Assembly (NCBI GenBank): GCA_019090895.1
Contig: JAHRVB010000121.1
Span: 10,513 to 74,512, forward strand
DNA: 64,000 bases
DNA from: Kangiellaceae bacterium
Lineage (GTDB): Bacteria > Pseudomonadota > Gammaproteobacteria > Enterobacterales > Kangiellaceae
Direction of reading: 5' to 3'
This document shows positions 1 through 64,000 of this stretch, one piece after another. The translations under genes were made by a program, and so were the position numbers. The notes below the pieces were generated by a model that worked only from the letters and a program-made list of their open reading frames with translations, was not told where the DNA came from and made no database searches. How positions within the stretch are numbered: the stretch's first letter is position 1; each line of letters begins with the position of its first letter.

Positions 1-657
1 GCGCAAATCATCGGATCCGGACTCATGATCATGGCGTTTCGATACAAGAATTTTGCTGTTGCAACGAGCTTAGCCAAAACGGAAGCAGTTCTAACGGCAG
101 TTGTAGGATTTATTGCCTTTGACGCAGCGTTATCGGGCTTCGGCTGGATTTCTGTCGTTGTAGGTGTACTTGGAGTGTTGATTCTTAGTAAGGTTGATGT
201 TGGCATTCTCTCAATATTCAAGAGCAGGGCTTCGCTTTACGGTGTCGGAGCAGGTTTCTTTTTTGCCCTTGCGACTTTGTGGATTCGTGAAGCTAGTTTA
301 TCGTTACACTCGGACTTAATTCTTAGTGCCGCTTTCACACTCGCCTTTATGGTGACACTGCAAACTCTGTTAGTTGGCGCTTATTTGTATTGGAAAGACA
401 GCTCGCAATTCGTCGCTATTGGTAGAAATTGGCGGATTGGTTTATTCGTAGGAATTACCAGTATGATTGGTTCTATCGGCTGGTTTACTGCGGCTAGTTT
501 TCAAGATGCAGCGTACGTCAAAGCTCTAGGACAAATAGAATTTTTCTTTACCTTGTTCATTACCCAAAGATTCTTCAAGGAAAAAATCACCCCAAAAGAA
601 TATATTGGGATGAGTTTGATCATAGTTAGCGTCCTTGTGCTCCTACTGCTGACATAA
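1..657 (+). CDS. DMT/EamA-like multi-pass membrane permease, C-terminal part (ORF is open at the window start)
   Basis: Frame 1 has no stop from nt 1 to TAA 655-657. The product is a series of hydrophobic helices (AVLTAVVGFIAF, WISVVVGVLGVLIL, LIIVSVLVLLLL) typical of drug/metabolite-transporter permeases. Confidence 0.55.
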   Translation, partial: AQIIGSGLMIMAFRYKNFAVATSLAKTEAVLTAVVGFIAFDAALSGFGWISVVVGVLGVLILSKVDVGILSIFKSRASLYGVGAGFFFALATLWIREASLSLHSDLILSAAFTLAFMVTLQTLLVGAYLYWKDSSQFVAIGRNWRIGLFVGITSMIGSIGWFTAASFQDAAYVKALGQIEFFFTLFITQRFFKEKITPKEYIGMSLIIVSVLVLLLLT

Positions 658-693
658 CAATTTCTTGTCTTTTATCTTTTAATATTTACTTTT

Positions 694-725
694 AACTCGC
701 AACTCGCAACTCGAAACTCGAAACT
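694..725. repeat. Heptanucleotide tandem repeat: AACTCGC x2, AACTCGA x2, plus a partial AACT
   Basis: Read directly from the sequence, in the gap between the convergent genes ending at 657 and 804. Confidence 0.9.
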
Positions 726-732
726 ATTTTTT

Positions 733-776
733 CCCTGCTCCCAGTTCCCATTCCCTCACTCCCATCTCCCAGCTCC
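733..776. repeat. C-rich degenerate heptad repeat; the minus strand carries six GGG tracts with 3-5 nt loops (G-quadruplex-type motif)
   Basis: CCC runs at 733-735, 740-742, 747-749, 753-755, 761-763 and 768-770. Confidence 0.8.
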
Positions 777-803
777 TTTTCCAAAAGCTAGCAACTATCC
801 TCA

Positions 804-1175
804 TCAATCCCTAATCTTATCCAACGTGTCTTGTCCCCAACCGATCAATTTATCATCGGCAAAAACCAGTGGAGTTGTCTCATCCCGCGTCGTATCGCCG
901 TCTGATCGAGTGTGTTGAGTGCGATAATAAAGCACACGAAAGGCTTTGCCATCTTTAGCAAACGCATCTGAGAATTCGGGGACACCCATTTTTTGAGCGA
1001 CGTCAGCTCGATCCATTTGTAACGACAGTTCGCTGATCATTTCTCGATTTCGCTCTTGCTTTGCTTGCCAGTCGCTACCAGACCATTTACCTTCTCCGGC
1101 TACAATGACACAACCGTTTAAGGTGATTACACTCACTGCGACTACGGCCAAATTACGTAACTGTTTCATTTTCAT
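804..1175 (-). CDS. Small lipoprotein, DUF3192-like
   Basis: Lipobox signal (VITLNGC). The C-terminal pattern FRVLYYRTQHTRSDGDTTRDETTPLVF..LIGWG matches my recollection of the DUF3192 family. Confidence 0.55.
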   Translation of the reverse strand: MKMKQLRNLAVVAVSVITLNGCVIVAGEGKWSGSDWQAKQERNREMISELSLQMDRADVAQKMGVPEFSDAFAKDGKAFRVLYYRTQHTRSDGDTTRDETTPLVFADDKLIGWGQDTLDKIRD

Positions 1176-1352
1176 TTTTCCTATTTCTGTTTATCAAAAA
1201 ACTAAAGATTAATGATGTAATCCCTATCGTTAAGCCTATTGTTAAGCCTTAGGTGATATACATACATACAACACCGAAACAGGATAGCATTATTGGTTAG
1301 ATAATCCAGAGATAAACTATTTCAAAGTATGTCTAGGCTTTCTTCTCGACAT

Positions 1353-1376
1353 AAAAAAAGACCCGTTAATGGTCTT
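1353..1376 (-). terminator. Rho-independent terminator downstream of the ECF/anti-sigma/DUF4097 operon
   Basis: The minus strand reads AAGACC-attaacg-GGTCTT followed by a T run. Confidence 0.5.
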
Positions 1377-1445
1377 CTTTTATGCCTACACTGGCAAACT
1401 TACCTCGGCATTTCGATAACTTAAATGCATTTAGAACTTGGCTTT

Positions 1446-2327
1446 TTATTTAGTTCTTACAAAAATATCCCCCCGGTAGGTATTAAGTAATAGTTTCTGC
1501 TTTCCACCATTAACCTTTGCTTGCATCGTACCACCAATGCTAATTTGTTGACGTTTGCCATCCTTACCTTTCTCTATTTTATCGACGCTTTGAAATGGCG
1601 TATCTAGACCCGAGTAAATTTCGCCTTCATAGTTTTTCACTTCAATTTGTGCACTCGATTTTTTAGGAATAGTGACATCAATATTGCCACGATGAACAGT
1701 CAGCGACGAAGGCTTTTCCAGATTGAAGGTATCGTAGATAACAGTAATGTTACTACTCGAGGACTCAGCAACAATTGAGCCTCTCACCCCCTTTGCTGAG
1801 AGTGGTCCGGCTGCACTCTCAATTTCGATACTACCATGCACATTATTCACAAATATTCCGTTACCGCGATTAAGCTCTAACTCAACATTGGTGTTAAAAG
1901 GTACTCTCAAGACTAGTTCAATGTCTTGGCGTCTTGCATGAGACTCTATGCTGACTCGATTATTTCTTTCTTCAATGTCCAAATTAACCATCGTTTTTTC
2001 CACTTTCTTTAATCCCTTGATAGAAGGTTTCTTTGGTGGAGTTTCATCCCTCATTCCTGTGTCAACTCTGACATCAATTCGTTCGTGCCAGAATTCATCA
2101 GTTTCCTTCGACAATTCACGAACAACCGCTTCAATTTCTATGCTTTTCCCTTTGTAGCCTTCAACTGTTATTTTCCCATGCATCAGAGAGACTTCAAGTC
2201 GAGCAGCTTTATCAGGATTGGTTAAAGTTAAACTGTGTGAAACCTTCTTTTCTTTAGCCTGAACTGAAGATAACACGACGATGTTTAATGTCAGTAATAC
2301 CACAATTGCTACAAAATACTTTTTCAT
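1446..2327 (-). CDS. Secreted beta-rich protein, DUF4097-like putative adhesin
   Basis: Signal peptide, and repeated HGSIEIES / RGSIVAES / RGNIDVTI / RGDIFV strand motifs. It lies downstream of a sigma/anti-sigma pair, as is usual for this family. Confidence 0.5.
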   Translation of the reverse strand: MKKYFVAIVVLLTLNIVVLSSVQAKEKKVSHSLTLTNPDKAARLEVSLMHGKITVEGYKGKSIEIEAVVRELSKETDEFWHERIDVRVDTGMRDETPPKKPSIKGLKKVEKTMVNLDIEERNNRVSIESHARRQDIELVLRVPFNTNVELELNRGNGIFVNNVHGSIEIESAAGPLSAKGVRGSIVAESSSSNITVIYDTFNLEKPSSLTVHRGNIDVTIPKKSSAQIEVKNYEGEIYSGLDTPFQSVDKIEKGKDGKRQQISIGGTMQAKVNGGKQKLLLNTYRGDIFVRTK

Positions 2328-2398
2328 TTCTAGTGACCTCTATTTATTACTTATGATGCGTTAACTAATTTAAATCGCAATTCAATGTTGATGCTCTT

Positions 2399-3211
2399 TT
2401 AAATAGTGTTGTTATTCTTTCCATTACTTCTATTGATGATGTCTTGTACTTCAGTATCCAAATTCTTATTAGAAAAAATAAGTTTCAGTTGTTTGTCATC
2501 CAATGCCGTTGAACTTTGCAGTAGTTCAACTAAGGCCATTTGAATTAATACATTTTCTTGCCGGCTTAAACTGTCTACAATCTTGTCTTTCATGTTATCT
2601 TGCGCACTTTGAGAGGCTAATAAATCCACCACTGAAAGTCTTACAGCACTAGAACGATCACTGTTAAGTAATCCAATTAACGAATTTGTAAGCTGCTCAT
2701 TTGATTGCCCTACCTCACGAGCATAATCGACACCGACCAATCTTTCGGCGGCAGAATCTTGCTTCATCATCGACAAAGCGACAATCACATTAAGCGTTTC
2801 AACTTGCTTCTCTAATTTCGATGCCTGAAGATTCTGTTGTTGCTGAGGTTCGCCATTCAATAACCACCCAGCGCCAAAAACAACCACTAATAACAACGCC
2901 TGAAACGCTGGTTGGAAAAGCCCTAGTCGAACCAATAAGGACTGCCTAATTTCTTTTTCTTTAGGCTTGATGTTCGATGCGTCTGCACTTTGAGCATGGC
3001 TTAGCATTTGATAAAACCGTGCTTGCATTTGAGCCGATGGTTGCTCATTCGAATCGAGCTCTGGTCTACTCCATATTTCTTCAATAAACTTAATTTCATT
3101 AGCGAGCGTTTCATCTTGCGCCAGTATATTCATCGCCTCAGATGATAGATTTTGCTCGCTATTTCCGTTTAAGAATTCGATTTTTTTCGAAATGATGTCT
3201 TGATGATTCAT
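2399..3211 (-). CDS. Putative single-pass anti-sigma factor with a helical-repeat periplasmic domain
   Basis: 4-nt ATGA overlap with the sigma gene. One TM helix (AFQALLLVVVFGAGWLL) and a leucine-rich helical C-terminus. Confidence 0.5.
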   Translation of the reverse strand: MNHQDIISKKIEFLNGNSEQNLSSEAMNILAQDETLANEIKFIEEIWSRPELDSNEQPSAQMQARFYQMLSHAQSADASNIKPKEKEIRQSLLVRLGLFQPAFQALLLVVVFGAGWLLNGEPQQQQNLQASKLEKQVETLNVIVALSMMKQDSAAERLVGVDYAREVGQSNEQLTNSLIGLLNSDRSSAVRLSVVDLLASQSAQDNMKDKIVDSLSRQENVLIQMALVELLQSSTALDDKQLKLIFSNKNLDTEVQDIINRSNGKNNNTI

Positions 3212-3759
3212 GACGTCGCCTCACCTGTAATAAGTTTATATTCGTTCTTAAGATTAGCAATAGCCGTTCGCATACGAGTTTTGAGGGTATTAATATTACA
3301 ATTTAGCAATTCAGCGATATCCGTATAGTTGAGTTGTTGGAACCGGCTTAGGATGATAATTTCTCGATGGTCCGAAGGTATCGATGACAGCGCTTTATCG
3401 AAATCAGATTGTTTGACTTCTTGCTCTATTCCTTCTGCGAGGGTCTCTGATGCCTGCATGTGTTTCTCTTCGAAACTGTCGTGAAGATCGCGATTAGACA
3501 TTTTTCTAAAGTGATCAGCGACCACGTTTCGACCAATGCGATAGAACCAAGCTTTAAATGAATTTTCAGCGAGATAAGTACTTCGATAAGCAAGGACCCG
3601 CATAAAGGTCTCTTGAACCATATCTTCGGCAAGCGCTCGATTCAACCCCATTCGAAGGTAGAAATTGAATAAAGCTAGATGGTTAGCCTCAAATAACTCA
3701 GATAAGCAGCCTATTTGGCCATCTTTTACCTTGAGCATTAAAGCCATTTCGTCAGTCAT
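3208..3759 (-). CDS. ECF (sigma-70 family) RNA polymerase sigma factor
   Basis: Region 2 (DMVQETFMRVLAYRSTY...FKAWFYRIGRNVVADHFRK) and a region 4 HTH (REIIILSRFQQLNYTDIAELLNCNINTLKTRMRTA). Confidence 0.85.
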   Translation of the reverse strand: MTDEMALMLKVKDGQIGCLSELFEANHLALFNFYLRMGLNRALAEDMVQETFMRVLAYRSTYLAENSFKAWFYRIGRNVVADHFRKMSNRDLHDSFEEKHMQASETLAEGIEQEVKQSDFDKALSSIPSDHREIIILSRFQQLNYTDIAELLNCNINTLKTRMRTAIANLKNEYKLITGEATS

Positions 3760-3802
3760 TCTCGATTTTCCAGCGCAGTTAATTATTTAGATACTATTCA
3801 AT

Positions 3803-3825
3803 ACGTTGGAATTTGTAAAAGGTTT
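3803..3825 (-). promoter_or_regulatory. Weak candidate ECF-type promoter (AAC-N16-CGT) upstream of the sigma gene
   Basis: The minus strand reads GCAAACC-TTTTACAAATTCCAA-CGTAT about 45 nt upstream of the ATG at 3759. This is a pattern match only. Confidence 0.2.
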
Positions 3826-3907
3826 GCGATAATTAAGAAATTTTTGATCAAAAAAATAATATCGCGACGCAGTAGTCGCAGGTTCAAGGCTGAACTAAGT
3901 TTAGAAA

Positions 3908-4537
3908 CTAACTAAGCGCCGAAACACAGGCATCAGTGATTTTTTGCCATTCTTTTTGCTCAATCCACTGCTTGGGCGCAACCCAACTACCACCAACTGC
4001 AAAGACATTAGGCAATGAGAGATAGTCCATTCGATTCGATTCTGAAACACCCCCTGTAGGACAGAATGAAATATCTTTAAATACCGACGCGATTGACGAT
4101 AAGAATCCAACACCACCGGCTATGTTGGCAGGAAACAATTTGAGCTCAGTGTACCCATGCTCTCTTGCCATCAGGATATCAGCGACATTCGCCACTCCCG
4201 GTAATACGGGGACAGGACAATCTTTTAAATGATTCAGTAAGTTCATAGAAATGCCCGGAGTAACAATCATATCCGAACCAGCAGATAAAGCCGCACTCAG
4301 AACTTTGGCGTCAATGACCGTACCTGCAGCCACTTGCAAGTCAGGTAATTGTTGCTTAATTGCTGTGATAATATCTAAAGAGGCATCAGTTCTTATGACG
4401 ACTTCAACCAGGTTAACCCCGGCGTTTTCCATCGCTTTTGCTGCGTTTACACCAGATTCAACATCGTCGGCTTGTATGATTGGTAGCAGTGGTTGGTTTT
4501 TCATTACAACAAAAGAAGGGTTCAAAACTTGCCTCAT
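3908..4537 (-). CDS. eda: 2-dehydro-3-deoxyphosphogluconate (KDPG) aldolase
   Basis: Typical Eda layout (PIIQADDVE..A.AM...GV.LVEV..RT; KLFPA...GG; PTGGV). Last gene of the alginate operon. An alternative start lies at 4504. Confidence 0.85.
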   Translation of the reverse strand: MRQVLNPSFVVMKNQPLLPIIQADDVESGVNAAKAMENAGVNLVEVVIRTDASLDIITAIKQQLPDLQVAAGTVIDAKVLSAALSAGSDMIVTPGISMNLLNHLKDCPVPVLPGVANVADILMAREHGYTELKLFPANIAGGVGFLSSIASVFKDISFCPTGGVSESNRMDYLSLPNVFAVGGSWVAPKQWIEQKEWQKITDACVSALS

Positions 4538-4540
4538 TAA

Positions 4541-5497
4541 CTAACTTATAGATGATGAGGCTGATTTTAAATCAAAGTTAGTCACAAATGAATCATAAGA
4601 TTCTTTTTCAACAATGGCGCCTTTGCGTTGAACCACAAAACCTGCGGCCGATGAGGCAAAAGAAATAGCCTCCTCACATGTTTTCCCTTGTAATCGAGCA
4701 CCTAAATACACACCGTTAAATCCATCACCAGCGGAAGTTGTGTCAACCACATTTAAAACGGGAACAACCGCGCATTCCTGAATAGTGCCTCTTTGAACAG
4801 AGACAACGTTTTGGCTTCCGTTTTTAATAACCACTTCTTCAATATCGAAATTAGTGAGAAATTCGACTAAATCGTCGGTCGACTCAATCCCATACAGCTT
4901 ACTAAAATCATCAATCCCTGGCAGTGCTATTTGACAAATATTAAGGGCCCTTTCAATTTGTTGTTTGGCTTCTTGCTCGCTTTGCCATAAGCGCGCTCGG
5001 TAATTTGGGTCAAAAACAAGTGTTACTCCTACTTGCCTTAAGGTTTCTACCATATGCCAAAACTTATCGCGCTCAGACGGTTTTATTACGGCAAGTGAAA
5101 TGCCGGAGAAAAAAAACATCTTTTGTTTAGAAAGTCTTCCTACATCAGCCGGTGCCACATGAGACATGATTTCTCGCGCTGCTGAATCACTCCGCCAATA
5201 GGTAAAACTGCGCTCGCCCGCGTCATCTGTTTTAATCGCGTACAAACCAGCACTTTTAGTTTTAGATGAATAAACGAATTCGCAACCGATGGACTCATCA
5301 GCAAAATACTGGAGCATTTTTTCGCTGTAACTATCAGAACCAACAGCTGTCATTAAGCTAACGTCGACTTGAGTGAAAGTCCTCGCCAGGTACACCGCCG
5401 AATTAAATACATCCCCGGCAAATGACTGCTTTAATAAACCATCTTCTTGCTGGCTTAGTTCAACCATGCACTCGCCAAAAAATACGATTTTACCCAC
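4541..5497 (-). CDS. kdgK: 2-keto-3-deoxygluconate kinase (PfkB family)
   Basis: PfkB motifs (GECMVEL, DTTSAGDGFNG). Overlaps the end of the MFS gene and lies next to eda. Confidence 0.85.
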   Translation of the reverse strand: MGKIVFFGECMVELSQQEDGLLKQSFAGDVFNSAVYLARTFTQVDVSLMTAVGSDSYSEKMLQYFADESIGCEFVYSSKTKSAGLYAIKTDDAGERSFTYWRSDSAAREIMSHVAPADVGRLSKQKMFFFSGISLAVIKPSERDKFWHMVETLRQVGVTLVFDPNYRARLWQSEQEAKQQIERALNICQIALPGIDDFSKLYGIESTDDLVEFLTNFDIEEVVIKNGSQNVVSVQRGTIQECAVVPVLNVVDTTSAGDGFNGVYLGARLQGKTCEEAISFASSAAGFVVQRKGAIVEKESYDSFVTNFDLKSASSSIS

Positions 5498-6794
5498 CTG
5501 CGATTTTCCTTTTTAGCGGTTCAATCTTGGGAATCAAGACCCAAACAGCGAGCATTGCTATAACAGCTAGAGATGCGCCGATGACAAAAACTGTCGTATA
5601 GTTACCATCAGCAGTGAGAATCGGCACTAGCGAGGTTAAGCCAACTACCGCCAATTTGGCAGCCATTCCCGAAAACCCAGCGAGCGTTCCAACGGCCTTC
5701 TTACCAAATAGATCGCTCGGTAGTGTTTGAACATTACCGATAGCGGTTTGAAAGCCAAATAATATAACGGCCATGATCAAAACAGCGGTTGTTGGCCCAC
5801 CGGGGCTCGCCATCGCTAATAGACTTGGCAACATGATTAGGCAACCTAGAGTAATCGTAAGTTTACGTGTTTTGTCTGTATTCCAACCCGCTTTTATCCG
5901 ATTTTGTGCCAAAAGACCTCCAAACCAAGCACCGAACATTGCTCCCACATAGGGAACCCAGCCGTAAATTCCAATGGCTTTTACATCCATACCGTATACT
6001 TCGTTAAGATAGATAGGAGTCCAAGCCACAAATAGCCACCAAATTGGGTCAATCGCAGCAGAAGCTAGAATGACTCCCCAGCTTTGCTTTCGGGAAAGTA
6101 ACTCACCCGTTGAAGGGTTATATTCTTCTGCAGCTGCTACATCAGCCTCAGTTGTTTTACTTCCTGTCAAAATGTAAATGCGTTCTTCTTCAGTAATCCA
6201 AGGGTGAGATTTAGGTGGCGCTTTAACTAAAATGATCCATGGTATTAACCATAACAATCCGATCAAGCCGACAATTACGAAAACCATTTGCCAACTGAAA
6301 TAAACAGTCATATAAGCGATCAATGGAATTGAAATAATACCACCAATAGCCGCACCCGAATTAAAGATACCTTGAGCCAAAGCTCGTTCTTTAGTTGGAA
6401 ACCACTCTGCATTACTTTTAGTTGCGCCTGGCCAGTTACCCGCTTCCGCCACACCTAATATCGCTCGAAAAATGCTAAAACTAAGAATGCCCTGTGCAAA
6501 AGCGTGAGCGGCAGTAGCGAGAGACCAAACGCCAATGGACAGAACAAAACCCAAACGAGTGCCTATCCAATCGAATATTTTGCCAAAGATAGCCTGACCG
6601 AAAGCATATGAGAATATAAAAACGACCGTGATATTTGCATAGATCTGTTTACGTTCTAATGCAGATTCATCCGGGAATAAATCTTCAACTATATCAGGCC
6701 ACAAGACACTGAGCGATTGACGATCTATGTAGTTTATTACAGTGGCTAGTGCGATCAACGCGATCACCCACCATCTTAAATTCTGGATTTTCAT
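5490..6794 (-). CDS. MFS transporter, hexuronate/ExuT-like (probable importer of DEH or unsaturated uronate)
   Basis: 12-TM profile and the N-terminal WWVIALIALATVINYIDRQSLSV signature of the ExuT-type subfamily. Confidence 0.8.
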   Translation of the reverse strand: MKIQNLRWWVIALIALATVINYIDRQSLSVLWPDIVEDLFPDESALERKQIYANITVVFIFSYAFGQAIFGKIFDWIGTRLGFVLSIGVWSLATAAHAFAQGILSFSIFRAILGVAEAGNWPGATKSNAEWFPTKERALAQGIFNSGAAIGGIISIPLIAYMTVYFSWQMVFVIVGLIGLLWLIPWIILVKAPPKSHPWITEEERIYILTGSKTTEADVAAAEEYNPSTGELLSRKQSWGVILASAAIDPIWWLFVAWTPIYLNEVYGMDVKAIGIYGWVPYVGAMFGAWFGGLLAQNRIKAGWNTDKTRKLTITLGCLIMLPSLLAMASPGGPTTAVLIMAVILFGFQTAIGNVQTLPSDLFGKKAVGTLAGFSGMAAKLAVVGLTSLVPILTADGNYTTVFVIGASLAVIAMLAVWVLIPKIEPLKRKIAGG

Positions 6795-6796
6795 TA

Positions 6797-7138
6797 TTAT
6801 TCCTCTAAGAAATCTTCGCGAGCCGGGCTAAAAGTATCAATTAAGATCCCGCCAGTTGGACTAGTCGCACCGTGATCAGCGTGTGGAGGTATCAAGCAAC
6901 TATCACCCGCCATCATTATTTTAGTAACACCATCAATATTAAAGTGAAACTCACCTTCAACCACATAAGTCACTTGCGAGTGTCTGTGGGCATGATTATA
7001 ACCAATAGCGTCTTTTTCGAACCATATTTTAACGGCCATTAGTTCGTCGTTATAGCCTAACATTTGGCGTTTTAATCCACCGCCAATATCTTCAATTTCT
7101 GTTTCGTTAGCAAATGAAAAGTTTTCGCTTTGACTCAT
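6797..7138 (-). CDS. kdgF: Cupin, KdgF-like
   Basis: 113-aa cupin with metal-binding His residues (HAHRHSQ...PPHADHG), in the position typical of uronate loci. Confidence 0.75.
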   Translation of the reverse strand: MSQSENFSFANETEIEDIGGGLKRQMLGYNDELMAVKIWFEKDAIGYNHAHRHSQVTYVVEGEFHFNIDGVTKIMMAGDSCLIPPHADHGATSPTGGILIDTFSPAREDFLEE

Positions 7139-7147
7139 AATTGACCT

Positions 7148-9388
7148 CTACTCTTTAATTTCTAAAAATTTAAAACGGCCAGTAAAATAGTATTTTGAGC
7201 CATTGAATAAAAATGTTTGTAACTGATTGTCTTTTATATCTTCAGCTAAGTTCAATGCTAACAAATAGCGCTTATTACCTATTAATTCAATTTCTACCAC
7301 ATCGATGCCGTCGTTTTTTTTATGGGATAGTTTTTCAATCTTACTTACGGCATCTACGGTAAATTCTTTAGATGGATTGAATTCGCCATGAGGCTCTAAC
7401 ACATTAATAAAGGTATGATTTTTTGACTGAGTTACACGGTTAATAAAGCCGTTTTCATTTCGTAAATTAAACAGCGGATCGTTTGCGCCAATTTGGGTAA
7501 AAATAACCGACGAATCACCATCCATTATTGATGATTGAGTATAAAACCGACCATTTTTATTTAACCAAGTGATTTGGGACAAACCAGATTCAGGCTTGGC
7601 TTGCGCTTTTAGCCATAAGTGCTGATATCCATTTTTTTTACCTAACACCGGTAAGCTGGTTAGTTGTGTATCAAGTTCAAAGCTAGTGCTAATTAGGTGG
7701 CCTTTATAATAAGTTGGTAAATCGTATTGGTGTTTTTTATTGGACTTAACATCGAAAACATCAATAACAAGTGACTGTTCCAGTTCAGGAATATTAATGA
7801 GAGCCATCGTTCGCGTTAGCGAAACACCTTTATAAGCAGAGTCAATTCGACCAGAACTGATTGTTACATTATCACTCTCATCAAAAAACAATAGGTCCGG
7901 ATGATTTTTGTTACCTATTTCCACATTGGCATTAAAATGTGTTTTTTCATCCACAACAACCGTGTTGTGAGCAATCGTTTGCTTCGCCCAAGTGGCATTT
8001 TCTGGTAAGTATCGACCACCATATTTAGCTTCAACGTTCAAAAACCTGGCTGCGCCATAATCAGAAACTATTTCCTCTCCTTTATCATAAAATTGCCATG
8101 TCAACTTATCAAAATGTCCATGACCCAAACCTTGTGCCGCTGGTTTAAATAACACAGCCTGTTCGCCATGTACATCTTGACGCATAATGACCAAAGCACC
8201 TTGTTTACCATCACTCCCATCACCAAAGGCGACAGAATTAAACTGAAATGGTTGTTCCAGATTTTTATCTAAACCTTGAGAAACTTTCAAACCATCACCG
8301 GTCAATAAAATTTGATCTTGCTTTTTAGCTATATCGAGAAATTCAGGATCGTCAGTTAGGCTGTAAGCAATAGTGACACCATTGACTAATTCTATGGTAT
8401 CTATACCTTTTGATTTTATAGAATCATTAATAGGAAAGAACAACTTGTTGTAGCTTAGCTGTATGGTTGTTTCGATTGCCTTTAATACAATGCCATCGCG
8501 ATATTCAAATATTTTTCGTTCTGGTTGATTTGATTGAATCGCTTTTGCAAAAGTGATAAACGGCATTAAAGCATAACGTTGATAATAAGGTCCCTCGTTA
8601 TAATAACCTTGAGGCGAAAACAATTCATCAAGTTGCCTTAAAAAGCCGCCCTTTCCTGATTTATCCAAACCATAAAGAGCTTGCTCAACCCAGTCTAACT
8701 CGCCTAAAACATAACCAGTCATCCCTACAGCAGCGGTTGTCCACGTACCATGGTTATGCACTTTGTTAAACGTTTGAGGAGAATCTACCGACAAAAACTT
8801 GGCGATTGGACGAAACAAACCAGTTTCTATTTTTGACTTTTCATCTGAAGTTAAAGACGATAAGATCAAATCATAAGCTTGGCTTGTGTAAACTAACCAT
8901 ACGGCTTCATTTAGAGACTGCCAGAATAATTTACCTGGATTTTGCTTATCTATTTTTCGTTTAGGATGTGGTGGTAATGTCGGATACAGTTCAGCGTATC
9001 TAAATAGCATTACTTTTACATAGTCTGCGTATTTTTTCTCTTGTGTTAGTTGATAAAGAACACCAGCATCATACATTTGTTGGTAGTTTTTCTTATGTCT
9101 CTCATGAGTATAACCACCCCCACCGTCTTTGGGGATCGGAACCATTATTGGCATTGTTAGGAGCTTATCGACTTTAACTTTAGTTGTGTTATATTGAGTT
9201 GCAAATCGCCCTTCTTGGACGATTGCCTGTCTCATTTTTACCACGTCTTCATTTGTAATGACTAGTCGAGGACTTTCCGAGGCGTAGGATAATTGACTTA
9301 ACATAAGCGCAGCTACTATCACTGCAAAGCTCAGTATCACTTTAGTCATATGCTGTAATCCAATAGGCTGATTCAAGAGAAGAGTCAT
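7148..9388 (-). CDS. Exo-type oligoalginate lyase, PL17-like (alginate lyase plus heparinase II/III-like domains)
   Basis: Motifs HNHGTWTTAA, YYNEGPYYQRYALMPF and GHGHFDKL. An alternative start at 9349 gives a cleaner signal peptide. Confidence 0.85.
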   Translation of the reverse strand: MTLLLNQPIGLQHMTKVILSFAVIVAALMLSQLSYASESPRLVITNEDVVKMRQAIVQEGRFATQYNTTKVKVDKLLTMPIMVPIPKDGGGGYTHERHKKNYQQMYDAGVLYQLTQEKKYADYVKVMLFRYAELYPTLPPHPKRKIDKQNPGKLFWQSLNEAVWLVYTSQAYDLILSSLTSDEKSKIETGLFRPIAKFLSVDSPQTFNKVHNHGTWTTAAVGMTGYVLGELDWVEQALYGLDKSGKGGFLRQLDELFSPQGYYNEGPYYQRYALMPFITFAKAIQSNQPERKIFEYRDGIVLKAIETTIQLSYNKLFFPINDSIKSKGIDTIELVNGVTIAYSLTDDPEFLDIAKKQDQILLTGDGLKVSQGLDKNLEQPFQFNSVAFGDGSDGKQGALVIMRQDVHGEQAVLFKPAAQGLGHGHFDKLTWQFYDKGEEIVSDYGAARFLNVEAKYGGRYLPENATWAKQTIAHNTVVVDEKTHFNANVEIGNKNHPDLLFFDESDNVTISSGRIDSAYKGVSLTRTMALINIPELEQSLVIDVFDVKSNKKHQYDLPTYYKGHLISTSFELDTQLTSLPVLGKKNGYQHLWLKAQAKPESGLSQITWLNKNGRFYTQSSIMDGDSSVIFTQIGANDPLFNLRNENGFINRVTQSKNHTFINVLEPHGEFNPSKEFTVDAVSKIEKLSHKKNDGIDVVEIELIGNKRYLLALNLAEDIKDNQLQTFLFNGSKYYFTGRFKFLEIKE

Positions 9389-9390
9389 TA

Positions 9391-11649
9391 CTATAATTTC
9401 TTATTATTTTTTAAGTTCGCCGTATGGGGTCCTCTTACCCGTAGTTCAACAACACCTGGAAATTCGGTATTTTTAAACTGATTATCGGTAATATTAGTAA
9501 CTGGCTCACCGACAGTATGTTCAACTTTAATTATTTGACTATCATCAAACATATTTTTTTTCACGTTGGTCACTTGTACGCCGTGTAACCAAATACTCGC
9601 CTTACTTTTGTTTCGCTTGCCCAAGCTAGCGTTTACCACCTTATTCCCTTGAAAATAGAGGTGGGGGCCAAAAGTGCTCTCGTCACTACCACCTCGATAT
9701 AAGTTAACTAGACTACCTTCCACATTAATAAACTCATTATTCTTTAGGGTTACATACTCAGCGTTATAGATACCTAAGTCATCTGATTCCTTATCCAGTC
9801 GAAATAAATCGCCAGTAATATTTTTGAATCTATTATTTTCGATTAAAATATAGCTAGCAAAAGCGCGACTCCCAGAATCAAAGAAATGAAACGAGTGGTT
9901 GATAACCAGATTTTCGATAAGACTATTCTTAACTTCGAACCGATAATTTTTTGTCATTCCCCACTTGGAGGTTCTAGCCAAGGTATTACCTGATGAGTCG
10001 GGGCTATTGGCTCCATTAATTACCAATCCGTCTAGCTGCAAACTTCCACCGTCGGCAATTTCAAATAGTGTCGAGCGATCGAAACTGATGGTGCTTTTTT
10101 GACGATTTTTGGATTTGATCGAAATCGTTTTGTTTAGCTTTACTATTTTTCTAAGATCAAACTGTCCGTCATCTAGTATCAGTACATCACCCGGTTTAGC
10201 TGATACCACTGCATTAATGAGTTCATCTCCTGAAGCGCTAACTGAGATAGTTTGACCACTTCCAAATTCGACCTCTGGTTCTTCTTTTTCATACCAAGTA
10301 GTGCCTGTCTCGTTTTTGGAGGTCGGTCTCAAATTCACTGAAGCACCAAAAAATCTAAGTTCTTTATCATCAGGATATAGAAGCCCGTTGCCAGCCCGCT
10401 TTAAAGTAACTTTCTGAGCATTTATACCGGTATTAATTTTGCTTTCTTTTAGTTGATTTGAGATGTTATCTCTAAACTTAATCCCGCTAATATCGTCAAA
10501 AACAGAGAAGGGAGATTGGCCGTTATTGTTGAAAAATAAATTATTCTTAAAGCTAGAATTCTTCGGTACCGCTGAACGTTCTTGGTCGCTACCTGCCGCT
10601 AGATGTATATGATCAACGTCAACAAAGGTATTGTTTTCAACTTTCGCATTGACTACTTGATGATAGCGATTGATTGGTGAATCAGGTACCCCATTCATTA
10701 TAGTAAAACCACTACCAAATCGATACCCGGTCAACCCTTCGAAATAGTTATTTTTGACCGTTTGATCACGATTAATAATTCTCACACCACCAGTATGGTC
10801 AACACCATTACCAAAAAAAACATTACCTTCTATTAAGTTACCATTTCCGTGACGTAACGTCAGTGTTCCTCGAGATTCATAAAAAGTGTTATTTTTAATT
10901 TGGTTTTTGCCGGACTTAACGGAAATAATCTCTACTTCGCCATTACAGCGATCAAAGAAGTTATCCGAAACAGTGGTATGGGAATCCGTCATCGAATAAT
11001 GGCTTGTACCGATTCTTAAGGTTTCTCCACCATTCGAACCAAACACAGGCCTTGGACCGAAATAGTTGTGATCAATCTTATGATGATTGTTTTGGCTGTT
11101 ATTGCTATTAAGACGAACGGCAAGAGTGACGCCCTTATTTCGTTTGCCCACTAAGTGGTTATGGTCGAAACGATTATATTGCCCGTACATGCCGACCCAA
11201 TAGTCTGATTCAAAACGGTCGGGATTGCTATAATTGTCGATAACGACTTCAGTCACTCTAGAGTGATACGCAAGGTCGACTTTGTTTCGTCTAAAAGCAA
11301 TGACCTCACTACTCGGGGTAAAACCATTCTTGAAAACTAGACCAGATACGATTAAATGTTTTCCGGCAATTCGTAAATTAGACTGCCCCGTAAGGATCAC
11401 TTTACCTTTTTTTTGTGCGGTTAACGTTATTGGTTTTGCTTTCGAACCATTCGCCTTAAACAATATTTCGAAGTCATTCCAAATGCCATTTTTTAAAATA
11501 ATACTATCGCCCGGCTTGGAGTTTGTTAGCGCTTCCTTGTAACTTTCAGGTGAATTAACTAACCGTTCCTTAGAACTCACCGGTGAAATCGTAAAAAACA
11601 TTAGCAAACTAAAAACGGTGGTTAGCTTTATTCCAATTTTATCAATCAT
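9391..11649 (-). CDS. PL6-family poly(beta-D-mannuronate)/alginate lyase, two beta-helix domains
   Basis: PL6 motifs GGETLRIG, NGEVEIISVKS and RGTLTLRHG, with a second parallel beta-helix-like half. ATG at 11649; an upstream GTG at 11664 is also possible. Confidence 0.85.
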   Translation of the reverse strand: MIDKIGIKLTTVFSLLMFFTISPVSSKERLVNSPESYKEALTNSKPGDSIILKNGIWNDFEILFKANGSKAKPITLTAQKKGKVILTGQSNLRIAGKHLIVSGLVFKNGFTPSSEVIAFRRNKVDLAYHSRVTEVVIDNYSNPDRFESDYWVGMYGQYNRFDHNHLVGKRNKGVTLAVRLNSNNSQNNHHKIDHNYFGPRPVFGSNGGETLRIGTSHYSMTDSHTTVSDNFFDRCNGEVEIISVKSGKNQIKNNTFYESRGTLTLRHGNGNLIEGNVFFGNGVDHTGGVRIINRDQTVKNNYFEGLTGYRFGSGFTIMNGVPDSPINRYHQVVNAKVENNTFVDVDHIHLAAGSDQERSAVPKNSSFKNNLFFNNNGQSPFSVFDDISGIKFRDNISNQLKESKINTGINAQKVTLKRAGNGLLYPDDKELRFFGASVNLRPTSKNETGTTWYEKEEPEVEFGSGQTISVSASGDELINAVVSAKPGDVLILDDGQFDLRKIVKLNKTISIKSKNRQKSTISFDRSTLFEIADGGSLQLDGLVINGANSPDSSGNTLARTSKWGMTKNYRFEVKNSLIENLVINHSFHFFDSGSRAFASYILIENNRFKNITGDLFRLDKESDDLGIYNAEYVTLKNNEFINVEGSLVNLYRGGSDESTFGPHLYFQGNKVVNASLGKRNKSKASIWLHGVQVTNVKKNMFDDSQIIKVEHTVGEPVTNITDNQFKNTEFPGVVELRVRGPHTANLKNNKKL

Positions 11650-11784
11650 GTTTCTCGGCACCACTTTCAGTTAACTAAGGCATTTTATTGCACATTAAGA
11701 AGTTCTAACTCCAGACCTAACTTCCAGCTAAAAAGGCTAATAGTCAAATTAGGAGTGGCATACAATCTAACCAACGAATAGATA

Positions 11785-11810
11785 ATTGTCAACCATTTTG
11801 TCATACCAAT
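11785..11810. promoter_or_regulatory. Candidate operator pair in the divergent PL6/gntR promoter region
   Basis: ATTGTCAACCA (11785-11795) followed by TTTGTCATACCAAT (11797-11810). Both motifs recur in the other promoter regions of the locus. Confidence 0.45.
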
Positions 11811-11972
11811 AATTTTCAACTCACCCTACCTATATAGCCAATATTCTCATATTTTATGCAAAGTGTATGACTTATTACTTCATAACTGCTACTTTACCTT
11901 TGCCAATAGGCTACTATATCGATATTATGTAGCTTGATATTTGAAATTGGTAAGACTTTCATAGGAAAAATA

Positions 11973-12713
11973 ATGAAAAGCAAACGATTATTCTGGAGTA
12001 TTGTTGAAAGCATAGAATCTGCTATTAACAAAGGAGATTTCGTCCCAGGTAGTCGCCTACCTCCCGAAAGAGAACTTGCTGAACGTTTTAAGGTGAGTCG
12101 ACCAACAATCAGAGAGGCAATAATAGCCCTCGAAGTTAGAGGCAAAGTTGAAGTCAAAACAGGGTCTGGTGTTTATGTTTTGAAATCCGCGGTACCATCA
12201 GTATCAAAAAATGAAATCAACGCTTTTGAACTTACCCAAGCTCGCGCCTTGATTGAAGGTGAAGTTGCGGCAATGGCTGCAAAAACCATCAATGTTCAAG
12301 AGCTCGACGAGCTCGATAAATCCTTAACCATGATGAAAAACGGCGAAGATATTCATGCGGCGGATCACTTATTTCATTTAACCATCGCCAATGCAACTAG
12401 AAATGCAGCCATGATACAGTCGATTGAAAACTTGTGGAAACTGCGCAGTTCAACAGCCGAAATAGTTGAAGATTATAATAGTGTTTGCAGCAAAGATAAT
12501 GAGTTAACTCTAGCGGAACATTCTGCTATATATTCAGCCCTAAAAGCACATGACCCATCAGCCGCTAGAAGTGCTATGCACTCTCACTTCAATCGTCTAA
12601 TCAATACTCTTTTTGAAGCTGTCGAAGCAAGAGCTCTTGAAGAAGTCCGACGTAAGAACAGTGAAACAAGGGGACTGTATTCCATTGACAACTTAGTCAA
12701 TGAGGTACGCTAA
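11973..12713 (+). CDS. GntR-family (FadR-type C-terminal domain) transcriptional regulator of the alginate locus
   Basis: Winged HTH (LPPERELAERFKVSRPTIREAIIALEVRGKVEVKTGSGVYV) plus a helical FCD-like domain. ATG at 11973 is preceded by AGGAAAAA; the track start at 11934 is TTG. Confidence 0.85.
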   Translation: MKSKRLFWSIVESIESAINKGDFVPGSRLPPERELAERFKVSRPTIREAIIALEVRGKVEVKTGSGVYVLKSAVPSVSKNEINAFELTQARALIEGEVAAMAAKTINVQELDELDKSLTMMKNGEDIHAADHLFHLTIANATRNAAMIQSIENLWKLRSSTAEIVEDYNSVCSKDNELTLAEHSAIYSALKAHDPSAARSAMHSHFNRLINTLFEAVEARALEEVRRKNSETRGLYSIDNLVNEVR

Positions 12714-12823
12714 AGATTTTCACTTTCAGTGGCTGTCTAATGCATTTTTCTCTCAGTTCTTTAACTCAACACCCGGAACAACACTCAAGCTAAAACAACA
12801 CTTTATAGGCATATTTCACAGTC

Positions 12824-12850
12824 AAAAAAAACCTCTCACAGTGGAGAGGT
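12824..12850 (-). terminator. Rho-independent terminator after the reductase gene
   Basis: The minus strand reads ACCTCTC-cactgt-GAGAGGT followed by T7. Confidence 0.55.
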
Positions 12851-13026
12851 GAAAATCGGTTCAACGACCTATTTAAAAAACCGATACAACAACTAATCTA
12901 GCAGCATACAGGATTGCATAACTAAATCGAGGGGCTATTTCAGGTTCCAATTGTTAGCACTCACTTTCTACAAAAGCCCTTAAACTAATAACTGGTTCAA
13001 TTTCACACTTGTTATTATCTAGATTG

Positions 13027-13908
13027 TTATTTTTCTAGCTTTAAGAAATAATCATAGATTTCAGGAACATTCCCATTCCCCATATCCGCAGAAACGGCAG
13101 CTTTTAGATTAGCAGACGTTCCCTCTGCGATTTGTGATACTGTCCCTAGATCTTTCACCATTTCAACAAAGTAACCTAAATCCTTATTCGCATTGGCTAT
13201 TGAAAAGCCCAGATCACTCACACCGTCGACTGCATAGTTTTTACAAAAACCCATGAAAGGTGAGTTGGAAGGTCCAGTCGACATAATATCGAATAATTGT
13301 TGACGATCAACGCCTGCCTTATCCGCTACAGCGAAGGCTTGTGACATGGCAGTGACTGTTGTCATTCCGATAAAGTTATTGATTAGTTTGGTGGTATGTC
13401 CGGCGCCAAGTGCACCCAAATGGAAAACATTTTCGCCCTGTTGCTCAAGAATTGGTTTTACTTTATTAAAAGTCTCTAAATCACCTGAAGCCATGATGTT
13501 TAATAAACCATCTTTAGCATGAGTTGGTGTGCGGCCAAGTGGCGCATCAATCATACCGGCACCTTTGCTCGCCAGATCGGCCCCAATCTTACGAGTCGAC
13601 GCAGGAATGGATGTACCAAAATCAATTAACACTGCATCTTCTTTGATACCCGCTAAAATACCGTCGTCAGCGTAAACCACCATTTCGACAACTTCGGAGG
13701 TCGTAAGCGCTAGCATAACAATATCACTATTTTCGGCTAGTTCTTTTGCTGTAGAAGACGCAGTTGCATTTCCGCGCGCGACGACCTTAGCAACCGCTTC
13801 TTTATTTCGGTCTAAAACATTCAGTTGAAAACCATGTTTTTGTAAGTTTTCAACCATGTTGCCGCCCATAAGACCTAGGCCGATGAAACCAATGATTGGT
13901 TTTGTCAT
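13027..13908 (-). CDS. NAD(P)-dependent beta-hydroxyacid dehydrogenase family oxidoreductase; probable DEH (4-deoxy-L-erythro-5-hexoseulose uronate) reductase
   Basis: IGFIGLGLMGGNM Rossmann motif and a 3-hydroxyisobutyrate-dehydrogenase-like layout. ATG at 13908 with a GGAG RBS. The functional call rests on locus context. Confidence 0.7.
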   Translation of the reverse strand: MTKPIIGFIGLGLMGGNMVENLQKHGFQLNVLDRNKEAVAKVVARGNATASSTAKELAENSDIVMLALTTSEVVEMVVYADDGILAGIKEDAVLIDFGTSIPASTRKIGADLASKGAGMIDAPLGRTPTHAKDGLLNIMASGDLETFNKVKPILEQQGENVFHLGALGAGHTTKLINNFIGMTTVTAMSQAFAVADKAGVDRQQLFDIMSTGPSNSPFMGFCKNYAVDGVSDLGFSIANANKDLGYFVEMVKDLGTVSQIAEGTSANLKAAVSADMGNGNVPEIYDYFLKLEK

Positions 13909-14173
13909 ATCTAACTCCAGAATACAATAATGTATATCTATTCTATTTATAAAAGTACCCGCGCTCATTAATGAACACGCTAATTTGTTGTTAAGTCATA
14001 AACGCTCGTATTAGGTTACGAGCCAAATCTGATAAAAATATCATTGCAAGATTAATGCGTTCAAATGCGAGTTCTATCCGTTACTCAGTTAACCATTAGT
14101 CTTCAGCAATCTTGCTCTCTCACTTATATTTTGCTTAAGAACCTATTCGAGATACTAACCAACAGACTCATAA

Positions 14174-14285
14174 ATGTCAACCAATTATGCTGTTATTGTA
14201 ATACCAATATTCAATTATTTTAAATTTTTTATCAGACTTTCTGTTGGCTTGTTTAATGGTGATACTAACATTTGGTAATACCAAT
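14174..14285. promoter_or_regulatory. Cluster of candidate operators upstream of the reductase gene
   Basis: ATGTCAACCAAT (14174-14185), ATTGTAATACCAAT (14195-14208) and TTGGTAATACCAAT (14272-14285). Confidence 0.45.
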
Positions 14286-14351
14286 AAAGTCAACAGGGTG
14301 GAGAACAAACGGCAATAAAAGAACTGTATTTATTACATGCCATCACTCGAC

Positions 14352-15860
14352 TTAATTGGCGTACTTATCATGACTATTATTGAGCTCATAAAATGTCGCT
14401 TGCGCAAATTCACCTTCATCAGCACTGTTATTAACGTGATAAACACCGGCCTTAAAATACTGATATTGATCGTCCGAATCGTAGCCGCTCTCTCTCATGT
14501 CGACGGTCTGTACAACGCTCTCTTTACCGGGTCTGTGTATGCTAACGACCAGAATGTTTCCAGTGGCTTCGATCTCGTAGCTAAATTTTTCATCTAAAGC
14601 GATACCATCTATGGGGTTATCAGTCTCATTGGCTCGACTACCGATCATTTCATAGTTACGATCGTCCCCGCCTTTTACTTCGTGCGCTAGATATATCGCC
14701 CCATGACTATTGTCTGGCAGCTTTCGGTAATAAAGGCGAACAGGCTCATCATCATTAGCGTGGATCTGACCGATAATGATACGGCCAATCTGATAATTTA
14801 ATCCCGTACTTGTCACTTGATTCACCGCGAGTGTTGCAAACAAGCGACCATCAACTCCGCCTGCGGCATCTCTTGCCGTTTCTGAGGCACTACCAAATAC
14901 CCAGTTATTTTTATTTACGCCTTGAGTACTATGTTGAGTATTTCCGCGACGGAGCATTTCTCTTAATTCAACTCGAACATAAGAAGTATTGGTTGAAGTT
15001 TTAAAACCTGTTGTTGGAGATTTGAAGACTAAACCACCATCATCGCCGGTATAGAAAAATGCTCTATCTTCATAACCACTGTTAAGCTCATTTTCCTTAA
15101 TGGAATCAGAAGTGCCACTTCCATCTTCATCGGTGGGTATACTTAAATACCAGTCTTGCAAATCGAAATTTTGTGATGGGGGCAATCGAGGATCGAGATC
15201 TAATCGAGTGTAATCGGTTAAATCAAAATCGGAAGTTCTGGTTATTAGTTCATCCAAATTTTCGGAGGTTACCGATTCATTATTACAACCTTGAATGGCA
15301 ACTTCCACAACACCATTTTCTGCGCCAAACTCATTTCCATGACTAATAATTTTTAGATACTGTGCACTTATTGGGTCAAATTCAAATGACTGGATATCAT
15401 TTGATAGGCCTGAACTCTTAACACTAGTGAGTACATCCCGCCAATCAATCTCATCATCAGAAAAGGCCACTGAAAATAAAGCTTCTCGTTGATTACCTAA
15501 ATACCATGCAATATCGAGACTTTTAATCAGCGAGCGGTAACTTAATTCAAATTGAATCGATTGGTCTAATGCGTTTGATTGCCAGCGAGATTCTTGACTA
15601 AAACTGGTATCAATTGATTTCTCAGCAGCATAATTATCTTGTTGGTAATCAGCTGCCACTCGATTGATCGGAAGGAATAATTTTGTGTCGCATGAAATGT
15701 CTGGTAGCTCATTTCCAATCGGATCAGCTGGTGCGCTAGACTGATTGATTGGGCTGCTTGGATTGCTACCGCTAGAACCACCACATGCAGTGAATAGTAA
15801 ACTGATCATCAAGAAAACTAGCGAATTTGCAGCTTTACCAATTACATCACTTTTTACCAA
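14352..15860 (-). CDS. PL7 alginate lyase lipoprotein with an N-terminal F5/8 type C (CBM32-like) module
   Basis: PL7 signatures RVELREML, QIHANDDEP and YFKAGVYHVNN, and a discoidin-like region (RWQSN...AQYLKII). The TTG start at 15860 has a GGAGG RBS 5 nt upstream and gives a lipobox (LLFTAC). Confidence 0.85.
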   Translation of the reverse strand: MVKSDVIGKAANSLVFLMISLLFTACGGSSGSNPSSPINQSSAPADPIGNELPDISCDTKLFLPINRVAADYQQDNYAAEKSIDTSFSQESRWQSNALDQSIQFELSYRSLIKSLDIAWYLGNQREALFSVAFSDDEIDWRDVLTSVKSSGLSNDIQSFEFDPISAQYLKIISHGNEFGAENGVVEVAIQGCNNESVTSENLDELITRTSDFDLTDYTRLDLDPRLPPSQNFDLQDWYLSIPTDEDGSGTSDSIKENELNSGYEDRAFFYTGDDGGLVFKSPTTGFKTSTNTSYVRVELREMLRRGNTQHSTQGVNKNNWVFGSASETARDAAGGVDGRLFATLAVNQVTSTGLNYQIGRIIIGQIHANDDEPVRLYYRKLPDNSHGAIYLAHEVKGGDDRNYEMIGSRANETDNPIDGIALDEKFSYEIEATGNILVVSIHRPGKESVVQTVDMRESGYDSDDQYQYFKAGVYHVNNSADEGEFAQATFYELNNSHDKYAN

Positions 15861-15939
15861 ACTAACCTCCAATCTAAAAATACAAGTCAACCGCTACCAA
15901 CGGTTATCATTCTTTTAATACTAAAATTCGCTTTTTCTT

Positions 15940-17028
15940 CTAAGGTGTATTATCTGGATCGTAAGGACCAGCAAGTTGTATTCGACTGAACGCCACAGAA
16001 GTATAATCACCATTCGCCTTATCAACTTTCCAATCGCCAGTCCCTGCGCAAGCGGCATACCAGAAAGCAGGGTCATCTTTAGTACTGCACTGGTTATACG
16101 CACCGGCTTTGAAGTAAAGCGCATCGCCGGAATAGCCTAACGGGTTATCTTTTTCGTCGACCTTTCCGTAGGCGTCGACATTGTTCGACAGATCGATCTG
16201 ATATTTGACCATCTTAGAAGGATCGCTGGTTCTAAATGTGAGGTACATAGTGTTACCGTGTACATTGATGTTGTAGTTAAATAACTCGCCAAGTGCTATG
16301 CCCTCTTTACCGGGATCTTGCAGGTTTTCCCAGGTGTTGCCCCATACTGAATAAGCGATGTCAGTCCTATCCGGGTTATCTTTCGCTAGGTTTCTTTCGT
16401 AAGTCCAGAACACGGAACCCGTTTTATGCTGAGGCCATTTTTTGTAGTAGACTTTGATAGGTTCGTTACCCCAGCCAAATCCCTTACCTTTGTTGATTAC
16501 TTCTTTATCTTTGTCGGCATGAATTTGCCCCACCACAACGGAATATGCTGGTTTCTTATTACCGTGCTTGGCATTCTTGGCAACATGCAACACTTTTAAC
16601 GTCGCCTCTAATTGTCCCCCGACGAGGGCAAAATACTTAGAACCGCGGTGAGCTTTTAGCGAGAAGTTGTTTTTGGGATGGTGGGTTCCAAATTTAGTAT
16701 TTTTACCACGCAGCATCTGACGTAACTCGCTACGAGTATTAGTAGAATTGGCGGAAGTCGTTGCTTTGTTTGGAGCAGTAAAAACAAGCAACCCATTTTC
16801 ATCAAGACTAAAAAAATCCGGATGCGAATATTCCTTTAATGATCGAACATTAACTTCATCGACTTTGCCGTCGTTGTTGTCATCTAATGGTAACGTGAGC
16901 TTCCAAAACCGCAAATCAATCTTATCAGCGGGAAAATGTTCATCGGAAGAATTATCACCAGAAGCCTCTGCGTAAATCATTGACGAAAATAATAGAGCTA
17001 ACATCAGGCCAGCCGATATAATACGCAT
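15940..17028 (-). CDS. PL7 alginate lyase, single catalytic domain, secreted
   Basis: Signal peptide, plus RSELRQML, GQIHADKD and YFKAGAYNQ. Confidence 0.85.
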   Translation of the reverse strand: MRIISAGLMLALLFSSMIYAEASGDNSSDEHFPADKIDLRFWKLTLPLDDNNDGKVDEVNVRSLKEYSHPDFFSLDENGLLVFTAPNKATTSANSTNTRSELRQMLRGKNTKFGTHHPKNNFSLKAHRGSKYFALVGGQLEATLKVLHVAKNAKHGNKKPAYSVVVGQIHADKDKEVINKGKGFGWGNEPIKVYYKKWPQHKTGSVFWTYERNLAKDNPDRTDIAYSVWGNTWENLQDPGKEGIALGELFNYNINVHGNTMYLTFRTSDPSKMVKYQIDLSNNVDAYGKVDEKDNPLGYSGDALYFKAGAYNQCSTKDDPAFWYAACAGTGDWKVDKANGDYTSVAFSRIQLAGPYDPDNTP

Positions 17029-17130
17029 ACAATAAACCTCTGAATTATTGTGCCAAATGAACCAAACGCAATGCTAAATACCGGACGGGTTAAGCTGTCC
17101 AATACCCAATCAATTACCTTCTTATCCCGA

Positions 17131-17148
17131 AACTAGCAACTAGCAACT
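17131..17148. repeat. Heptamer repeat variant: AACTAGC x2 plus AACT
   Basis: Read directly from the sequence, between the TBDR stop (17159) and the PL7 start (17028). Confidence 0.7.
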
Positions 17149-17158
17149 ATTATTATTT

Positions 17159-20100
17159 TTAAAACTTTGCTTTTACACCAATGAAAAAGCGTGGTCCGTA
17201 GGATAACGTCTGTAGAACCTGTCCGCCTACAGGGCGGTAATCGATACGAGGTTCGTCCGTTATGTTCTTAGCCTGGAAATTAAGTTTAATACTATCCGTC
17301 AACTTGTAACTCATATTCAAATCCAATATCTGACTCGCAGCGGTGTAACGAATACGACCTTGAGTGTCCCGTCCATACTGCTGGAAATATTGCGATCGTG
17401 TTTTGTAGAGCAGTCTGATGTCCCAGTCTTCGTCGTTCCAATAGAGCTGAGTAGAGCTAACATGTTTGGATAATCCAAACAGGTTGGCAGGTTCGATAAT
17501 ACCAATTAGCGATGTCTCAGTGACCTCCCCAGTTTCTTGGTCAACAGTGGTCGTTATTCCATCACCACCATGCTGGTCCTCATACTCAAAATCGGAATCT
17601 GCGTAGTTGTAGCTCATTTTTGCGCCGAAACCACTCAAAAATCCGGGCAGGTAATCAAACGAATGAGTCATCGTTAACTCGAACCCTTTAACGGTGCTAG
17701 TATCATCGCTAATCTGGGTAGTTTCAACGAGACCCTGAACTTGGTTACCATCAAGGTTAAAGGTCTCAAGTTGGGCAACGGTCTCAAACCCACCATTGAG
17801 TTTCTTCCAATAGATCATTCCGGCGATCATGGTGTCTGTGTTTGCATACCATTCCAGACCGAGATCAAAGTTATCCGATAATATTGGATTCAGATAAGGG
17901 TTACCTGTAGCACTGATCCCATTAACCGCTTCAGATAGAGTAGTGTATGCATTTGATATATCGTTATCCTGTATCGAACGGCCATTACCATAGGAGTGAG
18001 GATCCGGACGTGACATCCCTCTGAATAGACCGGTTCTTAAGATCAAATCATCATCGAGATCGACAATAACCGTTAAGCTTGGGAGAATCTCCTGATAGCT
18101 ATTTTCTTGCGTATCGGTTTCAAGAACACCAGAAGTATCCTCCGTTACAACAAAACCTTCGTTGAATTCTTCAACCGTAATGGGTCCTCGATACCCAATA
18201 GAAGTGATCTCGGTTTCGACGTAACGAACACCAAAATTACCTCTTACTTCATAACCCGCAATATCTGTCGAGAAGTCTGCTTGAACATAAAACGCTAGTG
18301 TATCTTCTGTTACATCGTTGGTTCCTGAATTAATACCATCTTGGAATTGGATACCGGACAATCCGCCATAATTTTGTAAATAGGCGTTTGCAGCACAATC
18401 AAAGTTAAACGTTGCATATCCGTTTGTGGCCGAACCTGTGTTGGCGTTTGTTATGAGATCACTGCTTCGAACATTGGATAGAAAACCCGATTCAGGAAAA
18501 CGTTGATCGGCACAAGCCAGCACATCAGCAAGTATCGCATCTGTTACGCTATTGTCTGCAGTTCCATTAGCGGTGACTAGATCTTCGTCTTCAAATAAAC
18601 TTTCACCAGCCGCGTTTCTCGAGCCGCCCAGTGTTATATATTCCATTTTCGAGGCACGAACCCCCGCTTTCACAGTATGAATTGCACCACCTTTTTCCCA
18701 AGTCAGATCCGTACGAAAGGCATCCAATGTATTATCACGAGTTATCTGACGTGCTCGTAGTCGAGCGCGGTTCCGAGCATTAAAATAGCTTGGGTCTGTT
18801 ACTTCGAACCCGTTGCTGCCGTTATCAATGATAGTACCAATTGTAGGCCCAGGGTTTTCACCGTTTGTATCCAATTGAACAGTGAAATCGTCTGCGTTGC
18901 CGCCGACAAGGTTGTTGTCTGTCGCGCCGAGTCGTAGCTCTATATCCGTCTCAATTCGATTGGTATCCGATCGGGCATAGTCAAAGTTCAAAGTCAGATT
19001 TTCAGTCACTTGATAATCAACATTAAAACCGTAGCCCTTGTATTCTTCCAGACGCTGAAAATCAGTGGTATATGAGGAAAGATTGGTTTCTGAAATAGAC
19101 GAGAAAACTTCTCCCGAATAAGGGTTTGAAGTTAATGACGAAATATCTTCCTGTGTCGTTGCGTATTGAAAATCCTTACGTAGTTCTCGTTGGTCACGTT
19201 TGGAATATTGAAAATCTAACAGGATATCGAGTTTCTCATTCGGTTGAAATTGAATACTACCAAACAAAGACTCACGCTCATCATTTGTCGTGTTATGACG
19301 ATAGCGATGGTCCCGCGGAATATAAGCAAAAGGAATGTCGTCAACGGTATTATAGTTTGGATTAGAGTCAATTAGATCTTGTATCTCATCGTTACTAACG
19401 CCTGCCGAGCCATCATGACAACGGCCGTCAGTATCGGTGGGTAATGCGTCAAAATCAAATGAAGTTAACTCACAGGCTTCTAATCGCCCGCCACCCGAGG
19501 TCGTGTGGTATTCCTGCTCAGGGTTTGATTCCTCTCTCAGCTGTGCACCAAATGAGACGCCAAGGTTGGCACCATTGTCAAACTCAAACTGGTCGATATA
19601 GGCAAGTGTTGCACGAGATCCAAAATCCTGACCTCCGTCAATGTTAGCCTCATCTGGGCTATGCGCTAACTGAAGGTTTCCCTGAAATAACCGCTTTCCA
19701 TAAAGTAATGGTTTTTTGGTTTCTAGTTGAACCTGCCCACTGACGGCGCCTTCAATATATTCCGCTGATTGGGTTTTATGAATCGAGATCTTGTTGAACA
19801 TTTCAGAAGGAAAAATGCTGAAGTTTACTGCGCGGTTACCGCTTCCATTTGTTGCTTCTCGACCATTGACTACCGTCGTTCCCAGGAATGGTCCCAATCC
19901 TCTCACCGAAAGTTCTGATGCACCGCCATTTTCCTGATGCGCCGTGGCACCAGTAATTTGTTCGAGTGCACCACCGATTGATAATGCTGGAATCCCACCG
20001 ATATCATCAGCGGATAATCCGTCTACTATTTGAGTCGAATTTCGTTTGATAGCGATGGTACTTTGCACACTCGCCCGTGTGCCAGTGATAACCACGACGT

Positions 20101-20254
20101 TTTTATCCTCTTCATCTGACTCATCGGCTTGGTCAGCCTCCTGAGCGGACATCGCAGTATTTGCAGTTAACGTCAGGATTGCGGACAAAATAGCTATCGC
20201 TAAAGGTGATTTCCGTGAGGGAATAGCGTGCGTGACCTGCTTTGGTTTAAACAT
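17159..20254 (-). CDS. TonB-dependent outer-membrane receptor
   Basis: Signal peptide (LAIAILSAILTLTANTAMSAQE), plug region (NVVVITGTRAS...IVDGLSADDIG) and a C-terminal beta-barrel ending in ...GVKAKF. ATG at 20254 is preferred; ATG at 20332 is also possible. Confidence 0.85.
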   Translation of the reverse strand: MFKPKQVTHAIPSRKSPLAIAILSAILTLTANTAMSAQEADQADESDEEDKNVVVITGTRASVQSTIAIKRNSTQIVDGLSADDIGGIPALSIGGALEQITGATAHQENGGASELSVRGLGPFLGTTVVNGREATNGSGNRAVNFSIFPSEMFNKISIHKTQSAEYIEGAVSGQVQLETKKPLLYGKRLFQGNLQLAHSPDEANIDGGQDFGSRATLAYIDQFEFDNGANLGVSFGAQLREESNPEQEYHTTSGGGRLEACELTSFDFDALPTDTDGRCHDGSAGVSNDEIQDLIDSNPNYNTVDDIPFAYIPRDHRYRHNTTNDERESLFGSIQFQPNEKLDILLDFQYSKRDQRELRKDFQYATTQEDISSLTSNPYSGEVFSSISETNLSSYTTDFQRLEEYKGYGFNVDYQVTENLTLNFDYARSDTNRIETDIELRLGATDNNLVGGNADDFTVQLDTNGENPGPTIGTIIDNGSNGFEVTDPSYFNARNRARLRARQITRDNTLDAFRTDLTWEKGGAIHTVKAGVRASKMEYITLGGSRNAAGESLFEDEDLVTANGTADNSVTDAILADVLACADQRFPESGFLSNVRSSDLITNANTGSATNGYATFNFDCAANAYLQNYGGLSGIQFQDGINSGTNDVTEDTLAFYVQADFSTDIAGYEVRGNFGVRYVETEITSIGYRGPITVEEFNEGFVVTEDTSGVLETDTQENSYQEILPSLTVIVDLDDDLILRTGLFRGMSRPDPHSYGNGRSIQDNDISNAYTTLSEAVNGISATGNPYLNPILSDNFDLGLEWYANTDTMIAGMIYWKKLNGGFETVAQLETFNLDGNQVQGLVETTQISDDTSTVKGFELTMTHSFDYLPGFLSGFGAKMSYNYADSDFEYEDQHGGDGITTTVDQETGEVTETSLIGIIEPANLFGLSKHVSSTQLYWNDEDWDIRLLYKTRSQYFQQYGRDTQGRIRYTAASQILDLNMSYKLTDSIKLNFQAKNITDEPRIDYRPVGGQVLQTLSYGPRFFIGVKAKF

Positions 20255-20333
20255 AGTTAATCTCTCATTATTTGTTTTATTCTGTTCGAAATTATTCTTA
20301 TCGCACTCTTTAAGTTTGTTAGTTAACAGCATG

Positions 20334-23300
20334 TTATTCCTCCACTCCCACCGTTGCCTCGGATGTATTTGAGTGATAAGGCGAAGCTGCGTTATCATCA
20401 TCCAGAGAATCGCCCTCAAGATAAGACTCGAAGTCATCTGCAAACACTTCTGTCGTTCCCGCCGTGTCTGAGTATATGGCTAGCTCATCAACACTGAATA
20501 TGCCTGTGGCTAAGCGAACACCACCGTTATCTCCAAACCGTAACGCAACATGTGTCACGCCATTGAAGGCATTGTTGTCTAGCGTATAGGGAGCAAGACT
20601 GACACCATCCACAGTGATCGAAACTTCTGGAAGCGTTGTTGCTGGGTCACCACCCGGGTACTCCCAAGTAACAGCCACATTCATAAAACTATCTAGAGTA
20701 TGTGGCAACGTCGACGTATCGATGGTGCTTGGCGCTCTCACTCCAAAACTGTCATCGCGAATACGCAGGTCGAGAATTGCCCCATCGTTATTAGTGTTTT
20801 CGTTAAACAAAGTGATGAAGGCATCGCCATCGCCAAGGGTATCGTCCATTCGCTTCACTGCTATTTCTAGACGACCAGCCACAAGCGGGCCATTGGCAGC
20901 CAGTTCATATCTCAATTCTCCGGTATCGGTATCTAGCGTATCAACGATTTGTGCAAATTGATTACCAGCAGTTCCAGGACCACCTTCACTACTTTCCTCA
21001 GCACCAACTGTCGCCTCGGATGTGTTTGAATGGTAAGGCGAAGCGCCGTTATCTGTATCCAATGAATCGCCTTCTAGATAGGATTGAAAATTATCTGAGA
21101 ATACTGCCGACATACCATCGGTATCAGAATAAATCGATAGTTCATCAACACTGAATACACCTGTCGCTAAGCGCACACCACCATTATCACCGAAGCGGAA
21201 GGATACATGTGTCACACCATTGAAGGCGCTGTTGTCTAATGTATAGGGAGCAAGACTGACGCCATCCACCGAAATCGTAACTTGAGGAAGCGTTGTTGCT
21301 GGGTCTCCCAAGTACTCCCAAGAAATAACAACATCCATAAAGCTATCCAGAGAATGTGGCAGCTCAGAAGTATCGATAGTGCTTGGTGCTCTCACACCAA
21401 AGCTGCTATCCCTGATTCGGAAATCAAGAATGGCACCATCATTATTTGTGTTTTCGTTAAACAAGGTAATAAAGGCATCACCATCGCCTAAATCATCATC
21501 CAAGCGCTTAACGGCTACTTCAATTCGACCTGTTAATAAAGGACCATCAGTATCCAATGCATATCGCAACTCCCCGGTATCTGTATCAAGGGTATCAACG
21601 ATTTGAGCGAATTTATTACCGGGTGTTCCGGGCCCTGTAGCACCAGCAATGACTTCTACTGTAGCCTCAGATGTACTCGAATTAAAAGGCGATGCGGCAT
21701 TATCCGTATCTAGCGAGTCCCCTTCGAGGTAAGACTCAAAGTCATCAGAAAAGACTTCATTAAACCCTGCTGAATCGGAGTAAATGGCTAAGTCATCAAC
21801 ACTCACTTTGCCCGTGTCTAATCGCACACCACCATTATCACCAAAGCGAATGGCTACGTGTGTCACACCACCGATTGCGTTGTTATCCAGCGTGTAGGGA
21901 GCAAGACTGACACCATCCACCGAAATCGTAACCTGTGGAAGCTGCGCCGTATCCCCCCCTGGATATTCCCAAGTAATACGCACCTCCATGAAGTCATCAA
22001 GGGTATGCGGAAGCGAGGAGGTATCGATACTGCTTGGTGCTCTCACACCAAAGCTATCATCGCGAATACGGAAATCGAGAATTGCACCATCGTTATTGGT
22101 ATTTGAGTTAAACAAGGTAATAAACGCATCACCATCACCCAAGTCATCATCTAAACGTTTGATTTTTAGTTCAACACGCCCTGCTGCGAGAGGACCATCG
22201 GCATCTAGAGCGTATCGCAATTCGCCGGTATCTGAATCAAGGGTATCAATAATGACAGCAACTTTATTGTCGCCGCCAGCGGGCGCTCCGCCCACACCGT
22301 TAATAGTAATCACTAAATCTGCCGTGGTTCCATCAACGGATGAAATTTGGATGGTATCCGTCAGTCTGCCGCCCTGAATCATCGCAGCAATAGTAGCGTG
22401 TGTTGTATCGAGTGTGTATTCCCAAGCGCCAGATGGCAAGATTGAAAAGGTACCGTATTCAGTCATTGTCGCTATTTGTTCGACAAGCATATCTTCACCG
22501 GGATCCGGGTCTAGCACGGTGACATTGTCCGTTAATACATCAGTAATATCGCTATTTATAGCACCCACTAAGTTAAAGAACGCAGCCGGTGTAGTCTCAT
22601 CAGATGAACTGACATCGTATGTAGATACCATTGCATCGACTGACAATTGATATGCTGAAGAACTGCCAAAGGTGTTTCCGACATCATATCCCTCGAAATC
22701 ATCTTGGAAAACAGGTGTTGTGCCTGCAGTGTCGGAAGTGAGTACCACATTGTCGATATAATAAGCGCCGAACGGAATCGTTGTACTATTGTCGCCAAAG
22801 CGCCACTGTATAGTTTCTACCCCCTCAGCAAACCACTGATCAAGTGATGTGAAATCTGAATCGACAACAGCAGCCGTGGAGAATGGTCCGTTCCCCAAAA
22901 CTTCGCCATTGAGAAGGATAATGATCTGATTTACGTCGGCCATATCCCAAATAATTTCAACTTCATACCATTCGTTAGGGGTGAAGGGAGCCTCGACGGT
23001 ATCACCAGGATAAGCAGCGTCATCGGTATTACGAACTAGAAATCTTGGTTCTCTGATGCTGCCATCATCTTCTGTCGCTTGCCCTTGTATACGAAGGTCA
23101 ACGAGTGATTCTGAACTACTTCCTGACGAGCCGTATAAAGTTATGTAGGCATCTTTTTGATTGCCATCATCGGCAAGCGCTTCAGTTTTAAGAAATGAAA
23201 ATGACAGTCTTCCTTGCTGCTGATGGGGGTCAAGATTGAGTCTCAACTCTCCCGTATCGCCGTTAATCGTATTTCTTATTTCCGCGACTTGCGTCAACGC

Positions 23301-24536
23301 GGAAACACGAATAACCAAATTCGCCGTTGTACCGTCAATGGATGTCAGCATAACCGTATCGGTAACAGATTCACCAACCGCGAGGCCGGCTACTGTTTCA
23401 TTGGTAGTATCCAACGTATAGGTCCAAGCGCCGCTTTCTTCGATGTTGAATGTACCATAAGTAGTCTGTAAATCTGTTTGAGCAACGACCCTGTTTTCCC
23501 CAAAATTTACATCAGTCACAATCACTGTCCCGGAGATAGGGTCGACTTGATCATTCGGAATCGTCGCACTCAAGTTTTCGAATATGGCTGCCTCGGGTAC
23601 ATTTTGAATGGCGTTCTGTACTGCTAGTAACGCGGCGCTGCCTATATTGTCAGCAACTGGTGAAGTACTTAAATCAGCAGCTGCCGCAATGAAGTCATCA
23701 ACAGTAGCGGTCGAGAAAGTTCCATCCGTTAAATCAGTACTGAGTGCGGCAATAATGATCGCCGCATCCGAATCAGGATCATTTGCGTCTAATTGCGAAA
23801 TCAAAGCCAATGCGACTGCATATCGACCTGCAGCATCATCGACAGCAGCAGTTATCGCTAAATTAGTTGGCTCAGTAGAATAAATAGTGTGTGATGCTTC
23901 ATCAGATAGGTCATCGGGAAGCCCAAAAATAACAGCAACTGCGAGGTTATGAGTAGAAATTGCTGTGTTTAAATCGCCTGCAGCTTCTGCTAATTGGGTT
24001 GCGATTTCAGTCAATGGTGAGACGGTAAAAGTAGCGTCGCTTATCACATCGACCACTGCTCGAGTATTCGGAGCATCCAAGACAGCACCGGTTGCTTCAT
24101 CAACATAGGTTCCACCCATACAGGAAATTAACGCTGTTCCATCAACAGGTACCAGCCCAGCAAAAGTCACAGAGCCATTACTGGTTATGCCAGAAGCCAA
24201 CGGAGTACTCGCCGTAGCCCCGCTCGCATCAACAGCAGAAATTTCGCAAGTTGCCCCATCGACAAGTCCATGAAAAAATAGCGCACTCAGGTTGAAAGCG
24301 GCTTGAACATCTACGCCATCTGACTCGATTGTTTCACGAAGGCCCGAATTATCGTCAAAGCGAGCAACAACAGTGACTAGTTCACTACCTTCGTCTTGAG
24401 TTAGTGTGTAGGAGGGGGGAAGTTGCTTCTGAAATAATATCCCCATCAGAATACCACTGATAACTATCAGTACCAGATTCAAGGCCATCCGGATCAGATA
24501 TCGTGGCAGACAGGGTCTCGCCGACAACGGCCTCAC
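20334..24536 (-). CDS. Body of a giant modular surface protein (two VCBS-like repeats and four ConA/LamG-like modules). Its true N-terminus lies in another frame (see 24385-24651).
   Basis: Long ORF. VCBS-like units (YGTFNIEESGAWTYTLD..., YGTFSILPSGAWEYTLD...). Modules start with F.DDFE.Y and end with VD(D/E)L(A/S)IYSD. Confidence 0.75.
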   Translation of the reverse strand: MRPLSARPCLPRYLIRMALNLVLIVISGILMGILFQKQLPPSYTLTQDEGSELVTVVARFDDNSGLRETIESDGVDVQAAFNLSALFFHGLVDGATCEISAVDASGATASTPLASGITSNGSVTFAGLVPVDGTALISCMGGTYVDEATGAVLDAPNTRAVVDVISDATFTVSPLTEIATQLAEAAGDLNTAISTHNLAVAVIFGLPDDLSDEASHTIYSTEPTNLAITAAVDDAAGRYAVALALISQLDANDPDSDAAIIIAALSTDLTDGTFSTATVDDFIAAAADLSTSPVADNIGSAALLAVQNAIQNVPEAAIFENLSATIPNDQVDPISGTVIVTDVNFGENRVVAQTDLQTTYGTFNIEESGAWTYTLDTTNETVAGLAVGESVTDTVMLTSIDGTTANLVIRVSALTQVAEIRNTINGDTGELRLNLDPHQQQGRLSFSFLKTEALADDGNQKDAYITLYGSSGSSSESLVDLRIQGQATEDDGSIREPRFLVRNTDDAAYPGDTVEAPFTPNEWYEVEIIWDMADVNQIIILLNGEVLGNGPFSTAAVVDSDFTSLDQWFAEGVETIQWRFGDNSTTIPFGAYYIDNVVLTSDTAGTTPVFQDDFEGYDVGNTFGSSSAYQLSVDAMVSTYDVSSSDETTPAAFFNLVGAINSDITDVLTDNVTVLDPDPGEDMLVEQIATMTEYGTFSILPSGAWEYTLDTTHATIAAMIQGGRLTDTIQISSVDGTTADLVITINGVGGAPAGGDNKVAVIIDTLDSDTGELRYALDADGPLAAGRVELKIKRLDDDLGDGDAFITLFNSNTNNDGAILDFRIRDDSFGVRAPSSIDTSSLPHTLDDFMEVRITWEYPGGDTAQLPQVTISVDGVSLAPYTLDNNAIGGVTHVAIRFGDNGGVRLDTGKVSVDDLAIYSDSAGFNEVFSDDFESYLEGDSLDTDNAASPFNSSTSEATVEVIAGATGPGTPGNKFAQIVDTLDTDTGELRYALDTDGPLLTGRIEVAVKRLDDDLGDGDAFITLFNENTNNDGAILDFRIRDSSFGVRAPSTIDTSELPHSLDSFMDVVISWEYLGDPATTLPQVTISVDGVSLAPYTLDNSAFNGVTHVSFRFGDNGGVRLATGVFSVDELSIYSDTDGMSAVFSDNFQSYLEGDSLDTDNGASPYHSNTSEATVGAEESSEGGPGTAGNQFAQIVDTLDTDTGELRYELAANGPLVAGRLEIAVKRMDDTLGDGDAFITLFNENTNNDGAILDLRIRDDSFGVRAPSTIDTSTLPHTLDSFMNVAVTWEYPGGDPATTLPEVSITVDGVSLAPYTLDNNAFNGVTHVALRFGDNGGVRLATGIFSVDELAIYSDTAGTTEVFADDFESYLEGDSLDDDNAASPYHSNTSEATVGVEE
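20337..22268. repeat. Three tandem coding repeats of about 650 bp (20337-20963, 20964-21617, 21618-22268)
   Basis: The encoded modules are identical at most positions, for example DTLDTDTGELRYAL, GDGDAFITLFNENTNNDGAILD.RIRD and RFGDNGGVRLATG. Confidence 0.85.
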
Positions 24537-24651
24537 CGCTTATGCTCACAACACCATTAGAGCCTTCCACCAAAGGAACCTCATCGCGACTACTTCCGCA
24601 GCCAACCAACGTCATAATCAGTGCTGCATAAAAAAAGACTCTATAGTTCAT
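24385..24651 (-). CDS. N-terminal fragment (lipoprotein signal plus start of an Ig-like repeat) of the giant protein, cut off by a frameshift
   Basis: MNYRVFFYAALIMTLVGC lipobox. ...YQWYSDGDIISEATSP continues as SYTLTQDEGSELVTV in the 20334-24536 frame. Confidence 0.7.
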   Translation of the reverse strand: MNYRVFFYAALIMTLVGCGSSRDEVPLVEGSNGVVSISGEAVVGETLSATISDPDGLESGTDSYQWYSDGDIISEATSPLLHTNSRRR

Positions 24652-24791
24652 TGCTTTGAGATCCCCTATCCAATTTATTATTTTAATATCAACTTCAGCT
24701 CTCTATGGAAACTTTCCCGCAAGCTGTAAGTACCAAACCTTCTATCTACATTGTGATATCGCTAATCTAGATAGTCTTATTTAACTGACCA

Positions 24792-24851
24792 ATTGTCAAG
24801 CTTTGGCATAACAATAATATACTACTAAACGCTGTAATTGGTAATACCAAT
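24792..24851. promoter_or_regulatory. Candidate operators upstream of the giant lipoprotein/TBDR/PL7 transcription unit
   Basis: ATTGTCAAG (24792-24800) and TTGGTAATACCAAT (24838-24851). Confidence 0.45.
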
Positions 24852-25303
24852 ACTCATCTTTGTAACTAGAGGGCTTTAATTAAGTTCTAATTAGAGACTA
24901 CAACCCTACCTTTAAATACCCAGAATTAGCACTTAGATAATCAATCTTTTCAATGGGTTAAGTACAAAGTAACTATTCCGTCGATGAAATAGACACAACC
25001 TCCATTATCAACCAACAAACGCACGACACGAATAGATTCTTTGAGCAAATCATTTTCAAAAAAAGTGAGTAGATGGAGAACTTTCAATACCGAATAATTA
25101 AATAAAAAGGATTAAAACCTTTACAATCGGTCAACCAACTTGGTTAACAAAAGACTCAACAGCGCTCGTATCAATAGGAGCTGGTATTTATGCGATCCGG
25201 TATCAATACTAGGAAATCTAAAGTCAGACACTCAGTTATCAAATTCTGCTATTCACTCAAAAAACGTTTCATTTTTTAACTATCACACCTAATTTGAAAA
25301 ACT

Positions 25304-25333
25304 AAAAAAAAAGCAAGCCAACAAGGCTTGCTT
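25304..25333 (-). terminator. Rho-independent terminator of the second TBDR gene
   Basis: 9-bp stem AAGCAAGCC/GGCTTGCTT with a 5-nt loop, followed on the minus strand by a T run. Confidence 0.7.
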
Positions 25334-25435
25334 TTCATTTTATCCCTAAGCTCTGTAAAACAGTTCAGTCGTCTGCCATCAGCGATGGCATTCATTTGTT
25401 CTACAACAGCTTATTGCTTTTACGCGTTTCAAATA

Positions 25436-28336
25436 CTAGAAACGATAACTAGCACCAAGAGAGACACGTCGATCAGGAAGACCAACAAAACATAGCAGTG
25501 CTCCATCAGACACACAATACTGTTCGATACGCTCTTCTGTTAAGTTGACGACATCCAATCCGATATTCAACTGCTCAGTGACATCATAATTAACACTCGC
25601 ATTGAGTTGTCCTCTCGCTGCTGTAACAACGGGGAAACTAAGCGTACTACTACCACTGCTGTTAGCACCACCAGCGTAATCTTGTGTACGGAAAGCATCA
25701 CGCCATGTATAACGCATACGAGCAGATAATCCAAACTTCTCATAATATACGGTGAAGTTATAAGCCTTTTCAGAGAAATCAAGTAATCCACGTGGAATAC
25801 TCACATCACCTAAAACGGCTAAACCACGACCCGAAGTACTGTCGACAACTGAACCACCAGAAAAGTCCTGTTTAGTATAATTAGCGACGGCACCAAAACC
25901 TGACGCCCAACCTAGCTGCTCTTCGAAACTTGAAAGATCGTACTGTACTGCCAGTTCGAAGCCTTTTTGAGTCGTAGTCTCTGGATCATTACCTGGGGTG
26001 CTTTTATCAACACAAAGACCAGTTGTATTAGGGTCGCCTAATACGTTTGGAATGACATCGGGATTATAAAAACCACCACCTGGACATGACGGATCCGTCT
26101 CTCGGTGGAAGCCGAATGGAGTATCATCGGCAACAAGAAGTGCCCCCTCAAAATCAGAACCAAAGATGTTGGTACGATCTTTCTTGAAGTAACCAACACT
26201 AAATACGGCAGCTTCGGCAAAATACCACTCAACACCTAAATCCAAAGAATCAACTTCCTCAGGTTCTAGACCAGGATTGCCTAAAGCAACCGCAGCATTT
26301 TCGCTAGTATCTAAAGTAAATCCTGTTGCTAATTGATTAAAGTTAGGACGTCTTATATCTGTACCGTACCCTAATCGAACAACCACATCATCATGGGGTG
26401 TCATTACCAAATTTAAACGCGGTAGTATAAAATCGTAACTACCACTTTCTGTGAATAATTGGCCAGTAGATGGATCAAATCCTGTTGAGTCAATATCAGT
26501 TTCTAAATAGCGCAAACCGAAATTACCTCTCAATAAATCACCATATTCAAAATTCGCTTGTACATAAAGTGCTGTAGTTTCTTCACTAATATCACGGAAT
26601 GCAGAATCTCGAGATTGAACATTTAATATATCCGGACTATCTGGATCATGCGCAACAACCGCGGCTTGAAGTGTGTCTATTACATACTGAGGGTTAGAAA
26701 AAGCCAAGTCGGGATTAATAAGAAGAAAATCGCGAATGTACAGGTTTCTGCCATCAGCTTGGTTATAATTAGATGCTCCAGTGACTAACAACTCAGAGAA
26801 TAGCGCACCATTAGGGCTATCTGCCATTCGGCTAAAACCACCAATATTATCCCCTATATCTTCATATTCATGAGTTGACTTATTAAATCGAATACCAGCA
26901 TCAACCGACGTAATAATACCTTCGTCAAATGAATAAGACCCATCCAGCCGGAAAGCATCTTCAGAATTATTAGTCGTATCGCGACCGACTTGAACCTGAT
27001 CTAACACAACGTTATTTGGATTCGTTAAATCTGCGGCAGAAGGTGCAAATGGCGAATCGAAATTTATTCCGAAGGCTAAAGAACCACCTGACAAGTCATA
27101 CATGAACGGAACACAGTTATCATTACTTGTTCCATCTAAAGGACAGTTTGGGTTAATAAAATTAAGGGTTGTATTGAGTGTTGGGTTAACAGTATCGGAA
27201 CTTGAAGTCGAAATTTCAGCGCTGACAAACAAACTATCCCCTTGCCATTCTCCGCCTAAAACAAAGACGTTAGTGTCGGTAACACGAGCGCCTGTTTCGC
27301 TGGTAAAACGCAGATTAGGATCGTCATCATCATTCGCTAAATCAGGCTCTAGAAAACCAGTCAGTGCCGCTTGATAAGAGCCCAGTCCATATCCATAATT
27401 AACAGTTTCAAAACCCGTTGGCACGCTAATATTACGCAAGCTACTCACACCAGAAGCTTGTAATCTATATTGATCTCGACTTCGCTCTTGTTCGTTAACT
27501 AGCGCATCGAAATGGAATTTCATATTTTCGTTAGGCGCCCACTCGAGTGTGGTCGCAATATTTAGAGTTTCATAATCATCATTTTCTTGCTCTTGGACTA
27601 AAAACTGAATACCTTGCCATTCTTGGCCATTAATATTAACGAGATTATCTCGGTCAGCTCGAGGTCGAAAAGACACTGCTTCTTGCTCGGTGTAACTTCC
27701 ACTGATTACAAAACCGAACTTACCCGCTTCAGTTTCCCAATTGTCACCAAAAGCGCCAGATAAACGAGGTGTCGCACTTTCAGTACTTAAACTACTTTCT
27801 TCGAATTGAAGACGGACATTACCTAAAGTTTCCGACAAATCAAGTGGACGAATTGTACGTAAGTTTACGGTCCCTCCCACGGAGCCTTCGATTGTTTTGG
27901 CGTCCGGAGCTTTTGTTACTTCGACACTTGCGATAATAGATGCATTAATATCTTCGAAGCTGATTCCGTTACGACCCGAACCGGCGCCTACCGTAGACAC
28001 ACCATTAATTTCTACTCTATTTGAGCTTGAACCACGAATCTGCACACCGGTACCAATACCGGCGGTTCTTGTAATCTGCACTCCCGTAACACTCTCAAGA
28101 ACTTCCGCCAAATTTTGATCCGGTAACTTACCGATATCAACCGCTTCAATGACTTCGATAATGCTATTAGCTTCTCGTTTCTCTGCAAGTGCATTGGAAA
28201 GAGAGCTTCGAATACCAACTATTTTCACTACATTCCCATCTTCAGCTTCTGACTCTATTTCTTCAGCATGAACGGACATAGCCATTGTCGTTGCTGATAG
28301 TATAGCCATCGCTATGGTCGAACGTTTAAATCGCAT
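25436..28336 (-). CDS. TonB-dependent outer-membrane receptor (second copy in the locus)
   Basis: Signal peptide (AMAILSATTMAMSVHA), plug motifs (VVKIVGIRSS, IEVIEAVDIGKLPDQNLAE) and a barrel ending in ...LGASYRF. Confidence 0.85.
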   Translation of the reverse strand: MRFKRSTIAMAILSATTMAMSVHAEEIESEAEDGNVVKIVGIRSSLSNALAEKREANSIIEVIEAVDIGKLPDQNLAEVLESVTGVQITRTAGIGTGVQIRGSSSNRVEINGVSTVGAGSGRNGISFEDINASIIASVEVTKAPDAKTIEGSVGGTVNLRTIRPLDLSETLGNVRLQFEESSLSTESATPRLSGAFGDNWETEAGKFGFVISGSYTEQEAVSFRPRADRDNLVNINGQEWQGIQFLVQEQENDDYETLNIATTLEWAPNENMKFHFDALVNEQERSRDQYRLQASGVSSLRNISVPTGFETVNYGYGLGSYQAALTGFLEPDLANDDDDPNLRFTSETGARVTDTNVFVLGGEWQGDSLFVSAEISTSSSDTVNPTLNTTLNFINPNCPLDGTSNDNCVPFMYDLSGGSLAFGINFDSPFAPSAADLTNPNNVVLDQVQVGRDTTNNSEDAFRLDGSYSFDEGIITSVDAGIRFNKSTHEYEDIGDNIGGFSRMADSPNGALFSELLVTGASNYNQADGRNLYIRDFLLINPDLAFSNPQYVIDTLQAAVVAHDPDSPDILNVQSRDSAFRDISEETTALYVQANFEYGDLLRGNFGLRYLETDIDSTGFDPSTGQLFTESGSYDFILPRLNLVMTPHDDVVVRLGYGTDIRRPNFNQLATGFTLDTSENAAVALGNPGLEPEEVDSLDLGVEWYFAEAAVFSVGYFKKDRTNIFGSDFEGALLVADDTPFGFHRETDPSCPGGGFYNPDVIPNVLGDPNTTGLCVDKSTPGNDPETTTQKGFELAVQYDLSSFEEQLGWASGFGAVANYTKQDFSGGSVVDSTSGRGLAVLGDVSIPRGLLDFSEKAYNFTVYYEKFGLSARMRYTWRDAFRTQDYAGGANSSGSSTLSFPVVTAARGQLNASVNYDVTEQLNIGLDVVNLTEERIEQYCVSDGALLCFVGLPDRRVSLGASYRF

Positions 28337-28428
28337 TTTATTACTCCCCTAATACTGTTTTAAAATTATTATTAAAAGTGCCTTGCTAAATAGACGCCCG
28401 GAAATATTTCCAGCCTTGAAACACCCAA

Positions 28429-28552
28429 TCGGTAATACCAATTCATTCCGTACAACGCATCAATCCTAGTGCACTATTTCATAGACAGAACTATTGGTCA
28501 ACCTTTTAGTAAGCAATCCAGTCATAATAAACGCCATATTGGTATTACCAAT
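28429..28552. promoter_or_regulatory. Candidate operators upstream of the second TBDR
   Basis: TCGGTAATACCAAT (28429-28442), ATTGGTCAACC (28493-28503) and TTGGTATTACCAAT (28539-28552, within the perfect palindrome ATATTGGTA-T-TACCAATAT). Confidence 0.5.
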
Positions 28553-29062
28553 ATTTGAAACATATTTCAAATCAATATGTTAAATTAAATTAAAAAATAA
28601 TAATATTTAGTCAGGTATAACAGTACCTGAAGAGAATATTGAACAAAATAGAGTATAGCTTACGGCAGGATATAAAAAAGCGGTGGAACCTAGGTTGGAA
28701 AGTGGTTTTATATTACAACAATCGCTTTCGGGTTGGATAATTCGCTAGGGAGCGACCGAAAGTGGATCGCTTAATTGAAAGTACCTCTGCCAAAAGCTCT
28801 GACCAAAATGCAGAGTGCTGAGCGTATTTAGATTACATATTGGTAAGTATAATTTCCTACCATCAATAAAGCTTATTGTGAAGGATTAATAGAAACAACT
28901 AGCTAAATTGATGGCTGATTTTTAGACTCAAAAACTTTGATTTCATTAAAGTCGAAAAAAGCACCTTCCTAGTTCAAAAAAGAGCAAATAGGAAAGAGCT
29001 TATTGAACGATAGACTTAATGATAAATGCTAATGAGTAGCAAACATCGTAATTGCTTTTAAT

Positions 29063-30352
29063 TCACTTTTTCGGTTTAGCAGAGTACTTTCGATAAAGCC
29101 TTTTATGGCGATTGTCGACATTCACCTCTCGCCCTTCTATGTAGACGGCTTCGACATTATGAGTAAGATGATCAAATAAATCACCACCACTGATCACAAT
29201 ATTGGCTTGTTTTCCTTCAGACAGCGATCCCATTTTATCAGCAACACCTAGTATTTTGGCCGGAGTAAGAGTGATCGACTCTAGCGCTCTATCCGCTGAG
29301 ACTCCGTAAGCGATCGATTGACCTGCGGCGAACGCTAGATTACGTACTGGCCAATTACTTTCGATAGCAAGAGCAAAATTAACCCCTAGCGACTCTAACG
29401 TTGCTGGAGTTGCATAAGCCCTATCCATTGCTTCATCACTGCGCCAAGTTTGCCCCCACGCAGATGTGTATACCACTGGAATGTTGCGAGCCTTTAACAA
29501 ATCTGCCGCTTTGTCAGCATCTCGTCCACCAACAATCACAATGTTGAGTTTTTCAACATCCGCAAAATGAACAGCTTGCTCGATTTGTCGGTAATCATTG
29601 GCATGAATAAATAGTGGGGTTTTTCCACTCATGACAGAGCGCATCGCTTCCCACCTTAAATCAATGGCTTGAGCTTTGTTTTCATCCCGAGCTTTAACGT
29701 AACTCTTAATACTCGCGATAAGCTCTGCAAATTGTTTGCTCGCTTTGGTATTCGCTTCACGTTGTTTTTCTGGGGTACGAGATTCCCACCAAGACTTATT
29801 AAGTCCAGCCGAAGGCCATCTTAAATGCATTGCGGTATTTTCTTTTACCAATGCATTTTCCCAACTCCACCCATCCAATTGCATTAACGACGACTGACCA
29901 TTTAAACCACTTCCACCGGGAGCAATTTGAACGTGAGTAACGCCATTACTTCGAATGGTTGGAATGATTTCCGAATCTGCATTGTATGCAACATGCGCTT
30001 TTACTTCTGGAGTCGCTCTACCGGTTTCGTTGGCATCCCGTGTGGCTCTAACCGCACCAACTTCCACTAAGCCGACGTTGGTTGCTAATCCAATCAATCC
30101 TGGATAAATTTGTTTACCCGTTGCATCGATCACCTCAGCACCTTGTGGAGCAGCCAAATTTTGACCAATCTTGCTAATAAGACCATCCTCTAACAATAAG
30201 TCATAATCTTGCTTAGTGCCGTCGGTAACGGTATGCAGCGTTCCGCCCTTGATTAAAATTGGGTTGGATTGTTTCGCGCCGGGCACGATGTCTGTTGCTA
30301 TCGCACTTAAACTAATACTTGCCAATAATACTAAATTCGCTAATTTTTTCAT
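29063..30352 (-). CDS. Periplasmic amidohydrolase-superfamily protein lacking an obvious HxH metal motif
   Basis: Signal peptide from ATG 30352 (MKKLANLVLLASISLSAIA). TAATG overlap with the upstream gene. PGLIGLATNVG occupies the place of PGxIDxHxH. Confidence 0.65.
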   Translation of the reverse strand: MKKLANLVLLASISLSAIATDIVPGAKQSNPILIKGGTLHTVTDGTKQDYDLLLEDGLISKIGQNLAAPQGAEVIDATGKQIYPGLIGLATNVGLVEVGAVRATRDANETGRATPEVKAHVAYNADSEIIPTIRSNGVTHVQIAPGGSGLNGQSSLMQLDGWSWENALVKENTAMHLRWPSAGLNKSWWESRTPEKQREANTKASKQFAELIASIKSYVKARDENKAQAIDLRWEAMRSVMSGKTPLFIHANDYRQIEQAVHFADVEKLNIVIVGGRDADKAADLLKARNIPVVYTSAWGQTWRSDEAMDRAYATPATLESLGVNFALAIESNWPVRNLAFAAGQSIAYGVSADRALESITLTPAKILGVADKMGSLSEGKQANIVISGGDLFDHLTHNVEAVYIEGREVNVDNRHKRLYRKYSAKPKK

Positions 30353-33300
30353 TATAGCTGCCCTCCATTTTGATTGGACTTCCACTGCCAGAAATCGAAG
30401 TTATCATCACAATGCCACTGTGCCTCATCTTTAAGCAAATAAACCTGCTCAGTTGACTTAGATGGTTTCATCAATTTACTAGCGTCAGTGCCTTTCTTTT
30501 TGCCTTCCGCTTCAGTTAACAGCTTCTGTATTAATTGATTTTTTTCTGCTGCGATCGCTTTTCGAGCTTCAAGATCAGCGCTTCGATTAAAGTAGTTTGT
30601 TCCATCGATCCACGTTTGTTCAACTTTCGAATAAATTGATAAAGGATGGCCACTCCAAATAACGAAATCAGCGTCTTTTCCTTTCTTCAAACTACCCGTA
30701 TATTGATCGATCTTAAGCTGCTTAGCAGGATTAATGGTTACCATATTAAGCGCGTTCTCTTGACTCATACCACAATGTTGAACTGATTTAGCTGCTTCCG
30801 TATTTAAACGACGAATCAAATCTCCGCTGTCCGAATTAACTGACACATTGACACCACGATCCATCATTAAACAAGTATTCATAGGAATCGCATCCAAGAC
30901 TTCAAACTTATACGCCCACCAGTCAGAAAAAGTCGAACCTGATGCGCCATGTTTGGCCATCTCGTCTGCAACTTTATAGCCCTCTAAGATATGGGTAAAC
31001 GTTTGAATTCTGAAATCAAAATCTTCTGCGATATTCATCAAACTAAGTATTTCGGAAGCCACATAAGAGTGTGAATGAACAAAACGTTGTTGGTCCATTA
31101 TTTCTACCAGTGCATCCATTCGATAGTCTTTTCTAGGCGCCGAAGTTAACTTTTTCTTACTTCTCGAAAGTCGTTCATATTTATCCCACGATGCTTGGTA
31201 ATCCTGTGCTCGGGTAAATGCATCACGCACAATAGTTTCTACACCCATTCGAGTTTGCGGATAACGAATGGTAAACTTGTCTCCCCAATTACTTTGCTTT
31301 ACGTTTTCACCTAACGCAAATTTAATCGAACCTGGTGCTCTCTTTTCCATCATTTTTTCTGCAGTAGCACCCCAGCGAAGCTTAATTACCTGCGCTTGCC
31401 CACCAACAGGATTGGCTGAGCCATGAAGCAATTGTGCAGTCGTTGTGCCCCCGGCTAAAGCCCGATAAATATTGATATCGTCAGGATTAACCACATCACC
31501 AATTCGAACTTCAGAAGTTATTGCGTCGCTACCTTCGTTAACGCCTTTACTGATTGCGATATGAGAATGTTCATCAATAATGCCGGCGGTGACATGCTTG
31601 CCTTTACCCTCTATAACTAGGTAACCTTTAGGCGCTTTGAGACCTTTACCAATTTTTGATATTTTCCCTTTCTTCACTAGCAAATCAGCTCCTTCAAGTA
31701 CCCCCTGTTTCTCAGAAGTCCAAATGGTCGCGTTCTTGATAAGAACGTTTTGTTGCTTAGCTTGGTTGGTTAAACCAAATGCTCGATTTGGTGATGTTAC
31801 TTGACTTAAATAGGTAAGTGCTTGCTGTTCAGATGATTCGTCTTTTTCTTTGTTGTCTAATTCAGATTTAGCGGCACTAAACGTTACTTTTTTAGCATTG
31901 GGTTCAAGGTACACTCCCACAAATTTATCATCGATTAATCTTCCACTAAAACGATAAACCCCGGGTAATCCAAGTTCAGCCAGATCAGCCGAAAATAACA
32001 AACTATTGTCTTGGTTAACACTGACTTTAATCGAAGATTTCTTTTCGTCTTTAAGGAGCTTACCCGTGACTTTCGTATCTTTTTTAGTCAGCTCTAAGGT
32101 CAATTCGGCTCCAGAGACGTCAAAAGCATACTTACCCGCAAAAGTTGCCGGCTGAATAGCTGAGAAATTTGTTTCTTTCCCTTGCATCCAAACACTTTTG
32201 ATCATTCCATCATCAAAAATGTTGCCGTCAGTTACCACTATATCAGCAAACATTCCCGTTGCGATTTTACCTGCATTTCTATTAATTCCGGCTAGTTTAG
32301 CGGGAACCGTTGTAAGTGCCGCTAGTGCATCTTTTTCAGATAAACCATGTTTAACTAAAGTGCGAAGTTTAGTCCAGAATTGATCCGGCTTCTTAAGACC
32401 ATGCTGAGTAAAAGCAAATGGGATTTTATTACGGGCTAAAACAGAAGCATTTGTCGGTGCTCTTTCCCAGTGTCTTAACTCACCAAGTGATACATCCAAC
32501 TGAGCCTCATAACTAGTCACATCTGGTTTAGCTGGTAGAGTTAAAGGCAATATGAAAGTTGCATTGGTTTCTTTTATTTCATTAATACGTGCGTATTCAT
32601 GGCCATCTGCGACGAAGCTGGCTGAAATTTCGAATTGATCGAATAATTTATCCGCTCTTAAAGTGGATAGATAATCATCCGCATTAAAAATAAGACCCGA
32701 CTTTTCTATTTCAGAAATAGAATCTAATGTTCGATTATATTCTACCAACTGACCTGTATTAAGATTATCGGTTTTTCCTTTGGCAGATTGGTACCAACTC
32801 GCGTCACTTAGGGTTTGGCGAATTAATGCCATGCTTCCCATCAATGAACTTGGGTATTCTTGTTTTGAAGAACCTTTATCAAACGAACCGAAATGGCTGG
32901 CATGTGAGTTATAAATCAGATCATTTGGCAGTCCGTTCGAAAGTGAAACAGTTACCCCTTGCCCTTGAAAAATACCATCCAATTTTGCGGTTTGTACTGC
33001 GGTATATCCGTTCTTAGTAAAGGCAGTTGCAACTTTTGGGTCTGCTTTAAATTCTTCTACCCAGTCGATTTCAGCATGCACTGCATTATTCCAACTATTT
33101 CCGCCTTTTCGTACACCGGTATATTTGGGCCCATCATTTCGGCTCTTCTTAACTTTTTTCTCTTTAACCGTTGCATAGTTACTGTATGGATCAATAAATC
33201 CGGGGTAAACAATGTGAGACGTCAGGTCAATTTCCGTCGCGCCTGACGGGACCTTTCCGTTCGCTTTTACACTCACGATTCGGCCGTTATCAATAACAAG

Positions 33301-33477
33301 CGTTGCATTTTTGATGGATTTTCCTGGTTCTACAAAAACGGTGGCATGCATTAGCGCAAAATGGTTGGTGCTACGATCATGAAGTCCATAAACATGGCTA
33401 GTTTGATCTGCATAAACACTATTTGCTCCAAGCACAGCCAACGTAGCGGCAAGTGCCGAGTGACTGAGTTTCTTCAT
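30352..33477 (-). CDS. Large periplasmic two-domain amidohydrolase-family protein
   Basis: Signal peptide. The N-terminal half has PGFIDPYSNY (no HxH) and the C-terminal half has the canonical GIIDEHSHIA. Confidence 0.7.
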   Translation of the reverse strand: MKKLSHSALAATLAVLGANSVYADQTSHVYGLHDRSTNHFALMHATVFVEPGKSIKNATLVIDNGRIVSVKANGKVPSGATEIDLTSHIVYPGFIDPYSNYATVKEKKVKKSRNDGPKYTGVRKGGNSWNNAVHAEIDWVEEFKADPKVATAFTKNGYTAVQTAKLDGIFQGQGVTVSLSNGLPNDLIYNSHASHFGSFDKGSSKQEYPSSLMGSMALIRQTLSDASWYQSAKGKTDNLNTGQLVEYNRTLDSISEIEKSGLIFNADDYLSTLRADKLFDQFEISASFVADGHEYARINEIKETNATFILPLTLPAKPDVTSYEAQLDVSLGELRHWERAPTNASVLARNKIPFAFTQHGLKKPDQFWTKLRTLVKHGLSEKDALAALTTVPAKLAGINRNAGKIATGMFADIVVTDGNIFDDGMIKSVWMQGKETNFSAIQPATFAGKYAFDVSGAELTLELTKKDTKVTGKLLKDEKKSSIKVSVNQDNSLLFSADLAELGLPGVYRFSGRLIDDKFVGVYLEPNAKKVTFSAAKSELDNKEKDESSEQQALTYLSQVTSPNRAFGLTNQAKQQNVLIKNATIWTSEKQGVLEGADLLVKKGKISKIGKGLKAPKGYLVIEGKGKHVTAGIIDEHSHIAISKGVNEGSDAITSEVRIGDVVNPDDINIYRALAGGTTTAQLLHGSANPVGGQAQVIKLRWGATAEKMMEKRAPGSIKFALGENVKQSNWGDKFTIRYPQTRMGVETIVRDAFTRAQDYQASWDKYERLSRSKKKLTSAPRKDYRMDALVEIMDQQRFVHSHSYVASEILSLMNIAEDFDFRIQTFTHILEGYKVADEMAKHGASGSTFSDWWAYKFEVLDAIPMNTCLMMDRGVNVSVNSDSGDLIRRLNTEAAKSVQHCGMSQENALNMVTINPAKQLKIDQYTGSLKKGKDADFVIWSGHPLSIYSKVEQTWIDGTNYFNRSADLEARKAIAAEKNQLIQKLLTEAEGKKKGTDASKLMKPSKSTEQVYLLKDEAQWHCDDNFDFWQWKSNQNGGQL

Positions 33478-33781
33478 GGAATATTCTCTTTATTGTTTTA
33501 TAGGTTGCTGCTTAGTCTCTCACACTATTGTAGCGGTTGCTAATATAAGGGAATGGTATAACGATCATACTAACTCATTGATATTAAAGGAAGTAATTTG
33601 GGCCGAGGGAACGAAAACACAATTTATTACAAATTCAGACGAGGTGCTCAGACGAACCCTGATTAGAAGATTTTTAACAGCTCCTTCTGAGACTTTGGAA
33701 CGGCTATTTGCAATAATTTATGGCGCATAATTTGATTTTTTGCCCAAATAGTCCCATTCTATTAAATAAGGAAACACAATT

Positions 33782-34339
33782 ATGCTATCGAGAATTTTAC
33801 GATTAAATAAGGCAGGCCAAGCCCTTGAATGGATTGAGATTGAATCCGCTGCGTGCCTTTATGCTAAGAAAAGAATATTGTGGACCTACGGGGAACAATC
33901 AATTCGACTACACGGTGGAATGGCGCGGTTGACAGGAACACAATCCATTCTCGATATCATTTCGGTCATCGCCACAGATGGCAAAATCAACACCAGCGAT
34001 ACTCGAACTCCTCGACTTTGTAATGAATCATTGTTTCGACGTGATTCATTACATTGTATGTATTGCGGCAATCATTTCAATCGTGGGTTGCTAACACGTG
34101 ATCATATTATTCCAAGGGCTCTAGGTGGACGTGACCGCTGGGAAAATTGCATTACCGCTTGTAAAAGCTGCAACAACTTAAAAGGCAGTCGCACACCGGA
34201 GCAAGCCAACATGCCTCTCCTTGCGGTACCTTTTAGACCCAACAAGTCTGAATACCTTGCATTACAAAACCGTAATATATTGGCAGACCAAATGGCGTTT
34301 TTAACTCGGAGTTTTAGTAAGAATATGAAACGGTATTAA
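33782..34339 (+). CDS. HNH endonuclease family protein
   Basis: CMYCGN...TRDHIIPRALGG.DRWENCITACKSCNNLKG is an HNH/Cys-box signature. Confidence 0.8.
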   Translation: MLSRILRLNKAGQALEWIEIESAACLYAKKRILWTYGEQSIRLHGGMARLTGTQSILDIISVIATDGKINTSDTRTPRLCNESLFRRDSLHCMYCGNHFNRGLLTRDHIIPRALGGRDRWENCITACKSCNNLKGSRTPEQANMPLLAVPFRPNKSEYLALQNRNILADQMAFLTRSFSKNMKRY

Positions 34340-34379
34340 ACGATTTTGCTTAAATTATCGTTATCCTGATCACATCGTT

Positions 34380-34616
34380 TTAATCGAGTAGTCTAACAGC
34401 AACTTTCATCCCATCAATGCTCCAATGAGATTTTATGTCGTTGAAAATCACGCGAGAAATCAGCATTTCATCAGAGCCATCTTTGTAGTGAACCAGCATT
34501 TTACAAAAATGATTGTGTTGCTTTTGGAAATCTAAGAAATCAATATTAAGAATGGATTTTTCTTTGTCCAACATTCGTCTTTTCGACCAAGACTTGGTAA
34601 TTATTTCGTATTTCAT
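34380..34616 (-). CDS. Hypothetical 78-aa protein
   Basis: ORF only. No clear RBS and no recognisable motif. Confidence 0.3.
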   Translation of the reverse strand: MKYEIITKSWSKRRMLDKEKSILNIDFLDFQKQHNHFCKMLVHYKDGSDEMLISRVIFNDIKSHWSIDGMKVAVRLLD

Positions 34617-34823
34617 TGGCGCGCATCATACCAGCTATCAAATCGAATCGCGAATATGCTTGTTACAACTGCTTGTTGAACGATCGACTTAGTATTAGCT
34701 CGAGCCAAATAAAGTCTGGAATTAACCGAATGCAGCCTCAACCGAGGCTAACCTTTTTTCAAACTAGATAAAAGTTGTAGAAGGAAAAGTGTAGGAATTC
34801 GCCCACACTTTTCTACTGAACGG

Positions 34824-37745
34824 TTATGGATTAAGTAAAATGACATCGCCAAGGCCAAGCTCATTCAATCGAGCCATTTGAGTTTCTGCATCACCGACTA
34901 CTAAATAAATCATTTTATCGGGATCGATGTATTTTCCAGCCAATGCCTTTAAATCGGCTAGTTCAATCTTCTCCAACTGCTGTGCCCGTTGCTGCATATA
35001 ATTATTAGGCAAACCATACTGACTAATATTAAATAAGTAATTCAATTTAGCATCTGGCGTTTCAAATCGTCTTGCATTGCTCTTGAGAAAAAAGCCCTTC
35101 GTTACTTGCATATCGTTTCGATTATAACTCTCCTGATAATTAGACATAATCTCTTTAATCAATGCAACCGATTCTAAAGTCACATTGCTTCGAACACCAC
35201 TAGAAATCGTAAATTGCCCCGTCAATTCTGAGCCTGAGAAACTTGACCGAACACCATAAGTATACCCCTTTGATTCTCGCAACTCTTGAGTTAACTTGGA
35301 GGCAAAACCACCACCGCCCAAACGATAGTTCATAACCTGAGCAGGGTAATAATCCACGTCAATCGCTTTAAGAGAGGGATTACCAATCCGTATCATCGAT
35401 TGCTTAGCGTCTGGAATATCATAAAAATAAACCGCTGCTTTGTCGGCAACGTGAGCGGGTTTCGGCACCGGCAAAGTTATATTTTTAGCCCCCCATGACT
35501 GAGAAAGCAACTTCAAAGACTGTACTATCTCTGGCTTAGAAACATCCCCGACAACATGTAATTTGGCGAGCGACGGCGAGATAGAATTTTGGTAGTAGTC
35601 TTTTAGATCTTGCAATGTAATTTTTTCAATCGAAGACTCTGTGCCTAAAAGGTTATTCGCTAGAAGATGTCCTTCGCCATAGGTTAATTTCGCGTATTGA
35701 ATATTTGCGACTGATCTCGGCTGCGCCTGGGTCTGTTTTATATCACTGATAACACTTTCTTTTGCCAGTTCAAATTCAATCGTGTCCCACCGTGGTTCCG
35801 TTAACATTTCAGTCATTAGACTCATCATTGGCTGATAGTTCTTCGATAAAGAATTCCCAGAAACACTAATGCTTTGTTTGCTGGCAGAAAAGATAATTTC
35901 AGCACCAATTTGTCGGATCGCTTCTTCCAACTGTTGTGGCGTTTTTGATCGAGTACCTCGATTCATTAACCGAGCAACTAGATTGGCAACACCTATCTTC
36001 TTGGGACTATCAAATAACATTCCACCGGCAATAGCTAATTCGAAATTAACCAAGGGAACCTCGTTATTTTGAATACTCAACACTTCTAGCTGGTTTTCTA
36101 ATCGTAAGACTTCAACTTCAGGTACTTTGATTACAATAGGACTTTCATCGTAGTTAGGCTCGGCAGTTCTATCAAAAGTGGGAGGCGTTTTAATATATTC
36201 AGATTGCTTAGACACATCAAATGATGCCTCAGCACCAACCACGATTTTTTCTTCTGTAATAGCAGCCGCTACAGAGCCTTTAAGCGCTAAATCATTGTGT
36301 CCCTTAGGCACAAAACTGGTAGCAACATAAGGTTTGCTTTTAATATACTGATTATAAACCCGCAGAACATCATCCTTTGTCACTGCGAGAATATTTTTTA
36401 CGTCTTGATTAATAAATCCTGGGTCGCTCTTGTATATCTTGTATTGAGCTAGCTGAAAACCTTTTCCCAAAGCACTAGAAAGCCCTCGGTAAAATTCGGT
36501 TTCCTGCTCGGCTTTGATGCGTGCTAAATCATTTTCGCTGAAACCTTGGGCTTCAAACTGTAGCAATGCTTTTTGAATCGCATCATAAACGTCGTTAAGA
36601 TTCTTATTTTGAAATGCTCGCACCCGAATGGAAGTTTGCCCCGCCAACTCCGACTCATAACTTCTCATGGATACTCGACTGGTCAATTTAAGATCATCCA
36701 CCAATAATTGATTCATCACTGCTTTTTTTCCGTCACTTAGTAGATTCGTTAGCACATTGAGAGCATAAGAGTCAGCATGATAGAGCGGCACTGTAGGCCA
36801 GCTAAGAGTTAATTGTGGCAAACGAGCGAAGTTATCTTCGTATGAGAGTCGTTTACTTTCTTTTAGTTGAACTGGTCGTTTCTTATTTTGGACGACTTTT
36901 TTACCTGAAGGTATCTCGTCAAAATATTTGTGTACCCACTGTTTCGCTTGTTCTTCATCAAAATCTCCAGAAATAACCAAGCTAACATTATTGGGAACGT
37001 ACCAGCGCTTAAAGAAATCTTTCACATCTTGTAGTGTTGCTCTCTGTAAATCTTCTAACGAACCAATCACTTGCCAGCTGTAAGGGTGCCCTTCCGGATA
37101 TAAATTTTTGTCGATCACATATTGAGTATGACCGTAGGGGTTGTTATCCACTCCTTGACGCTTTTCGTTTTTAACCACCTGCTTTTCTTTGGCTAAAACT
37201 TGCTCTGTCACGGTATTAATAAAAAAACCTAATTTATCCGCTTCTGCCCAAAGTATCTTCTCTAAAGCATTTTTGGGTACTGTTTGAAAATAATTAGTTC
37301 TGTCTCGACTCGTAGAACCATTGGCTCCTGAACCACCAATCCGGGCACTCATTTTATCCAAACCTCCTTTTCCTAAGTTTTCTGATTCAAGAAACAGCAA
37401 ATGTTCAAATAGATGTGCGAACCCCGTACGGCCAGGAAGTTCTCTTGCAGAACCCACATGGGCGGTCAACGCCACGGCAACGACTGGATCGGAACGATCG
37501 ATATGAAATATAACTTCAAGGCCGTTATCGAGCGTTATCGATTGATATTCGATATTCAATTCATTGGATTGTTTAACCGTTTTAGATATTTTTCCTTGTT
37601 GAACATTCGCAACGGATTCAGTGTTAGATTCCACAGCATCTTTATCAGATTTACCGCACCCTGATAACAATAAAGCGCTCACCAATATTGCAACCGAAGT
37701 CTTTTTTAGTTTGAATTTATGTTTCCAACTTGATGTTCGCTTCAT
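34824..37745 (-). CDS. M16 (pitrilysin/insulinase) family zinc peptidase lipoprotein, double-unit
   Basis: HLFEH inverted zinc motif (GFAHLFEHLLF), about 970 aa with two M16 halves, and an LLSGC lipobox when started at 37745 (alternative start 37763). Confidence 0.85.
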   Translation of the reverse strand: MKRTSSWKHKFKLKKTSVAILVSALLLSGCGKSDKDAVESNTESVANVQQGKISKTVKQSNELNIEYQSITLDNGLEVIFHIDRSDPVVAVALTAHVGSARELPGRTGFAHLFEHLLFLESENLGKGGLDKMSARIGGSGANGSTSRDRTNYFQTVPKNALEKILWAEADKLGFFINTVTEQVLAKEKQVVKNEKRQGVDNNPYGHTQYVIDKNLYPEGHPYSWQVIGSLEDLQRATLQDVKDFFKRWYVPNNVSLVISGDFDEEQAKQWVHKYFDEIPSGKKVVQNKKRPVQLKESKRLSYEDNFARLPQLTLSWPTVPLYHADSYALNVLTNLLSDGKKAVMNQLLVDDLKLTSRVSMRSYESELAGQTSIRVRAFQNKNLNDVYDAIQKALLQFEAQGFSENDLARIKAEQETEFYRGLSSALGKGFQLAQYKIYKSDPGFINQDVKNILAVTKDDVLRVYNQYIKSKPYVATSFVPKGHNDLALKGSVAAAITEEKIVVGAEASFDVSKQSEYIKTPPTFDRTAEPNYDESPIVIKVPEVEVLRLENQLEVLSIQNNEVPLVNFELAIAGGMLFDSPKKIGVANLVARLMNRGTRSKTPQQLEEAIRQIGAEIIFSASKQSISVSGNSLSKNYQPMMSLMTEMLTEPRWDTIEFELAKESVISDIKQTQAQPRSVANIQYAKLTYGEGHLLANNLLGTESSIEKITLQDLKDYYQNSISPSLAKLHVVGDVSKPEIVQSLKLLSQSWGAKNITLPVPKPAHVADKAAVYFYDIPDAKQSMIRIGNPSLKAIDVDYYPAQVMNYRLGGGGFASKLTQELRESKGYTYGVRSSFSGSELTGQFTISSGVRSNVTLESVALIKEIMSNYQESYNRNDMQVTKGFFLKSNARRFETPDAKLNYLFNISQYGLPNNYMQQRAQQLEKIELADLKALAGKYIDPDKMIYLVVGDAETQMARLNELGLGDVILLNP

Positions 37746-38225
37746 ACTTTCTTTCCCTACCATGCATTCATTTGTTTGAATTTCAAACGAGTCTATTTTC
37801 TATTTATTTTGCATTCTAATCATTCACGTAGATTATTCGTGTTGAATTTCTTCTGGCTGATTTTATTGAGTATCATCACTCATACTGAACTAACTATTCT
37901 GCCATACATCAAAACCTAGCTCCATCAGCTTCTTTGGTATTATTATCGTTTTAGTCTTAGTTTGATTTCTAAATCATCGTAAGATTTTTAATATATTCGA
38001 TCACCAGAACATATCAGATAGTTAGACCGGTCCGAGTAACCCCAAGAATGTTAGTCTCTCTGGCTTTTAACACTGGATCATAAGACGTTCTGCAACAACA
38101 AATACCAATCGTTCATATTGTGAACAGGCAAAATGACTAAAGACCTGTTAATTCGCGCCCTTGCATGTTAAATTTTCATTATCAACCATTGCAACTCTTT
38201 TGAGTACTCGCAGCTAGGAATAGAC

Positions 38226-39278
38226 ATGGCTAATACCTCCGATCGCAGGATCTTAGAAATCCAAAATATCGTCGCGCCGAACGAAGTGCTCGCCGAATAT
38301 CCAATCACCAAACCGATCAATCAGCTTATCACCAAAACTCGAGACAACATTAGCAATATACTCCACCGAAGAGATACGCGCTTATTGGTGGTGGTCGGGC
38401 CTTGTTCAATTCACGATATCGATGCGGCGCAAGAATACGGTCAAAAATTACTCAAATTAAAAACTGAATTGAGCAACCAATTAGAAATTGTAATGCGGGT
38501 CTACTTTGAAAAACCCAGAACAACCGTTGGTTGGAAAGGATTGATCAACGATCCCGATTTAAATGAAAGTTTCGATGTCAGCAAAGGATTACGAATGGCA
38601 CGTCAACTATTGTTAGACCTCAACCAAATGGGGATACCCGCTGGAACAGAGTTTTTGGATATTGTTACCGGCCAGTACTATGCCGATCTAATTAGTTGGG
38701 GGGCTATAGGCGCAAGAACCACTGAAAGTCAAGTGCATAGAGAATTAGCATCAGGATTATCCTGCCCAGTAGGATTCAAAAACGGGACCGATGGCAATAT
38801 TAAAATCGCCGTCGATGCGATTAAGTCTGCGAAAAATCCTCACATTTTTTTATCTCCTACAGAAAAAGGAAAAACAGCCATCTATAAAACCACCGGTAAT
38901 GATGACTCGCATCTAATTTTACGCGGTGGAAAGGAGCCTAACTATCATTCCGAAAGTGTTCAGGACTGTGGAAGAAAATTAATCGATAATAATGTACGCT
39001 GTGGGTTAATGATCGATTTCAGTCACGCCAATAGCCTTAAACAATTTGAGCGACAAGTAAAAGTCGGTGAAGACGTTTGTAGCCAGATAGAAGCCGGTGA
39101 GCAGCATATTGCAGGCGTCATGATAGAAGGTCATTTGGCCGAAGGACGGCAAGATGTCATCAAAGGCGAGACTTTAACTTATGGTCAAAGTATTACTGAT
39201 GCTTGTCTTGGATGGCAAGCGACTGAGAAATTATTGTGCCGACTCGCTGACTCTGTGAAGGTAAAACAAGCAAGGTAA
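38226..39278 (+). CDS. Class I 3-deoxy-7-phosphoheptulonate (DAHP) synthase
   Basis: 350 aa with LLVVVGPCSIHD, KPRTTVGWKGLINDP and IDFSHANS signatures. The isozyme (Phe/Tyr/Trp-sensitive) cannot be told from the sequence alone. Confidence 0.9.
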   Translation: MANTSDRRILEIQNIVAPNEVLAEYPITKPINQLITKTRDNISNILHRRDTRLLVVVGPCSIHDIDAAQEYGQKLLKLKTELSNQLEIVMRVYFEKPRTTVGWKGLINDPDLNESFDVSKGLRMARQLLLDLNQMGIPAGTEFLDIVTGQYYADLISWGAIGARTTESQVHRELASGLSCPVGFKNGTDGNIKIAVDAIKSAKNPHIFLSPTEKGKTAIYKTTGNDDSHLILRGGKEPNYHSESVQDCGRKLIDNNVRCGLMIDFSHANSLKQFERQVKVGEDVCSQIEAGEQHIAGVMIEGHLAEGRQDVIKGETLTYGQSITDACLGWQATEKLLCRLADSVKVKQAR

Positions 39279-39305
39279 TCTTTCTTCGATTTCACTTCCC
39301 TGTAC

Positions 39306-39347
39306 AGTTGCGAGTTGCGAGTTGCGAGTTGCGAGTTGCGAGTTGCG
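39306..39347. repeat. Perfect heptanucleotide tandem repeat AGTTGCG x6 (reverse complement of the AACTCGC family)
   Basis: Read directly from the sequence, between the convergent stops at 39278 and 39417. Confidence 0.95.
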
Positions 39348-39416
39348 ACTATATTCTTTGTTGAGGCTCGCGTGGTGTTAATTCGATAATTATATTAGAA
39401 ATATAATGCGAGATTA

Positions 39417-40499
39417 TTATAGGATCGCTTCGATGACTGACCGGTTTTTTCCCTGTTCTTTAGCCTGATACAAACAGTTATCAGCATGTTTATAAAAGTT
39501 TCCATGGGTGTATTTTACATTGGGAATAATATGCACCGCACCAATGCTAATAGTCAGGTCAATCTTACCTTCTTCGGTTTGAATGGGAGCATTGCTGACT
39601 CGAGAACAGATCGTTTTTGTAATCTTTTCGATAAAACCCAAATTAGGTTCAGATATTATTGCCGCATATTCCTCTCCACCGATTCTCGCAACAATATCGG
39701 CCTCTCGTTTGAAACTGCTTTTAATTATTTCCGCCACACTCTTAATCACTTGATCACCTACCGGATGCCCATAACTGTCGTTTACGGCTTTAAAATCGTC
39801 GATATCGATTAAGACCAGCCCAATAGCACTTTGACTTCGCAGATGGCTATTCCAATAAAGCAGTAATGATTCATCGAAAAACCGGCGATTGTAGATGCCC
39901 GTCAAACTGTCAATACGGGCAAGACGTTCCAGCTGTAGTCGCTGCTCAACTCGCTCGAGATACTCACGATTAAGAAGCTTAACTTGGAAAAAAGTAAATA
40001 CCATATAAATCGCAAGCATTATTGCTTCTACGCCTCGCTCTTGAGGAAGAACAAGCGCTGTTACCAATGCAGGGACAGTGATTACTATCAAAAAATAGTT
40101 TGCTAGTACACGATTAGGTGAGTAGGTGACTGCACCACCACTTATTAGGGCTAGGTTAGCCATTAATAAATAAATAAAAAGAGTGCTGTGCTCACTTTCT
40201 GCCATCGTTAGTGCGAATAAAAAACCAAAGACTAACGCTGGTCCTAAAGCGTTAAGGACTAATAAATTGTGCCAAAGCGAATGGCTAAAGGCCATCATTT
40301 TTTTCGAATATTTGTAGGCTAACAATCTGGTAACACCTAACACACCCAATATGCTAGCGATACTCCAAAACAATAAAGGTTGTCCTTGGTGATAATCCGT
40401 GGCGATACCGATCATCACCCAAGCGCCAAAATAAATATAGGCACCATTAACAGAGCGTTTCTCTAGGTCTTGTTCCATTTGTATTATTGGGGTCATCAA
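39417..40499 (-). CDS. Membrane-anchored diguanylate cyclase (multi-TM N-terminus plus GGDEF)
   Basis: GGEEY active-site motif with an RxxD I-site 5 residues upstream (READIVARIGGEEY), and about 6 hydrophobic helices N-terminally. Confidence 0.85.
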   Translation of the reverse strand: MMTPIIQMEQDLEKRSVNGAYIYFGAWVMIGIATDYHQGQPLLFWSIASILGVLGVTRLLAYKYSKKMMAFSHSLWHNLLVLNALGPALVFGFLFALTMAESEHSTLFIYLLMANLALISGGAVTYSPNRVLANYFLIVITVPALVTALVLPQERGVEAIMLAIYMVFTFFQVKLLNREYLERVEQRLQLERLARIDSLTGIYNRRFFDESLLLYWNSHLRSQSAIGLVLIDIDDFKAVNDSYGHPVGDQVIKSVAEIIKSSFKREADIVARIGGEEYAAIISEPNLGFIEKITKTICSRVSNAPIQTEEGKIDLTISIGAVHIIPNVKYTHGNFYKHADNCLYQAKEQGKNRSVIEAIL

Positions 40500-40814
40500 G
40501 CAGTTCCTAATCGTATACCCTATGCTATGCTATGCTTTACTTAAGTTAGCCTAACCAAGCAATACCACTAGATCAGTCTAATTATAGTACTTTTAGCAAG
40601 TCTTCCCATGATAAATTATTCAGCTTCCTGATGATGCGGTTAGCTTGTCTTTAAATATCTGATGAAATTCCTAACCGTTAACCAAATCATCCTCATGGAA
40701 GGTGGTGATTTTTAATACTTTAATCATTTTGAACCGAATACATCATAGCAACGACACATTCATTGAAACCACTCTAGATTAAACATTAAAAAGGTCGCAA
40801 AAAGGAAGATCAAT

Positions 40815-41207
40815 ATGAACTCAATAAAACTAGCTACTGTAACAATACTAATCCTACTTTTCTCAGTTTGTAATGCCAATGCGGCGAAAGAGAATCACGA
40901 TCGCTCAAAGTCACGTTTCAATCATCAATCGCCAAATAGTAATGCTTGTGTATGTACCAAGAAAAAAGTCTGCCCTAAAATAAAACCAAAGTCATCGATT
41001 TCACTAAAACCCGATAGCATCGGTTCTAAGGCGAGTGTAGAAGTACAAAAAGAAACTTGCTCTCTTCCAGTAGGACACACCGTCGGAATACTTGAGTCCG
41101 GTAATTCTCAGGCTACCCCACTTAAAGGTTCAACTAAAGTTTGCACTAGCTCGTCTAAGAGAAAAGTAAAGGAGCACAGAATAAGCTGTTGCTGTGACCA
41201 TTTATAA
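40815..41207 (+). CDS. Secreted Lys/Ser/Cys-rich small protein, unknown function
   Basis: Signal peptide (LILLFSVCNANA). 10 Cys in the full-length sequence (9 after signal-peptide cleavage), including CVCTKKKVC and a C-terminal ISCCCDHL. Confidence 0.45.
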   Translation: MNSIKLATVTILILLFSVCNANAAKENHDRSKSRFNHQSPNSNACVCTKKKVCPKIKPKSSISLKPDSIGSKASVEVQKETCSLPVGHTVGILESGNSQATPLKGSTKVCTSSSKRKVKEHRISCCCDHL

Positions 41208-41376
41208 CAAACAGGGTATTCACAGAAATCGGTATGCAGGAATACAATTTAGTCTCAAATTGCTATATATATAATGCTTTATCACAACAATGGGTATAAA
41301 GTGATATAATTGCATTCGAATGGATTCATCTACCCTCAAAACGCAAAAAATAAAACCTATCGCGGGAGTGTAAATA

Positions 41377-43425
41377 ATGAAATGTTCTTTTTTGTCAGCA
41401 ATTTTGTTGTGCACATTATTTACTTCCTCCTCAATACAATATTCAACGGCTGTACCTCTCGACAGTAAGACTTTTGATACTAATTCCCTAACAACTGACA
41501 GAATAAGTCTATTGCCAAGCGAGCAGGCTGAATTTAGACGACCTTCAGAACCATTAAAACTCACGTTCCCATATGAAAGGTTCACTGACCAAGAAGAATC
41601 AATCATCATAGAATTAGATGCTATTGATATAACATCTGTCATTCAACAAAATGGTGATGAAGCTACGTTTACGCCACCACAAGCATTGTCGGTAGGATCC
41701 CACGAATTAAGAGTCGTTGAATACACTGAAGAAGGTGACATTGAAGAATTAGCCTTTTGGGTGTTTGAAATTCGACAATCTAAACTGTTTGAACAATATC
41801 AATTAAGTGTCGATACACAACTTGCAAGTAACTATCAACTTTCAGAGAAAAACGCTGCCAGTACAAAAGCATATCAAGGACAAGCAGTGAGCCAAGTCGC
41901 TTTTAATGCAAGAAACGGTAGTTGGCAGACGGAAGGTCAATTCGATTTATTTTATGATAGCATTGAACAAAACCGCCCCACAGAACGGTCAATTGAAAAT
42001 AGCGACTTTTTGTTCTCAGTTGGAAATGATTATCACACTGCAAAAATAGGTCATCATAGCCCAGCTGTAACCAGTTTAGTTATGGACAATTTTAGGCGAA
42101 GAGGGCTTTCACTTGAATCTAAGTTAGCAAGTATCAGTTCGCGAGTTTCAGGATTTGTTTTATCCAGTCTGGATGTTTCTGGTTTGGGTAACGGATTGGC
42201 AATCAGTAACGCCACTCAGCGAGTTTCTGGTATGACAATTGACTCAAGCCCTTTTACAGAAGCCCCGCGATCTCTTTACTTGACGGCAACTTGGCTTTCC
42301 GCAAAAACATCGAAGCCTAACCAATTCTCCATCAATAGCAACAACTCACCCTACACAGGAACTGATGGAGACGCATGGGCATTAAGTGGTGAAAGTCTTT
42401 TATTTGACAGTAAACTAAGATTAAAAGCCGAGTATGCTGAAACCGACTACGATTTTGATGTGAATGATAATATAGAATCAGACAGTGATAAAGCTTACCA
42501 CTTCTTGCTCGCCTATAATGATGTAACCGATTTTGGCGTTGTCTGGAATGCCGGTGCAAGTACTCAAAAAATAGGTACTTTTTTTAAAAGCTCTGCCAAC
42601 CAGGGATTACCAAGCGACAAAAAAGCCACCAAAACTTTCGCTGGTGCGCAGTGGCAAACCTTTGGAGTTCAGGCAAATGTAGAGCGCCAAGAAGACAATG
42701 TTAACAACTTGTCGCAACTACCTCGAATTCAGACTGACTTGGCCAGCTTTAATTTCAATTGGTCCCCAACCATCGAGGATACAGGCTCTGTATTTGGGCT
42801 GCCAAGTTTAGTTATTTCCACTACCCACCAAAGCCAACTACAAACGTCCCGTCCCATAAGTTTCACTTTGCCAGAAGCAAACAGCGACGTTCAAAACTGG
42901 CAATTGGGTAGTCAATTTTCTTTTCAGCAAAACAGTTGGGGATTATCACTTAATGCGACAGAACTAGTTGACCGCAGCTTTATACAACCCCATAGCAAAA
43001 CTTACAGTATCGACTGGCATGCCAATTTATTCTTTGGTGAAGATTCGAATACTACATTGACTCCTTTCGTAGCTTGGAATGAAACCACAGATAAAATCAA
43101 TCAGACCAAGACACGTACAATGACCTATGCGCTTCAAGCCGCATTCACAATTGTACCCAATAAATTGAACTTCGCATTCAATTTAAACTGGAATAAAAAC
43201 AGAATAAATCAACATCTGTTGCATGATGATAATTTAGCTGCCAATGCTTCGCTTAGTTGGTACATCATCCAACCGAGTGAGAACGAATTTGGAGTCGATT
43301 TGAGTTTAAGTGGCACCTACAACGACTATGAAGATCAACTGTTTGTTCTAAACTCGATTAAACAGTACCAAACATTTTTAACCCTCAGCGTAATTCTTCC
43401 AACTCGAGCAGGGCAAGAACAATGA
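41377..43425 (+). CDS. Secreted protein with an N-terminal Ig-like region and a long beta-barrel-like C-terminal part; family not recognised
   Basis: GGGAG RBS and a signal peptide. The strand pattern is alternating and rich in Asn/Ser/Thr/aromatic residues through to the C-terminus (YQTFLTLSVIL). Confidence 0.5.
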   Translation: MKCSFLSAILLCTLFTSSSIQYSTAVPLDSKTFDTNSLTTDRISLLPSEQAEFRRPSEPLKLTFPYERFTDQEESIIIELDAIDITSVIQQNGDEATFTPPQALSVGSHELRVVEYTEEGDIEELAFWVFEIRQSKLFEQYQLSVDTQLASNYQLSEKNAASTKAYQGQAVSQVAFNARNGSWQTEGQFDLFYDSIEQNRPTERSIENSDFLFSVGNDYHTAKIGHHSPAVTSLVMDNFRRRGLSLESKLASISSRVSGFVLSSLDVSGLGNGLAISNATQRVSGMTIDSSPFTEAPRSLYLTATWLSAKTSKPNQFSINSNNSPYTGTDGDAWALSGESLLFDSKLRLKAEYAETDYDFDVNDNIESDSDKAYHFLLAYNDVTDFGVVWNAGASTQKIGTFFKSSANQGLPSDKKATKTFAGAQWQTFGVQANVERQEDNVNNLSQLPRIQTDLASFNFNWSPTIEDTGSVFGLPSLVISTTHQSQLQTSRPISFTLPEANSDVQNWQLGSQFSFQQNSWGLSLNATELVDRSFIQPHSKTYSIDWHANLFFGEDSNTTLTPFVAWNETTDKINQTKTRTMTYALQAAFTIVPNKLNFAFNLNWNKNRINQHLLHDDNLAANASLSWYIIQPSENEFGVDLSLSGTYNDYEDQLFVLNSIKQYQTFLTLSVILPTRAGQEQ

Positions 43426-44651
43426 AAATAATATACAATTTTACTGATTGTTCTGAAACAAGAACTAAATATCGGAACCGTTGTACTTCGTATAAATCCC
43501 GGTTATTAAAACTCACTTTAAGAGTTGTATTGATTTGTCTTTCGACCTTCAGTGCTTATAGTCATTCAACCATAATATCTGTACAAGGCTCCACTGCGCA
43601 GACGCAGCTTTCGACCATCGGTTCTGCACAAGTTCAATTGACTTGGTCTGTCGTTGAACAAGAAAACGCGATTGGACAAGCAACCATTAGTTCAACTGAA
43701 GGCTTCTTTTTTGACTCTTCACGCGAGATTTTAATCGGCCGTGACAACCGTTCTTTAATCATGAGCCAACGACTAGCAGAAGGAGCTAATACCAATTTCA
43801 TTTTCAGAGAATCGTTAGTTATTCCACGTAGCATTATGCACCAGGCGAATGAAATGGGACTAACAGAAATAGTATATGTTAGAGCATTTACAGATACACC
43901 TGGGAATACGACATTGTCGAATGCAGTAAGGTTTTCGCTTATTACGAGTGGTTTCGCAGGTCAACTGAAACTAACCTACATTCAAATGGAATTTGATAAT
44001 TCAAAAACATCAACCATCATTACAGCCGGTTCTCCACTTCATGCCCAAGCGCTTCTCAACTATAAGGGGAGTGGCTTAATAAGTTACGGTTGGGAAATTG
44101 CCACGCCACCGAGCACCAAAAACCAGCCTGTATTTAGTCCTCTCGTTCGCCGTCAACAATATTTAATGAGTGGTGGTCAGGTAACCATTAAATCACCTAA
44201 ACTTCCTTCAAGAAATCAAGGAAGTTATCTGCTGCAACTACGAATTACTCAACCGGAGTCTGAATTTAAGCTTCCTATTTTAAGATATATTGTTAGTGGG
44301 GGCCGTGGCAGTGAATCCAATATTGGTGTCGCTTCGATTCAAACCATTTTGCCATTAGCTAATCAAAAACTTGTACCTGAAACAACTTTCTCATGGAATC
44401 CAGTTGATGGAGCCAAAGCATATCAACTTGAACTCTACGACAGTCCAATTGTTTCAAATAATCAAATCGGACTGAATTCAGAAAAACCGATTACAGGAAT
44501 ACTAATACCTGCGAAAGAAACCCAAACAAAGATAGGTCGTGTGTCCCGCACCCATTTGCTCCAAGGAACTAGCTATTACTGGCAAGTCGTCGCCGTATCA
44601 GCAGAGGGAAAAATAATAGGCAAGAGTGAGCTTAAGAGAGTTAACTACTGA
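43422..44651 (+). CDS. N-terminally anchored/secreted beta-rich protein with an FN3/Ig-like C-terminal domain; family not recognised
   Basis: ATGA overlap with the upstream ORF. Hydrophobic segment VVLICLSTFSAYS, and FSWNPVDGAKAYQLELY...SYYWQVVAV. Confidence 0.5.
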   Translation: MKIIYNFTDCSETRTKYRNRCTSYKSRLLKLTLRVVLICLSTFSAYSHSTIISVQGSTAQTQLSTIGSAQVQLTWSVVEQENAIGQATISSTEGFFFDSSREILIGRDNRSLIMSQRLAEGANTNFIFRESLVIPRSIMHQANEMGLTEIVYVRAFTDTPGNTTLSNAVRFSLITSGFAGQLKLTYIQMEFDNSKTSTIITAGSPLHAQALLNYKGSGLISYGWEIATPPSTKNQPVFSPLVRRQQYLMSGGQVTIKSPKLPSRNQGSYLLQLRITQPESEFKLPILRYIVSGGRGSESNIGVASIQTILPLANQKLVPETTFSWNPVDGAKAYQLELYDSPIVSNNQIGLNSEKPITGILIPAKETQTKIGRVSRTHLLQGTSYYWQVVAVSAEGKIIGKSELKRVNY

Positions 44652-45259
44652 TGACTGGACCAATGAAAGACTCAAGTTCTAGTTTAAATGCACAATGCGT
44701 CAAGCATTCTATCAATCAACTCCAGTCGATTGCAGCCGGTGATGAAAAAGCGATGCGAGAGTTTTTTGAGGAAAACGCTAACAGCGTTTATCAATATGCG
44801 ATAAGTCGTTGTGGGGATAACAGTGTTGCAAATGATGTTTTGAACAACGTTATGATGGAGGTATGGAAGCATGCTGACAGATTTGAAGGTCGTTCAAAAA
44901 TATCAACTTGGCTAATTAGCATTGCACGATTCAAATTGATCGACTTATATCGCTCGGAAAAAAAGCATCTGCATAATGAGTTAGAAGATTGCATCGAAGA
45001 CCCTTTGGCCGTCAGTGAACAACTTGCTGAAGCGGCTCAACATACTAAGAGCGTCAAAGCTTGTGTAGATAGACTAGGCGATGTACACAAAGAAATTGTT
45101 CACCTCACTTTCTATTCCGATATGGCATACCCTGAAATAGCCCAAATAATTAACGTACCGGTTGGCACTGTAAAATCACGAATGCACCACGCAAAAGAAT
45201 CGCTCAAACGTTGCCTCGCTTCATTCTTAGGAACGGAGAATGACCATGTCATCATCTAA
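44651..45259 (+). CDS. ECF sigma factor
   Basis: Region 2 (NDVLNNVMMEVWKHADRFEGRSKISTWLISIARFKLIDLYR) and region 4 (EIVHLTFYSDMAYPEIAQIINVPVGTVKSRMHHAKESLKRCL). TGATG overlap with the upstream ORF. Confidence 0.85.
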   Translation: MTGPMKDSSSSLNAQCVKHSINQLQSIAAGDEKAMREFFEENANSVYQYAISRCGDNSVANDVLNNVMMEVWKHADRFEGRSKISTWLISIARFKLIDLYRSEKKHLHNELEDCIEDPLAVSEQLAEAAQHTKSVKACVDRLGDVHKEIVHLTFYSDMAYPEIAQIINVPVGTVKSRMHHAKESLKRCLASFLGTENDHVII

Positions 45260-45884
45260 CAATAATGGCAACTCAACTAATGATTTGGCTGACCAAGAAA
45301 AATTACTCCCTTGGCTGGTGAATGATACTCTAGAGCCTGCAGAAAAGGACGCACTGCAGCAAATATTGACTCATTCAGAGAAACTTCAGCAAGACAAAAA
45401 GGATTTGGAACATTTACGACAGCAAATCAAAGCGCAATCTAGACCAAACCTTCCAGTTGAGTTTGCCTGGCAAAAACTAAAAAGGCAAATAGACCGCGAA
45501 AAGAAAAAATCGAACAAAAAAAGTGTGAATAAAACATCATCCATTGCAACAACTAAATGGCGAATAACAGCGATTGCGGCATCCGCGTTATTGGCGATTC
45601 AGACCACCAGCATTATTACTTCGCTTGAAGAGGATACCTTTATTCCGTTATCTAGTGGCTTGCAAACGACAACGACCTATGCCCAGATTTTTACTGTCGA
45701 ATTTGTTGGAGCAGTCACCATGGATGATATTCACCAATTATTACTCAAACACCAATTATCGATTATTTCAGGCCCGTCATCAGCAGGATTGTATCGACTA
45801 GTCAGTCAAGAAAAATCCGATACTATTTTACAAACACTGAAAAACAACTCAAAGATAATTAAACATGTTCAAGTGGAAGAATAA
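45240..45884 (+). CDS. Single-pass anti-sigma factor without a zinc-binding motif, with a small alpha/beta periplasmic domain
   Basis: 20-nt overlap with the sigma gene. N-terminal LLPWLVNDTLEPAEKDAL anti-sigma-type helix with no H-x3-C-x2-C, and a TM helix WRITAIAASALLAIQTTSII. Confidence 0.6.
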   Translation: MTMSSSNNNGNSTNDLADQEKLLPWLVNDTLEPAEKDALQQILTHSEKLQQDKKDLEHLRQQIKAQSRPNLPVEFAWQKLKRQIDREKKKSNKKSVNKTSSIATTKWRITAIAASALLAIQTTSIITSLEEDTFIPLSSGLQTTTTYAQIFTVEFVGAVTMDDIHQLLLKHQLSIISGPSSAGLYRLVSQEKSDTILQTLKNNSKIIKHVQVEE

Positions 45885-47700
45885 AAATAATTGGTTTCAA
45901 AAAAGAAAAATCATTAACCAACTCGATTGGTCGATTACGGGATCTTCGGCAAAGTTTAGTTGTATTCGTTGGATGTTATATTGCGCCATAATTACATCGC
46001 TAAATGTTAGTCCTTTGGCTGCAACTAACACTACTCGTTCTCACGGAACTTCAACTCGCGATACTGATAGAAACCAGCCTCAACTATTGAACTACTCTCC
46101 ACAACCTTGCGTTCAAGCAGACAATTTGATGACACTTTCTGGTAAATCCCTGACCAACACAAGCTTTCTAGGTGATAACCTATCTCTCCATTTACATTTA
46201 GAACCTAGTAGCCAAAATTTTACTTTTGAACCTCAGCTGGTAGAAACACAGTCATGGACAGATTCCACCATTCGAGTCCTTGTACCACATTTCCTATCAA
46301 CTTCTCGTTCACAAGTTGTCGTCGCCCTACGTATTGTCAGCGGTAACGAGTGGCACAGCGAACCTATATCAGTCGCAATTTGCGCCACACCAACAACTCA
46401 AAATGATGTCGATTCAAAAAACCCATCCCAATCAACGGCCGAGCCTGATACAACTATAGAAGACCGTCCAGAACCAAAAGAACCAAAAAACGATGAAATG
46501 GCGCGCCGATTATCCCATCACACGAGCAGTAATAGTTTACTCAGTACAGGTTTACCACCACTGCCCAAATCCTTGATTATCCCAAAACGTCAAGACAATG
46601 AAGAGTTTGTTTTAAATGAAATAATCGCAGGTTCAGCCGATATGGACGAGGCTAAATCCTTAGCCAAATTGATGGGTAATTTTGGAGCTACGCTTGTTCG
46701 CCGTAAGAAGCTTTCTAATCTCAATTTGGTATTGAGTACTTTTAGGTTAGCTGCAAGCGCACAAGTATTGGAAGTGATTACTCAAATAAAATCACAACAG
46801 CCTCATACATGGATCGACGCAAATCATTTCTACCTTTCACAATCAGCAAACAAAAATACCACTAGGTCACCAGTTAAAGTTTCAGGCAACCGAAAAAGAC
46901 TATTTGACACAATCGGACTGAAATCGCCAAATGTATGCAAAAACAACCTATCCATCGGGATTTTAGACGGCCCAATTGATACCACGGCGTTATCACTAAA
47001 AGAAAAATCTATCGTGCAAAAGAAAATGTTCAGTCGTGGAAAGAAAGAAGGAATAAGTGACCATGCCACAGCCATTGCATCACTGCTCATTGGCAACACA
47101 CAATTTCCAGAGCTGGCCGGAGTCGTCAGTAACGCTCAATTATTTGTTGGTGTCGTCATGCAGCAGGACAAACAAAATAAGAAAAAAAGCGTCGCTACCA
47201 CTGAAAACCTAATTTTGGGATTAGATTGGCTGCTGAAGAAAAAAGTCCAAGTGATTAACTTAAGCTTAGGTGGACCTCGAAACGTGTTGCTCGAAATGGC
47301 GTTAGTTAAAGTACTCGCAGCAAAAGTAGCCGTGGTCGCTGCTGCGGGCAATGGAAACTCGAAACTCGAACAGATATTCCCTGCCGCTCAGCGAGGTGTA
47401 ATAGCAGTTAGCGCAATAGACTTCGAGTACTTCATCGCTAGAGAAAGTCATCAAGGGGATTATATTGACCTTACGGCACCGGGCGTTGATATTTGGGTAG
47501 CCTCAACAAACGGAAGTGCCCACTATCTTTCAGGCTCCTCTATGGCTTCGCCTCTAGTAGCCGCTGCATTGGCTCAACTTGGTGGGAAACCTTCTCTCGC
47601 TATTTCGCTATTTGATACAGCTCGCGATCTGGGAAAGCCAGGAAAGGACTCAACATATGGCTGGGGCGGTTTACAATTTCCGTCTTGTTCTACCAAATGA
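45865..47700 (+). CDS. S8 (subtilase) family serine peptidase with an N-terminal extension and a propeptide-like region
   Basis: Triad motifs IGILDGPID (Asp), DHATAIASLLIG (His) and SGSSMASPLVAAALA (Ser), with AAGNGN as the oxyanion Asn. 20-nt overlap with the anti-sigma gene. Confidence 0.85.
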   Translation: MFKWKNKNNWFQKRKIINQLDWSITGSSAKFSCIRWMLYCAIITSLNVSPLAATNTTRSHGTSTRDTDRNQPQLLNYSPQPCVQADNLMTLSGKSLTNTSFLGDNLSLHLHLEPSSQNFTFEPQLVETQSWTDSTIRVLVPHFLSTSRSQVVVALRIVSGNEWHSEPISVAICATPTTQNDVDSKNPSQSTAEPDTTIEDRPEPKEPKNDEMARRLSHHTSSNSLLSTGLPPLPKSLIIPKRQDNEEFVLNEIIAGSADMDEAKSLAKLMGNFGATLVRRKKLSNLNLVLSTFRLAASAQVLEVITQIKSQQPHTWIDANHFYLSQSANKNTTRSPVKVSGNRKRLFDTIGLKSPNVCKNNLSIGILDGPIDTTALSLKEKSIVQKKMFSRGKKEGISDHATAIASLLIGNTQFPELAGVVSNAQLFVGVVMQQDKQNKKKSVATTENLILGLDWLLKKKVQVINLSLGGPRNVLLEMALVKVLAAKVAVVAAAGNGNSKLEQIFPAAQRGVIAVSAIDFEYFIARESHQGDYIDLTAPGVDIWVASTNGSAHYLSGSSMASPLVAAALAQLGGKPSLAISLFDTARDLGKPGKDSTYGWGGLQFPSCSTK

Positions 47701-47896
47701 AGCTAGTCGAAAAATATTCGATTTTTATAGTTCTCACGAAAAACAAAAAAACAAATGTTAATTATCAGCCTGTTAGGCTAGCTTTCGTTTCACGATTTCG
47801 AAAGATCAGCTTTTTTTAATAAAAAAATCACTTTTATTGAACCACTGACTAATACCTGCCGACTCATAAGTGCCAACACACTATGAGGAAATAAAA

Positions 47897-48571
47897 ATGA
47901 CTATTAAACAATTAACAAGCGTGCTATTTTTTACCATAACTTTCACCGCAACTTCAAGTTTCGCAGAGACAAACAAGCCGACTGTGGCGAGTAAAAAAAC
48001 CACAGCGACTGCAGCAAGTACTCGAGAAAAAGGTTCAGGAATGGCCACTGGAAGACGCTCCTACTCCCCTAGTTTGCATACCAAAGATGTTGATAAATCC
48101 TCGCCACTAGCAGCCTCGAATTATAGGAAGTGCCCTGACGGCACCATGATTAACCCCGGTGAAAAATGTCCAGAAAAAGCCGCAAAAAACGCGACTGGGT
48201 TACCTACAGGGAAACGTCAACATAAGCCACTTAACCTAAGGAAACGAATTGATAAAGCAACTCCGCTAAGTGCTCACGGAAAAGCGGGCTATAGACTTTG
48301 CCCCGACGGAACAAGGATAAATCCTGGAGAGAAATGTCCTGAAAAAACGGCTAGAGCAGTTGCAGGGAATTGCCCGGATGGATCGACCGTAATACCTCCC
48401 CAACGTTGTCACGAGAAACTAAATGCTAAGACTACCCAATGTCCAAGTACATCACCCACACGATGCATGAAGCCACCTACTCGTGCAGGATATCGACTCT
48501 GTCCTGATGGTACAAAAATTACTCATGGTCAAAAATGCCCAGAAAAAGCGAGAAAACCTGGCAACCGTTAG
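47897..48571 (+). CDS. Secreted basic repeat protein with five C-x7/11-C mini-hairpins
   Basis: GAGGAA RBS before ATG 47897 and a signal peptide (FFTITFTATSSFA). Repeats CPDGTMINPGEKCPEK, CPDGTRINPGEKCPEK, CPDGSTVIPPQRCHEK and CPDGTKITHGQKCPEK. Confidence 0.6.
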   Translation: MTIKQLTSVLFFTITFTATSSFAETNKPTVASKKTTATAASTREKGSGMATGRRSYSPSLHTKDVDKSSPLAASNYRKCPDGTMINPGEKCPEKAAKNATGLPTGKRQHKPLNLRKRIDKATPLSAHGKAGYRLCPDGTRINPGEKCPEKTARAVAGNCPDGSTVIPPQRCHEKLNAKTTQCPSTSPTRCMKPPTRAGYRLCPDGTKITHGQKCPEKARKPGNR

Positions 48572-48767
48572 AAACGGTTGTTAGTTTCTCCTTAACTCGT
48601 GATCTATCGACAACTTAGGATACGTATATTCAGTTCGTTTAGTTATCAAAAACCTCTCTATTGCCAATAAAACCCTCAAGTCCTGAAAAGATCGACTAAA
48701 CTTACAAGGATAGTTGCAAAATCTATGTGAACTAAAACCTAGCTTTATTTCTTTAGAGGTAAAATCA

Positions 48768-49124
48768 ATGGCAGTTCAGACTATGCTAATTGTCGACGAT
48801 AGTCGTCTTTCCCGTATGTTGGTTAAAAACTTTGTTCAAAAAGTCCAGCCCGATTGGAACTTCATAGAAGCTCAAGATGGCGATGACGCACTAAAAAAGT
48901 GTGAGGGGCAACCCATTGATTGGATGACCATTGACTACAATATGCCCGGAATGGATGGCGTGACTCTCAGTATCAAACTGAAGCTCAAGTTTCCAGATGC
49001 TCATATCGCTTTACTCACAGCCAACATCCAAGACAGTGTTAAAAACGACGCGGCTTCAATCGACATCGATTTCATTCAAAAGCCAATCACAGAAGAAAAG
49101 ATACACAAGTATGTCGGTGGCTAG
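48768..49124 (+). CDS. Stand-alone CheY-like response-regulator receiver
   Basis: MLIVDDS, phospho-acceptor context TIDYNMPGMDG, LLTAN and QKP. ATG at 48768 follows an AGAGGT RBS; the track start is an upstream TTG. Confidence 0.85.
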   Translation: MAVQTMLIVDDSRLSRMLVKNFVQKVQPDWNFIEAQDGDDALKKCEGQPIDWMTIDYNMPGMDGVTLSIKLKLKFPDAHIALLTANIQDSVKNDAASIDIDFIQKPITEEKIHKYVGG

Positions 49125-49128
49125 GTAA

Positions 49129-49743
49129 ATGAAAAAACTAACTGAATTTCAACAAGATGCAATTGCTGAGCTATTAAACATAGGCATGGGCTCGGCAGCA
49201 TCTTCACTGAGTGAGATGGTGGGTGAAACAGTAATTCTTTCCGTACCGAGTGTGGCGTTTTTACCACAAGATATAGCCGTTGGCAAAATCAAGGAGATTG
49301 TTGGTGATCGAATCACTGCAGTGCGTGAATCTTTTAAGGGCTCGTTTTGGGGGGACGCATTACTGCTTTTCCCTGCCAACCAAAGTTTTGATTTGGTCAG
49401 AGCACTATTAAAGGATGATAGTCTACCTCTAGAAATGCTCTCTGAGATGGAGCAAGAAGCGCTGACTGAAATTGGCAATATCATTCTTAATGCTTGTTTA
49501 GGTAGTCTAGCCAATATTTTTAACCAAAATTTAACTTACCAACTGCCAGTTTATTCTCAAGGAGACTGTGAAGAAGTAATGACTGGCAATAGCGGTAACA
49601 GCAAGGAAGGAATTCTTCTTCTTAAAATGGAGTTTTCATTGCAAGAAACTAATATCAGAGGTGCGTTAAGCTTGCTACTTGACGTCGATTCTATGGAAGC
49701 ACTTACAACTGAAATTACTAATTATTTCGGTGACGGCAGTTAG
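49129..49743 (+). CDS. CheC-family CheY-P phosphatase
   Basis: Two copies of the [DS]-x3-E-x2-N-x22-P motif. DAIAELLN is followed by 22 residues then P. EALTEIGN is also followed by 22 residues then P, with Glu in the first position. Confidence 0.8.
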   Translation: MKKLTEFQQDAIAELLNIGMGSAASSLSEMVGETVILSVPSVAFLPQDIAVGKIKEIVGDRITAVRESFKGSFWGDALLLFPANQSFDLVRALLKDDSLPLEMLSEMEQEALTEIGNIILNACLGSLANIFNQNLTYQLPVYSQGDCEEVMTGNSGNSKEGILLLKMEFSLQETNIRGALSLLLDVDSMEALTTEITNYFGDGS

Positions 49744-49755
49744 GTGGGTCTGACG

Positions 49756-51936
49756 ATGAAATCTAATAAGCAGTTAAATGAAGAATATATAGGAACAGAT
49801 AACGCTAATACGAAAATTAATTACGATGCTTTAGCTTATGGCATGATTGACTTATGCGAATTTGGGTTGGTTATATTAGATGAATCTAACCAAGTCATCT
49901 ATTGGAACCAATGGATGGAAAATAAGTCAGGTTCTTCTAATTTAAAAATAATAGGAAAATCACTTGATACAATATTCAAGAACAACAACTTTACCCGCTT
50001 AAATCGCTCAATAGAAGACGCTCAAAACCAAGGCATGTCTTCAATTCTTTCTCCTAAGTTTAACCCTCATGTTCTACCGCTCTATACGAGCGATAAAGAT
50101 CATGAAGATAATAAATTAATGTCTCAGATGGTGACTATTAAACCATTAGGGATAAGAGAAAAACACAGCTTCATTCAAATCGTAGATGTAAGTGCTGCGA
50201 GCGCCAGAGATAAATTACTTCGTCAACAAGCGATTTTCTCCAATAGACAAGCCCTGCACACTGAAGCGATTTTAGGTTCGATCTTCGATGCGGTCATTAC
50301 AACTGATGAAAACGGTCGTATCGACTATTTAAACCCAATGGCAGAGCAATTAACAGGATGGGACGCAGAGCATGCTAAAGGAAGACTCCTGGATAAAGTT
50401 TTTAATTTGACCCATCAGGATTCAAAAAATAAACAAGATATGATTCACCAGAGTTTAAAAAATGGCACGAGCTTCTCATCTTGCGACAAAGGCGCCAATC
50501 TTATTCGTAATGATGCCGTTCAGCTCAATATTGATTTTTCTATAGCGCCGATCCGAGATCAACAACATCTTAGTAACGGGGTTGTCGTGGTGTTTCGAGA
50601 TGTTACTGATGCCAGAATTCTTGCCGATAAAATCAGTTGGCAAGCTACCCATGATGCATTGACCAATTTATTTAATCGAAACTCGTTTGACAAAAAATTA
50701 TACTCTGTGACAGAAGACGCACAGAAAAATAACAGTGTGCATTCTTTGTTGTACCTCGATCTCGATCAGTTTAAGATCGTCAATGATACCTGTGGTCATG
50801 TGGCCGGTGACGAACTACTTAAACAAATCGCCGATTTACTTGAAATTCATATTCGGGACAACGATATATTAGCCAGGTTGGGTGGCGATGAATTTGGCAT
50901 TATTTTAACCTCTTGCCCAGCAAGTATCGCTTTACGAATTGCTGAGTCTATTCGACAATCAATACAGGACTACCGGTTTGGATGGGAAGAGAAATCTTTT
51001 GCCATTGGTGTCAGTATCGGCATCGTAGAAATTTCGGCGATGAGCGAAAATGTCGAAAAAATACTTGGGGAGGCTGACGCTGCTTGTTATAGCGCAAAAG
51101 ATTCTGGACGAAATCAAGTGAGTCTATATCAACCTGAAGACAGCGACGCAGCAGATAGACACGGTGAAATGGCATGGTTTAGTCGTATTCAAGATGCGCT
51201 TGATAAAAACAGCTTTCTCGTTTATGCCCAAACGATTTTACCCTTGAATAAAAAGGAAAAAAAGAAACACTATGAAATATTAATCCGAATGGTGGATGAT
51301 AATGGTAGCATTATTCCACCCGGTGCTTTTATTCCTGCTGCTGAAAGGTACGGATTGATGTCTTCGATTGATCGGTGGGTTATTGACAAAGTTTTTCAAT
51401 CGGTAAAGAAATCGAAAGAGCGATTAGAATGTGAACTTCCGCACTTTGCCATTAATCTATCGGGTGCAACTTTAACCGATGGTGAAACACTTGATCATGT
51501 GACTAAACAAATTCAGCAGAACGATATTCCTAAAGATATGATTACATTCGAAATAACTGAAACCGCTGCAATATCAAATTTGTCCGCCGCCAATTATTTC
51601 ATTAAGAGCCTGAAAGATACCGGTTGTCGATTTGCATTGGATGACTTTGGAAGCGGGTTATCGTCTTTCGCTTATTTGAAAAATTTGCCCGTTGACATAC
51701 TCAAAATAGACGGTGCATTTGTTAAAGACGTACATCGAGATGAAATCGATCGAGCAATGGTTGAATCAATCAATCAAATTGGTCATGTAATGGGCCTTGA
51801 AACTGTGGCCGAGTTTGCTGAAAATGAAGAGATTATTGCTGTGCTTGCTGACATAGGAGTTGATTATATCCAAGGGTATGGAATTTCAAAGCCACGATTA
51901 TTAATCGACCCACAAGGTAATTTTTTGCTAGACTAA
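49756..51936 (+). CDS. PAS-PAS-GGDEF-EAL c-di-GMP turnover protein
   Basis: RLGGDEFGII with an RDND I-site. EAL-domain motifs YEILIRM, DDFGSGLSSFAYL, KIDG and IQGY. AGGTGG RBS before ATG 49756 (a GTG at 49744 is also possible). Confidence 0.9.
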   Translation: MKSNKQLNEEYIGTDNANTKINYDALAYGMIDLCEFGLVILDESNQVIYWNQWMENKSGSSNLKIIGKSLDTIFKNNNFTRLNRSIEDAQNQGMSSILSPKFNPHVLPLYTSDKDHEDNKLMSQMVTIKPLGIREKHSFIQIVDVSAASARDKLLRQQAIFSNRQALHTEAILGSIFDAVITTDENGRIDYLNPMAEQLTGWDAEHAKGRLLDKVFNLTHQDSKNKQDMIHQSLKNGTSFSSCDKGANLIRNDAVQLNIDFSIAPIRDQQHLSNGVVVVFRDVTDARILADKISWQATHDALTNLFNRNSFDKKLYSVTEDAQKNNSVHSLLYLDLDQFKIVNDTCGHVAGDELLKQIADLLEIHIRDNDILARLGGDEFGIILTSCPASIALRIAESIRQSIQDYRFGWEEKSFAIGVSIGIVEISAMSENVEKILGEADAACYSAKDSGRNQVSLYQPEDSDAADRHGEMAWFSRIQDALDKNSFLVYAQTILPLNKKEKKKHYEILIRMVDDNGSIIPPGAFIPAAERYGLMSSIDRWVIDKVFQSVKKSKERLECELPHFAINLSGATLTDGETLDHVTKQIQQNDIPKDMITFEITETAAISNLSAANYFIKSLKDTGCRFALDDFGSGLSSFAYLKNLPVDILKIDGAFVKDVHRDEIDRAMVESINQIGHVMGLETVAEFAENEEIIAVLADIGVDYIQGYGISKPRLLIDPQGNFLLD

Positions 51937-51987
51937 TATCCCAATAAAAGAAGCCTCCAGACTAGTCAATTACCTATGATACGACTA

Positions 51988-52989
51988 CTAACGAGGCGTT
52001 TCTCGTAAATCTTTATACTCAAATGGGTCAATATAAATATTGCTTGAACTAATACCTTTCAAAAAGGCACTTCGTTGAGTCTGTTTAACCATTTCAGGAT
52101 TTCCGCAGAGGTACAAAAGCGTATTGGCGTTTGGTTGCATTCTATCTAACGCGATTTGATTGCAATAACCATCTTCTAGTTTAACTGGACTTGAATTATC
52201 TTCCGTGTCCTGTTCGGAACGTTCTGATAAACAGGGAATATATTTTAGATTAGTATGTCGAAGTGTTAATTCACTGAGTTTCTGATGAAGGTACAGTTCT
52301 TCTAACGTTCGACCACCGTGATAAAAGGCGATCGTTCCTTGATGATTATTGTTGAGCGCATCTTTCAATATGCCTAAAAGGGGTGCTGCGCCAGTGCCAG
52401 TGCCAATTAGAATCAATTGACTACTAGGGTCTAAATCTGAATAAAAACACTCCCCAATGGGGCCTTGTATTTCAACATCATCTCCCTTTTCTAACTCGTC
52501 AAAAATCCACCGAGTCATCAGTCCATTTTCTTTTCTCTTTATATGAAGTTCTATTTCGTTGTTATCATTTGGTGTACAGGCAATCGAATAGCTGCGAACA
52601 ACTCCGTATGAGTTCTTAATATTAACGAATTGACCCGCGCGATAATCGAACGGAGTTTTTAGCCGTAAAATTAGTTGGCAAACGTCACGGTTTAGCATTT
52701 CTTTGCTTAACAATTTGGAGGGAATAAACAGAAGTTCAGTTCGAATGCGAGCGGCTTGTTGAACACGGGACGCGTTTTGTTGGCATGCGAGGAAATAGCC
52801 CAATTTTACAAACGTTGGCTTGAGGTTTTTTTGAGCAATAAGATCGATATCACCAACTAAGGATCTCACTAGACATGCCTGACAGTTACCCGACTTGCAA
52901 GAATAGTTAATCGCTACATCGTGTCGCAACAGGCAGTCTAAAACACTCTCATTATCGTTTGGTTGATAACTTTTTTGGTCGAATTTCAC
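51988..52989 (-). CDS. [2Fe-2S] ferredoxin plus FNR-type FAD/NAD(P)H oxidoreductase
   Basis: C-x4-C-x2-C...C cluster motif (CKSGNCQAC...LAC), RSYSIA flavin motif and GTGTGAAP nucleotide motif. Confidence 0.85.
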   Translation of the reverse strand: MKFDQKSYQPNDNESVLDCLLRHDVAINYSCKSGNCQACLVRSLVGDIDLIAQKNLKPTFVKLGYFLACQQNASRVQQAARIRTELLFIPSKLLSKEMLNRDVCQLILRLKTPFDYRAGQFVNIKNSYGVVRSYSIACTPNDNNEIELHIKRKENGLMTRWIFDELEKGDDVEIQGPIGECFYSDLDPSSQLILIGTGTGAAPLLGILKDALNNNHQGTIAFYHGGRTLEELYLHQKLSELTLRHTNLKYIPCLSERSEQDTEDNSSPVKLEDGYCNQIALDRMQPNANTLLYLCGNPEMVKQTQRSAFLKGISSSNIYIDPFEYKDLRETPR

Positions 52990-53036
52990 TTGTATTCGCT
53001 ACTTAGTCACGAAAGGCTGTAAGATCTCTTTATTAG

Positions 53037-53405
53037 TTAAAGTCCAAGAACATCATCGTGGGTGCTCCCAGCAATTGCCATGACCTCATCGATCAATCCG
53101 CTGGGAACATTCAGCTCGTTGAGTGTGGCAGCGAGATGCCCTGCTACCGCGTTAAAATGAGATTCGTTTAGTCCTTTTTCCACTAGAGGCGCGTGAGCTT
53201 TTCTCATGTCTTCACCGGTGTACTCATTGGGTCCACCAAACGCCATCGTCAGAAAACTTTTTTGTTTGGCTATTTGACCATCCATATCAACGTCATCAAA
53301 AAAGTCCGATATTAAATCGTCGCTTAGCACCTTGCGATAAAAAATATCAACCGCTGCATTAACAGCTCCTTCACCACCTATCCTTGCGTACAATGATTCA
53401 CTCAT
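53037..53405 (-). CDS. glbN: Group I truncated haemoglobin (trHbN)
   Basis: 122 aa with LYARIGGEGAVNAAVDIFYRKVLSDD...FF, QKSFLTMAFGGP..YTG.DMRKAH and HFNAVAGHL, the characteristic 2-on-2 globin group N pattern. Confidence 0.85.
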   Translation of the reverse strand: MSESLYARIGGEGAVNAAVDIFYRKVLSDDLISDFFDDVDMDGQIAKQKSFLTMAFGGPNEYTGEDMRKAHAPLVEKGLNESHFNAVAGHLAATLNELNVPSGLIDEVMAIAGSTHDDVLGL

Positions 53406-53595
53406 ATAGATACCCTCCGATTTAAATTTAACACCCTGTTTTACTATTACCCCGTACTACTACTATTTAGTGTAGTAAATCTAGGCAATAGATCAAATTT
53501 CAACCACTATCGCTAGGTAAGCGTCTGTTAGCATATTCATCAATAATGAGAGATATTCAGAAGATTCTTGTGCATTAAAATTTAAATAAATTTTG

Positions 53596-54207
53596 TCAAC
53601 GTTCCGGTTTAACGAAGTTCTGTCTTAAATTGTCAGCCTTTGCTCGATAGGCGCAGTCAGCAACATGGTCGTTGACAAGTCCCATTGCTTGCATAAACGC
53701 GTATGCAGTGGTCGGCCCAACAAATTTCCAACCTCGCTTTTTAAGGTCTTTTGAAAGGGCAAGGGACTCATTAGAAGTTGATACCATTGCAGCCGTAGTA
53801 CATCTTTTTTCAACTGGTTCGAAACTCCAGAAATATGCGGCTAAGCTTGTCTCTTGTTCGACTAATTCTATCGCACGTTTGGCATTATTAATTACAGCCT
53901 CAATTTTTCCTCGATGCCGTACAATGCCCTCGTCTTGGAGTAATCTTTCGATATCCTTCTCGTCAAACATGGCGACCTTCTTATAGTCAAATCTCTTAAA
54001 GGCTTTACGAAAATTTTCCCGCTTGGTCAATATTGTTCGCCAACTTAATCCCGATTGAAAACTCTCTAAGCAGACTTTTTCAAACAGACGAATATCTTCA
54101 TCGACGGGATAGCCCCACTCGTTGTCGTGATAATCAATATACTGCTCGGTAGCAGAACACCAACTACAGCGAGTCTTACCATCCTCTCCTTTTATGATGG
54201 ATCCCAT
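53596..54207 (-). CDS. tag: DNA-3-methyladenine glycosylase I
   Basis: CSWC...YHDNEWGYP, LFE..CLESFQSGLSW.TIL.KRENFRKAF. Confidence 0.9.
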   Translation of the reverse strand: MGSIIKGEDGKTRCSWCSATEQYIDYHDNEWGYPVDEDIRLFEKVCLESFQSGLSWRTILTKRENFRKAFKRFDYKKVAMFDEKDIERLLQDEGIVRHRGKIEAVINNAKRAIELVEQETSLAAYFWSFEPVEKRCTTAAMVSTSNESLALSKDLKKRGWKFVGPTTAYAFMQAMGLVNDHVADCAYRAKADNLRQNFVKPER

Positions 54208-54217
54208 GTGATTTCTC

Positions 54218-54505
54218 CTAATTTAGTAAAAATTGTAAACGCTGATCCGCTTTTTTTCCATCTACTTCCATAATCTCGGCCTTTACGACATTTTTTTGAA
54301 CGAAAGGATCTTGGCTGATTCTGTTGTTAATTTCGTCCGAAGTTTCTCCCTGAGCGAGGATGCATCCTCCGATTCCGGGTTGTATGGTACCCGCAAATAT
54401 AAATACTTGTTGTTCAAACCCTTTCTTAAGCCAACGATTATGTTCGTCCATTAGCTCACCAGCATTATTTTTGTTATCTGAAAATTTCAAAAAAATTATA
54501 TGCAT
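54218..54505 (-). CDS. YciI-like small protein
   Basis: 95 aa with a pattern similar to the YciI/DGPF family (HNRWL...GG......I..DPF). This is a weak motif-level call. Confidence 0.5.
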   Translation of the reverse strand: MHIIFLKFSDNKNNAGELMDEHNRWLKKGFEQQVFIFAGTIQPGIGGCILAQGETSDEINNRISQDPFVQKNVVKAEIMEVDGKKADQRLQFLLN

Positions 54506-54568
54506 GTTCGACCTTTAATTTGGTGGGTTCTAATAGATAAACTCGTTAAGGTTTAAGCGAATGATTGA

Positions 54569-55129
54569 TCACGCAAATTCGTCTAGCCATTCGTTAATTC
54601 GTTTCTCTTCGTTTCGTATAAATTTCTCATCTTTAAAAGCATTGGCCAGTGTAGCAACTCCCTGACTGAGTGCAATGAGATGCATTGCGAGTTGGTCTGC
54701 ATCGTCCCGCCCTAACGATAAAAATTGATGTTTTAACCAGCCATGAAAAAGTGTAAATACTTTATTCGCATGTTTCTCTAGAGGATGATTTAGCTTGCTT
54801 AGTTCTGCGGTTAAAGTACCAACCGGACACCCAAAATGCTGTATATCTCTCTGATTTGAGACCAATATTCTAACGAAACACCGTATGCGATCAATCGTCT
54901 CATTACCTTCAGCCTCCCAGTCATCTAACATTTGTTGAGTGTTTGATAACCGAAGTCTAATTACTGCATCTAACAATTCATCTTTCGTTTTGAAGTGATA
55001 GTAAAAATTACCCCGAGATATTCTTACTACTGCAGCTATTTGCGCAAAGGAAGTATGCTCAAACCCTTGTTGATAGAAAAGGATATCTGCCTTTTCTACT
55101 ATTCTTACACCTGTTGTTATCTTAGTCAT
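54569..55129 (-). CDS. TetR-family transcriptional regulator
   Basis: N-terminal HTH (ADILFYQQGFEHTSFAQIAAVVRISRGNFYYHFKTKDELL). Confidence 0.85.
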   Translation of the reverse strand: MTKITTGVRIVEKADILFYQQGFEHTSFAQIAAVVRISRGNFYYHFKTKDELLDAVIRLRLSNTQQMLDDWEAEGNETIDRIRCFVRILVSNQRDIQHFGCPVGTLTAELSKLNHPLEKHANKVFTLFHGWLKHQFLSLGRDDADQLAMHLIALSQGVATLANAFKDEKFIRNEEKRINEWLDEFA

Positions 55130-55329
55130 ATCCTACTTAACCATTCGAATTTTTCCATTTACACCAATCCATTTATGAGTGGAATGAATCCAGCCAAATA
55201 ATAGGACAACTGTCCTAAAAAATCAAATTAGTTTAAAGTACACTCATCTGTAATTTTCATTTAGTCAGTATTTGTTGTTATTATAGCCTGTTGATTCGTC
55301 AGACCGATTTCCGATAAAAAGGCCCAAAT

Positions 55330-56193
55330 ATGATTCAAAACTCTCCGCTAAAACTCCTAGCCATTATTAGTATTTTCGTACTTACCTCTTGTTTCGACTC
55401 AAATTCTCGACAAGAATCCGTTGAAGAAATCAAAGAATATCAGCTAACCCAAACTTATACGGTGGGCAGCAACTTTAGAGATTGCCAGTTCTGTCCCTCG
55501 ATGATTACCCTGCCCGCCGGACAATTTAGCATGGGTTCAGAAAAGCACGACATAGGACCTGTTCATTTGGTGACTATCGATTATAGTTTTGCCGTCGCAA
55601 AATTCGAAACCACCTATCAAGAATGGCAAGATTGTGTTGAAGATGGACACTGTGTTGCCCTTGCGCGCAATAAGCGCATTAAAACTGATCGTAGCAAAAA
55701 ACCAGTAACCTTGATCACTTGGTACGACGCTAAGAAGTACGTGAAGTGGCTAAGTCAAAAAACCGGTCAAAATTACCGCCTTCTAACGGAAGCTGAATGG
55801 GAATACGCCACAAGAGCAGGTACCACTACGACCTATTTTTGGGGTGACAATTTAGGTAAGAACAATGCCAATTGTGAAGATTGCGACCCAGCTTGGGAAG
55901 GCCGGCGCCCAGTTGAAGGGGGCTCTCAAAAAGCTAATCCTTTTGGCCTGCATGATACCGTGGGAAATGTTTATGAGTGGGTAGAGGATTGTGCTTGGGA
56001 CAGGGATTACAGTCGTGGCGCTCCGACTGACGGCTCCGCATGGACAGAAGATGAATGCCGATATCGCGGTGTGCGCGGCGGTTCTTATGGTAGTTATTAT
56101 GAATTCATACGTTCTGCAAGTCGTTATCAAGAAGAAGCCATTGATAAGCTTTACACGGTCGGTATGCGGGTCGCTAGGGATATCATAAAATAG
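55330..56193 (+). CDS. Formylglycine-generating-enzyme (SUMF1/FGE) family lipoprotein
   Basis: Lipobox (FVLTSC), EAEWEYATRAG, GLHDTVGNVYEWVED and VRGGSY. Confidence 0.8.
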   Translation: MIQNSPLKLLAIISIFVLTSCFDSNSRQESVEEIKEYQLTQTYTVGSNFRDCQFCPSMITLPAGQFSMGSEKHDIGPVHLVTIDYSFAVAKFETTYQEWQDCVEDGHCVALARNKRIKTDRSKKPVTLITWYDAKKYVKWLSQKTGQNYRLLTEAEWEYATRAGTTTTYFWGDNLGKNNANCEDCDPAWEGRRPVEGGSQKANPFGLHDTVGNVYEWVEDCAWDRDYSRGAPTDGSAWTEDECRYRGVRGGSYGSYYEFIRSASRYQEEAIDKLYTVGMRVARDIIK

Positions 56194-56197
56194 CAAT

Positions 56198-56217
56198 AAA
56201 AGCCTTCAGAGGCTTTT
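56198..56217. terminator. Bidirectional hairpin terminator between convergent genes
   Basis: AAAAGCCT-tcag-AGGCTTTT, an 8-bp perfect stem flanked by A/T runs. Confidence 0.6.
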
Positions 56218-56246
56218 GTTGATCGATAGGTAATGGTGCTTTATCG

Positions 56247-57149
56247 CTATTTAGAAATTCGAATTAGATCATCTCTATTTACACTAGGTCTAGGAACTCC
56301 AATATTTCTTGCCAATCCTAAGTAAGCCAACCCTTTTATAAAATACCACGCCGGGTCGCTCTGGCCTGGTTCAATCCCGATACGAGCAGATTCAGGGAAG
56401 GCATGATGATTGTTGTGCCAACATTCTCCGTAAGTTAACATTCCTAGTCCTGGGATATTTGAAGCTTGTACGGCTGCATCTTTTACATGCCATAAACCTG
56501 GTCCTGGGTTATGACAGAAATATGTAATAGTCCAATGGCCTATAATGCTAATTGAAACCCTGACAAATATGCCCCAAACAACCAGCGACCAACCACCGAT
56601 CAAGTAGAAAACAAGACTCAATAGAAATTGATGCAGCCGCCAGTATTTTTCTAGGTTAATGTAAAATTTCTCTTGGTTATACTTAGCTTCTATTTCTAAC
56701 TTCGGCGGACTTTCGAAACTAAACCGGCTCGTTAATTGCCACCATAGGTCCAATAGGTAATATTTCTTATGGGAAAAGAAGTCGTGACATTCTTCTTGAC
56801 GTTGTGCCCAATCCCTTGTGTCGTGAATGGCTATAATTCCTTTAGGACTAGACATTCCGACTAACACACCTATGTATATTAGCGTTTTTTCTACCAGAGG
56901 ATGACACTCAAAGGTACGATGAATCATCATGCGATGCATACCTACACTATGCCCAATTAACAAAGAGAAATAGGTCAGTGTCAGAAAAAAAATGAAACTA
57001 ACCATACTAAATGTAAATGGCGCAAAAATTATCGCTAACAATATCATGCCAACATTCCAACAAGCTTTACCGGGGTCTAACTCTACAACACCCCGAGTGG
57101 CACTAGCGCCATCGCCCTGGATTCTATGGACCGGATCCATCATTGACAT
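56247..57149 (-). CDS. Membrane fatty-acid desaturase family protein
   Basis: His boxes HRMMIH and WHNNHHAFP, and TM helices. I could not see a canonical middle HRxHH box. Confidence 0.7.
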   Translation of the reverse strand: MSMMDPVHRIQGDGASATRGVVELDPGKACWNVGMILLAIIFAPFTFSMVSFIFFLTLTYFSLLIGHSVGMHRMMIHRTFECHPLVEKTLIYIGVLVGMSSPKGIIAIHDTRDWAQRQEECHDFFSHKKYYLLDLWWQLTSRFSFESPPKLEIEAKYNQEKFYINLEKYWRLHQFLLSLVFYLIGGWSLVVWGIFVRVSISIIGHWTITYFCHNPGPGLWHVKDAAVQASNIPGLGMLTYGECWHNNHHAFPESARIGIEPGQSDPAWYFIKGLAYLGLARNIGVPRPSVNRDDLIRISK

Positions 57150-57193
57150 ACACTCCTTAAATTAAAATGAATAACCAATTGCAAATATTGAGC

Positions 57194-57841
57194 TCAATTT
57201 TGTTTCGCATAGGCCTTAAACACACCAACTTGTTCGAATACCCTGCCCAGCCAGAGGTGCTCCACTTGCAAACTGAATTCAAACTGTCCATTTGCTATTG
57301 CCTTTTGAGACACTAAAGTTTTACCCGGAGAAAGAACATCTGGAATAGTCAGTTTGAAGTTTTTGTACTGCCAAAAAAATTCAGTACTTTCAAAACAAAG
57401 TGCCCCACCTCTTTCACTCACCTCTAGTTTCATACCAAAGCCTGCACCTACTAATTCGACCAATCCGCCCTCAGGCAGTAAACATTTAGTAGACTTTACT
57501 CGGTTAACCGGCTGTTTTTCGAATGAATAAAAACGGTCCCAATTCATACCATTTTTGCTCTTACTTGGATAAACATTAACTTCAACGGGTACGTTTTCGC
57601 CAGTATGCAATGCCAATGGTGTGCCAATGAGTTGGCAAATTTGGGCAAATAATCGTCCCATTCTTGAGGCTTTAACATGCTTCATCACGCCTTTGTAAGT
57701 AACAGCTTGCTTTGCATTCAGTCCAAACCTTTGCTGAATGTCAGGATGAAGCTTTGACCAAGACTTAACGCCTAATAGGTTAAGGTAAGAGAGGTTTGTT
57801 TCCATTTTATCAAGGTCAACTCTTGGTGGGTTAATGCTCAT
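57194..57841 (-). CDS. Conserved hypothetical protein, possibly DUF4166-like (low certainty)
   Basis: ORF with a 44-nt gap to the desaturase gene on the same strand. No catalytic motif recognised. Confidence 0.4.
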   Translation of the reverse strand: MSINPPRVDLDKMETNLSYLNLLGVKSWSKLHPDIQQRFGLNAKQAVTYKGVMKHVKASRMGRLFAQICQLIGTPLALHTGENVPVEVNVYPSKSKNGMNWDRFYSFEKQPVNRVKSTKCLLPEGGLVELVGAGFGMKLEVSERGGALCFESTEFFWQYKNFKLTIPDVLSPGKTLVSQKAIANGQFEFSLQVEHLWLGRVFEQVGVFKAYAKQN

Positions 57842-58046
57842 TGTCTTTCCCCTGTACTCCTATTCTTATTCGTTTTGTAAGTTATTATCCAACGAATAAC
57901 GTCTCATAAATTCCCTACAACACAGAGTTTATCTAACCTGAATAAGGAAAAACTCCTATTTGATAAATATTGAATAAGAAAACAATTTAATAATAAAAAT
58001 CAATAAGTTAAAGAGTTCCAGAATGATAAATCGAGAGATATGATGA

Positions 58047-59051
58047 CTAAGAAGAGACTTTTCTAAAGTGACCAGGCGATTGGCCGGTGAGATCTTTAAA
58101 TGCGGCATAAAAGTTTGATTGAGATTTAAAACCAGTTTCCATACTAATCGACAAAATCGATGCTTTGGGTTGATTAATCAATAACCCCTTCGCTTGTTCA
58201 ATGCGCAATTCGCGAATGTATTTTGAAAAGTTCATACCAAAATTAGTATTAATCAATTCTGACAATTGATGAACTGATAGCTCCATTGAATCTGCTAGTA
58301 ATGACAAACTGAGGTTCTCATTTTGATAGAGGTTTGCTTCATGCATCAGTTCATTCAATCTGGTCAAATTTTGTTCAATATCAATATTCGATAGTGTTGA
58401 TTTTGAATAACCCAGTTTAATCACTTCGGTAATTTCATTAAGCAAATCTGGATAAATAAACAGAGCCCCTGTGACAAGCACAAAAGCAAACGCTATTCCA
58501 TTAGAATAGAAATGGTAAAAATAGGCATTGTCTACAAATGAAGCTGAAAAACCGAATATCAATACAGCTATGGCTAATATCGAGAAAAATGCATAGAAGA
58601 AAAATTCGATTTCAAACCGTTTACGATGCTGTCTTAAGTTAAAAATTATGTGCGAAAGCCAAATGCAATAACTCGTGCCGATTAAAAAGGCTACAGGTAC
58701 GGCAATCTCTCGACTAACGAAAAATACCATTGCGAATGGTACGAAATGCAGCCCACTGTAGAACTTTAATTGATATTCTGGAAACATGACAAAGCGGCTG
58801 AAGAAATAGAAAAAGGGAGGAATTAGAAATAACAATGCCCGGTAGTAAATTGATTCAAGAGGGTCGCTTCGATTAAGGATGAAATTAAGATGCTCAAATT
58901 GTAGCAATGCGATACCAAGCAATATCAAAGCGCTTGAGACTATTGATAGTGTACTTTTGTTATCACTCTTTAGGAAAAAAACATAACAAACGAATAAAAC
59001 CACAGAGACTATGATTGAAAAACCAATATTAAGTGTTGTTAATAATTCCAT
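58047..59051 (-). CDS. AraC-family regulator with a multi-TM N-terminal domain
   Basis: About six hydrophobic helices in the first 200 aa, then the AraC double HTH (LSLLADSMELSVHQLSELI...GFKSQSNFYAAFKDLTGQSPGHFRK). Confidence 0.8.
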   Translation of the reverse strand: MELLTTLNIGFSIIVSVVLFVCYVFFLKSDNKSTLSIVSSALILLGIALLQFEHLNFILNRSDPLESIYYRALLFLIPPFFYFFSRFVMFPEYQLKFYSGLHFVPFAMVFFVSREIAVPVAFLIGTSYCIWLSHIIFNLRQHRKRFEIEFFFYAFFSILAIAVLIFGFSASFVDNAYFYHFYSNGIAFAFVLVTGALFIYPDLLNEITEVIKLGYSKSTLSNIDIEQNLTRLNELMHEANLYQNENLSLSLLADSMELSVHQLSELINTNFGMNFSKYIRELRIEQAKGLLINQPKASILSISMETGFKSQSNFYAAFKDLTGQSPGHFRKVSS

Positions 59052-59877
59052 ATTCTGTGGCCGGCTCTTATTTATTGAGGTTCATGAATTCATTTATATT
59101 GATTAACGAAACAATAAGTTTCTACTAATCATCCCATTTTGGCCCATAACTCAACTTTGAAAGATGTTTCACTGGCTCTGGATATAGATGTATTTTTGTT
59201 TACCCTAGGGTCTAAAAATGGTCTAGGTAATTGTCAATTCTAGCAGAATTGTATGCAGCTAAGCATAGGTCAATCAACTCTAGGATAAGCTCACTATCAG
59301 TTTTTTCGTTAGAATAACTGTATATTTTATTTGTGTAAAAACACAGATACTCATTTTATAATAGTTCGCTTGATCTATTATGGTCCATAAGATATTCGAT
59401 ATTTTGATCATAAACAGACGAAGATTAATCCAATAGCGTTAATTTCTAATCACCAATGTTATCTTAAGATTATCACCACAAATCCAACTATTTCTATCGC
59501 AACTATCCTACATTATAAAGCGATCGGATCAGCAACATCAGTTCAAAGCTATCAAACCTCCCTAACGAGGATAAGCTAGAAATTATCGGATACTATTCTA
59601 CAGCCCCCGAATTTAGTAGTTCTGGATGGGGTTGATTAATAGACACAAGCCAATCTAGCTTTTTAGAGCTAATGAAAATTAGCCGCTGCCGAACTGTCAA
59701 TTTCTAGCGAAGCGATTGAAATACGACTAAGCTTAGATAAATTGTAATCGTATTAATCGATGTTTCTCACTGAAGCCCCCAGCGTAGTAGGCACGTTTAA
59801 TTGAGCTGTAACCTCTAGTCCAATCAGCGCGAATAATTTCCGCTGATTGCACTATGTATGCCTAGGTATAAAAATAG

Positions 59878-62286
59878 ATGACTACGACCACCAATACGGG
59901 TCCATTTTCCAATACATTATTGAACTCCTATCGCACTAATATTGCTAGATTCATGCGTGCGTCTTTGCTTCTACTTGGCTTTTATTTTGGTCTATTGATT
60001 GTCCCAGTTGCCCAATCACAATCCATTGACGAGGAACAAGCTAACAAACAACAGCTATTGATAAAGCAATTACACAACGCAGATACGCCTAAACAGATAA
60101 AGCTTCTAGGTGAACTGATTGAGTTGACCAAACGAAACCAACCAAAATTAGCGCTCGATTACGCTCGTCAACTTGAACCTTTACTAGAACCTACGCCTTC
60201 CAGTGAAGCAAATGCCAAACTAATGGTAGACATAATTTACATTGACTCCACTTTGGATGATTTCAAGGTCGCTGAAAGCTATATCAGCAAACTACAACGT
60301 TGGGCGACTAAAAATCAAATGCCTCGCTATCAAACTCTAGCGTATATCAGGCAGGCTGTTGTATTTCGCTCCCAGTCCAAACTAGAACAAGCACAACTAT
60401 CAATTCAAAAAGCCCTTTTCTTAGCGGATAAATTCAAGTTCCACGATTTAAAAACAGATACCCATTACGAACTTGCAATCATATCGTTTTACTTAGGCGC
60501 AACTAAAACCGCTATTTCAAATATTCGCATTGCACTTGAACAATTTAAACAAGCAGGGAAAACACGAAACACAGGTAAAGCGCTTAATATCTTAGCCATA
60601 CTCTATGGTACTCAAGGGCGTTATCAAGAATCACTTGATATCATGCTGCAAGCACTTAACATAGCAGAAAGTATCAATGACAATAATTCTCTAGTATCGC
60701 TTTATTCTAATATTGCGCTAACAATGTCACGCCTAAACCAGCAAGAAGAATCCGAACCCATCTATCAAAAATCGTTAGCTTTGGCGCGCAAAATGGGTGA
60801 TAAAAGTAGTGAAGCGCTTGCTTTAGTGAATCTAGGTTCTGTTTATTCAGATCTTAAACGATTTCCCCGAGCGATTGACACTCTTCGAAACGGCTTAGCC
60901 ATAGCCAACGAAATCAATTCGCCAAATATTAGTGCGCGCGCACTTTCAATTCTCTCACGAGTGTCGATGCTCACGGAAAATCATGAGGAATCTTACCGAT
61001 ACGCGACTCAAGCTTTGACACTCATAAAAGACACCAATGATAATGATATTGGAATGTCACCGCGCCGCAACTTAGCCCAATACTATCTTTATAAGGGAGA
61101 ATATTCCGAAGCCTTAGAGCAAATCAATCTTTTTCTTCAATGGGCTAATGACAAAGGTGACAGAGTTGGAACAGGTGAAGGCCTAGAGCTTAAGTCAGAA
61201 ATCTATGAGTCTATGGGCAACTTCAAACAGGCACTACAATTATTTAAACAATATAGAACCATTGTTGACGAGACGTTTAATGAAAAAAGCGATGCCAGAA
61301 TTACTGCACTTCGCGCAGGCTTTGATGCTAAACAGAAAGATCTCGAAATCGAATCTCTCGAACAGCATAAAACACTTCAAGGTGAAAAGCTTAAAAGACA
61401 GCAAGCCCTACTAACTAAAAGGCAACTACAACAAACAATCATTATCATTGCGTTACTGTCGGTTTTCTTGGTTTCTTTTTTAATCTACAAGAGACTAAAC
61501 CAGAGAAAACTCACCTTTCGTTTGAGTAAGGAAGTTAAGGAAAGAACGCAGGATCTCAATCGCAAAAACGAAGAACTGAAAATAGCTTATCAGTTAGTCG
61601 AGGAAAAAAGTTTTACTGACGATCTAACGGGGTTGAATAATCGACGTTTCTTAATGAAACACATAGAAGAAGACGTTGAAAAACTCAATTTCACTTATCA
61701 ACATTCCGTGTCGGAATCGGACTTACCCGATGAAGCAAACTTACTATTTTTCTTGGTCGACCTCGACCATTTCAAAAAGGTCAATGATACCTATGGCCAT
61801 GCCGCTGGCGATATGGTTTTAATGCAAATCAGCGACGTTTTGAGTAGCGTATTTCGGCAAACAGATTACATCATACGTTGGGGAGGTGAAGAGTTCCTAA
61901 TTGTCGTTAAAGGGGCAAATCGTAATGAAGCTAGCAATTATGCGGAGAGATTAAGAGAAATAATAGAGTCCCATACTTTTAACATTGGTGATGATAATTC
62001 AGTTAAAAAAACTTGTTCAATCGGTTTTACTTTTTATCCTTGTTTTAAGAACCAACCGGAAAAAGTAAGCTGGACCCAAGTTATTGATATCGCCGACCAA
62101 TGCCTTTACGCCGCTAAGCGCTCGCATAGAAATGCTTGGGTAGGACTGGATTTTTACAACTCAGATCCTGAACAAGCAATTTTCCCCGATTTCCTCTATC
62201 AACCATTTGATGTCATCGAACAACTGAATCCATCTGTTATGAGCTCTGTTGCGAATGAAAAACTGCTCCAATGGCCCGCGGCATAA
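59878..62286 (+). CDS. TPR-repeat sensor diguanylate cyclase (TPR - TM - coiled coil - GGDEF)
   Basis: Repeated TPR-like helices, TM helix IIIIALLSVFLVSFLIY, and RWGGEEFLIV with an RQTD I-site. Confidence 0.85.
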   Translation: MTTTTNTGPFSNTLLNSYRTNIARFMRASLLLLGFYFGLLIVPVAQSQSIDEEQANKQQLLIKQLHNADTPKQIKLLGELIELTKRNQPKLALDYARQLEPLLEPTPSSEANAKLMVDIIYIDSTLDDFKVAESYISKLQRWATKNQMPRYQTLAYIRQAVVFRSQSKLEQAQLSIQKALFLADKFKFHDLKTDTHYELAIISFYLGATKTAISNIRIALEQFKQAGKTRNTGKALNILAILYGTQGRYQESLDIMLQALNIAESINDNNSLVSLYSNIALTMSRLNQQEESEPIYQKSLALARKMGDKSSEALALVNLGSVYSDLKRFPRAIDTLRNGLAIANEINSPNISARALSILSRVSMLTENHEESYRYATQALTLIKDTNDNDIGMSPRRNLAQYYLYKGEYSEALEQINLFLQWANDKGDRVGTGEGLELKSEIYESMGNFKQALQLFKQYRTIVDETFNEKSDARITALRAGFDAKQKDLEIESLEQHKTLQGEKLKRQQALLTKRQLQQTIIIIALLSVFLVSFLIYKRLNQRKLTFRLSKEVKERTQDLNRKNEELKIAYQLVEEKSFTDDLTGLNNRRFLMKHIEEDVEKLNFTYQHSVSESDLPDEANLLFFLVDLDHFKKVNDTYGHAAGDMVLMQISDVLSSVFRQTDYIIRWGGEEFLIVVKGANRNEASNYAERLREIIESHTFNIGDDNSVKKTCSIGFTFYPCFKNQPEKVSWTQVIDIADQCLYAAKRSHRNAWVGLDFYNSDPEQAIFPDFLYQPFDVIEQLNPSVMSSVANEKLLQWPAA

Positions 62287-62289
62287 AAC

Positions 62290-63231
62290 TTAGTTGTTGT
62301 TAACCCAACTTGCCCATGTAGAACTTGGTGTCTCACCAATGGCTACCAGTCCTTCTTTGATAAAATCAAGTAACAATCGTGTTCTAGCAGGTAAGCGGTC
62401 GCGCTTTGCATAGACGACATAAACACTTGCCCCTTTTAACCGACACGCTTTAGTAACCACTTCTAGCTTTCCAGCTTCAACCCAGGATCTTGCATTAAAA
62501 TGAGTTAGTTGGCTTATTCCTAATCCTGCCGCACAAAATTCAGCTTGAACTTCACCATCATCCACTACAATTTGATTGCCGGGGTCCAACTGCTTAACTC
62601 CATCTTTTGTCTGCATTAATACTGGCATCGTTTTACCCGTTTGTTTAAACCTAAATCGAATCCAGTTATGTTGCTCGAGGGTTCGGTCGCTGATGTTCGA
62701 CGAATGTCGTTTTAAGTATTCTGGCGTTGCGCAAATGATAAAATCCATTGGTGCGAGCTTTTGTGCAACCAACCGACTATCGGAAAGACTTCCACTTCGA
62801 ATAGTTAAGTCAATAGACTCTCCGATAATGTCCACATACTCATCGCTAAATGTAATCTCCATTGCTATATCAGGGTACAGTCGTCTGAATTGACTTAAGA
62901 GAGGCTGAATTACTAGCCTTCCGTAAGAGACAGGCAAATTGATCTTAAGCGTTCCACTGGGTGATTCGTTCTCGGCCTTTAAGTTATCTTCTGTGATTTC
63001 CAGTTGGTTGATGAAGTGCTTAACGGAGTCTACGTATTGTTTACCAGCGTCTGTTAGGCTTAACTTTCGCGTCGAACGTTGAAATAGCTGCAACGCCAGT
63101 TGTTCTTCGAGTTTTCGGATGGACTTGCTCACTGTTGACGGATCAGTGGCGAACTTTTTAGCAGCTCCAGCAAAACTACCGGTATCGGTGGCTGCTATCA
63201 GAAACTCTAAGCTTCGTAATTTGTCCATCAT
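62290..63231 (-). CDS. LysR-family transcriptional regulator
   Basis: HTH (FLIAATDTGSFAGAAKKFATDPSTVSKSIRKLEEQL) plus a LysR substrate-binding domain. Confidence 0.9.
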   Translation of the reverse strand: MMDKLRSLEFLIAATDTGSFAGAAKKFATDPSTVSKSIRKLEEQLALQLFQRSTRKLSLTDAGKQYVDSVKHFINQLEITEDNLKAENESPSGTLKINLPVSYGRLVIQPLLSQFRRLYPDIAMEITFSDEYVDIIGESIDLTIRSGSLSDSRLVAQKLAPMDFIICATPEYLKRHSSNISDRTLEQHNWIRFRFKQTGKTMPVLMQTKDGVKQLDPGNQIVVDDGEVQAEFCAAGLGISQLTHFNARSWVEAGKLEVVTKACRLKGASVYVVYAKRDRLPARTRLLLDFIKEGLVAIGETPSSTWASWVNNN

Positions 63232-63401
63232 TGACCTTTTAGAGAAGTAACAAACATGTTCTCAGAACCTATTCCTCACAGAGCCTATTCTTCAGAAAAA
63301 TGTCATGAATATAATTCACTATTGTTAGTTATTAATGCCACTTTACCTGCATGAAAATTATTTTACAATAGCTGCCGTTAATCAACACACGGACAAAGAT
63401 A

Positions 63402-64000
63402 ATGAACCATTGGACAATCTCAATAAAAGTAATCTCGCTGTTAATCCTGGTAGTGCTTTCCAGTCTAATAACACTCAGCCAGAAATCTCTCGCCTCGAAC
63501 TTACCATCCGATCTTTTGAATGCGCCTATCGACTTGATTGACGGCACCCAGGTAAGCCTAAAGGACTTTCAAGGGAAAGCCCCCGTGTACTTAAAATTCT
63601 GGGCCACTTGGTGTCAGCCTTGCAGAAAAGAAATGCCACACTTCGAACAGGTCCAACAAGAAATGGGAGATAAACTCAAGATTATCGCCATTAATCTAGG
63701 CGTAAATGACGGTATTGAGGCAATAACTAAAACCCAACAAGAGTTTAAATTAACGATGCCATTGGCCATCGATTCAAGTGGCGACTTAGCGCAAAAATTT
63801 AGGCTACTCGGCACGCCTTATCATTTGTTATTTGATAGGAAAATGAACTTAGTCCATGTAGGAAATGTGGCTGACGATCAACTTAATAATAAAATCGAAT
63901 TGATTACCAATAACAACACCATCGACCTATTAAAAGCAGCAACTCTGAACGAAGATAGTAAGGACATTCAAATTCCCTTTAATAAAGGAAAGAAACACAT
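63402..64000 (+). CDS. TlpA/ResA-like thioredoxin-fold thiol:disulfide oxidoreductase, N-terminal part (ORF runs off the window; not in the supplied track)
   Basis: ATG at 63402, signal-anchor ISLLILVVLSSLI, and FWATWCQPCRKEMP (WCxxC). No stop before nt 64000. Confidence 0.8.
   Translation, partial: MNHWTISIKVISLLILVVLSSLITLSQKSLASNLPSDLLNAPIDLIDGTQVSLKDFQGKAPVYLKFWATWCQPCRKEMPHFEQVQQEMGDKLKIIAINLGVNDGIEAITKTQQEFKLTMPLAIDSSGDLAQKFRLLGTPYHLLFDRKMNLVHVGNVADDQLNNKIELITNNNTIDLLKAATLNEDSKDIQIPFNKGKKH

Follow-up and report, generated by a model that had tools for sequence, protein, structure and literature searches.

We consider, with moderate confidence, that the gene at positions 20334..24651 (minus strand) of the 64,000-nt stretch of Kangiellaceae DNA analyzed here (hereafter, the window) encodes an alginate-capturing lipoprotein whose four new CBM-like modules would feed an adjacent TonB-dependent receptor (TBDR), by analogy with SusE/F. 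The module defines a rare, unnamed family that is found almost only in alginate-utilization loci. Because the module is almost confined to such gene clusters, the lipoprotein most likely captures alginate for the adjoining transporter.

In the window, the gene appears as two overlapping minus-strand open reading frames (ORFs), 24651..24385 (88 aa) and 24536..20334 (1400 aa). Deletion of one C from the C6 homopolymer at positions 24414..24419 fused them into a single ORF of 1,438 aa with a stop codon at 20336..20334, in agreement with the approximately 1,440 aa that the first-pass annotation had reconstructed across the frameshift and with the intact orthologues (1,420–1,460 aa, 100% coverage), among them P0002 (86% identity, 100% coverage). 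The frame is split at approximately codon 78; at this site the window has 10 nt (TCCCCCCTCC) and six orthologues have 9 nt (e.g. TCATCCTCC or TCCTCTTCC), so the frameshift is a +1 insertion of C, which reflects either a mistake in the assembly or an inactivation that happened very recently. The gene might be a pseudogene in this particular genome, with a real mutation and the protein currently absent, given that its reading frame is interrupted and that the public annotation of P0001 (99% identity, apparently from the same MAG) begins past the frameshift, the internal start yielding a product of 1,370 aa that lacks the signal peptide. However, we consider this rather unlikely, because the lesion is single and lies in a homopolymer, as is typical of assembly or sequencing errors, the other approximately 1,360 codons are open, the dN/dS relative to the closest intact orthologue (L003) is approximately 0.05, and none of the other large ORFs in the window looked disrupted on inspection of the ORF list.

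From the N-terminus, the reconstructed protein consists of a lipobox, an Ig-like domain, a second beta-sandwich, a helical bundle, a VCBS domain, module M1, another VCBS domain and modules M2–M4, all encoded on the minus strand. The lipobox, the Ig-like repeat and the two VCBS repeats described in the first-pass annotation were all recovered. The signal peptide and lipobox (24598..24651) contain the sequence L-V-G-C, with Cys18 followed by G-S-S at +2 to +4. The Ig-like beta-sandwich (aa 34–109, 24324..24552), which straddles the frameshift, was taken from the AF2 model of aa 19–470 (pLDDT 91.4) and gave a weak ZirU-family match (E = 6e-6, under the cutoff); Foldseek searches with the N-terminal model returned adhesin- and cadherin-type Ig/extender repeats. 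The region previously described as helical proved to be only partly so: the Ala/Asp-rich helical bundle comprises aa 212–348 (23607..24017; seven helices, pLDDT mostly >90), whereas aa 121–210 (24021..24290) form a second beta-sandwich in the AF2 model, with two invariant cysteines (aa 135 and 177, i.e. C117 and C159 in A3 numbering). Both VCBS stretches are covered by the TIGR01965 match (E = 3.9e-32, 110 bits versus a cutoff of 15.5). VCBS1 (aa 356–450, 23301..23585) was also modeled as a cadherin-like beta-sandwich and gave a sub-threshold Pfam Cadherin_4 match, and the beta-sandwich VCBS2 (approximately aa 691–790, 22281..22580) is 44% identical to it.

HMM envelopes were obtained for all four of the modules that had been proposed, each approximately 210 aa in length: M1 (aa 450–691, 22578..23303), which is divergent and contains insertions, M2 (aa 791–1002, 21645..22280, E = 2e-118), M3 (aa 1009–1219, 20994..21626) and M4 (aa 1227–1438, 20337..20972), which reaches the C-terminus of the protein and is also supported by an AF2 model. 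M2, M3 and M4 are mutually 75–81% identical (E = 1e-89 to 1e-108; 75% for M2 and M3) and share approximately 29% identity with M1 (E = 1e-16). The most conserved stretch among the lipoprotein orthologues (aa 451–550, 83–86% identity) lies inside M1. The AF2 model of M4 is all-beta (pLDDT 91.2, pTM 0.90) and matched only ConA-like folds in Foldseek (TM approximately 0.4–0.55), including pentraxins, neurexin LNS domains, sialidase CBMs, galectins, GH16 and PL7 (TM 0.41–0.51 for the PL7 lyases), with no close solved structure for the module. In comparisons with Pfam, M1–M4 yielded nothing at E ≤ 0.01, and weak matches to Laminin_G_3 were found in 24 of 84 family modules. From these models, the fold is confidently predicted to be a ConA/LamG-like jelly-roll, as called in the first-pass annotation; domain-profile and sequence searches revealed no match to any characterized family. 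Each module had been said to begin with F.DDFE.Y. However, the motif VF.DDFE.Y...SEATV (pLDDT 95–98 in the AF2 model) is found after each module, the last one included, and family proteins usually stop just past it; the motif therefore makes up the C-terminal portion of the module rather than its start, and the module phase had been misdrawn.

A search of 1.84 billion representatives with M3 as the query identified 145 clusters at E ≤ 1e-3. The proteins carry one to four tandem modules, usually at the C-terminus, and are mostly lipoproteins, with lipobox-type N-termini in 78 of 97 family representatives and in at least 61 of 70 proteins from genome loci; single-module versions are short (about 250–350 aa). 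The module is also fused to lyases (PL7-mod-mod, CBM32-PL7-mod, mod x4-PL7, mod-PL7 and CBM32-mod x2-PL6-CBM4_9), and its positions in these PL7/PL6 fusions are those usual for CBMs. The carriers belong to Alteromonadales, Cellvibrionales, Vibrio, Bacteroidota and MAG lineages labeled Woeseiaceae and Kangiellaceae. Named Bacteroidota carriers are Saprospiraceae, Lewinella, Cyclobacteriaceae or unclassified Bacteroidia, and the module is likewise present in L068 and L071, both of them loci of Flavobacteriaceae MAGs; no cultured flavobacterium was present among the family members found. A literature search retrieved no report of binding, localization or expression for any member. Since the family is rare, the lipoprotein gene is not universal in alginate loci, most of which work without it.

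The gene order in the window is KDPG aldolase, KDG kinase, MFS, PL17, PL6, GntR, reductase, two PL7, TBDR, lipoprotein and TBDR, and the presence of PL6, PL7, PL17, KDPG aldolase and KDG kinase among the neighbors bears out the earlier assignment to an alginate locus. The receptor said to lie downstream of the lipoprotein gene, TBDR1 (17159..20254, minus strand), is indeed the next gene on the same strand and contains plug and barrel domains. The distance to it, previously given as 2–80 nt, is corrected to 1 nt from the lipoprotein stop codon for an alternative in-frame ATG at 20332 or to 79 nt for the ATG that opens a normal signal peptide, and no terminator-like site was found in the window between the stop codon and TBDR1. 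Two PL7 alginate lyase genes follow TBDR1 on the minus strand (15940–17028 and 14352–15890), the latter with an F5/8-C domain, i.e. CBM32; the order lipoprotein, TBDR, PL7 and CBM32-PL7 recurs in L002. On the other side, a hairpin resembling a terminator (25308..25336, minus strand; a 12-bp stem, then a T-run) follows the upstream TBDR2 gene and is predicted to separate it from the transcription unit of the lipoprotein.

We examined the genomic context of 72 module loci that were flanked on at least one side by 4 kb or more of sequence (fetched flanks extended up to 10 kb per side). A PL6, PL7 or PL17 lyase homologue was found within the fetched flanks of 65 loci, which places the alginate link on firmer ground than the window sequence alone could, and four of the seven loci lacking such a homologue were shorter ones of 10–13 kb. 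A same-strand TBDR lay within 250 nt in 39 of the 72 loci, downstream in the four-module clade and upstream in the three-module clade of Alteromonadaceae, Shewanella and Rheinheimera. In the four-module loci, mostly from MAGs, the TBDR1 orthologues (68–86% identity) begin 21–167 nt, mostly approximately 65 nt, past the lipoprotein gene. The pairing with a TBDR noted earlier thus holds for these loci but not for those of Paraglaciecola, where no TBDR adjoins the lipoprotein gene; Thalassotalea and Colwellia have the receptor gene on the opposite strand, 2.6 kb distant. The two Bacteroidota genes for PKD+module lipoproteins that were checked, whose products have acidic residues following the Cys, lie beside SusC/SusD, PL7 and PL6. 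The adjacency of a TBDR in two gene orders, together with the SusC/SusD neighbors, suggests a role in uptake.

The first-pass annotation had likened the protein to the surface glycan-binding proteins (SGBPs) of Bacteroidota. TBDR and SusC/D adjacency and the lyase fusions support this reading in part, although the likeness is to SusE/F-type SGBPs and not to SusD. Similar to the window lipoprotein, SusE/SusF and SGBP-B of Bacteroidota PULs are lipoproteins with an Ig-like spacer followed by tandem beta-sandwich CBM-like domains, have genes that adjoin the TonB-dependent transporter gene of their glycan locus, and perform the multivalent surface capture of polymers that we propose here by analogy; B. 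ovatus SGBP-B (6e9b) was a weak fold match. However, there is no sequence relation to SusE/SusF and no SusE or SusF Pfam match, the binding units differ in fold, being ConA/LamG-like jelly-rolls in the window lipoprotein, and the host is a gammaproteobacterium without a SusD partner. To the accompanying statement that Gammaproteobacteria lack SusD, an exception has been published, namely in fructan PULs (PMC13543919, PMC13000452). In G. forsetii, the gene for the PKD-domain protein GFO_1155 lies with those for SusC/SusD and alginate lyases; the protein is induced by alginate and was proposed to bridge substrate and TBDR (PMC4069401). The Bacteroidota PKD+module lipoproteins (approximately 350 aa) occupy the same kind of locus and are likened to it by context, whereas GFO_1155 itself is flavobacterial and the module carriers are those listed above. 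In TbpA/TbpB, LbpA/LbpB and HpuA/HpuB, the genes for a lipoprotein and a TonB-dependent transporter are likewise adjacent and probably co-transcribed, and their logic of capture and hand-off may be shared; however, their ligands are iron proteins rather than a glycan, and fold and ancestry also differ.

The module takes the same positions in multimodular PL7/PL6 enzymes as CBM32, CBM16, CBM13 and CBM96, co-occurs with CBM32, and is likewise a tandem beta-sandwich found almost only in alginate systems, but it is neither F5/8-C (CBM32) nor the DNRLRE domain of CBM96, and no CBM-type Pfam family was recognized among its Pfam matches. CBM96, a characterized alginate CBM, binds through Lys and Arg (PMC9971899), whereas the module is very acidic. 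The window lipoprotein as a whole has 16.3% D+E and 3.5% K+R (net charge about –12.7 per 100 aa; family median –11.7), with Asp-rich loops such as DDDLGDGD and NENTNNDG. Such extreme acidity, deduced from composition, argues against simple electrostatic binding of polyanionic alginate, so direct binding would need cation bridges, and bound Ca2+ would probably mediate the recognition of uronate carboxylates, as it does in LamG and pentraxin domains. Several LamG/LNS/pentraxin-type domains bind anionic ligands via rim Ca2+. These are the best structural matches to the module (CRP 1lj7, E = 6e-6, and neurexin LNS), but at a TM of only approximately 0.5 and 10–16% identity, and the extra C-terminal strands carrying the motif are a signature of the module family.

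Since PL7 lyases, like those of PL14 and PL18, also have the jelly-roll fold, the fold alone cannot decide against a catalytic role, in which the protein would be a surface-anchored multi-catalytic degrader whose modules would constitute a new family of polysaccharide lyases or modify alginate in another way. PL7 structures are among the Foldseek matches, two modules weakly matched Pfam Polysacc_lyase PF14099, and the only near-invariant polar residues across the 84 family modules, D16, R26 and D167, could in principle form a PL1/PL6-like Ca2+-plus-Arg elimination site. However, as the first-pass annotation had stated, PL7 signatures are absent: the invariant motifs R.ELR, QIH and YFKAG.Y were not found in the modules, and hhalign gave a probability of 0.24% for the module and PL7 profiles. 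Moreover, the 84 modules share no conserved set of His, Tyr, Gln or Lys, the top fold matches are lectin-type domains (pentraxin, LNS, sialidase CBM), and the occurrence in tandem arrays of as many as four, like the fusion to true PL7/PL6 catalytic domains beside CBM32, is typical of binding modules; we thus regard catalysis as improbable.

Scarcely more probable, in our view, is that the lipoprotein acts mainly as an adhesin or cation-handling factor, tethering cells to Ca-alginate gels or algal surfaces, or competing for Ca2+ and loosening the gel, without delivering oligomers to the receptor. In favor of this view, the N-terminal half is similar to the extender repeats of RTX adhesins and to cadherins (6xi1, E = 1e-9), VCBS domains are characteristic of large adhesins, the charge and Asp-rich loops would suit such a function, and some clades have no adjoining TBDR; on the other hand, the frequent close TBDR and the SusC/SusD neighbors in Bacteroidota favor uptake, and the short single-module versions are not adhesin-like. 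Least probable of all, we think, is an outer-membrane lipoprotein facing the periplasm that binds imported oligo-alginates after the TBDR and delivers them to lyases in the periplasm or to the MFS transporter. Most Lol-sorted lipoproteins of Proteobacteria do face the periplasm, and the window contains no genes for a system that exports lipoproteins to the surface (Slam or T2SS). However, in Bacteroidota members the lipid-modified Cys is immediately followed by acidic residues (e.g. SCGDDD), which in that phylum constitute a surface-export signal, the fusion partners include CBM32 and signal-peptide-bearing lyases, and a 1,438-aa protein with a stalk and a four-module array fits polymer capture outside the cell.

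Under the favored reading of alginate capture, the protein would be anchored in the outer membrane and probably exposed at the cell surface, its N-terminal half, with the Ig-like, beta-sandwich, helical and VCBS domains, serving as a stalk that bears the four jelly-roll modules. Each module would most likely be a non-catalytic, CBM-like binder of alginate or oligo-alginate, and, with four copies, the array would capture alginate chains multivalently at the cell envelope. These chains may be held for the co-encoded PL7 lyases and then passed to TBDR1, whose gene is probably co-transcribed with that of the lipoprotein, much as SusE/F-type surface glycan-binding proteins serve SusC in Bacteroidota.

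The lipoprotein gene at 24651..20334 of the minus strand was covered by two overlapping ORFs, 24651..24385 (88 aa, beginning MNYRVFFYAALIMTLVGC) and 24536..20334 (1400 aa), whose frames join at the run TCCCCCCTCC. Removing one C from this run yielded a single ORF of 1,438 aa, in agreement with the product of about 1,440 aa that the first-pass annotation had reconstructed across the frameshift. Six orthologues have 9 nt at the junction, compared with 10 nt in the window, and the lesion is therefore a +1 C in the homopolymer. Intact full-length orthologues of 1,420–1,460 aa were common; for example, the homologous protein P0002 is 86% identical to the target over 100% coverage. A further protein labelled 'Kangiellaceae bacterium' (P0001, 99% identity, apparently from the same MAG) is annotated from an internal start and has 1,370 aa. 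When the target was compared with its closest intact orthologue (locus L003), dN/dS was ∼0.05 in every gene region; thus, the frameshift is either recent or an artefact.

At the N-terminus (MNYRVFFYAALIMTLVGC), the sequence LVGC with Cys18 matches the lipobox pattern [LVI][ASTVI][GAS]C, and the protein is therefore a predicted lipoprotein. No Pfam family matched the full protein above threshold, and among NCBIfam models only VCBS passed (TIGR01965, E = 3.9e-32, 110.4 bits against a curated cutoff of 15.5), covering two stretches, VCBS1 (aa 355–470) and VCBS2 (aa 689–812), that are 44% identical in a segment BLAST; a ZirU-like NCBIfam match to the N-terminal Ig-like domain fell below threshold. 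The module HMM gave envelopes at aa 450–691 for M1 (window 22578–23303, minus strand), aa 791–1002 for M2, aa 1009–1219 for M3 and aa 1227–1438 for M4. By segment BLAST, M2, M3 and M4 are mutually 75–81% identical and M1 is ∼29% identical to them. The lipobox, the VCBS repeats and the set of one divergent and three near-identical modules described earlier were accordingly confirmed. The motif F.DDFE.Y, in contrast, had been taken as the start of each module, and this assignment was not upheld: VF.DDFE.Y...SEATV comes after each module, the final one included. Its residues have pLDDT values of 95–98 in the AF2 model of M4, and in related proteins the HMM match ends at most a few residues short of the C-terminus.

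The N-terminal half (aa 19–470) was modelled by AF2 with a pLDDT of 91.4. The model comprises an Ig-like sandwich (aa 34–109), a second β-sandwich (aa 121–210), a helical bundle (aa 212–348) and a VCBS sandwich (aa 356–450), so that the Ala/Asp-rich region previously described as helical is so only at aa 212–348, whereas aa 121–210 form a β-sandwich. The best fold matches of this half were RTX-adhesin extender repeats, cadherins and S-layer proteins, with a weak match to a Bacteroides surface glycan-binding protein (SGBP-B). The most conserved stretch among orthologues lies in M1 (aa 451–550, with 83–86% column identity, compared with 52–74% for most of aa 1–450). M1 also has insertions missing from M2–M4, and its job may differ, for example through another ligand or a receptor contact. 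Across 101 orthologues (P0001–P0120; window 20337–22280), M3 and M4 within one protein were a median of 85% alike, compared with 78–79% for modules at the same position in different orthologues. This pattern in the ∼650-bp repeats of M2–M4 suggests concerted evolution or gene conversion, and module number varies among close relatives between three (∼1,210 aa) and four (∼1,430 aa).

The fold of M4 was predicted by AF2 using 84 diverse modules. The model is all-β (pLDDT 91.2, pTM 0.90), and Foldseek returned 163 PDB matches at E ≤ 1e-3, of which nearly all of the best 50 were ConA-like folds (pentraxins, neurexin LNS domains, sialidase lectin domains, galectins, GH16 glucanases and PL7 lyases), together with a few botulinum-toxin binding domains. 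Since these best 50 of 163 had TM scores of 0.40–0.55 and identities of 8–17%, there is no close solved structure. The module is accordingly placed by its model in the ConA-like lectin/glucanase superfamily at the fold level only, and at that level the model and the fold search agreed with the ConA/LamG-like jelly roll that had been proposed. Neither the target nor M4 matched Laminin_G_3 (PF13385) at the gathering threshold; weak matches occurred in 24 of the 84 family modules (E ≤ 0.01, best 5.3e-8), none of them from the window. Sequence searches of the PDB with a single module and with the 84-sequence profile gave nothing significant, and the best hits, an LSm protein (E = 0.31) and a synaptotagmin (E = 0.031), were judged to be chance. 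Nine positions are near-invariant across the 84 modules (D16, G23, L25, R26, G38, W108, D167, F186 and L195), and the family carries the signature DT...DTGELRY.

Several known families were considered. A PL7 alginate lyase was rejected: Pfam gave no Alginate_lyase2 match, the module profile had an hhalign probability of 0.24% against the PL7 profile, and no conserved residues equivalent to the invariant PL7 motifs R(S/T/N)ELR, QIH and YFKAG(V/I)YNQ were found in it, consistent with the earlier statement that the modules lack a PL7 signature. A SusD-like protein does not fit, as no SusD/RagB HMM matched and the modules are all-β, not α-helical and TPR-like. No SusE or SusF Pfam match was found in the target at E ≤ 1, and no F5_F8_type_C match indicative of CBM32, which the neighbouring PL7 gene does have. 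CBM96, the DNRLRE-domain family that uses basic residues (PMC9971899), was likewise set aside, because the NCBIfam model NF033679 did not match at E ≤ 1 and the 50 best fold matches did not include structure 7VBO. Judged by sequence, the target is a VCBS-domain lipoprotein and does not belong to PL7, SusD, SusE/F, CBM32 or CBM96.

A search of 1.84 billion representative proteins with M3 yielded no more than 145 clusters at E ≤ 1e-3. Family proteins carry one to four tandem modules, usually at the C-terminus, and 78 of the 97 representatives begin with a lipobox signal. In five clusters the module is fused to an alginate lyase, in the orders PL7–module–module (P0124), CBM32–PL7–module (P0147), four modules–PL7 (P0150), module–PL7 (P0257) and CBM32–two modules–PL6–CBM4_9 (P0180, Colwellia echini). 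Some lyases that join the module with CBM32, CBM4_9, PL6 or PL7 are very large (locus L075 of Colwellia echini A3, 3–5360; P0150; P0124), and one such ORF is open-ended at 1,785 aa or more. The inspected homologues bear the public names 'hypothetical', 'VCBS domain-containing' or 'PKD domain-containing' protein, those from cultured strains only the first two, with the sole exception of one label that UniRef assigned automatically, 'Dystroglycan-type cadherin-like domain-containing protein'; our literature searches found no study of a lipoprotein of this type.

We then scanned one genome per GTDB species with a close module alignment and obtained 78 loci. The carriers were Paraglaciecola, Glaciecola, Aliiglaciecola, Alteromonas, Shewanella, Rheinheimera, Alishewanella, Thalassotalea, Colwellia, Psychrosphaera, Gilvimarinus, Luminiphilus and Vibrio crassostreae, MAGs labelled Woeseiaceae or Kangiellaceae, and some Bacteroidota. 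Neighbourhoods were counted for the 72 loci whose flank reached 4 kb or more on one side, flanks being fetched up to 10 kb on each side. In 65/72 loci the fetched flanks contained a gene homologous to PL6, PL7 or PL17 of the window, and four of the other seven loci were shorter (10–13 kb). A TonB-dependent receptor (TBDR) gene lay on the same strand within 250 nt in 39/72 loci and within 800 nt in five more.

Gene order around the module gene depended on the clade. In the four-module clade to which the target belongs (∼1,430 aa), an orthologue of TBDR1, the receptor encoded directly downstream in the window, lies 21–167 nt downstream, mostly at ∼65 nt (68–86% identity); at L002 (73% identity) the order is exactly that of the window, namely TBDR2, GntR, lipoprotein, TBDR1, PL7 and CBM32–PL7. 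In Alteromonadaceae, Shewanella and Rheinheimera, the protein has three modules (∼1,216 aa) and a TBDR1-like receptor (38% identity) is encoded 30–200 nt upstream. Two-module proteins are found in Gilvimarinus (∼600 aa, TBDR ∼500 nt downstream) and in Thalassotalea and Colwellia (PL7 150–200 nt downstream), and Paraglaciecola has three or four modules with a divergent PL7 and no adjacent TBDR. Bacteroidota encode a large set of ∼350-aa 'PKD domain-containing' proteins, in which a lipobox and acidic residues following its Cys are combined with a PKD domain and a single module. These genes adjoin SusC/SusD, PL7 and PL6 in both contexts examined (L081 10001–11050; L082 10001–11053), where the proteins are of the Saprospiraceae/Lewinella type and start with SCGDDD..., which looks like a Bacteroidota surface-export signal. 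Kabisch et al. proposed that, in a flavobacterial polysaccharide utilisation locus (PUL) for alginate, a PKD protein induced by alginate bridges the substrate to the TBDR (PMC4069401). Searches meant to link the module family to the alginate-induced PKD protein GFO_1155 of G. forsetii gave Saprospiraceae, Lewinella and MAG proteins, and none from Gramella or Zobellia.

The window itself contains a complete alginate system, comprising Eda, KdgK, MFS, PL17, PL6, GntR, a reductase, two PL7 genes, TBDR1, the target and TBDR2, and neighbour annotation verified that the target lies directly upstream of a TBDR in this locus. A strong hairpin with a T-run follows TBDR2 (25336–25308, minus strand), and no terminator-like site was found between the target stop codon (20336–20334, minus strand) and TBDR1; the target is likely co-transcribed with TBDR1 and the PL7 genes. 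The receptor start had been placed 2–80 nt from this stop, and two candidate ATGs were indeed present, but at distances of 1 nt and 79 nt. The last codons of the target, GTG GAG GAA TAA, form a Shine–Dalgarno-like GGAGGA (window 20330–20345, minus strand) 5 nt upstream of the nearer ATG, and the farther ATG, at 20254, starts a normal signal peptide. This arrangement may reflect coupled translation of the target and the TBDR, or else a TBDR that starts earlier and is 26 residues longer. A check of the window for Slam and type II secretion genes was negative.

Other genes in the window were also recorded. An ECF sigma factor gene (3208–3759) followed by two ORFs without a Pfam match (2399–3211 and 1446–2327) adjoins the alginate catabolic genes. 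Two adjacent amidohydrolase-family genes (440 and 1,041 aa; 29063–33477, minus strand) overlap by 34 nt and could be two genes or a single disrupted one. The interval between them and an M16 peptidase gene holds a stand-alone gene for a 185-aa HNH endonuclease (33782–34339), which runs on the plus strand, opposite to them, and may be a mobile-element remnant. An apparent operon at 41377–47700 (plus strand) encodes proteins of 682 and 409 aa without a Pfam match, another ECF sigma factor, a 214-aa protein without a match and an S8 subtilase.

The genomic evidence for a module dedicated to alginate systems is strong. The module behaves genetically like a carbohydrate-binding module (CBM), because its copies lie in tandem, it is attached along with CBM32 to the catalytic domains of lyases, it has a lectin-type fold without a conserved catalytic set, and in two phyla it is found almost exclusively at alginate loci; biochemically, it would then bind alginate. 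An array of such modules on a lipoprotein stalk, paired with a TonB-dependent transporter, would play the role that SGBPs of the SusE/F type play for SusC. Like these proteins, the target is a lipoprotein in which an Ig-like spacer is combined with CBM-like domains in tandem, and its gene adjoins that of the TonB-dependent transporter of the locus. It has no Pfam match to SusE, SusF or SusD, and the suggested analogy to SGBPs holds for architecture and position only.

The main difficulty for alginate binding is the acidity of the target, in which D+E amount to 16.3% and K+R to 3.5% (net −12.7 per 100 aa), compared with ∼0 to −8 per 100 aa for its neighbours and a median of −11.7 for the module family. 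As alginate is a polyanion, binding would need Ca2+ bridges of the kind known from LamG and pentraxin domains. Functions other than binding, namely adhesion, Ca2+ handling or catalysis, were kept as rivals; the adhesin-like fold matches of the N-terminal half speak for the first of these, and the absence of a conserved catalytic set speaks against the last. A specific alternative is that the modules, as very acidic jelly rolls, are a Ca2+-centred device and no ordinary CBMs, which either recognizes alginate only via Ca2+ bridges or strips Ca2+ from egg-box junctions, solubilizing the surface gel for the lyases and the receptor. We consider this unlikely; if Ca2+ stripping were true, the family would act as an accessory factor that loosens the gel without enzymatic activity, and its partner would be a TonB-dependent transporter in Gammaproteobacteria and SusC/D in Bacteroidota.

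We regard the target, by its genetic behavior, as a candidate for a new CBM-like family and for a gammaproteobacterial partner of TonB-dependent transporters that resembles an SGBP. In the sea, alginate is a major pool of carbon. To our knowledge, Gammaproteobacteria generally lack SusD. The family is a concrete, testable candidate for the capture of polymeric glycans ahead of their TonB-dependent uptake in these bacteria: its conserved, lipoprotein-borne module is restricted to alginate loci, paired with transporters in two gene orders, common to Bacteroidota alginate PULs and appended to PL7 and PL6. If binding is true, the module would define a new CBM family and provide Gammaproteobacteria with a counterpart to surface glycan-binding proteins. 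It would also improve the annotation of marine polysaccharide loci, where genes of this kind currently go by no more than 'VCBS domain-containing' or 'PKD domain-containing'.

Follow-up and report, generated by a model that had tools for sequence, protein, structure and literature searches.

A candidate ECF sigma factor cassette from a Kangiellaceae genome in which the anti-sigma factor carries a homologue of subtilase prodomains

A stretch of 64,000 nucleotides from a Kangiellaceae MAG (hereafter the window) encodes an ECF sigma factor, an anti-sigma factor and an S8 subtilase in succession, and the 68-residue periplasmic domain of the anti-sigma factor is a homologue of subtilase prodomains (Fervidolysin_NPro-like), as seen from profile hits in its relatives, an AF2 model and a fold search. 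We tentatively read the region, with a confidence that stops a little short of even, as an envelope operon of two modules under ECF sigma control, in which the subtilase would dock on the prodomain-like domain and cleave the anti-sigma factor as its dedicated site-1 protease. The unit is larger than the five ORFs first noticed and has two separable parts, a regulatory cassette and a rare cargo. The source belongs to the order Kangiellales, and its earlier placement in Alteromonadales is withdrawn.

All five ORFs lie on the plus strand (41377-43425, 43422-44651, 44651-45259, 45240-45884 and 45865-47700) and encode proteins of 682, 409, 202, 214 and 611 aa in this order. The start/stop overlaps that the original prediction had seen between them were confirmed by reading the sequence, with qualifications for the start codons of the anti-sigma factor and the subtilase. 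The junction of the first two genes reads caATGAaa at 43422-43425 and the next one cTGATGac at 44649-44653, and the 20-nt overlaps at 45240-45259 and 45865-45884 are counted on the longest ORFs. The anti-sigma factor more likely starts at ATG 45246 than at 45240; a GGAG is found 7 nt upstream of that codon, and the protein of the public gene call (P0030) has 212 aa. With this start the overlap with the ECF gene would shrink to 14 nt. For the subtilase, Met37 (45973) is a possible start, immediately upstream of a signal-peptide-like segment, although in other loci the anti-sigma stop is overlapped by the subtilase start by 4-23 nt.

The assignment of the third product (202 aa; 44651..45259, plus strand) as an ECF sigma factor is borne out by Sigma70_r2 (1e-14) and r4_2 (2e-9) profile matches. 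It exceeds the cut-off of TIGR02937 with 96 bits and stays under the cut-offs of every named subfamily among the NCBIfam models, and the nearest solved structure is SigK (4nqw). Homology shows that a class-I anti-sigma factor with a single membrane pass, the product of the following gene (45240..45884, start probably 45246, plus strand), keeps it at the inner membrane. Here too the earlier assignment holds, with a zf-HC2 match in orthologues (6e-10) and a transmembrane helix at aa 106-127 (nt 45555-45620, plus strand). The class-I anti-sigma domain occupies aa 12-95; a disordered linker with a conserved F-I-P-L-S-S motif (aa 134-139, nt 45639-45656, plus strand) leads to the prodomain-like domain at the C-terminus (aa 147-214, nt 45678-45881, plus strand). 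The anti-sigma family comprises 1,952 clusters at 50% identity (E<=1e-30), and the best 150 are all full length.

AF2 predicts the C-terminal domain with a pLDDT of 93-97 and a β-α-β-β-α-β topology. PF22148, the Fervidolysin N-terminal prodomain, matches 3 of 13 anti-sigma orthologues, is precomputed on five relatives, lies above the Pfam cut-off in three proteins (P0078 with 45.7 bits, P0120 and P0180), and is found in 21 of 33 diverse anti-sigma C-terminal domains with no competing family; the anti-sigma factor of the window itself stays under every Pfam threshold for PF22148 and is linked to it transitively, through its family. Foldseek ranks the EpiP prodomain (rmsd 2.3 Å over 61 columns), the subtilisin-bound I9 inhibitor POIA1 (TM 0.63) and the prosegment of subtilisin BPN' (TM 0.67, rmsd 2.4 Å) at the top, all at weak E-values (0.02-0.1) and with other ferredoxin-like folds close behind. 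A profile search of the domain against PDB sequences returned no subtilase prodomain (best match GspD N0, E 0.025), and its hhalign comparison with the putative prodomain of the subtilase was not significant. The domain shares its fold and, through its family, the PF22148 matches with subtilase prodomains (BPN', EpiP, fervidolysin) and the I9 propeptide-like inhibitor POIA1, but it stands at the C-terminal end of a transmembrane anti-sigma factor and not at the N-terminus of a protease. True prodomains fill the active site of the protease with their C-terminal tail. The anti-sigma domain ends one residue (median) past its last strand, so that this active-site-binding tail is absent, and it may be a docking module, neither inhibitor nor substrate.

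The subtilase (611 aa; 45865..47700, plus strand) is a predicted zymogen exported to the periplasm. PF00082 (2e-25) and alignment to subtilisins place its catalytic domain at aa 360-601 with D368, H400, S559 and the oxyanion residue N496; the intact Asp/His/Ser triad of the original prediction is therefore upheld, and it is invariant across 13 cassette subtilases. The precursor comprises a signal peptide (about aa 37-53), an IPT/TIG-like domain (about aa 71-174; sequence pattern and a weak TIG match in the L026 orthologue) and a low-complexity linker, followed by a segment ending in WIDANHFY (about aa 246-323) which by its sequence pattern is probably the prodomain of the enzyme itself. In a set of 80 independent metagenome loci, retrieved through the anti-sigma factor alone, 51 of the 53 that could be tested have a same-strand S8 gene directly downstream of the anti-sigma gene, an ECF gene lies upstream in 49 of 54, and only 12 of the 24 cassettes testable for it come with a barrel gene; every neighbour but S8 varies. 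This synteny and the prodomain-homologous periplasmic domain sustain the proposed functional tie between subtilase and anti-sigma factor.

The subtilase might instead be just an output of the regulon, a secreted or periplasmic protease for maturation or degradation of the Cys-rich proteins, of the barrel/Ig complex or of external protein, while the anti-sigma factor would use a generic small alpha/beta domain to sense some unrelated signal. ECF operons often include their own target genes, the cassette is flanked by secreted Cys-rich and repeat proteins that share a promoter motif, the fold of the domain is common, and the nearest NCBIfam subtilase models (PatA/G, QhpE and mycosin, all far under cut-off) are peptide-maturation proteases. 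We consider this quite unlikely, as the strict co-variation of S8 with the sensor domain, when all other neighbours vary, is unexpected for an output gene, and the domain consistently matches one Pfam family, which is a subtilase prodomain.

Under the preferred site-1 protease reading, which draws on homology and synteny, the subtilase would mature, shed its own prodomain and then dock on the prodomain-like domain of the anti-sigma factor; calcium, a ligand, or failed export or engagement of the barrel complex are candidate triggers. Subtilases cut prodomains, and the docked enzyme would cut the anti-sigma factor, probably in the conserved juxtamembrane (Y/F)-x-(P/T)-L↓(G/S), here F134-I-P-L137↓S138. 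When conservation was scored over 186 relatives, the sole conserved positions of the disordered linker were Y/F (73%), P/T (79%), L (71%) and G/S (82%). Subtilisins prefer an aromatic or hydrophobic P4 and a hydrophobic P1, which makes this motif a candidate cleavage site. An RseP-type housekeeping site-2 protease and cytoplasmic proteases would next liberate the sigma factor; there is no site-2 protease gene within the operon.

The synteny and the prodomain homology also fit with control in the reverse direction, in which the anti-sigma domain is a membrane tether, inhibitor or folding chaperone of the subtilase. Bound subtilase would then shield the anti-sigma factor from site-1 cleavage by a housekeeping enzyme, for instance DegS or Prc, and the sigma factor would be freed once a substrate titrates the subtilase off or export removes it, thus reporting that the protease is missing from the periplasm and not that it is active. 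Subtilases are bound tightly and inhibited by prodomains and I9 proteins, which also chaperone them, and the stop/start overlaps suggest stoichiometric co-production, as in complexes. Such a role is nevertheless unlikely in our estimate, given that the domain lacks the C-terminal tail needed for an inhibitory, active-site-filling contact, that the subtilases seem to have a cis prodomain of their own, and that the linker motif looks like a subtilisin cleavage site. A precedent in its favour comes from cell-surface signalling, where a receptor that binds the anti-sigma factor is reported to guard it against proteolysis (PMC11637429).

The likely targets of the sigma factor are suggested by a promoter motif. 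Exactly two perfect matches to TGAACC-N16-CGAC occur in the window when both strands are counted, against 0.08 expected, and none of 100 shuffled controls reaches two. The first (40730..40755, plus strand) precedes ORF 40815 by 60 nt, and the second (47838..47863, plus strand) precedes ATG 47897 by 34 nt; since these are the only two sites, the transcription unit probably begins at ORF 40815, and ORF 47897 is probably a regulon member. The single co-directional, overlap-chained operon of the original prediction is retained and is conserved, with ORF 40815 and not ORF 41377 as its probable first gene. In other loci with both barrel and ECF genes the motif precedes the first gene of the cluster. 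It is present in all 12 barrel+ECF loci, compared with 1 of 11 ECF-less loci, and 420 kb of further cassette loci hold 43 sites where about 0.8 would be expected; 41 of the 43 have the orientation of the operon. It is therefore a candidate cognate ECF promoter. ORF 40815 (40815..41207, plus strand) encodes a 130-aa secreted protein with nine Cys and a hydrophobic N-terminus (signal peptide aa 1-24). It has no family match in Pfam or NCBIfam, and its position is taken by Cys-rich secreted proteins in four other loci (L001, L007, L008 and L009). The gap between it and ORF 41377 (41219..41310, plus strand) contains two sigma-70-like consensus matches, TTCACA-18-TACAAT and ATCACA-18-TATAAT with an extended TG, possibly a basal promoter. 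The product of ORF 47897 (47897..48571, plus strand; 224 aa from ATG 47897) is a secreted repeat protein with two Hcp-like TG(K/R)RxHxP...DKxSPL segments, three CPDGTxIxxGxKCPEK repeats (a 57-nt repeat present three times) and short T6SS_HCP/TIGR03344 matches. A hairpin resembling a terminator comes after its gene (48558-48584). An orthologue lies downstream of S8 in L004, where the promoter motif again precedes it, by 37 nt, and two Hcp-motif proteins are found downstream of S8 at the P0027 locus.

The cargo is rare and consists of the barrel protein, its Ig/FN3-like partner and the flanking Cys-rich secreted proteins. The barrel protein (682 aa with a signal peptide; 41377..43425, plus strand; AF2 mean pLDDT 79.6) has an N-terminal Ig-like beta-sandwich (aa 45-132, nt 41509-41772) that would be periplasmic, and the C-terminal beta-barrel anticipated earlier is predicted by AF2 at aa 140-679 (nt 41794-43413), with 26 strands counted in DSSP output. 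The FN3-like end claimed for the secreted partner (409 aa; 43422..44651, plus strand) is recovered as a weak fn3 signal only, at aa 322-397. Both proteins were rightly placed outside any curated family: neither has a match in Pfam or NCBIfam, and the barrel forms 29 clusters at 90% identity among 5.8 billion. Foldseek returned generic large barrels only, with ushers at E about 1e-7 and TM 0.3-0.36, and MtrB as the best TM-score (0.43), values too low for family assignment. The predicted 26 strands and the adjacent, translationally coupled partner gene recall MtrB with MtrA/C and LptD with LptE, but there is no sequence similarity, the partner lacks haem motifs, and LptD or OstA domains are absent. 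The partner gene lies immediately downstream of the barrel gene wherever downstream sequence exists, and the ATGA-type 4-nt overlap recurs in L005, L009, L010 and L017.

The order barrel, Ig partner, ECF, anti-sigma, S8 is kept beyond this strain, in 12 further loci, with conservation in at least 12 uncultured marine Gammaproteobacteria and identities down to 25%. The idea that the five genes form one indivisible signalling module had to be abandoned, as each part occurs alone. ECF, anti-sigma and S8 behave as one block across the barrel loci (clusters 2-4), where either all three occur or none does; the barrel/Ig pair stands without them in L007, L010, L012 and L014, with a response-regulator gene upstream in their place in L010, and L023-L025 carry the triad without barrel and with 4-nt overlaps. 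This separability bears on an analogue of cell-surface signalling, in which barrel and Ig partner bind an external ligand and the N-terminal Ig-like domain relays to the anti-sigma factor or the subtilase, like FecA to FecR. The region resembles FecA-FecR-FecI in having a barrel with a separate N-terminal domain, periplasmic if the barrel is even-stranded, whose gene adjoins an ECF/anti-sigma pair; the constant order across the 12 loci and the small Gcw_chp-type outer-membrane barrel that often adjoins barrel-less cassettes (10 loci) point the same way. We hold it to be very unlikely, because half of the cassettes lack the barrel, the barrel/Ig pair exists without the cassette, the anti-sigma factor is not of the FecR type, and searches of Pfam, NCBIfam and Foldseek gave no TonB box, plug, STN domain or TonB-dependent-receptor match. 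The motif upstream of barrel genes marks them as targets, which is still compatible with this analogue, as in cell-surface signalling the receptor is likewise a sigma target.

Compared with known anti-sigma proteolysis (sigmaE-RseA-DegS-RseP, sigmaW-RsiW-PrsW-RasP, and sigmaV-RsiV or sigmaP-RsiP with signal peptidase), the cassette shares an ECF sigma factor, a single-pass class-I anti-sigma factor and the expectation of an extracytoplasmic site-1 cut before a site-2 cut. It differs in its putative site-1 enzyme, an S8 subtilase whose gene belongs to the operon and is coupled in translation to that of the anti-sigma factor, and in its sensor domain, a protease-prodomain homologue. The known site-1 proteases (S1C DegS, PrsW, S26 signal peptidase, S41 Prc) do not, to our knowledge, include a subtilase. 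We found no description of a prodomain-bearing anti-sigma/subtilase cassette, and no paper tying a subtilase to anti-sigma cleavage, in the searchable literature. In eukaryotes, S1P/SKI-1, a subtilisin/kexin-type S8 protease, precedes Site-2 protease on SREBP and ATF6; the likeness lies in the first extracytoplasmic cut of a membrane-tethered regulator by an S8 protease before an S2P/RseP-type cut, as proposed here. Orthology is not implied, recognition here would be by prodomain mimicry, and the freed factor would be a sigma factor instead of a bZIP/bHLH protein. The original remark that no familiar release mechanism has a subtilase co-translated with the anti-sigma factor needs one qualification: according to a review, actinobacterial ECF54 genes have conserved subtilase, carboxypeptidase and CHAT-domain genes nearby, and proteolytic control has been proposed (PMC8999054). 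ECF54 belongs to another phylum and lacks an anti-sigma factor, the sigma factor itself being proposed to be degraded, and no prodomain-bearing partner is described (PMC8999054).

In the proposed scheme, the liberated sigma factor would transcribe from the sites at 40730 and 47838, so that the regulated output would comprise the Cys-rich secreted protein, the 26-strand barrel, its Ig/FN3-like partner and the Hcp-motif repeat protein, and the cassette, being among its own targets, would be autoregulated. The cassette thus points to an undescribed route by which bacterial genes may be switched on from outside the cell.

The five genes on the + strand lie at exactly the coordinates of the original prediction when the ORFs are called anew: ORF1, the barrel (41377-43425), ORF2, its Ig/FN3-like partner (43422-44651), ORF3, the ECF sigma factor (44651-45259), ORF4, the anti-sigma factor (45240-45884), and ORF5, the S8 subtilase (45865-47700). 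The overlaps that chain them are likewise all present in the sequence, namely ATGA at 43422-43425, TGATG at 44649-44653, and 20 nt each at 45240-45259 and 45865-45884. For the anti-sigma factor, ATG 45246 is the more probable start, with GGAG 7 nt ahead of it and a public gene call of 212 aa; the sigma/anti-sigma overlap would then be 14 nt instead of 20. The order of barrel, Ig partner, ECF, anti-sigma, and S8, whose conservation had been put up for checking, is repeated in L001/L002, L004, L005, L008, L013, L015, L017, L019, L020, L026, and the contig of P0027, all of them MAGs and mainly of marine Gammaproteobacteria, with barrel identities of 26-50%. In one further locus (L003) the S8 gene is adjacent but divergent. 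The barrel/Ig pair is also found without ECF, anti-sigma, and S8 in L007 (a 3.6-Mb chromosome), L010, L012, and L014, and in L010 a response-regulator gene stands upstream in place of the cassette. Conversely, L023, L024, and L025 carry the ECF/anti-sigma/S8 triad without the barrel, with an anti-sigma/S8 overlap of 4 nt. The three genes are gained or lost as one set, with no exception. The five genes are thus two modules, a three-gene signalling cassette and a barrel/Ig pair that is one of its cargoes; what had been proposed as a single five-gene signalling module holds for the cassette, and the barrel/Ig pair proves separable from it.

The reach of the cassette depends on the search. A single-sequence word-indexed search with the anti-sigma factor as query returned 3 proteins only and an alignment-based search 45 relatives, and an exhaustive profile search gave 1,952 clusters at 50% identity (E<=1e-30), or 6,725 at E<=1e-10. 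The best 150 family matches are 184-275 aa long (190-230 for nearly all) with the profile aligned end to end, and members are publicly named "hypothetical", "zf-HC2 domain-containing", or "RsiW/RskA". Methylophaga sp. OBS4, which can be cultivated, is one of the carriers (WP_266327160). A metagenome scan with the anti-sigma factor as the sole seed provided 80 further loci at 22-40% identity. Among these, 53 loci extend at least 900 nt downstream, and 51 of them have an S8 gene immediately after the anti-sigma gene on the same strand; an ECF gene lies upstream of the anti-sigma gene in 49 of 54. Of the 24 loci that extend at least 4 kb upstream, only 12 contain the barrel. The subtilase is therefore tied to the anti-sigma factor, not to the barrel. 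The original prediction had offered the subtilase as either the site-1 protease or a secreted output whose activity is fed back to the sigma factor; these synteny statistics count against a subtilase that is an output of the regulon only, which is in our judgment quite unlikely. Ten barrel-less cassettes adjoin a gene for a small Gcw_chp-type (PF09694) outer-membrane protein (9846-10553 in L023, 9902-10633 in L025, and eight further metagenome loci), a sign that the cassette may be linked to outer-membrane proteins in general.

The sigma gene encodes an ECF factor, as had been claimed. It consists of only the sigma-2 and sigma-4 regions in approximately 200 aa, as in group IV, with matches to PF04542 (1e-14, aa 38-105), PF08281 (2e-9, aa 135-185), and TIGR02937 (96 bits against a cut-off of 42.9). 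None of the named ECF subgroups searched (SigK/ECF19, SigW, PRK11924.3-1, PRK12515, and others) scores above its curated cut-off, the best being NF008894 with 158 bits (cut-off 258) and NF009168 with 144 (cut-off 236). ORF5 is the expected S8 subtilase (PF00082, 2e-25), aligning to subtilisin BPN' and to intracellular subtilisins, and by its residues the protease is intact, with the triad D368/H400/S559 and the oxyanion N496. Mycosin, PatA-PatG, and QhpE were considered and rejected, since the scores (76 vs 279, 47 vs 421, and 46 vs 165 bits) fall below the NCBIfam equivalog cut-offs. All cassette subtilases keep the triad and have the catalytic domain at the C-terminal end. It is preceded by a shared segment of about 80 residues (E-L-V-x-x-S...MDxAK...RR..L..LG.VLS.FRLP...WID.NH.Y; aa ~246-323 in the window protein), which is probably the cis prodomain with an aromatic P1 at its end; this putative prodomain has no match to Pfam I9 or PF22148 and none in the PDB. 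Barrel-linked subtilases appear to carry an additional IPT/TIG-like domain after the signal peptide, as judged from a weak TIG match in the L026 orthologue. The motif G-S-L-x4-L-P-x2-P is conserved ahead of the putative prodomain in barrel-linked cassettes (aa ~225-240 of the window subtilase).

The key to the cassette is the anti-sigma factor. Domain matches, alignment, and AF2 agree with the earlier view of ORF4 as a single-pass anti-sigma factor, and it has the features of the class-I/ZAS type: an N-terminal helical anti-sigma domain (AF2 helices at aa 12-95; zf-HC2 matched in 4/13 orthologues, 6e-10) and a gene directly 3' of the sigma gene and overlapping it. The zinc motif H-x3-C-x2-C is kept in the L013 and L015 orthologues in the alignment of 13, and its H, C, and C are retained by 55-56% of 186 relatives. 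In the window protein these three residues are I, S, and L, and it is therefore a non-zinc member of the class. In the 13-orthologue alignment the anti-sigma domain (LPWLVNGTL...) is followed by a TM helix, a short linker, and a C-terminal domain of about 68 residues with which the protein ends.

It is this C-terminal domain that connects the anti-sigma factor with subtilases. PF22148, the N-terminal prodomain of the subtilase fervidolysin, gave weak matches in three of the 13 orthologues (E 0.001), and the Pfam profile search found none in the window anti-sigma itself. Above the gathering cut-off of 21 bits it matches the relatives P0078 (45.7 bits), P0120 (24.9), and P0180 (24.5), whose E-values against the family profile are 1e-44 to 1e-53. 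The same family is precomputed on five of the 45 relatives from the alignment-based search, three of which also carry zf-HC2, and it is matched by 21 of 33 diverse C-terminal domains, no other family being recurrent. The AF2 model of the domain (39 sequences, pLDDT 93-97) has a b-a-b-b-a-b fold superposable on known prodomains. The best Foldseek matches are the EpiP subtilase prodomain (rmsd 2.3 A), the I9 inhibitor POIA1 bound to subtilisin (1v5i_B, TM 0.63), and the subtilisin BPN' prosegment (1spb_P and 3cnq_P, TM 0.67, rmsd 2.4 A); the prodomain matches overall have TM 0.63-0.67 on the target, rmsd 2.3-3.1 A, and E of only 0.02-0.1, for a fold that is common. Profile searches of PDB sequences with the domain returned no prodomain, their best match being GspD N0 at E 0.025, an identity that we did not adopt because Pfam and Foldseek both indicate prodomains. 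An hhalign comparison with the putative prodomain of the subtilase itself gave no significant match, and we therefore do not claim close paralogy between the two. The domain stops a median of 1 residue past its last strand (five or fewer in 127 of 180 relatives), so that the active-site-filling tail of true prodomains is missing. Together, profile and fold mark the periplasmic domain as a probable homologue of subtilase prodomains, the window protein being linked to them through its relatives, and it is predicted to bind the cognate subtilase. The linker (aa 129-143) is disordered in the model (pLDDT <50), and its sole conserved positions among the 186 relatives are Y/F-x-P/T-L-G/S, represented in the window protein by F134-I-P-L137-S138. 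Subtilisins prefer an aromatic or hydrophobic residue at P4 and a hydrophobic one at P1, and since the linker motif fits this preference we regard it as a candidate cut site.

We tentatively read the cassette, which comprises some 2,000 or more clusters at 50% identity, as protease-prodomain mimicry, and place this reading a little below an even chance. The anti-sigma factor would display a decoy prodomain in the periplasm, and the co-translated subtilase would recognize the decoy, cut after the L of Y-x-P-L-G/S, and so be a site-1 protease dedicated to this task, in a bacterial equivalent of the eukaryotic S1P-to-S2P relay. In the present Kangiellaceae genome the cassette would drive a 26-strand barrel/Ig outer-membrane complex not known before. 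In sequence, the exported subtilase would mature, dock on the prodomain-like domain, and cut the anti-sigma factor, perhaps at F134-I-P-L137-S138, whereupon a site-2 protease would complete the release of sigma. The same domain homology could be accommodated if the prodomain-like domain tethers or inhibits the protease and the bound protease shields the anti-sigma factor, an arrangement that we consider unlikely.

The original call of ORF1 as beta-barrel-like was right, and it can still be placed in no family: Pfam and NCBIfam gave no match, and a search of 5.8 billion proteins gave 29 clusters of relatives at 90% identity, none of them named. ORF1 is 100% identical to a hypothetical protein from a MAG of a Kangiellaceae bacterium (Kangiellales). 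The AF2 model (24 sequences; mean pLDDT 79.6) begins with a signal peptide, followed by the N-terminal beta-sandwich of aa 45-132 and a barrel at aa 140-679 in which we count 26 strands. Foldseek against the PDB returned generic large barrels only, including porins, TonB receptors, LptD, MtrB (TM 0.43), and ushers (E ~1e-7, TM 0.26-0.36); usher, porin, TonB-receptor, and LptD identities were rejected. Ushers have a 24-strand barrel, a plug, N- and C-terminal domains, and a gene for a PapD-like chaperone; the usher matches here show 9-11% identity at TM 0.26-0.36, and the operon has no Usher or PapD Pfam match, so a chaperone-usher system was set aside. FecA-type transducers combine a 22-strand barrel, a plug, a TonB box, and an N-terminal STN domain with a FecR-type anti-sigma factor. 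The barrel as a FecA-like transducer that feeds a signal to the sigma factor is very unlikely in our view: the modularity of barrel and cassette counts against it, TonB_dep_Rec, Plug, STN, and FecR have no match, and the modelled barrel is 26-stranded with an Ig-like domain at its N-terminus. ORF2, with weak fn3 signals at its C-terminal end, lies downstream of the barrel wherever the sequence extends, often keeping the 4-nt overlap. The barrel/Ig family is an unclassified outer-membrane system. In cassette-less loci other regulators stand upstream of the pair (505-2943 in L010, 1806-4612 in L022), in both a response-regulator-like gene beside an ORF of ~600-720 aa that is a possible sensor kinase, and L001 has a ToxR-like Trans_reg_C protein (1046-3037) besides the cassette. 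Such alternative upstream regulators would fit a barrel/Ig pair that is a regulated output.

Several secreted proteins accompany the barrel. ORF0 (40815-41207) encodes a secreted protein of 130 aa with 9 Cys, and Cys-rich secreted proteins (130 to ~630 aa, 9-12 Cys) are also found directly upstream of the barrel gene in L001 (6039-7937), L007 (8076-9944), L008 (6790-8163), and L009 (4012-5713). ORF6 (47897-48571), after the subtilase, is a secreted repeat protein in which two segments closely resemble the conserved 'TGKRQHKP...DKxSPL' of Hcp, the T6SS tube protein, without making a full Hcp, and three CPDGTxIxxGxKCPEK repeats correspond to a 57-nt DNA repeat. Hcp-motif proteins follow the subtilase in L004 and the P0027 contig as well. 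ORF6 could be a substrate of the subtilase. The operon is surrounded by signalling genes of the cyclic-di-GMP and chemotaxis types, with a GGDEF membrane protein upstream (39417-40499, - strand) and CheY-like, CheC/CheX-like, and PAS-GGDEF-EAL proteins downstream (48714-51936, + strand), and GGDEF/EAL genes are also near the barrel in L014 and the P0027 contig. An anti-phage defence system was rejected, as PADLOC gave a generic subtilase match only.

A dyad search of the regions upstream of barrel genes yielded the motif TGAACC-N16-CGAC. The 64-kb window contains exactly two perfect copies, both on the + strand, where 0.08 are expected and 0 of 100 shuffles reach two: P1 at 40730-40755, 60 nt upstream of ORF0, and P2 at 47838-47863, 34 nt upstream of the ORF6 start codon (ATG 47897). 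Of the barrel loci, all 12 with ECF have the motif vs 1 of 11 without, and in the former it is usually found 30-180 nt ahead of the cluster's first gene or of genes for secreted proteins farther downstream; the Cys-rich genes of L001 and L008 have it ahead of them. The 80 extra cassette loci hold 43 copies against ~0.8 expected, 41 of them on the operon strand. This enrichment leads us to infer that TGAACC-N16-CGAC is the cognate promoter of the cassette sigma factor. From P1, ORF0, barrel, Ig partner, ECF, anti-sigma, and S8 would be transcribed as a unit, and sigma-70-like matches in the ORF0-ORF1 gap may give basal expression; from P2, ORF6 would be transcribed up to a terminator-like hairpin at its end (48558-48584).

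Further copies occur within genes. A perfect copy lies at one homologous position within the barrel gene's 3' end, ~230 nt ahead of the gene for the Ig partner, at 4117 in L003, 7283 in L005, 11541 in L008, 4195 in L011, 11679 in L013, 11625 in L015, and 11670 in L017, and also in L027, L034, L039, L044, and L082; the barrel gene of the window has none. In the first seven loci the third codon varies (R, Q, L), yet its first base is always C, which hints at selection on the DNA rather than a coding artefact of the conserved L-N...D peptide. Fixed motif bases over varying residues suggest an internal sigma-dependent promoter for the Ig-ECF-anti-sigma-S8 genes. In several cassettes that lack the barrel or are distant, the first three bases of the motif coincide with a TGA stop codon, either that of ECF, where the motif sits at the ECF/anti-sigma junction, or that of S8 (L039 4940, L042 448, L046 4898, L085 4944, and L094 4909; L058 7011 and L072 2225). 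A promoter at the junction would fire within the annotated 5' end of the anti-sigma gene; in that case either the annotated starts are wrong or the sigma gene is expressed separately from anti-sigma and S8.

The known site-1 proteases of ECF anti-sigma factors are DegS, PrsW, signal peptidase, or Prc, or else cleavage is by autoproteolysis; to our knowledge none is a subtilase, and we know of no site-1 protease or signal identified for most ECF sigma/anti-sigma pairs. In eukaryotes the Site-1 protease is a subtilisin-type enzyme that is followed by S2P, and this would be the closest functional analogy to the cassette. Full-text literature searches found no description of a subtilase or prodomain coupled to an ECF or anti-sigma factor in this arrangement, and subtilases are absent from the main text of the ECF reclassification paper; a bare catalogue entry such as "Peptidase_S8 at +2" may exist for some ECF group. 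The nearest mention is ECF54 of Actinobacteria, with subtilase genes nearby and no anti-sigma factor, for which degradation of the sigma factor itself has been proposed (PMC8999054); the present cassette contains an anti-sigma factor.

The cassette thus appears to be a widespread and so far undescribed variant of ECF/anti-sigma signalling with a specific and testable mechanism. Here the genome itself points to a candidate site-1 protease, as the neighbour of an anti-sigma factor whose sensor domain resembles the prodomain of that protease family. A large family of anti-sigma factors annotated as "hypothetical" or "zf-HC2 domain-containing protein" would gain a concrete mechanism with specific predictions of a binding partner, a cleavage motif, catalytic residues, and a promoter motif. 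The analysis also brings to notice an unclassified family of 26-strand outer-membrane barrels with an obligate Ig-like partner, and offers an orthogonal set of sigma, anti-sigma, protease, and promoter that could serve synthetic circuits. If true, prodomain mimicry would be a new recognition principle in bacterial transmembrane signalling, and subtilases a protease class new to it, in parallel to the subtilisin-type Site-1 protease of eukaryotes.
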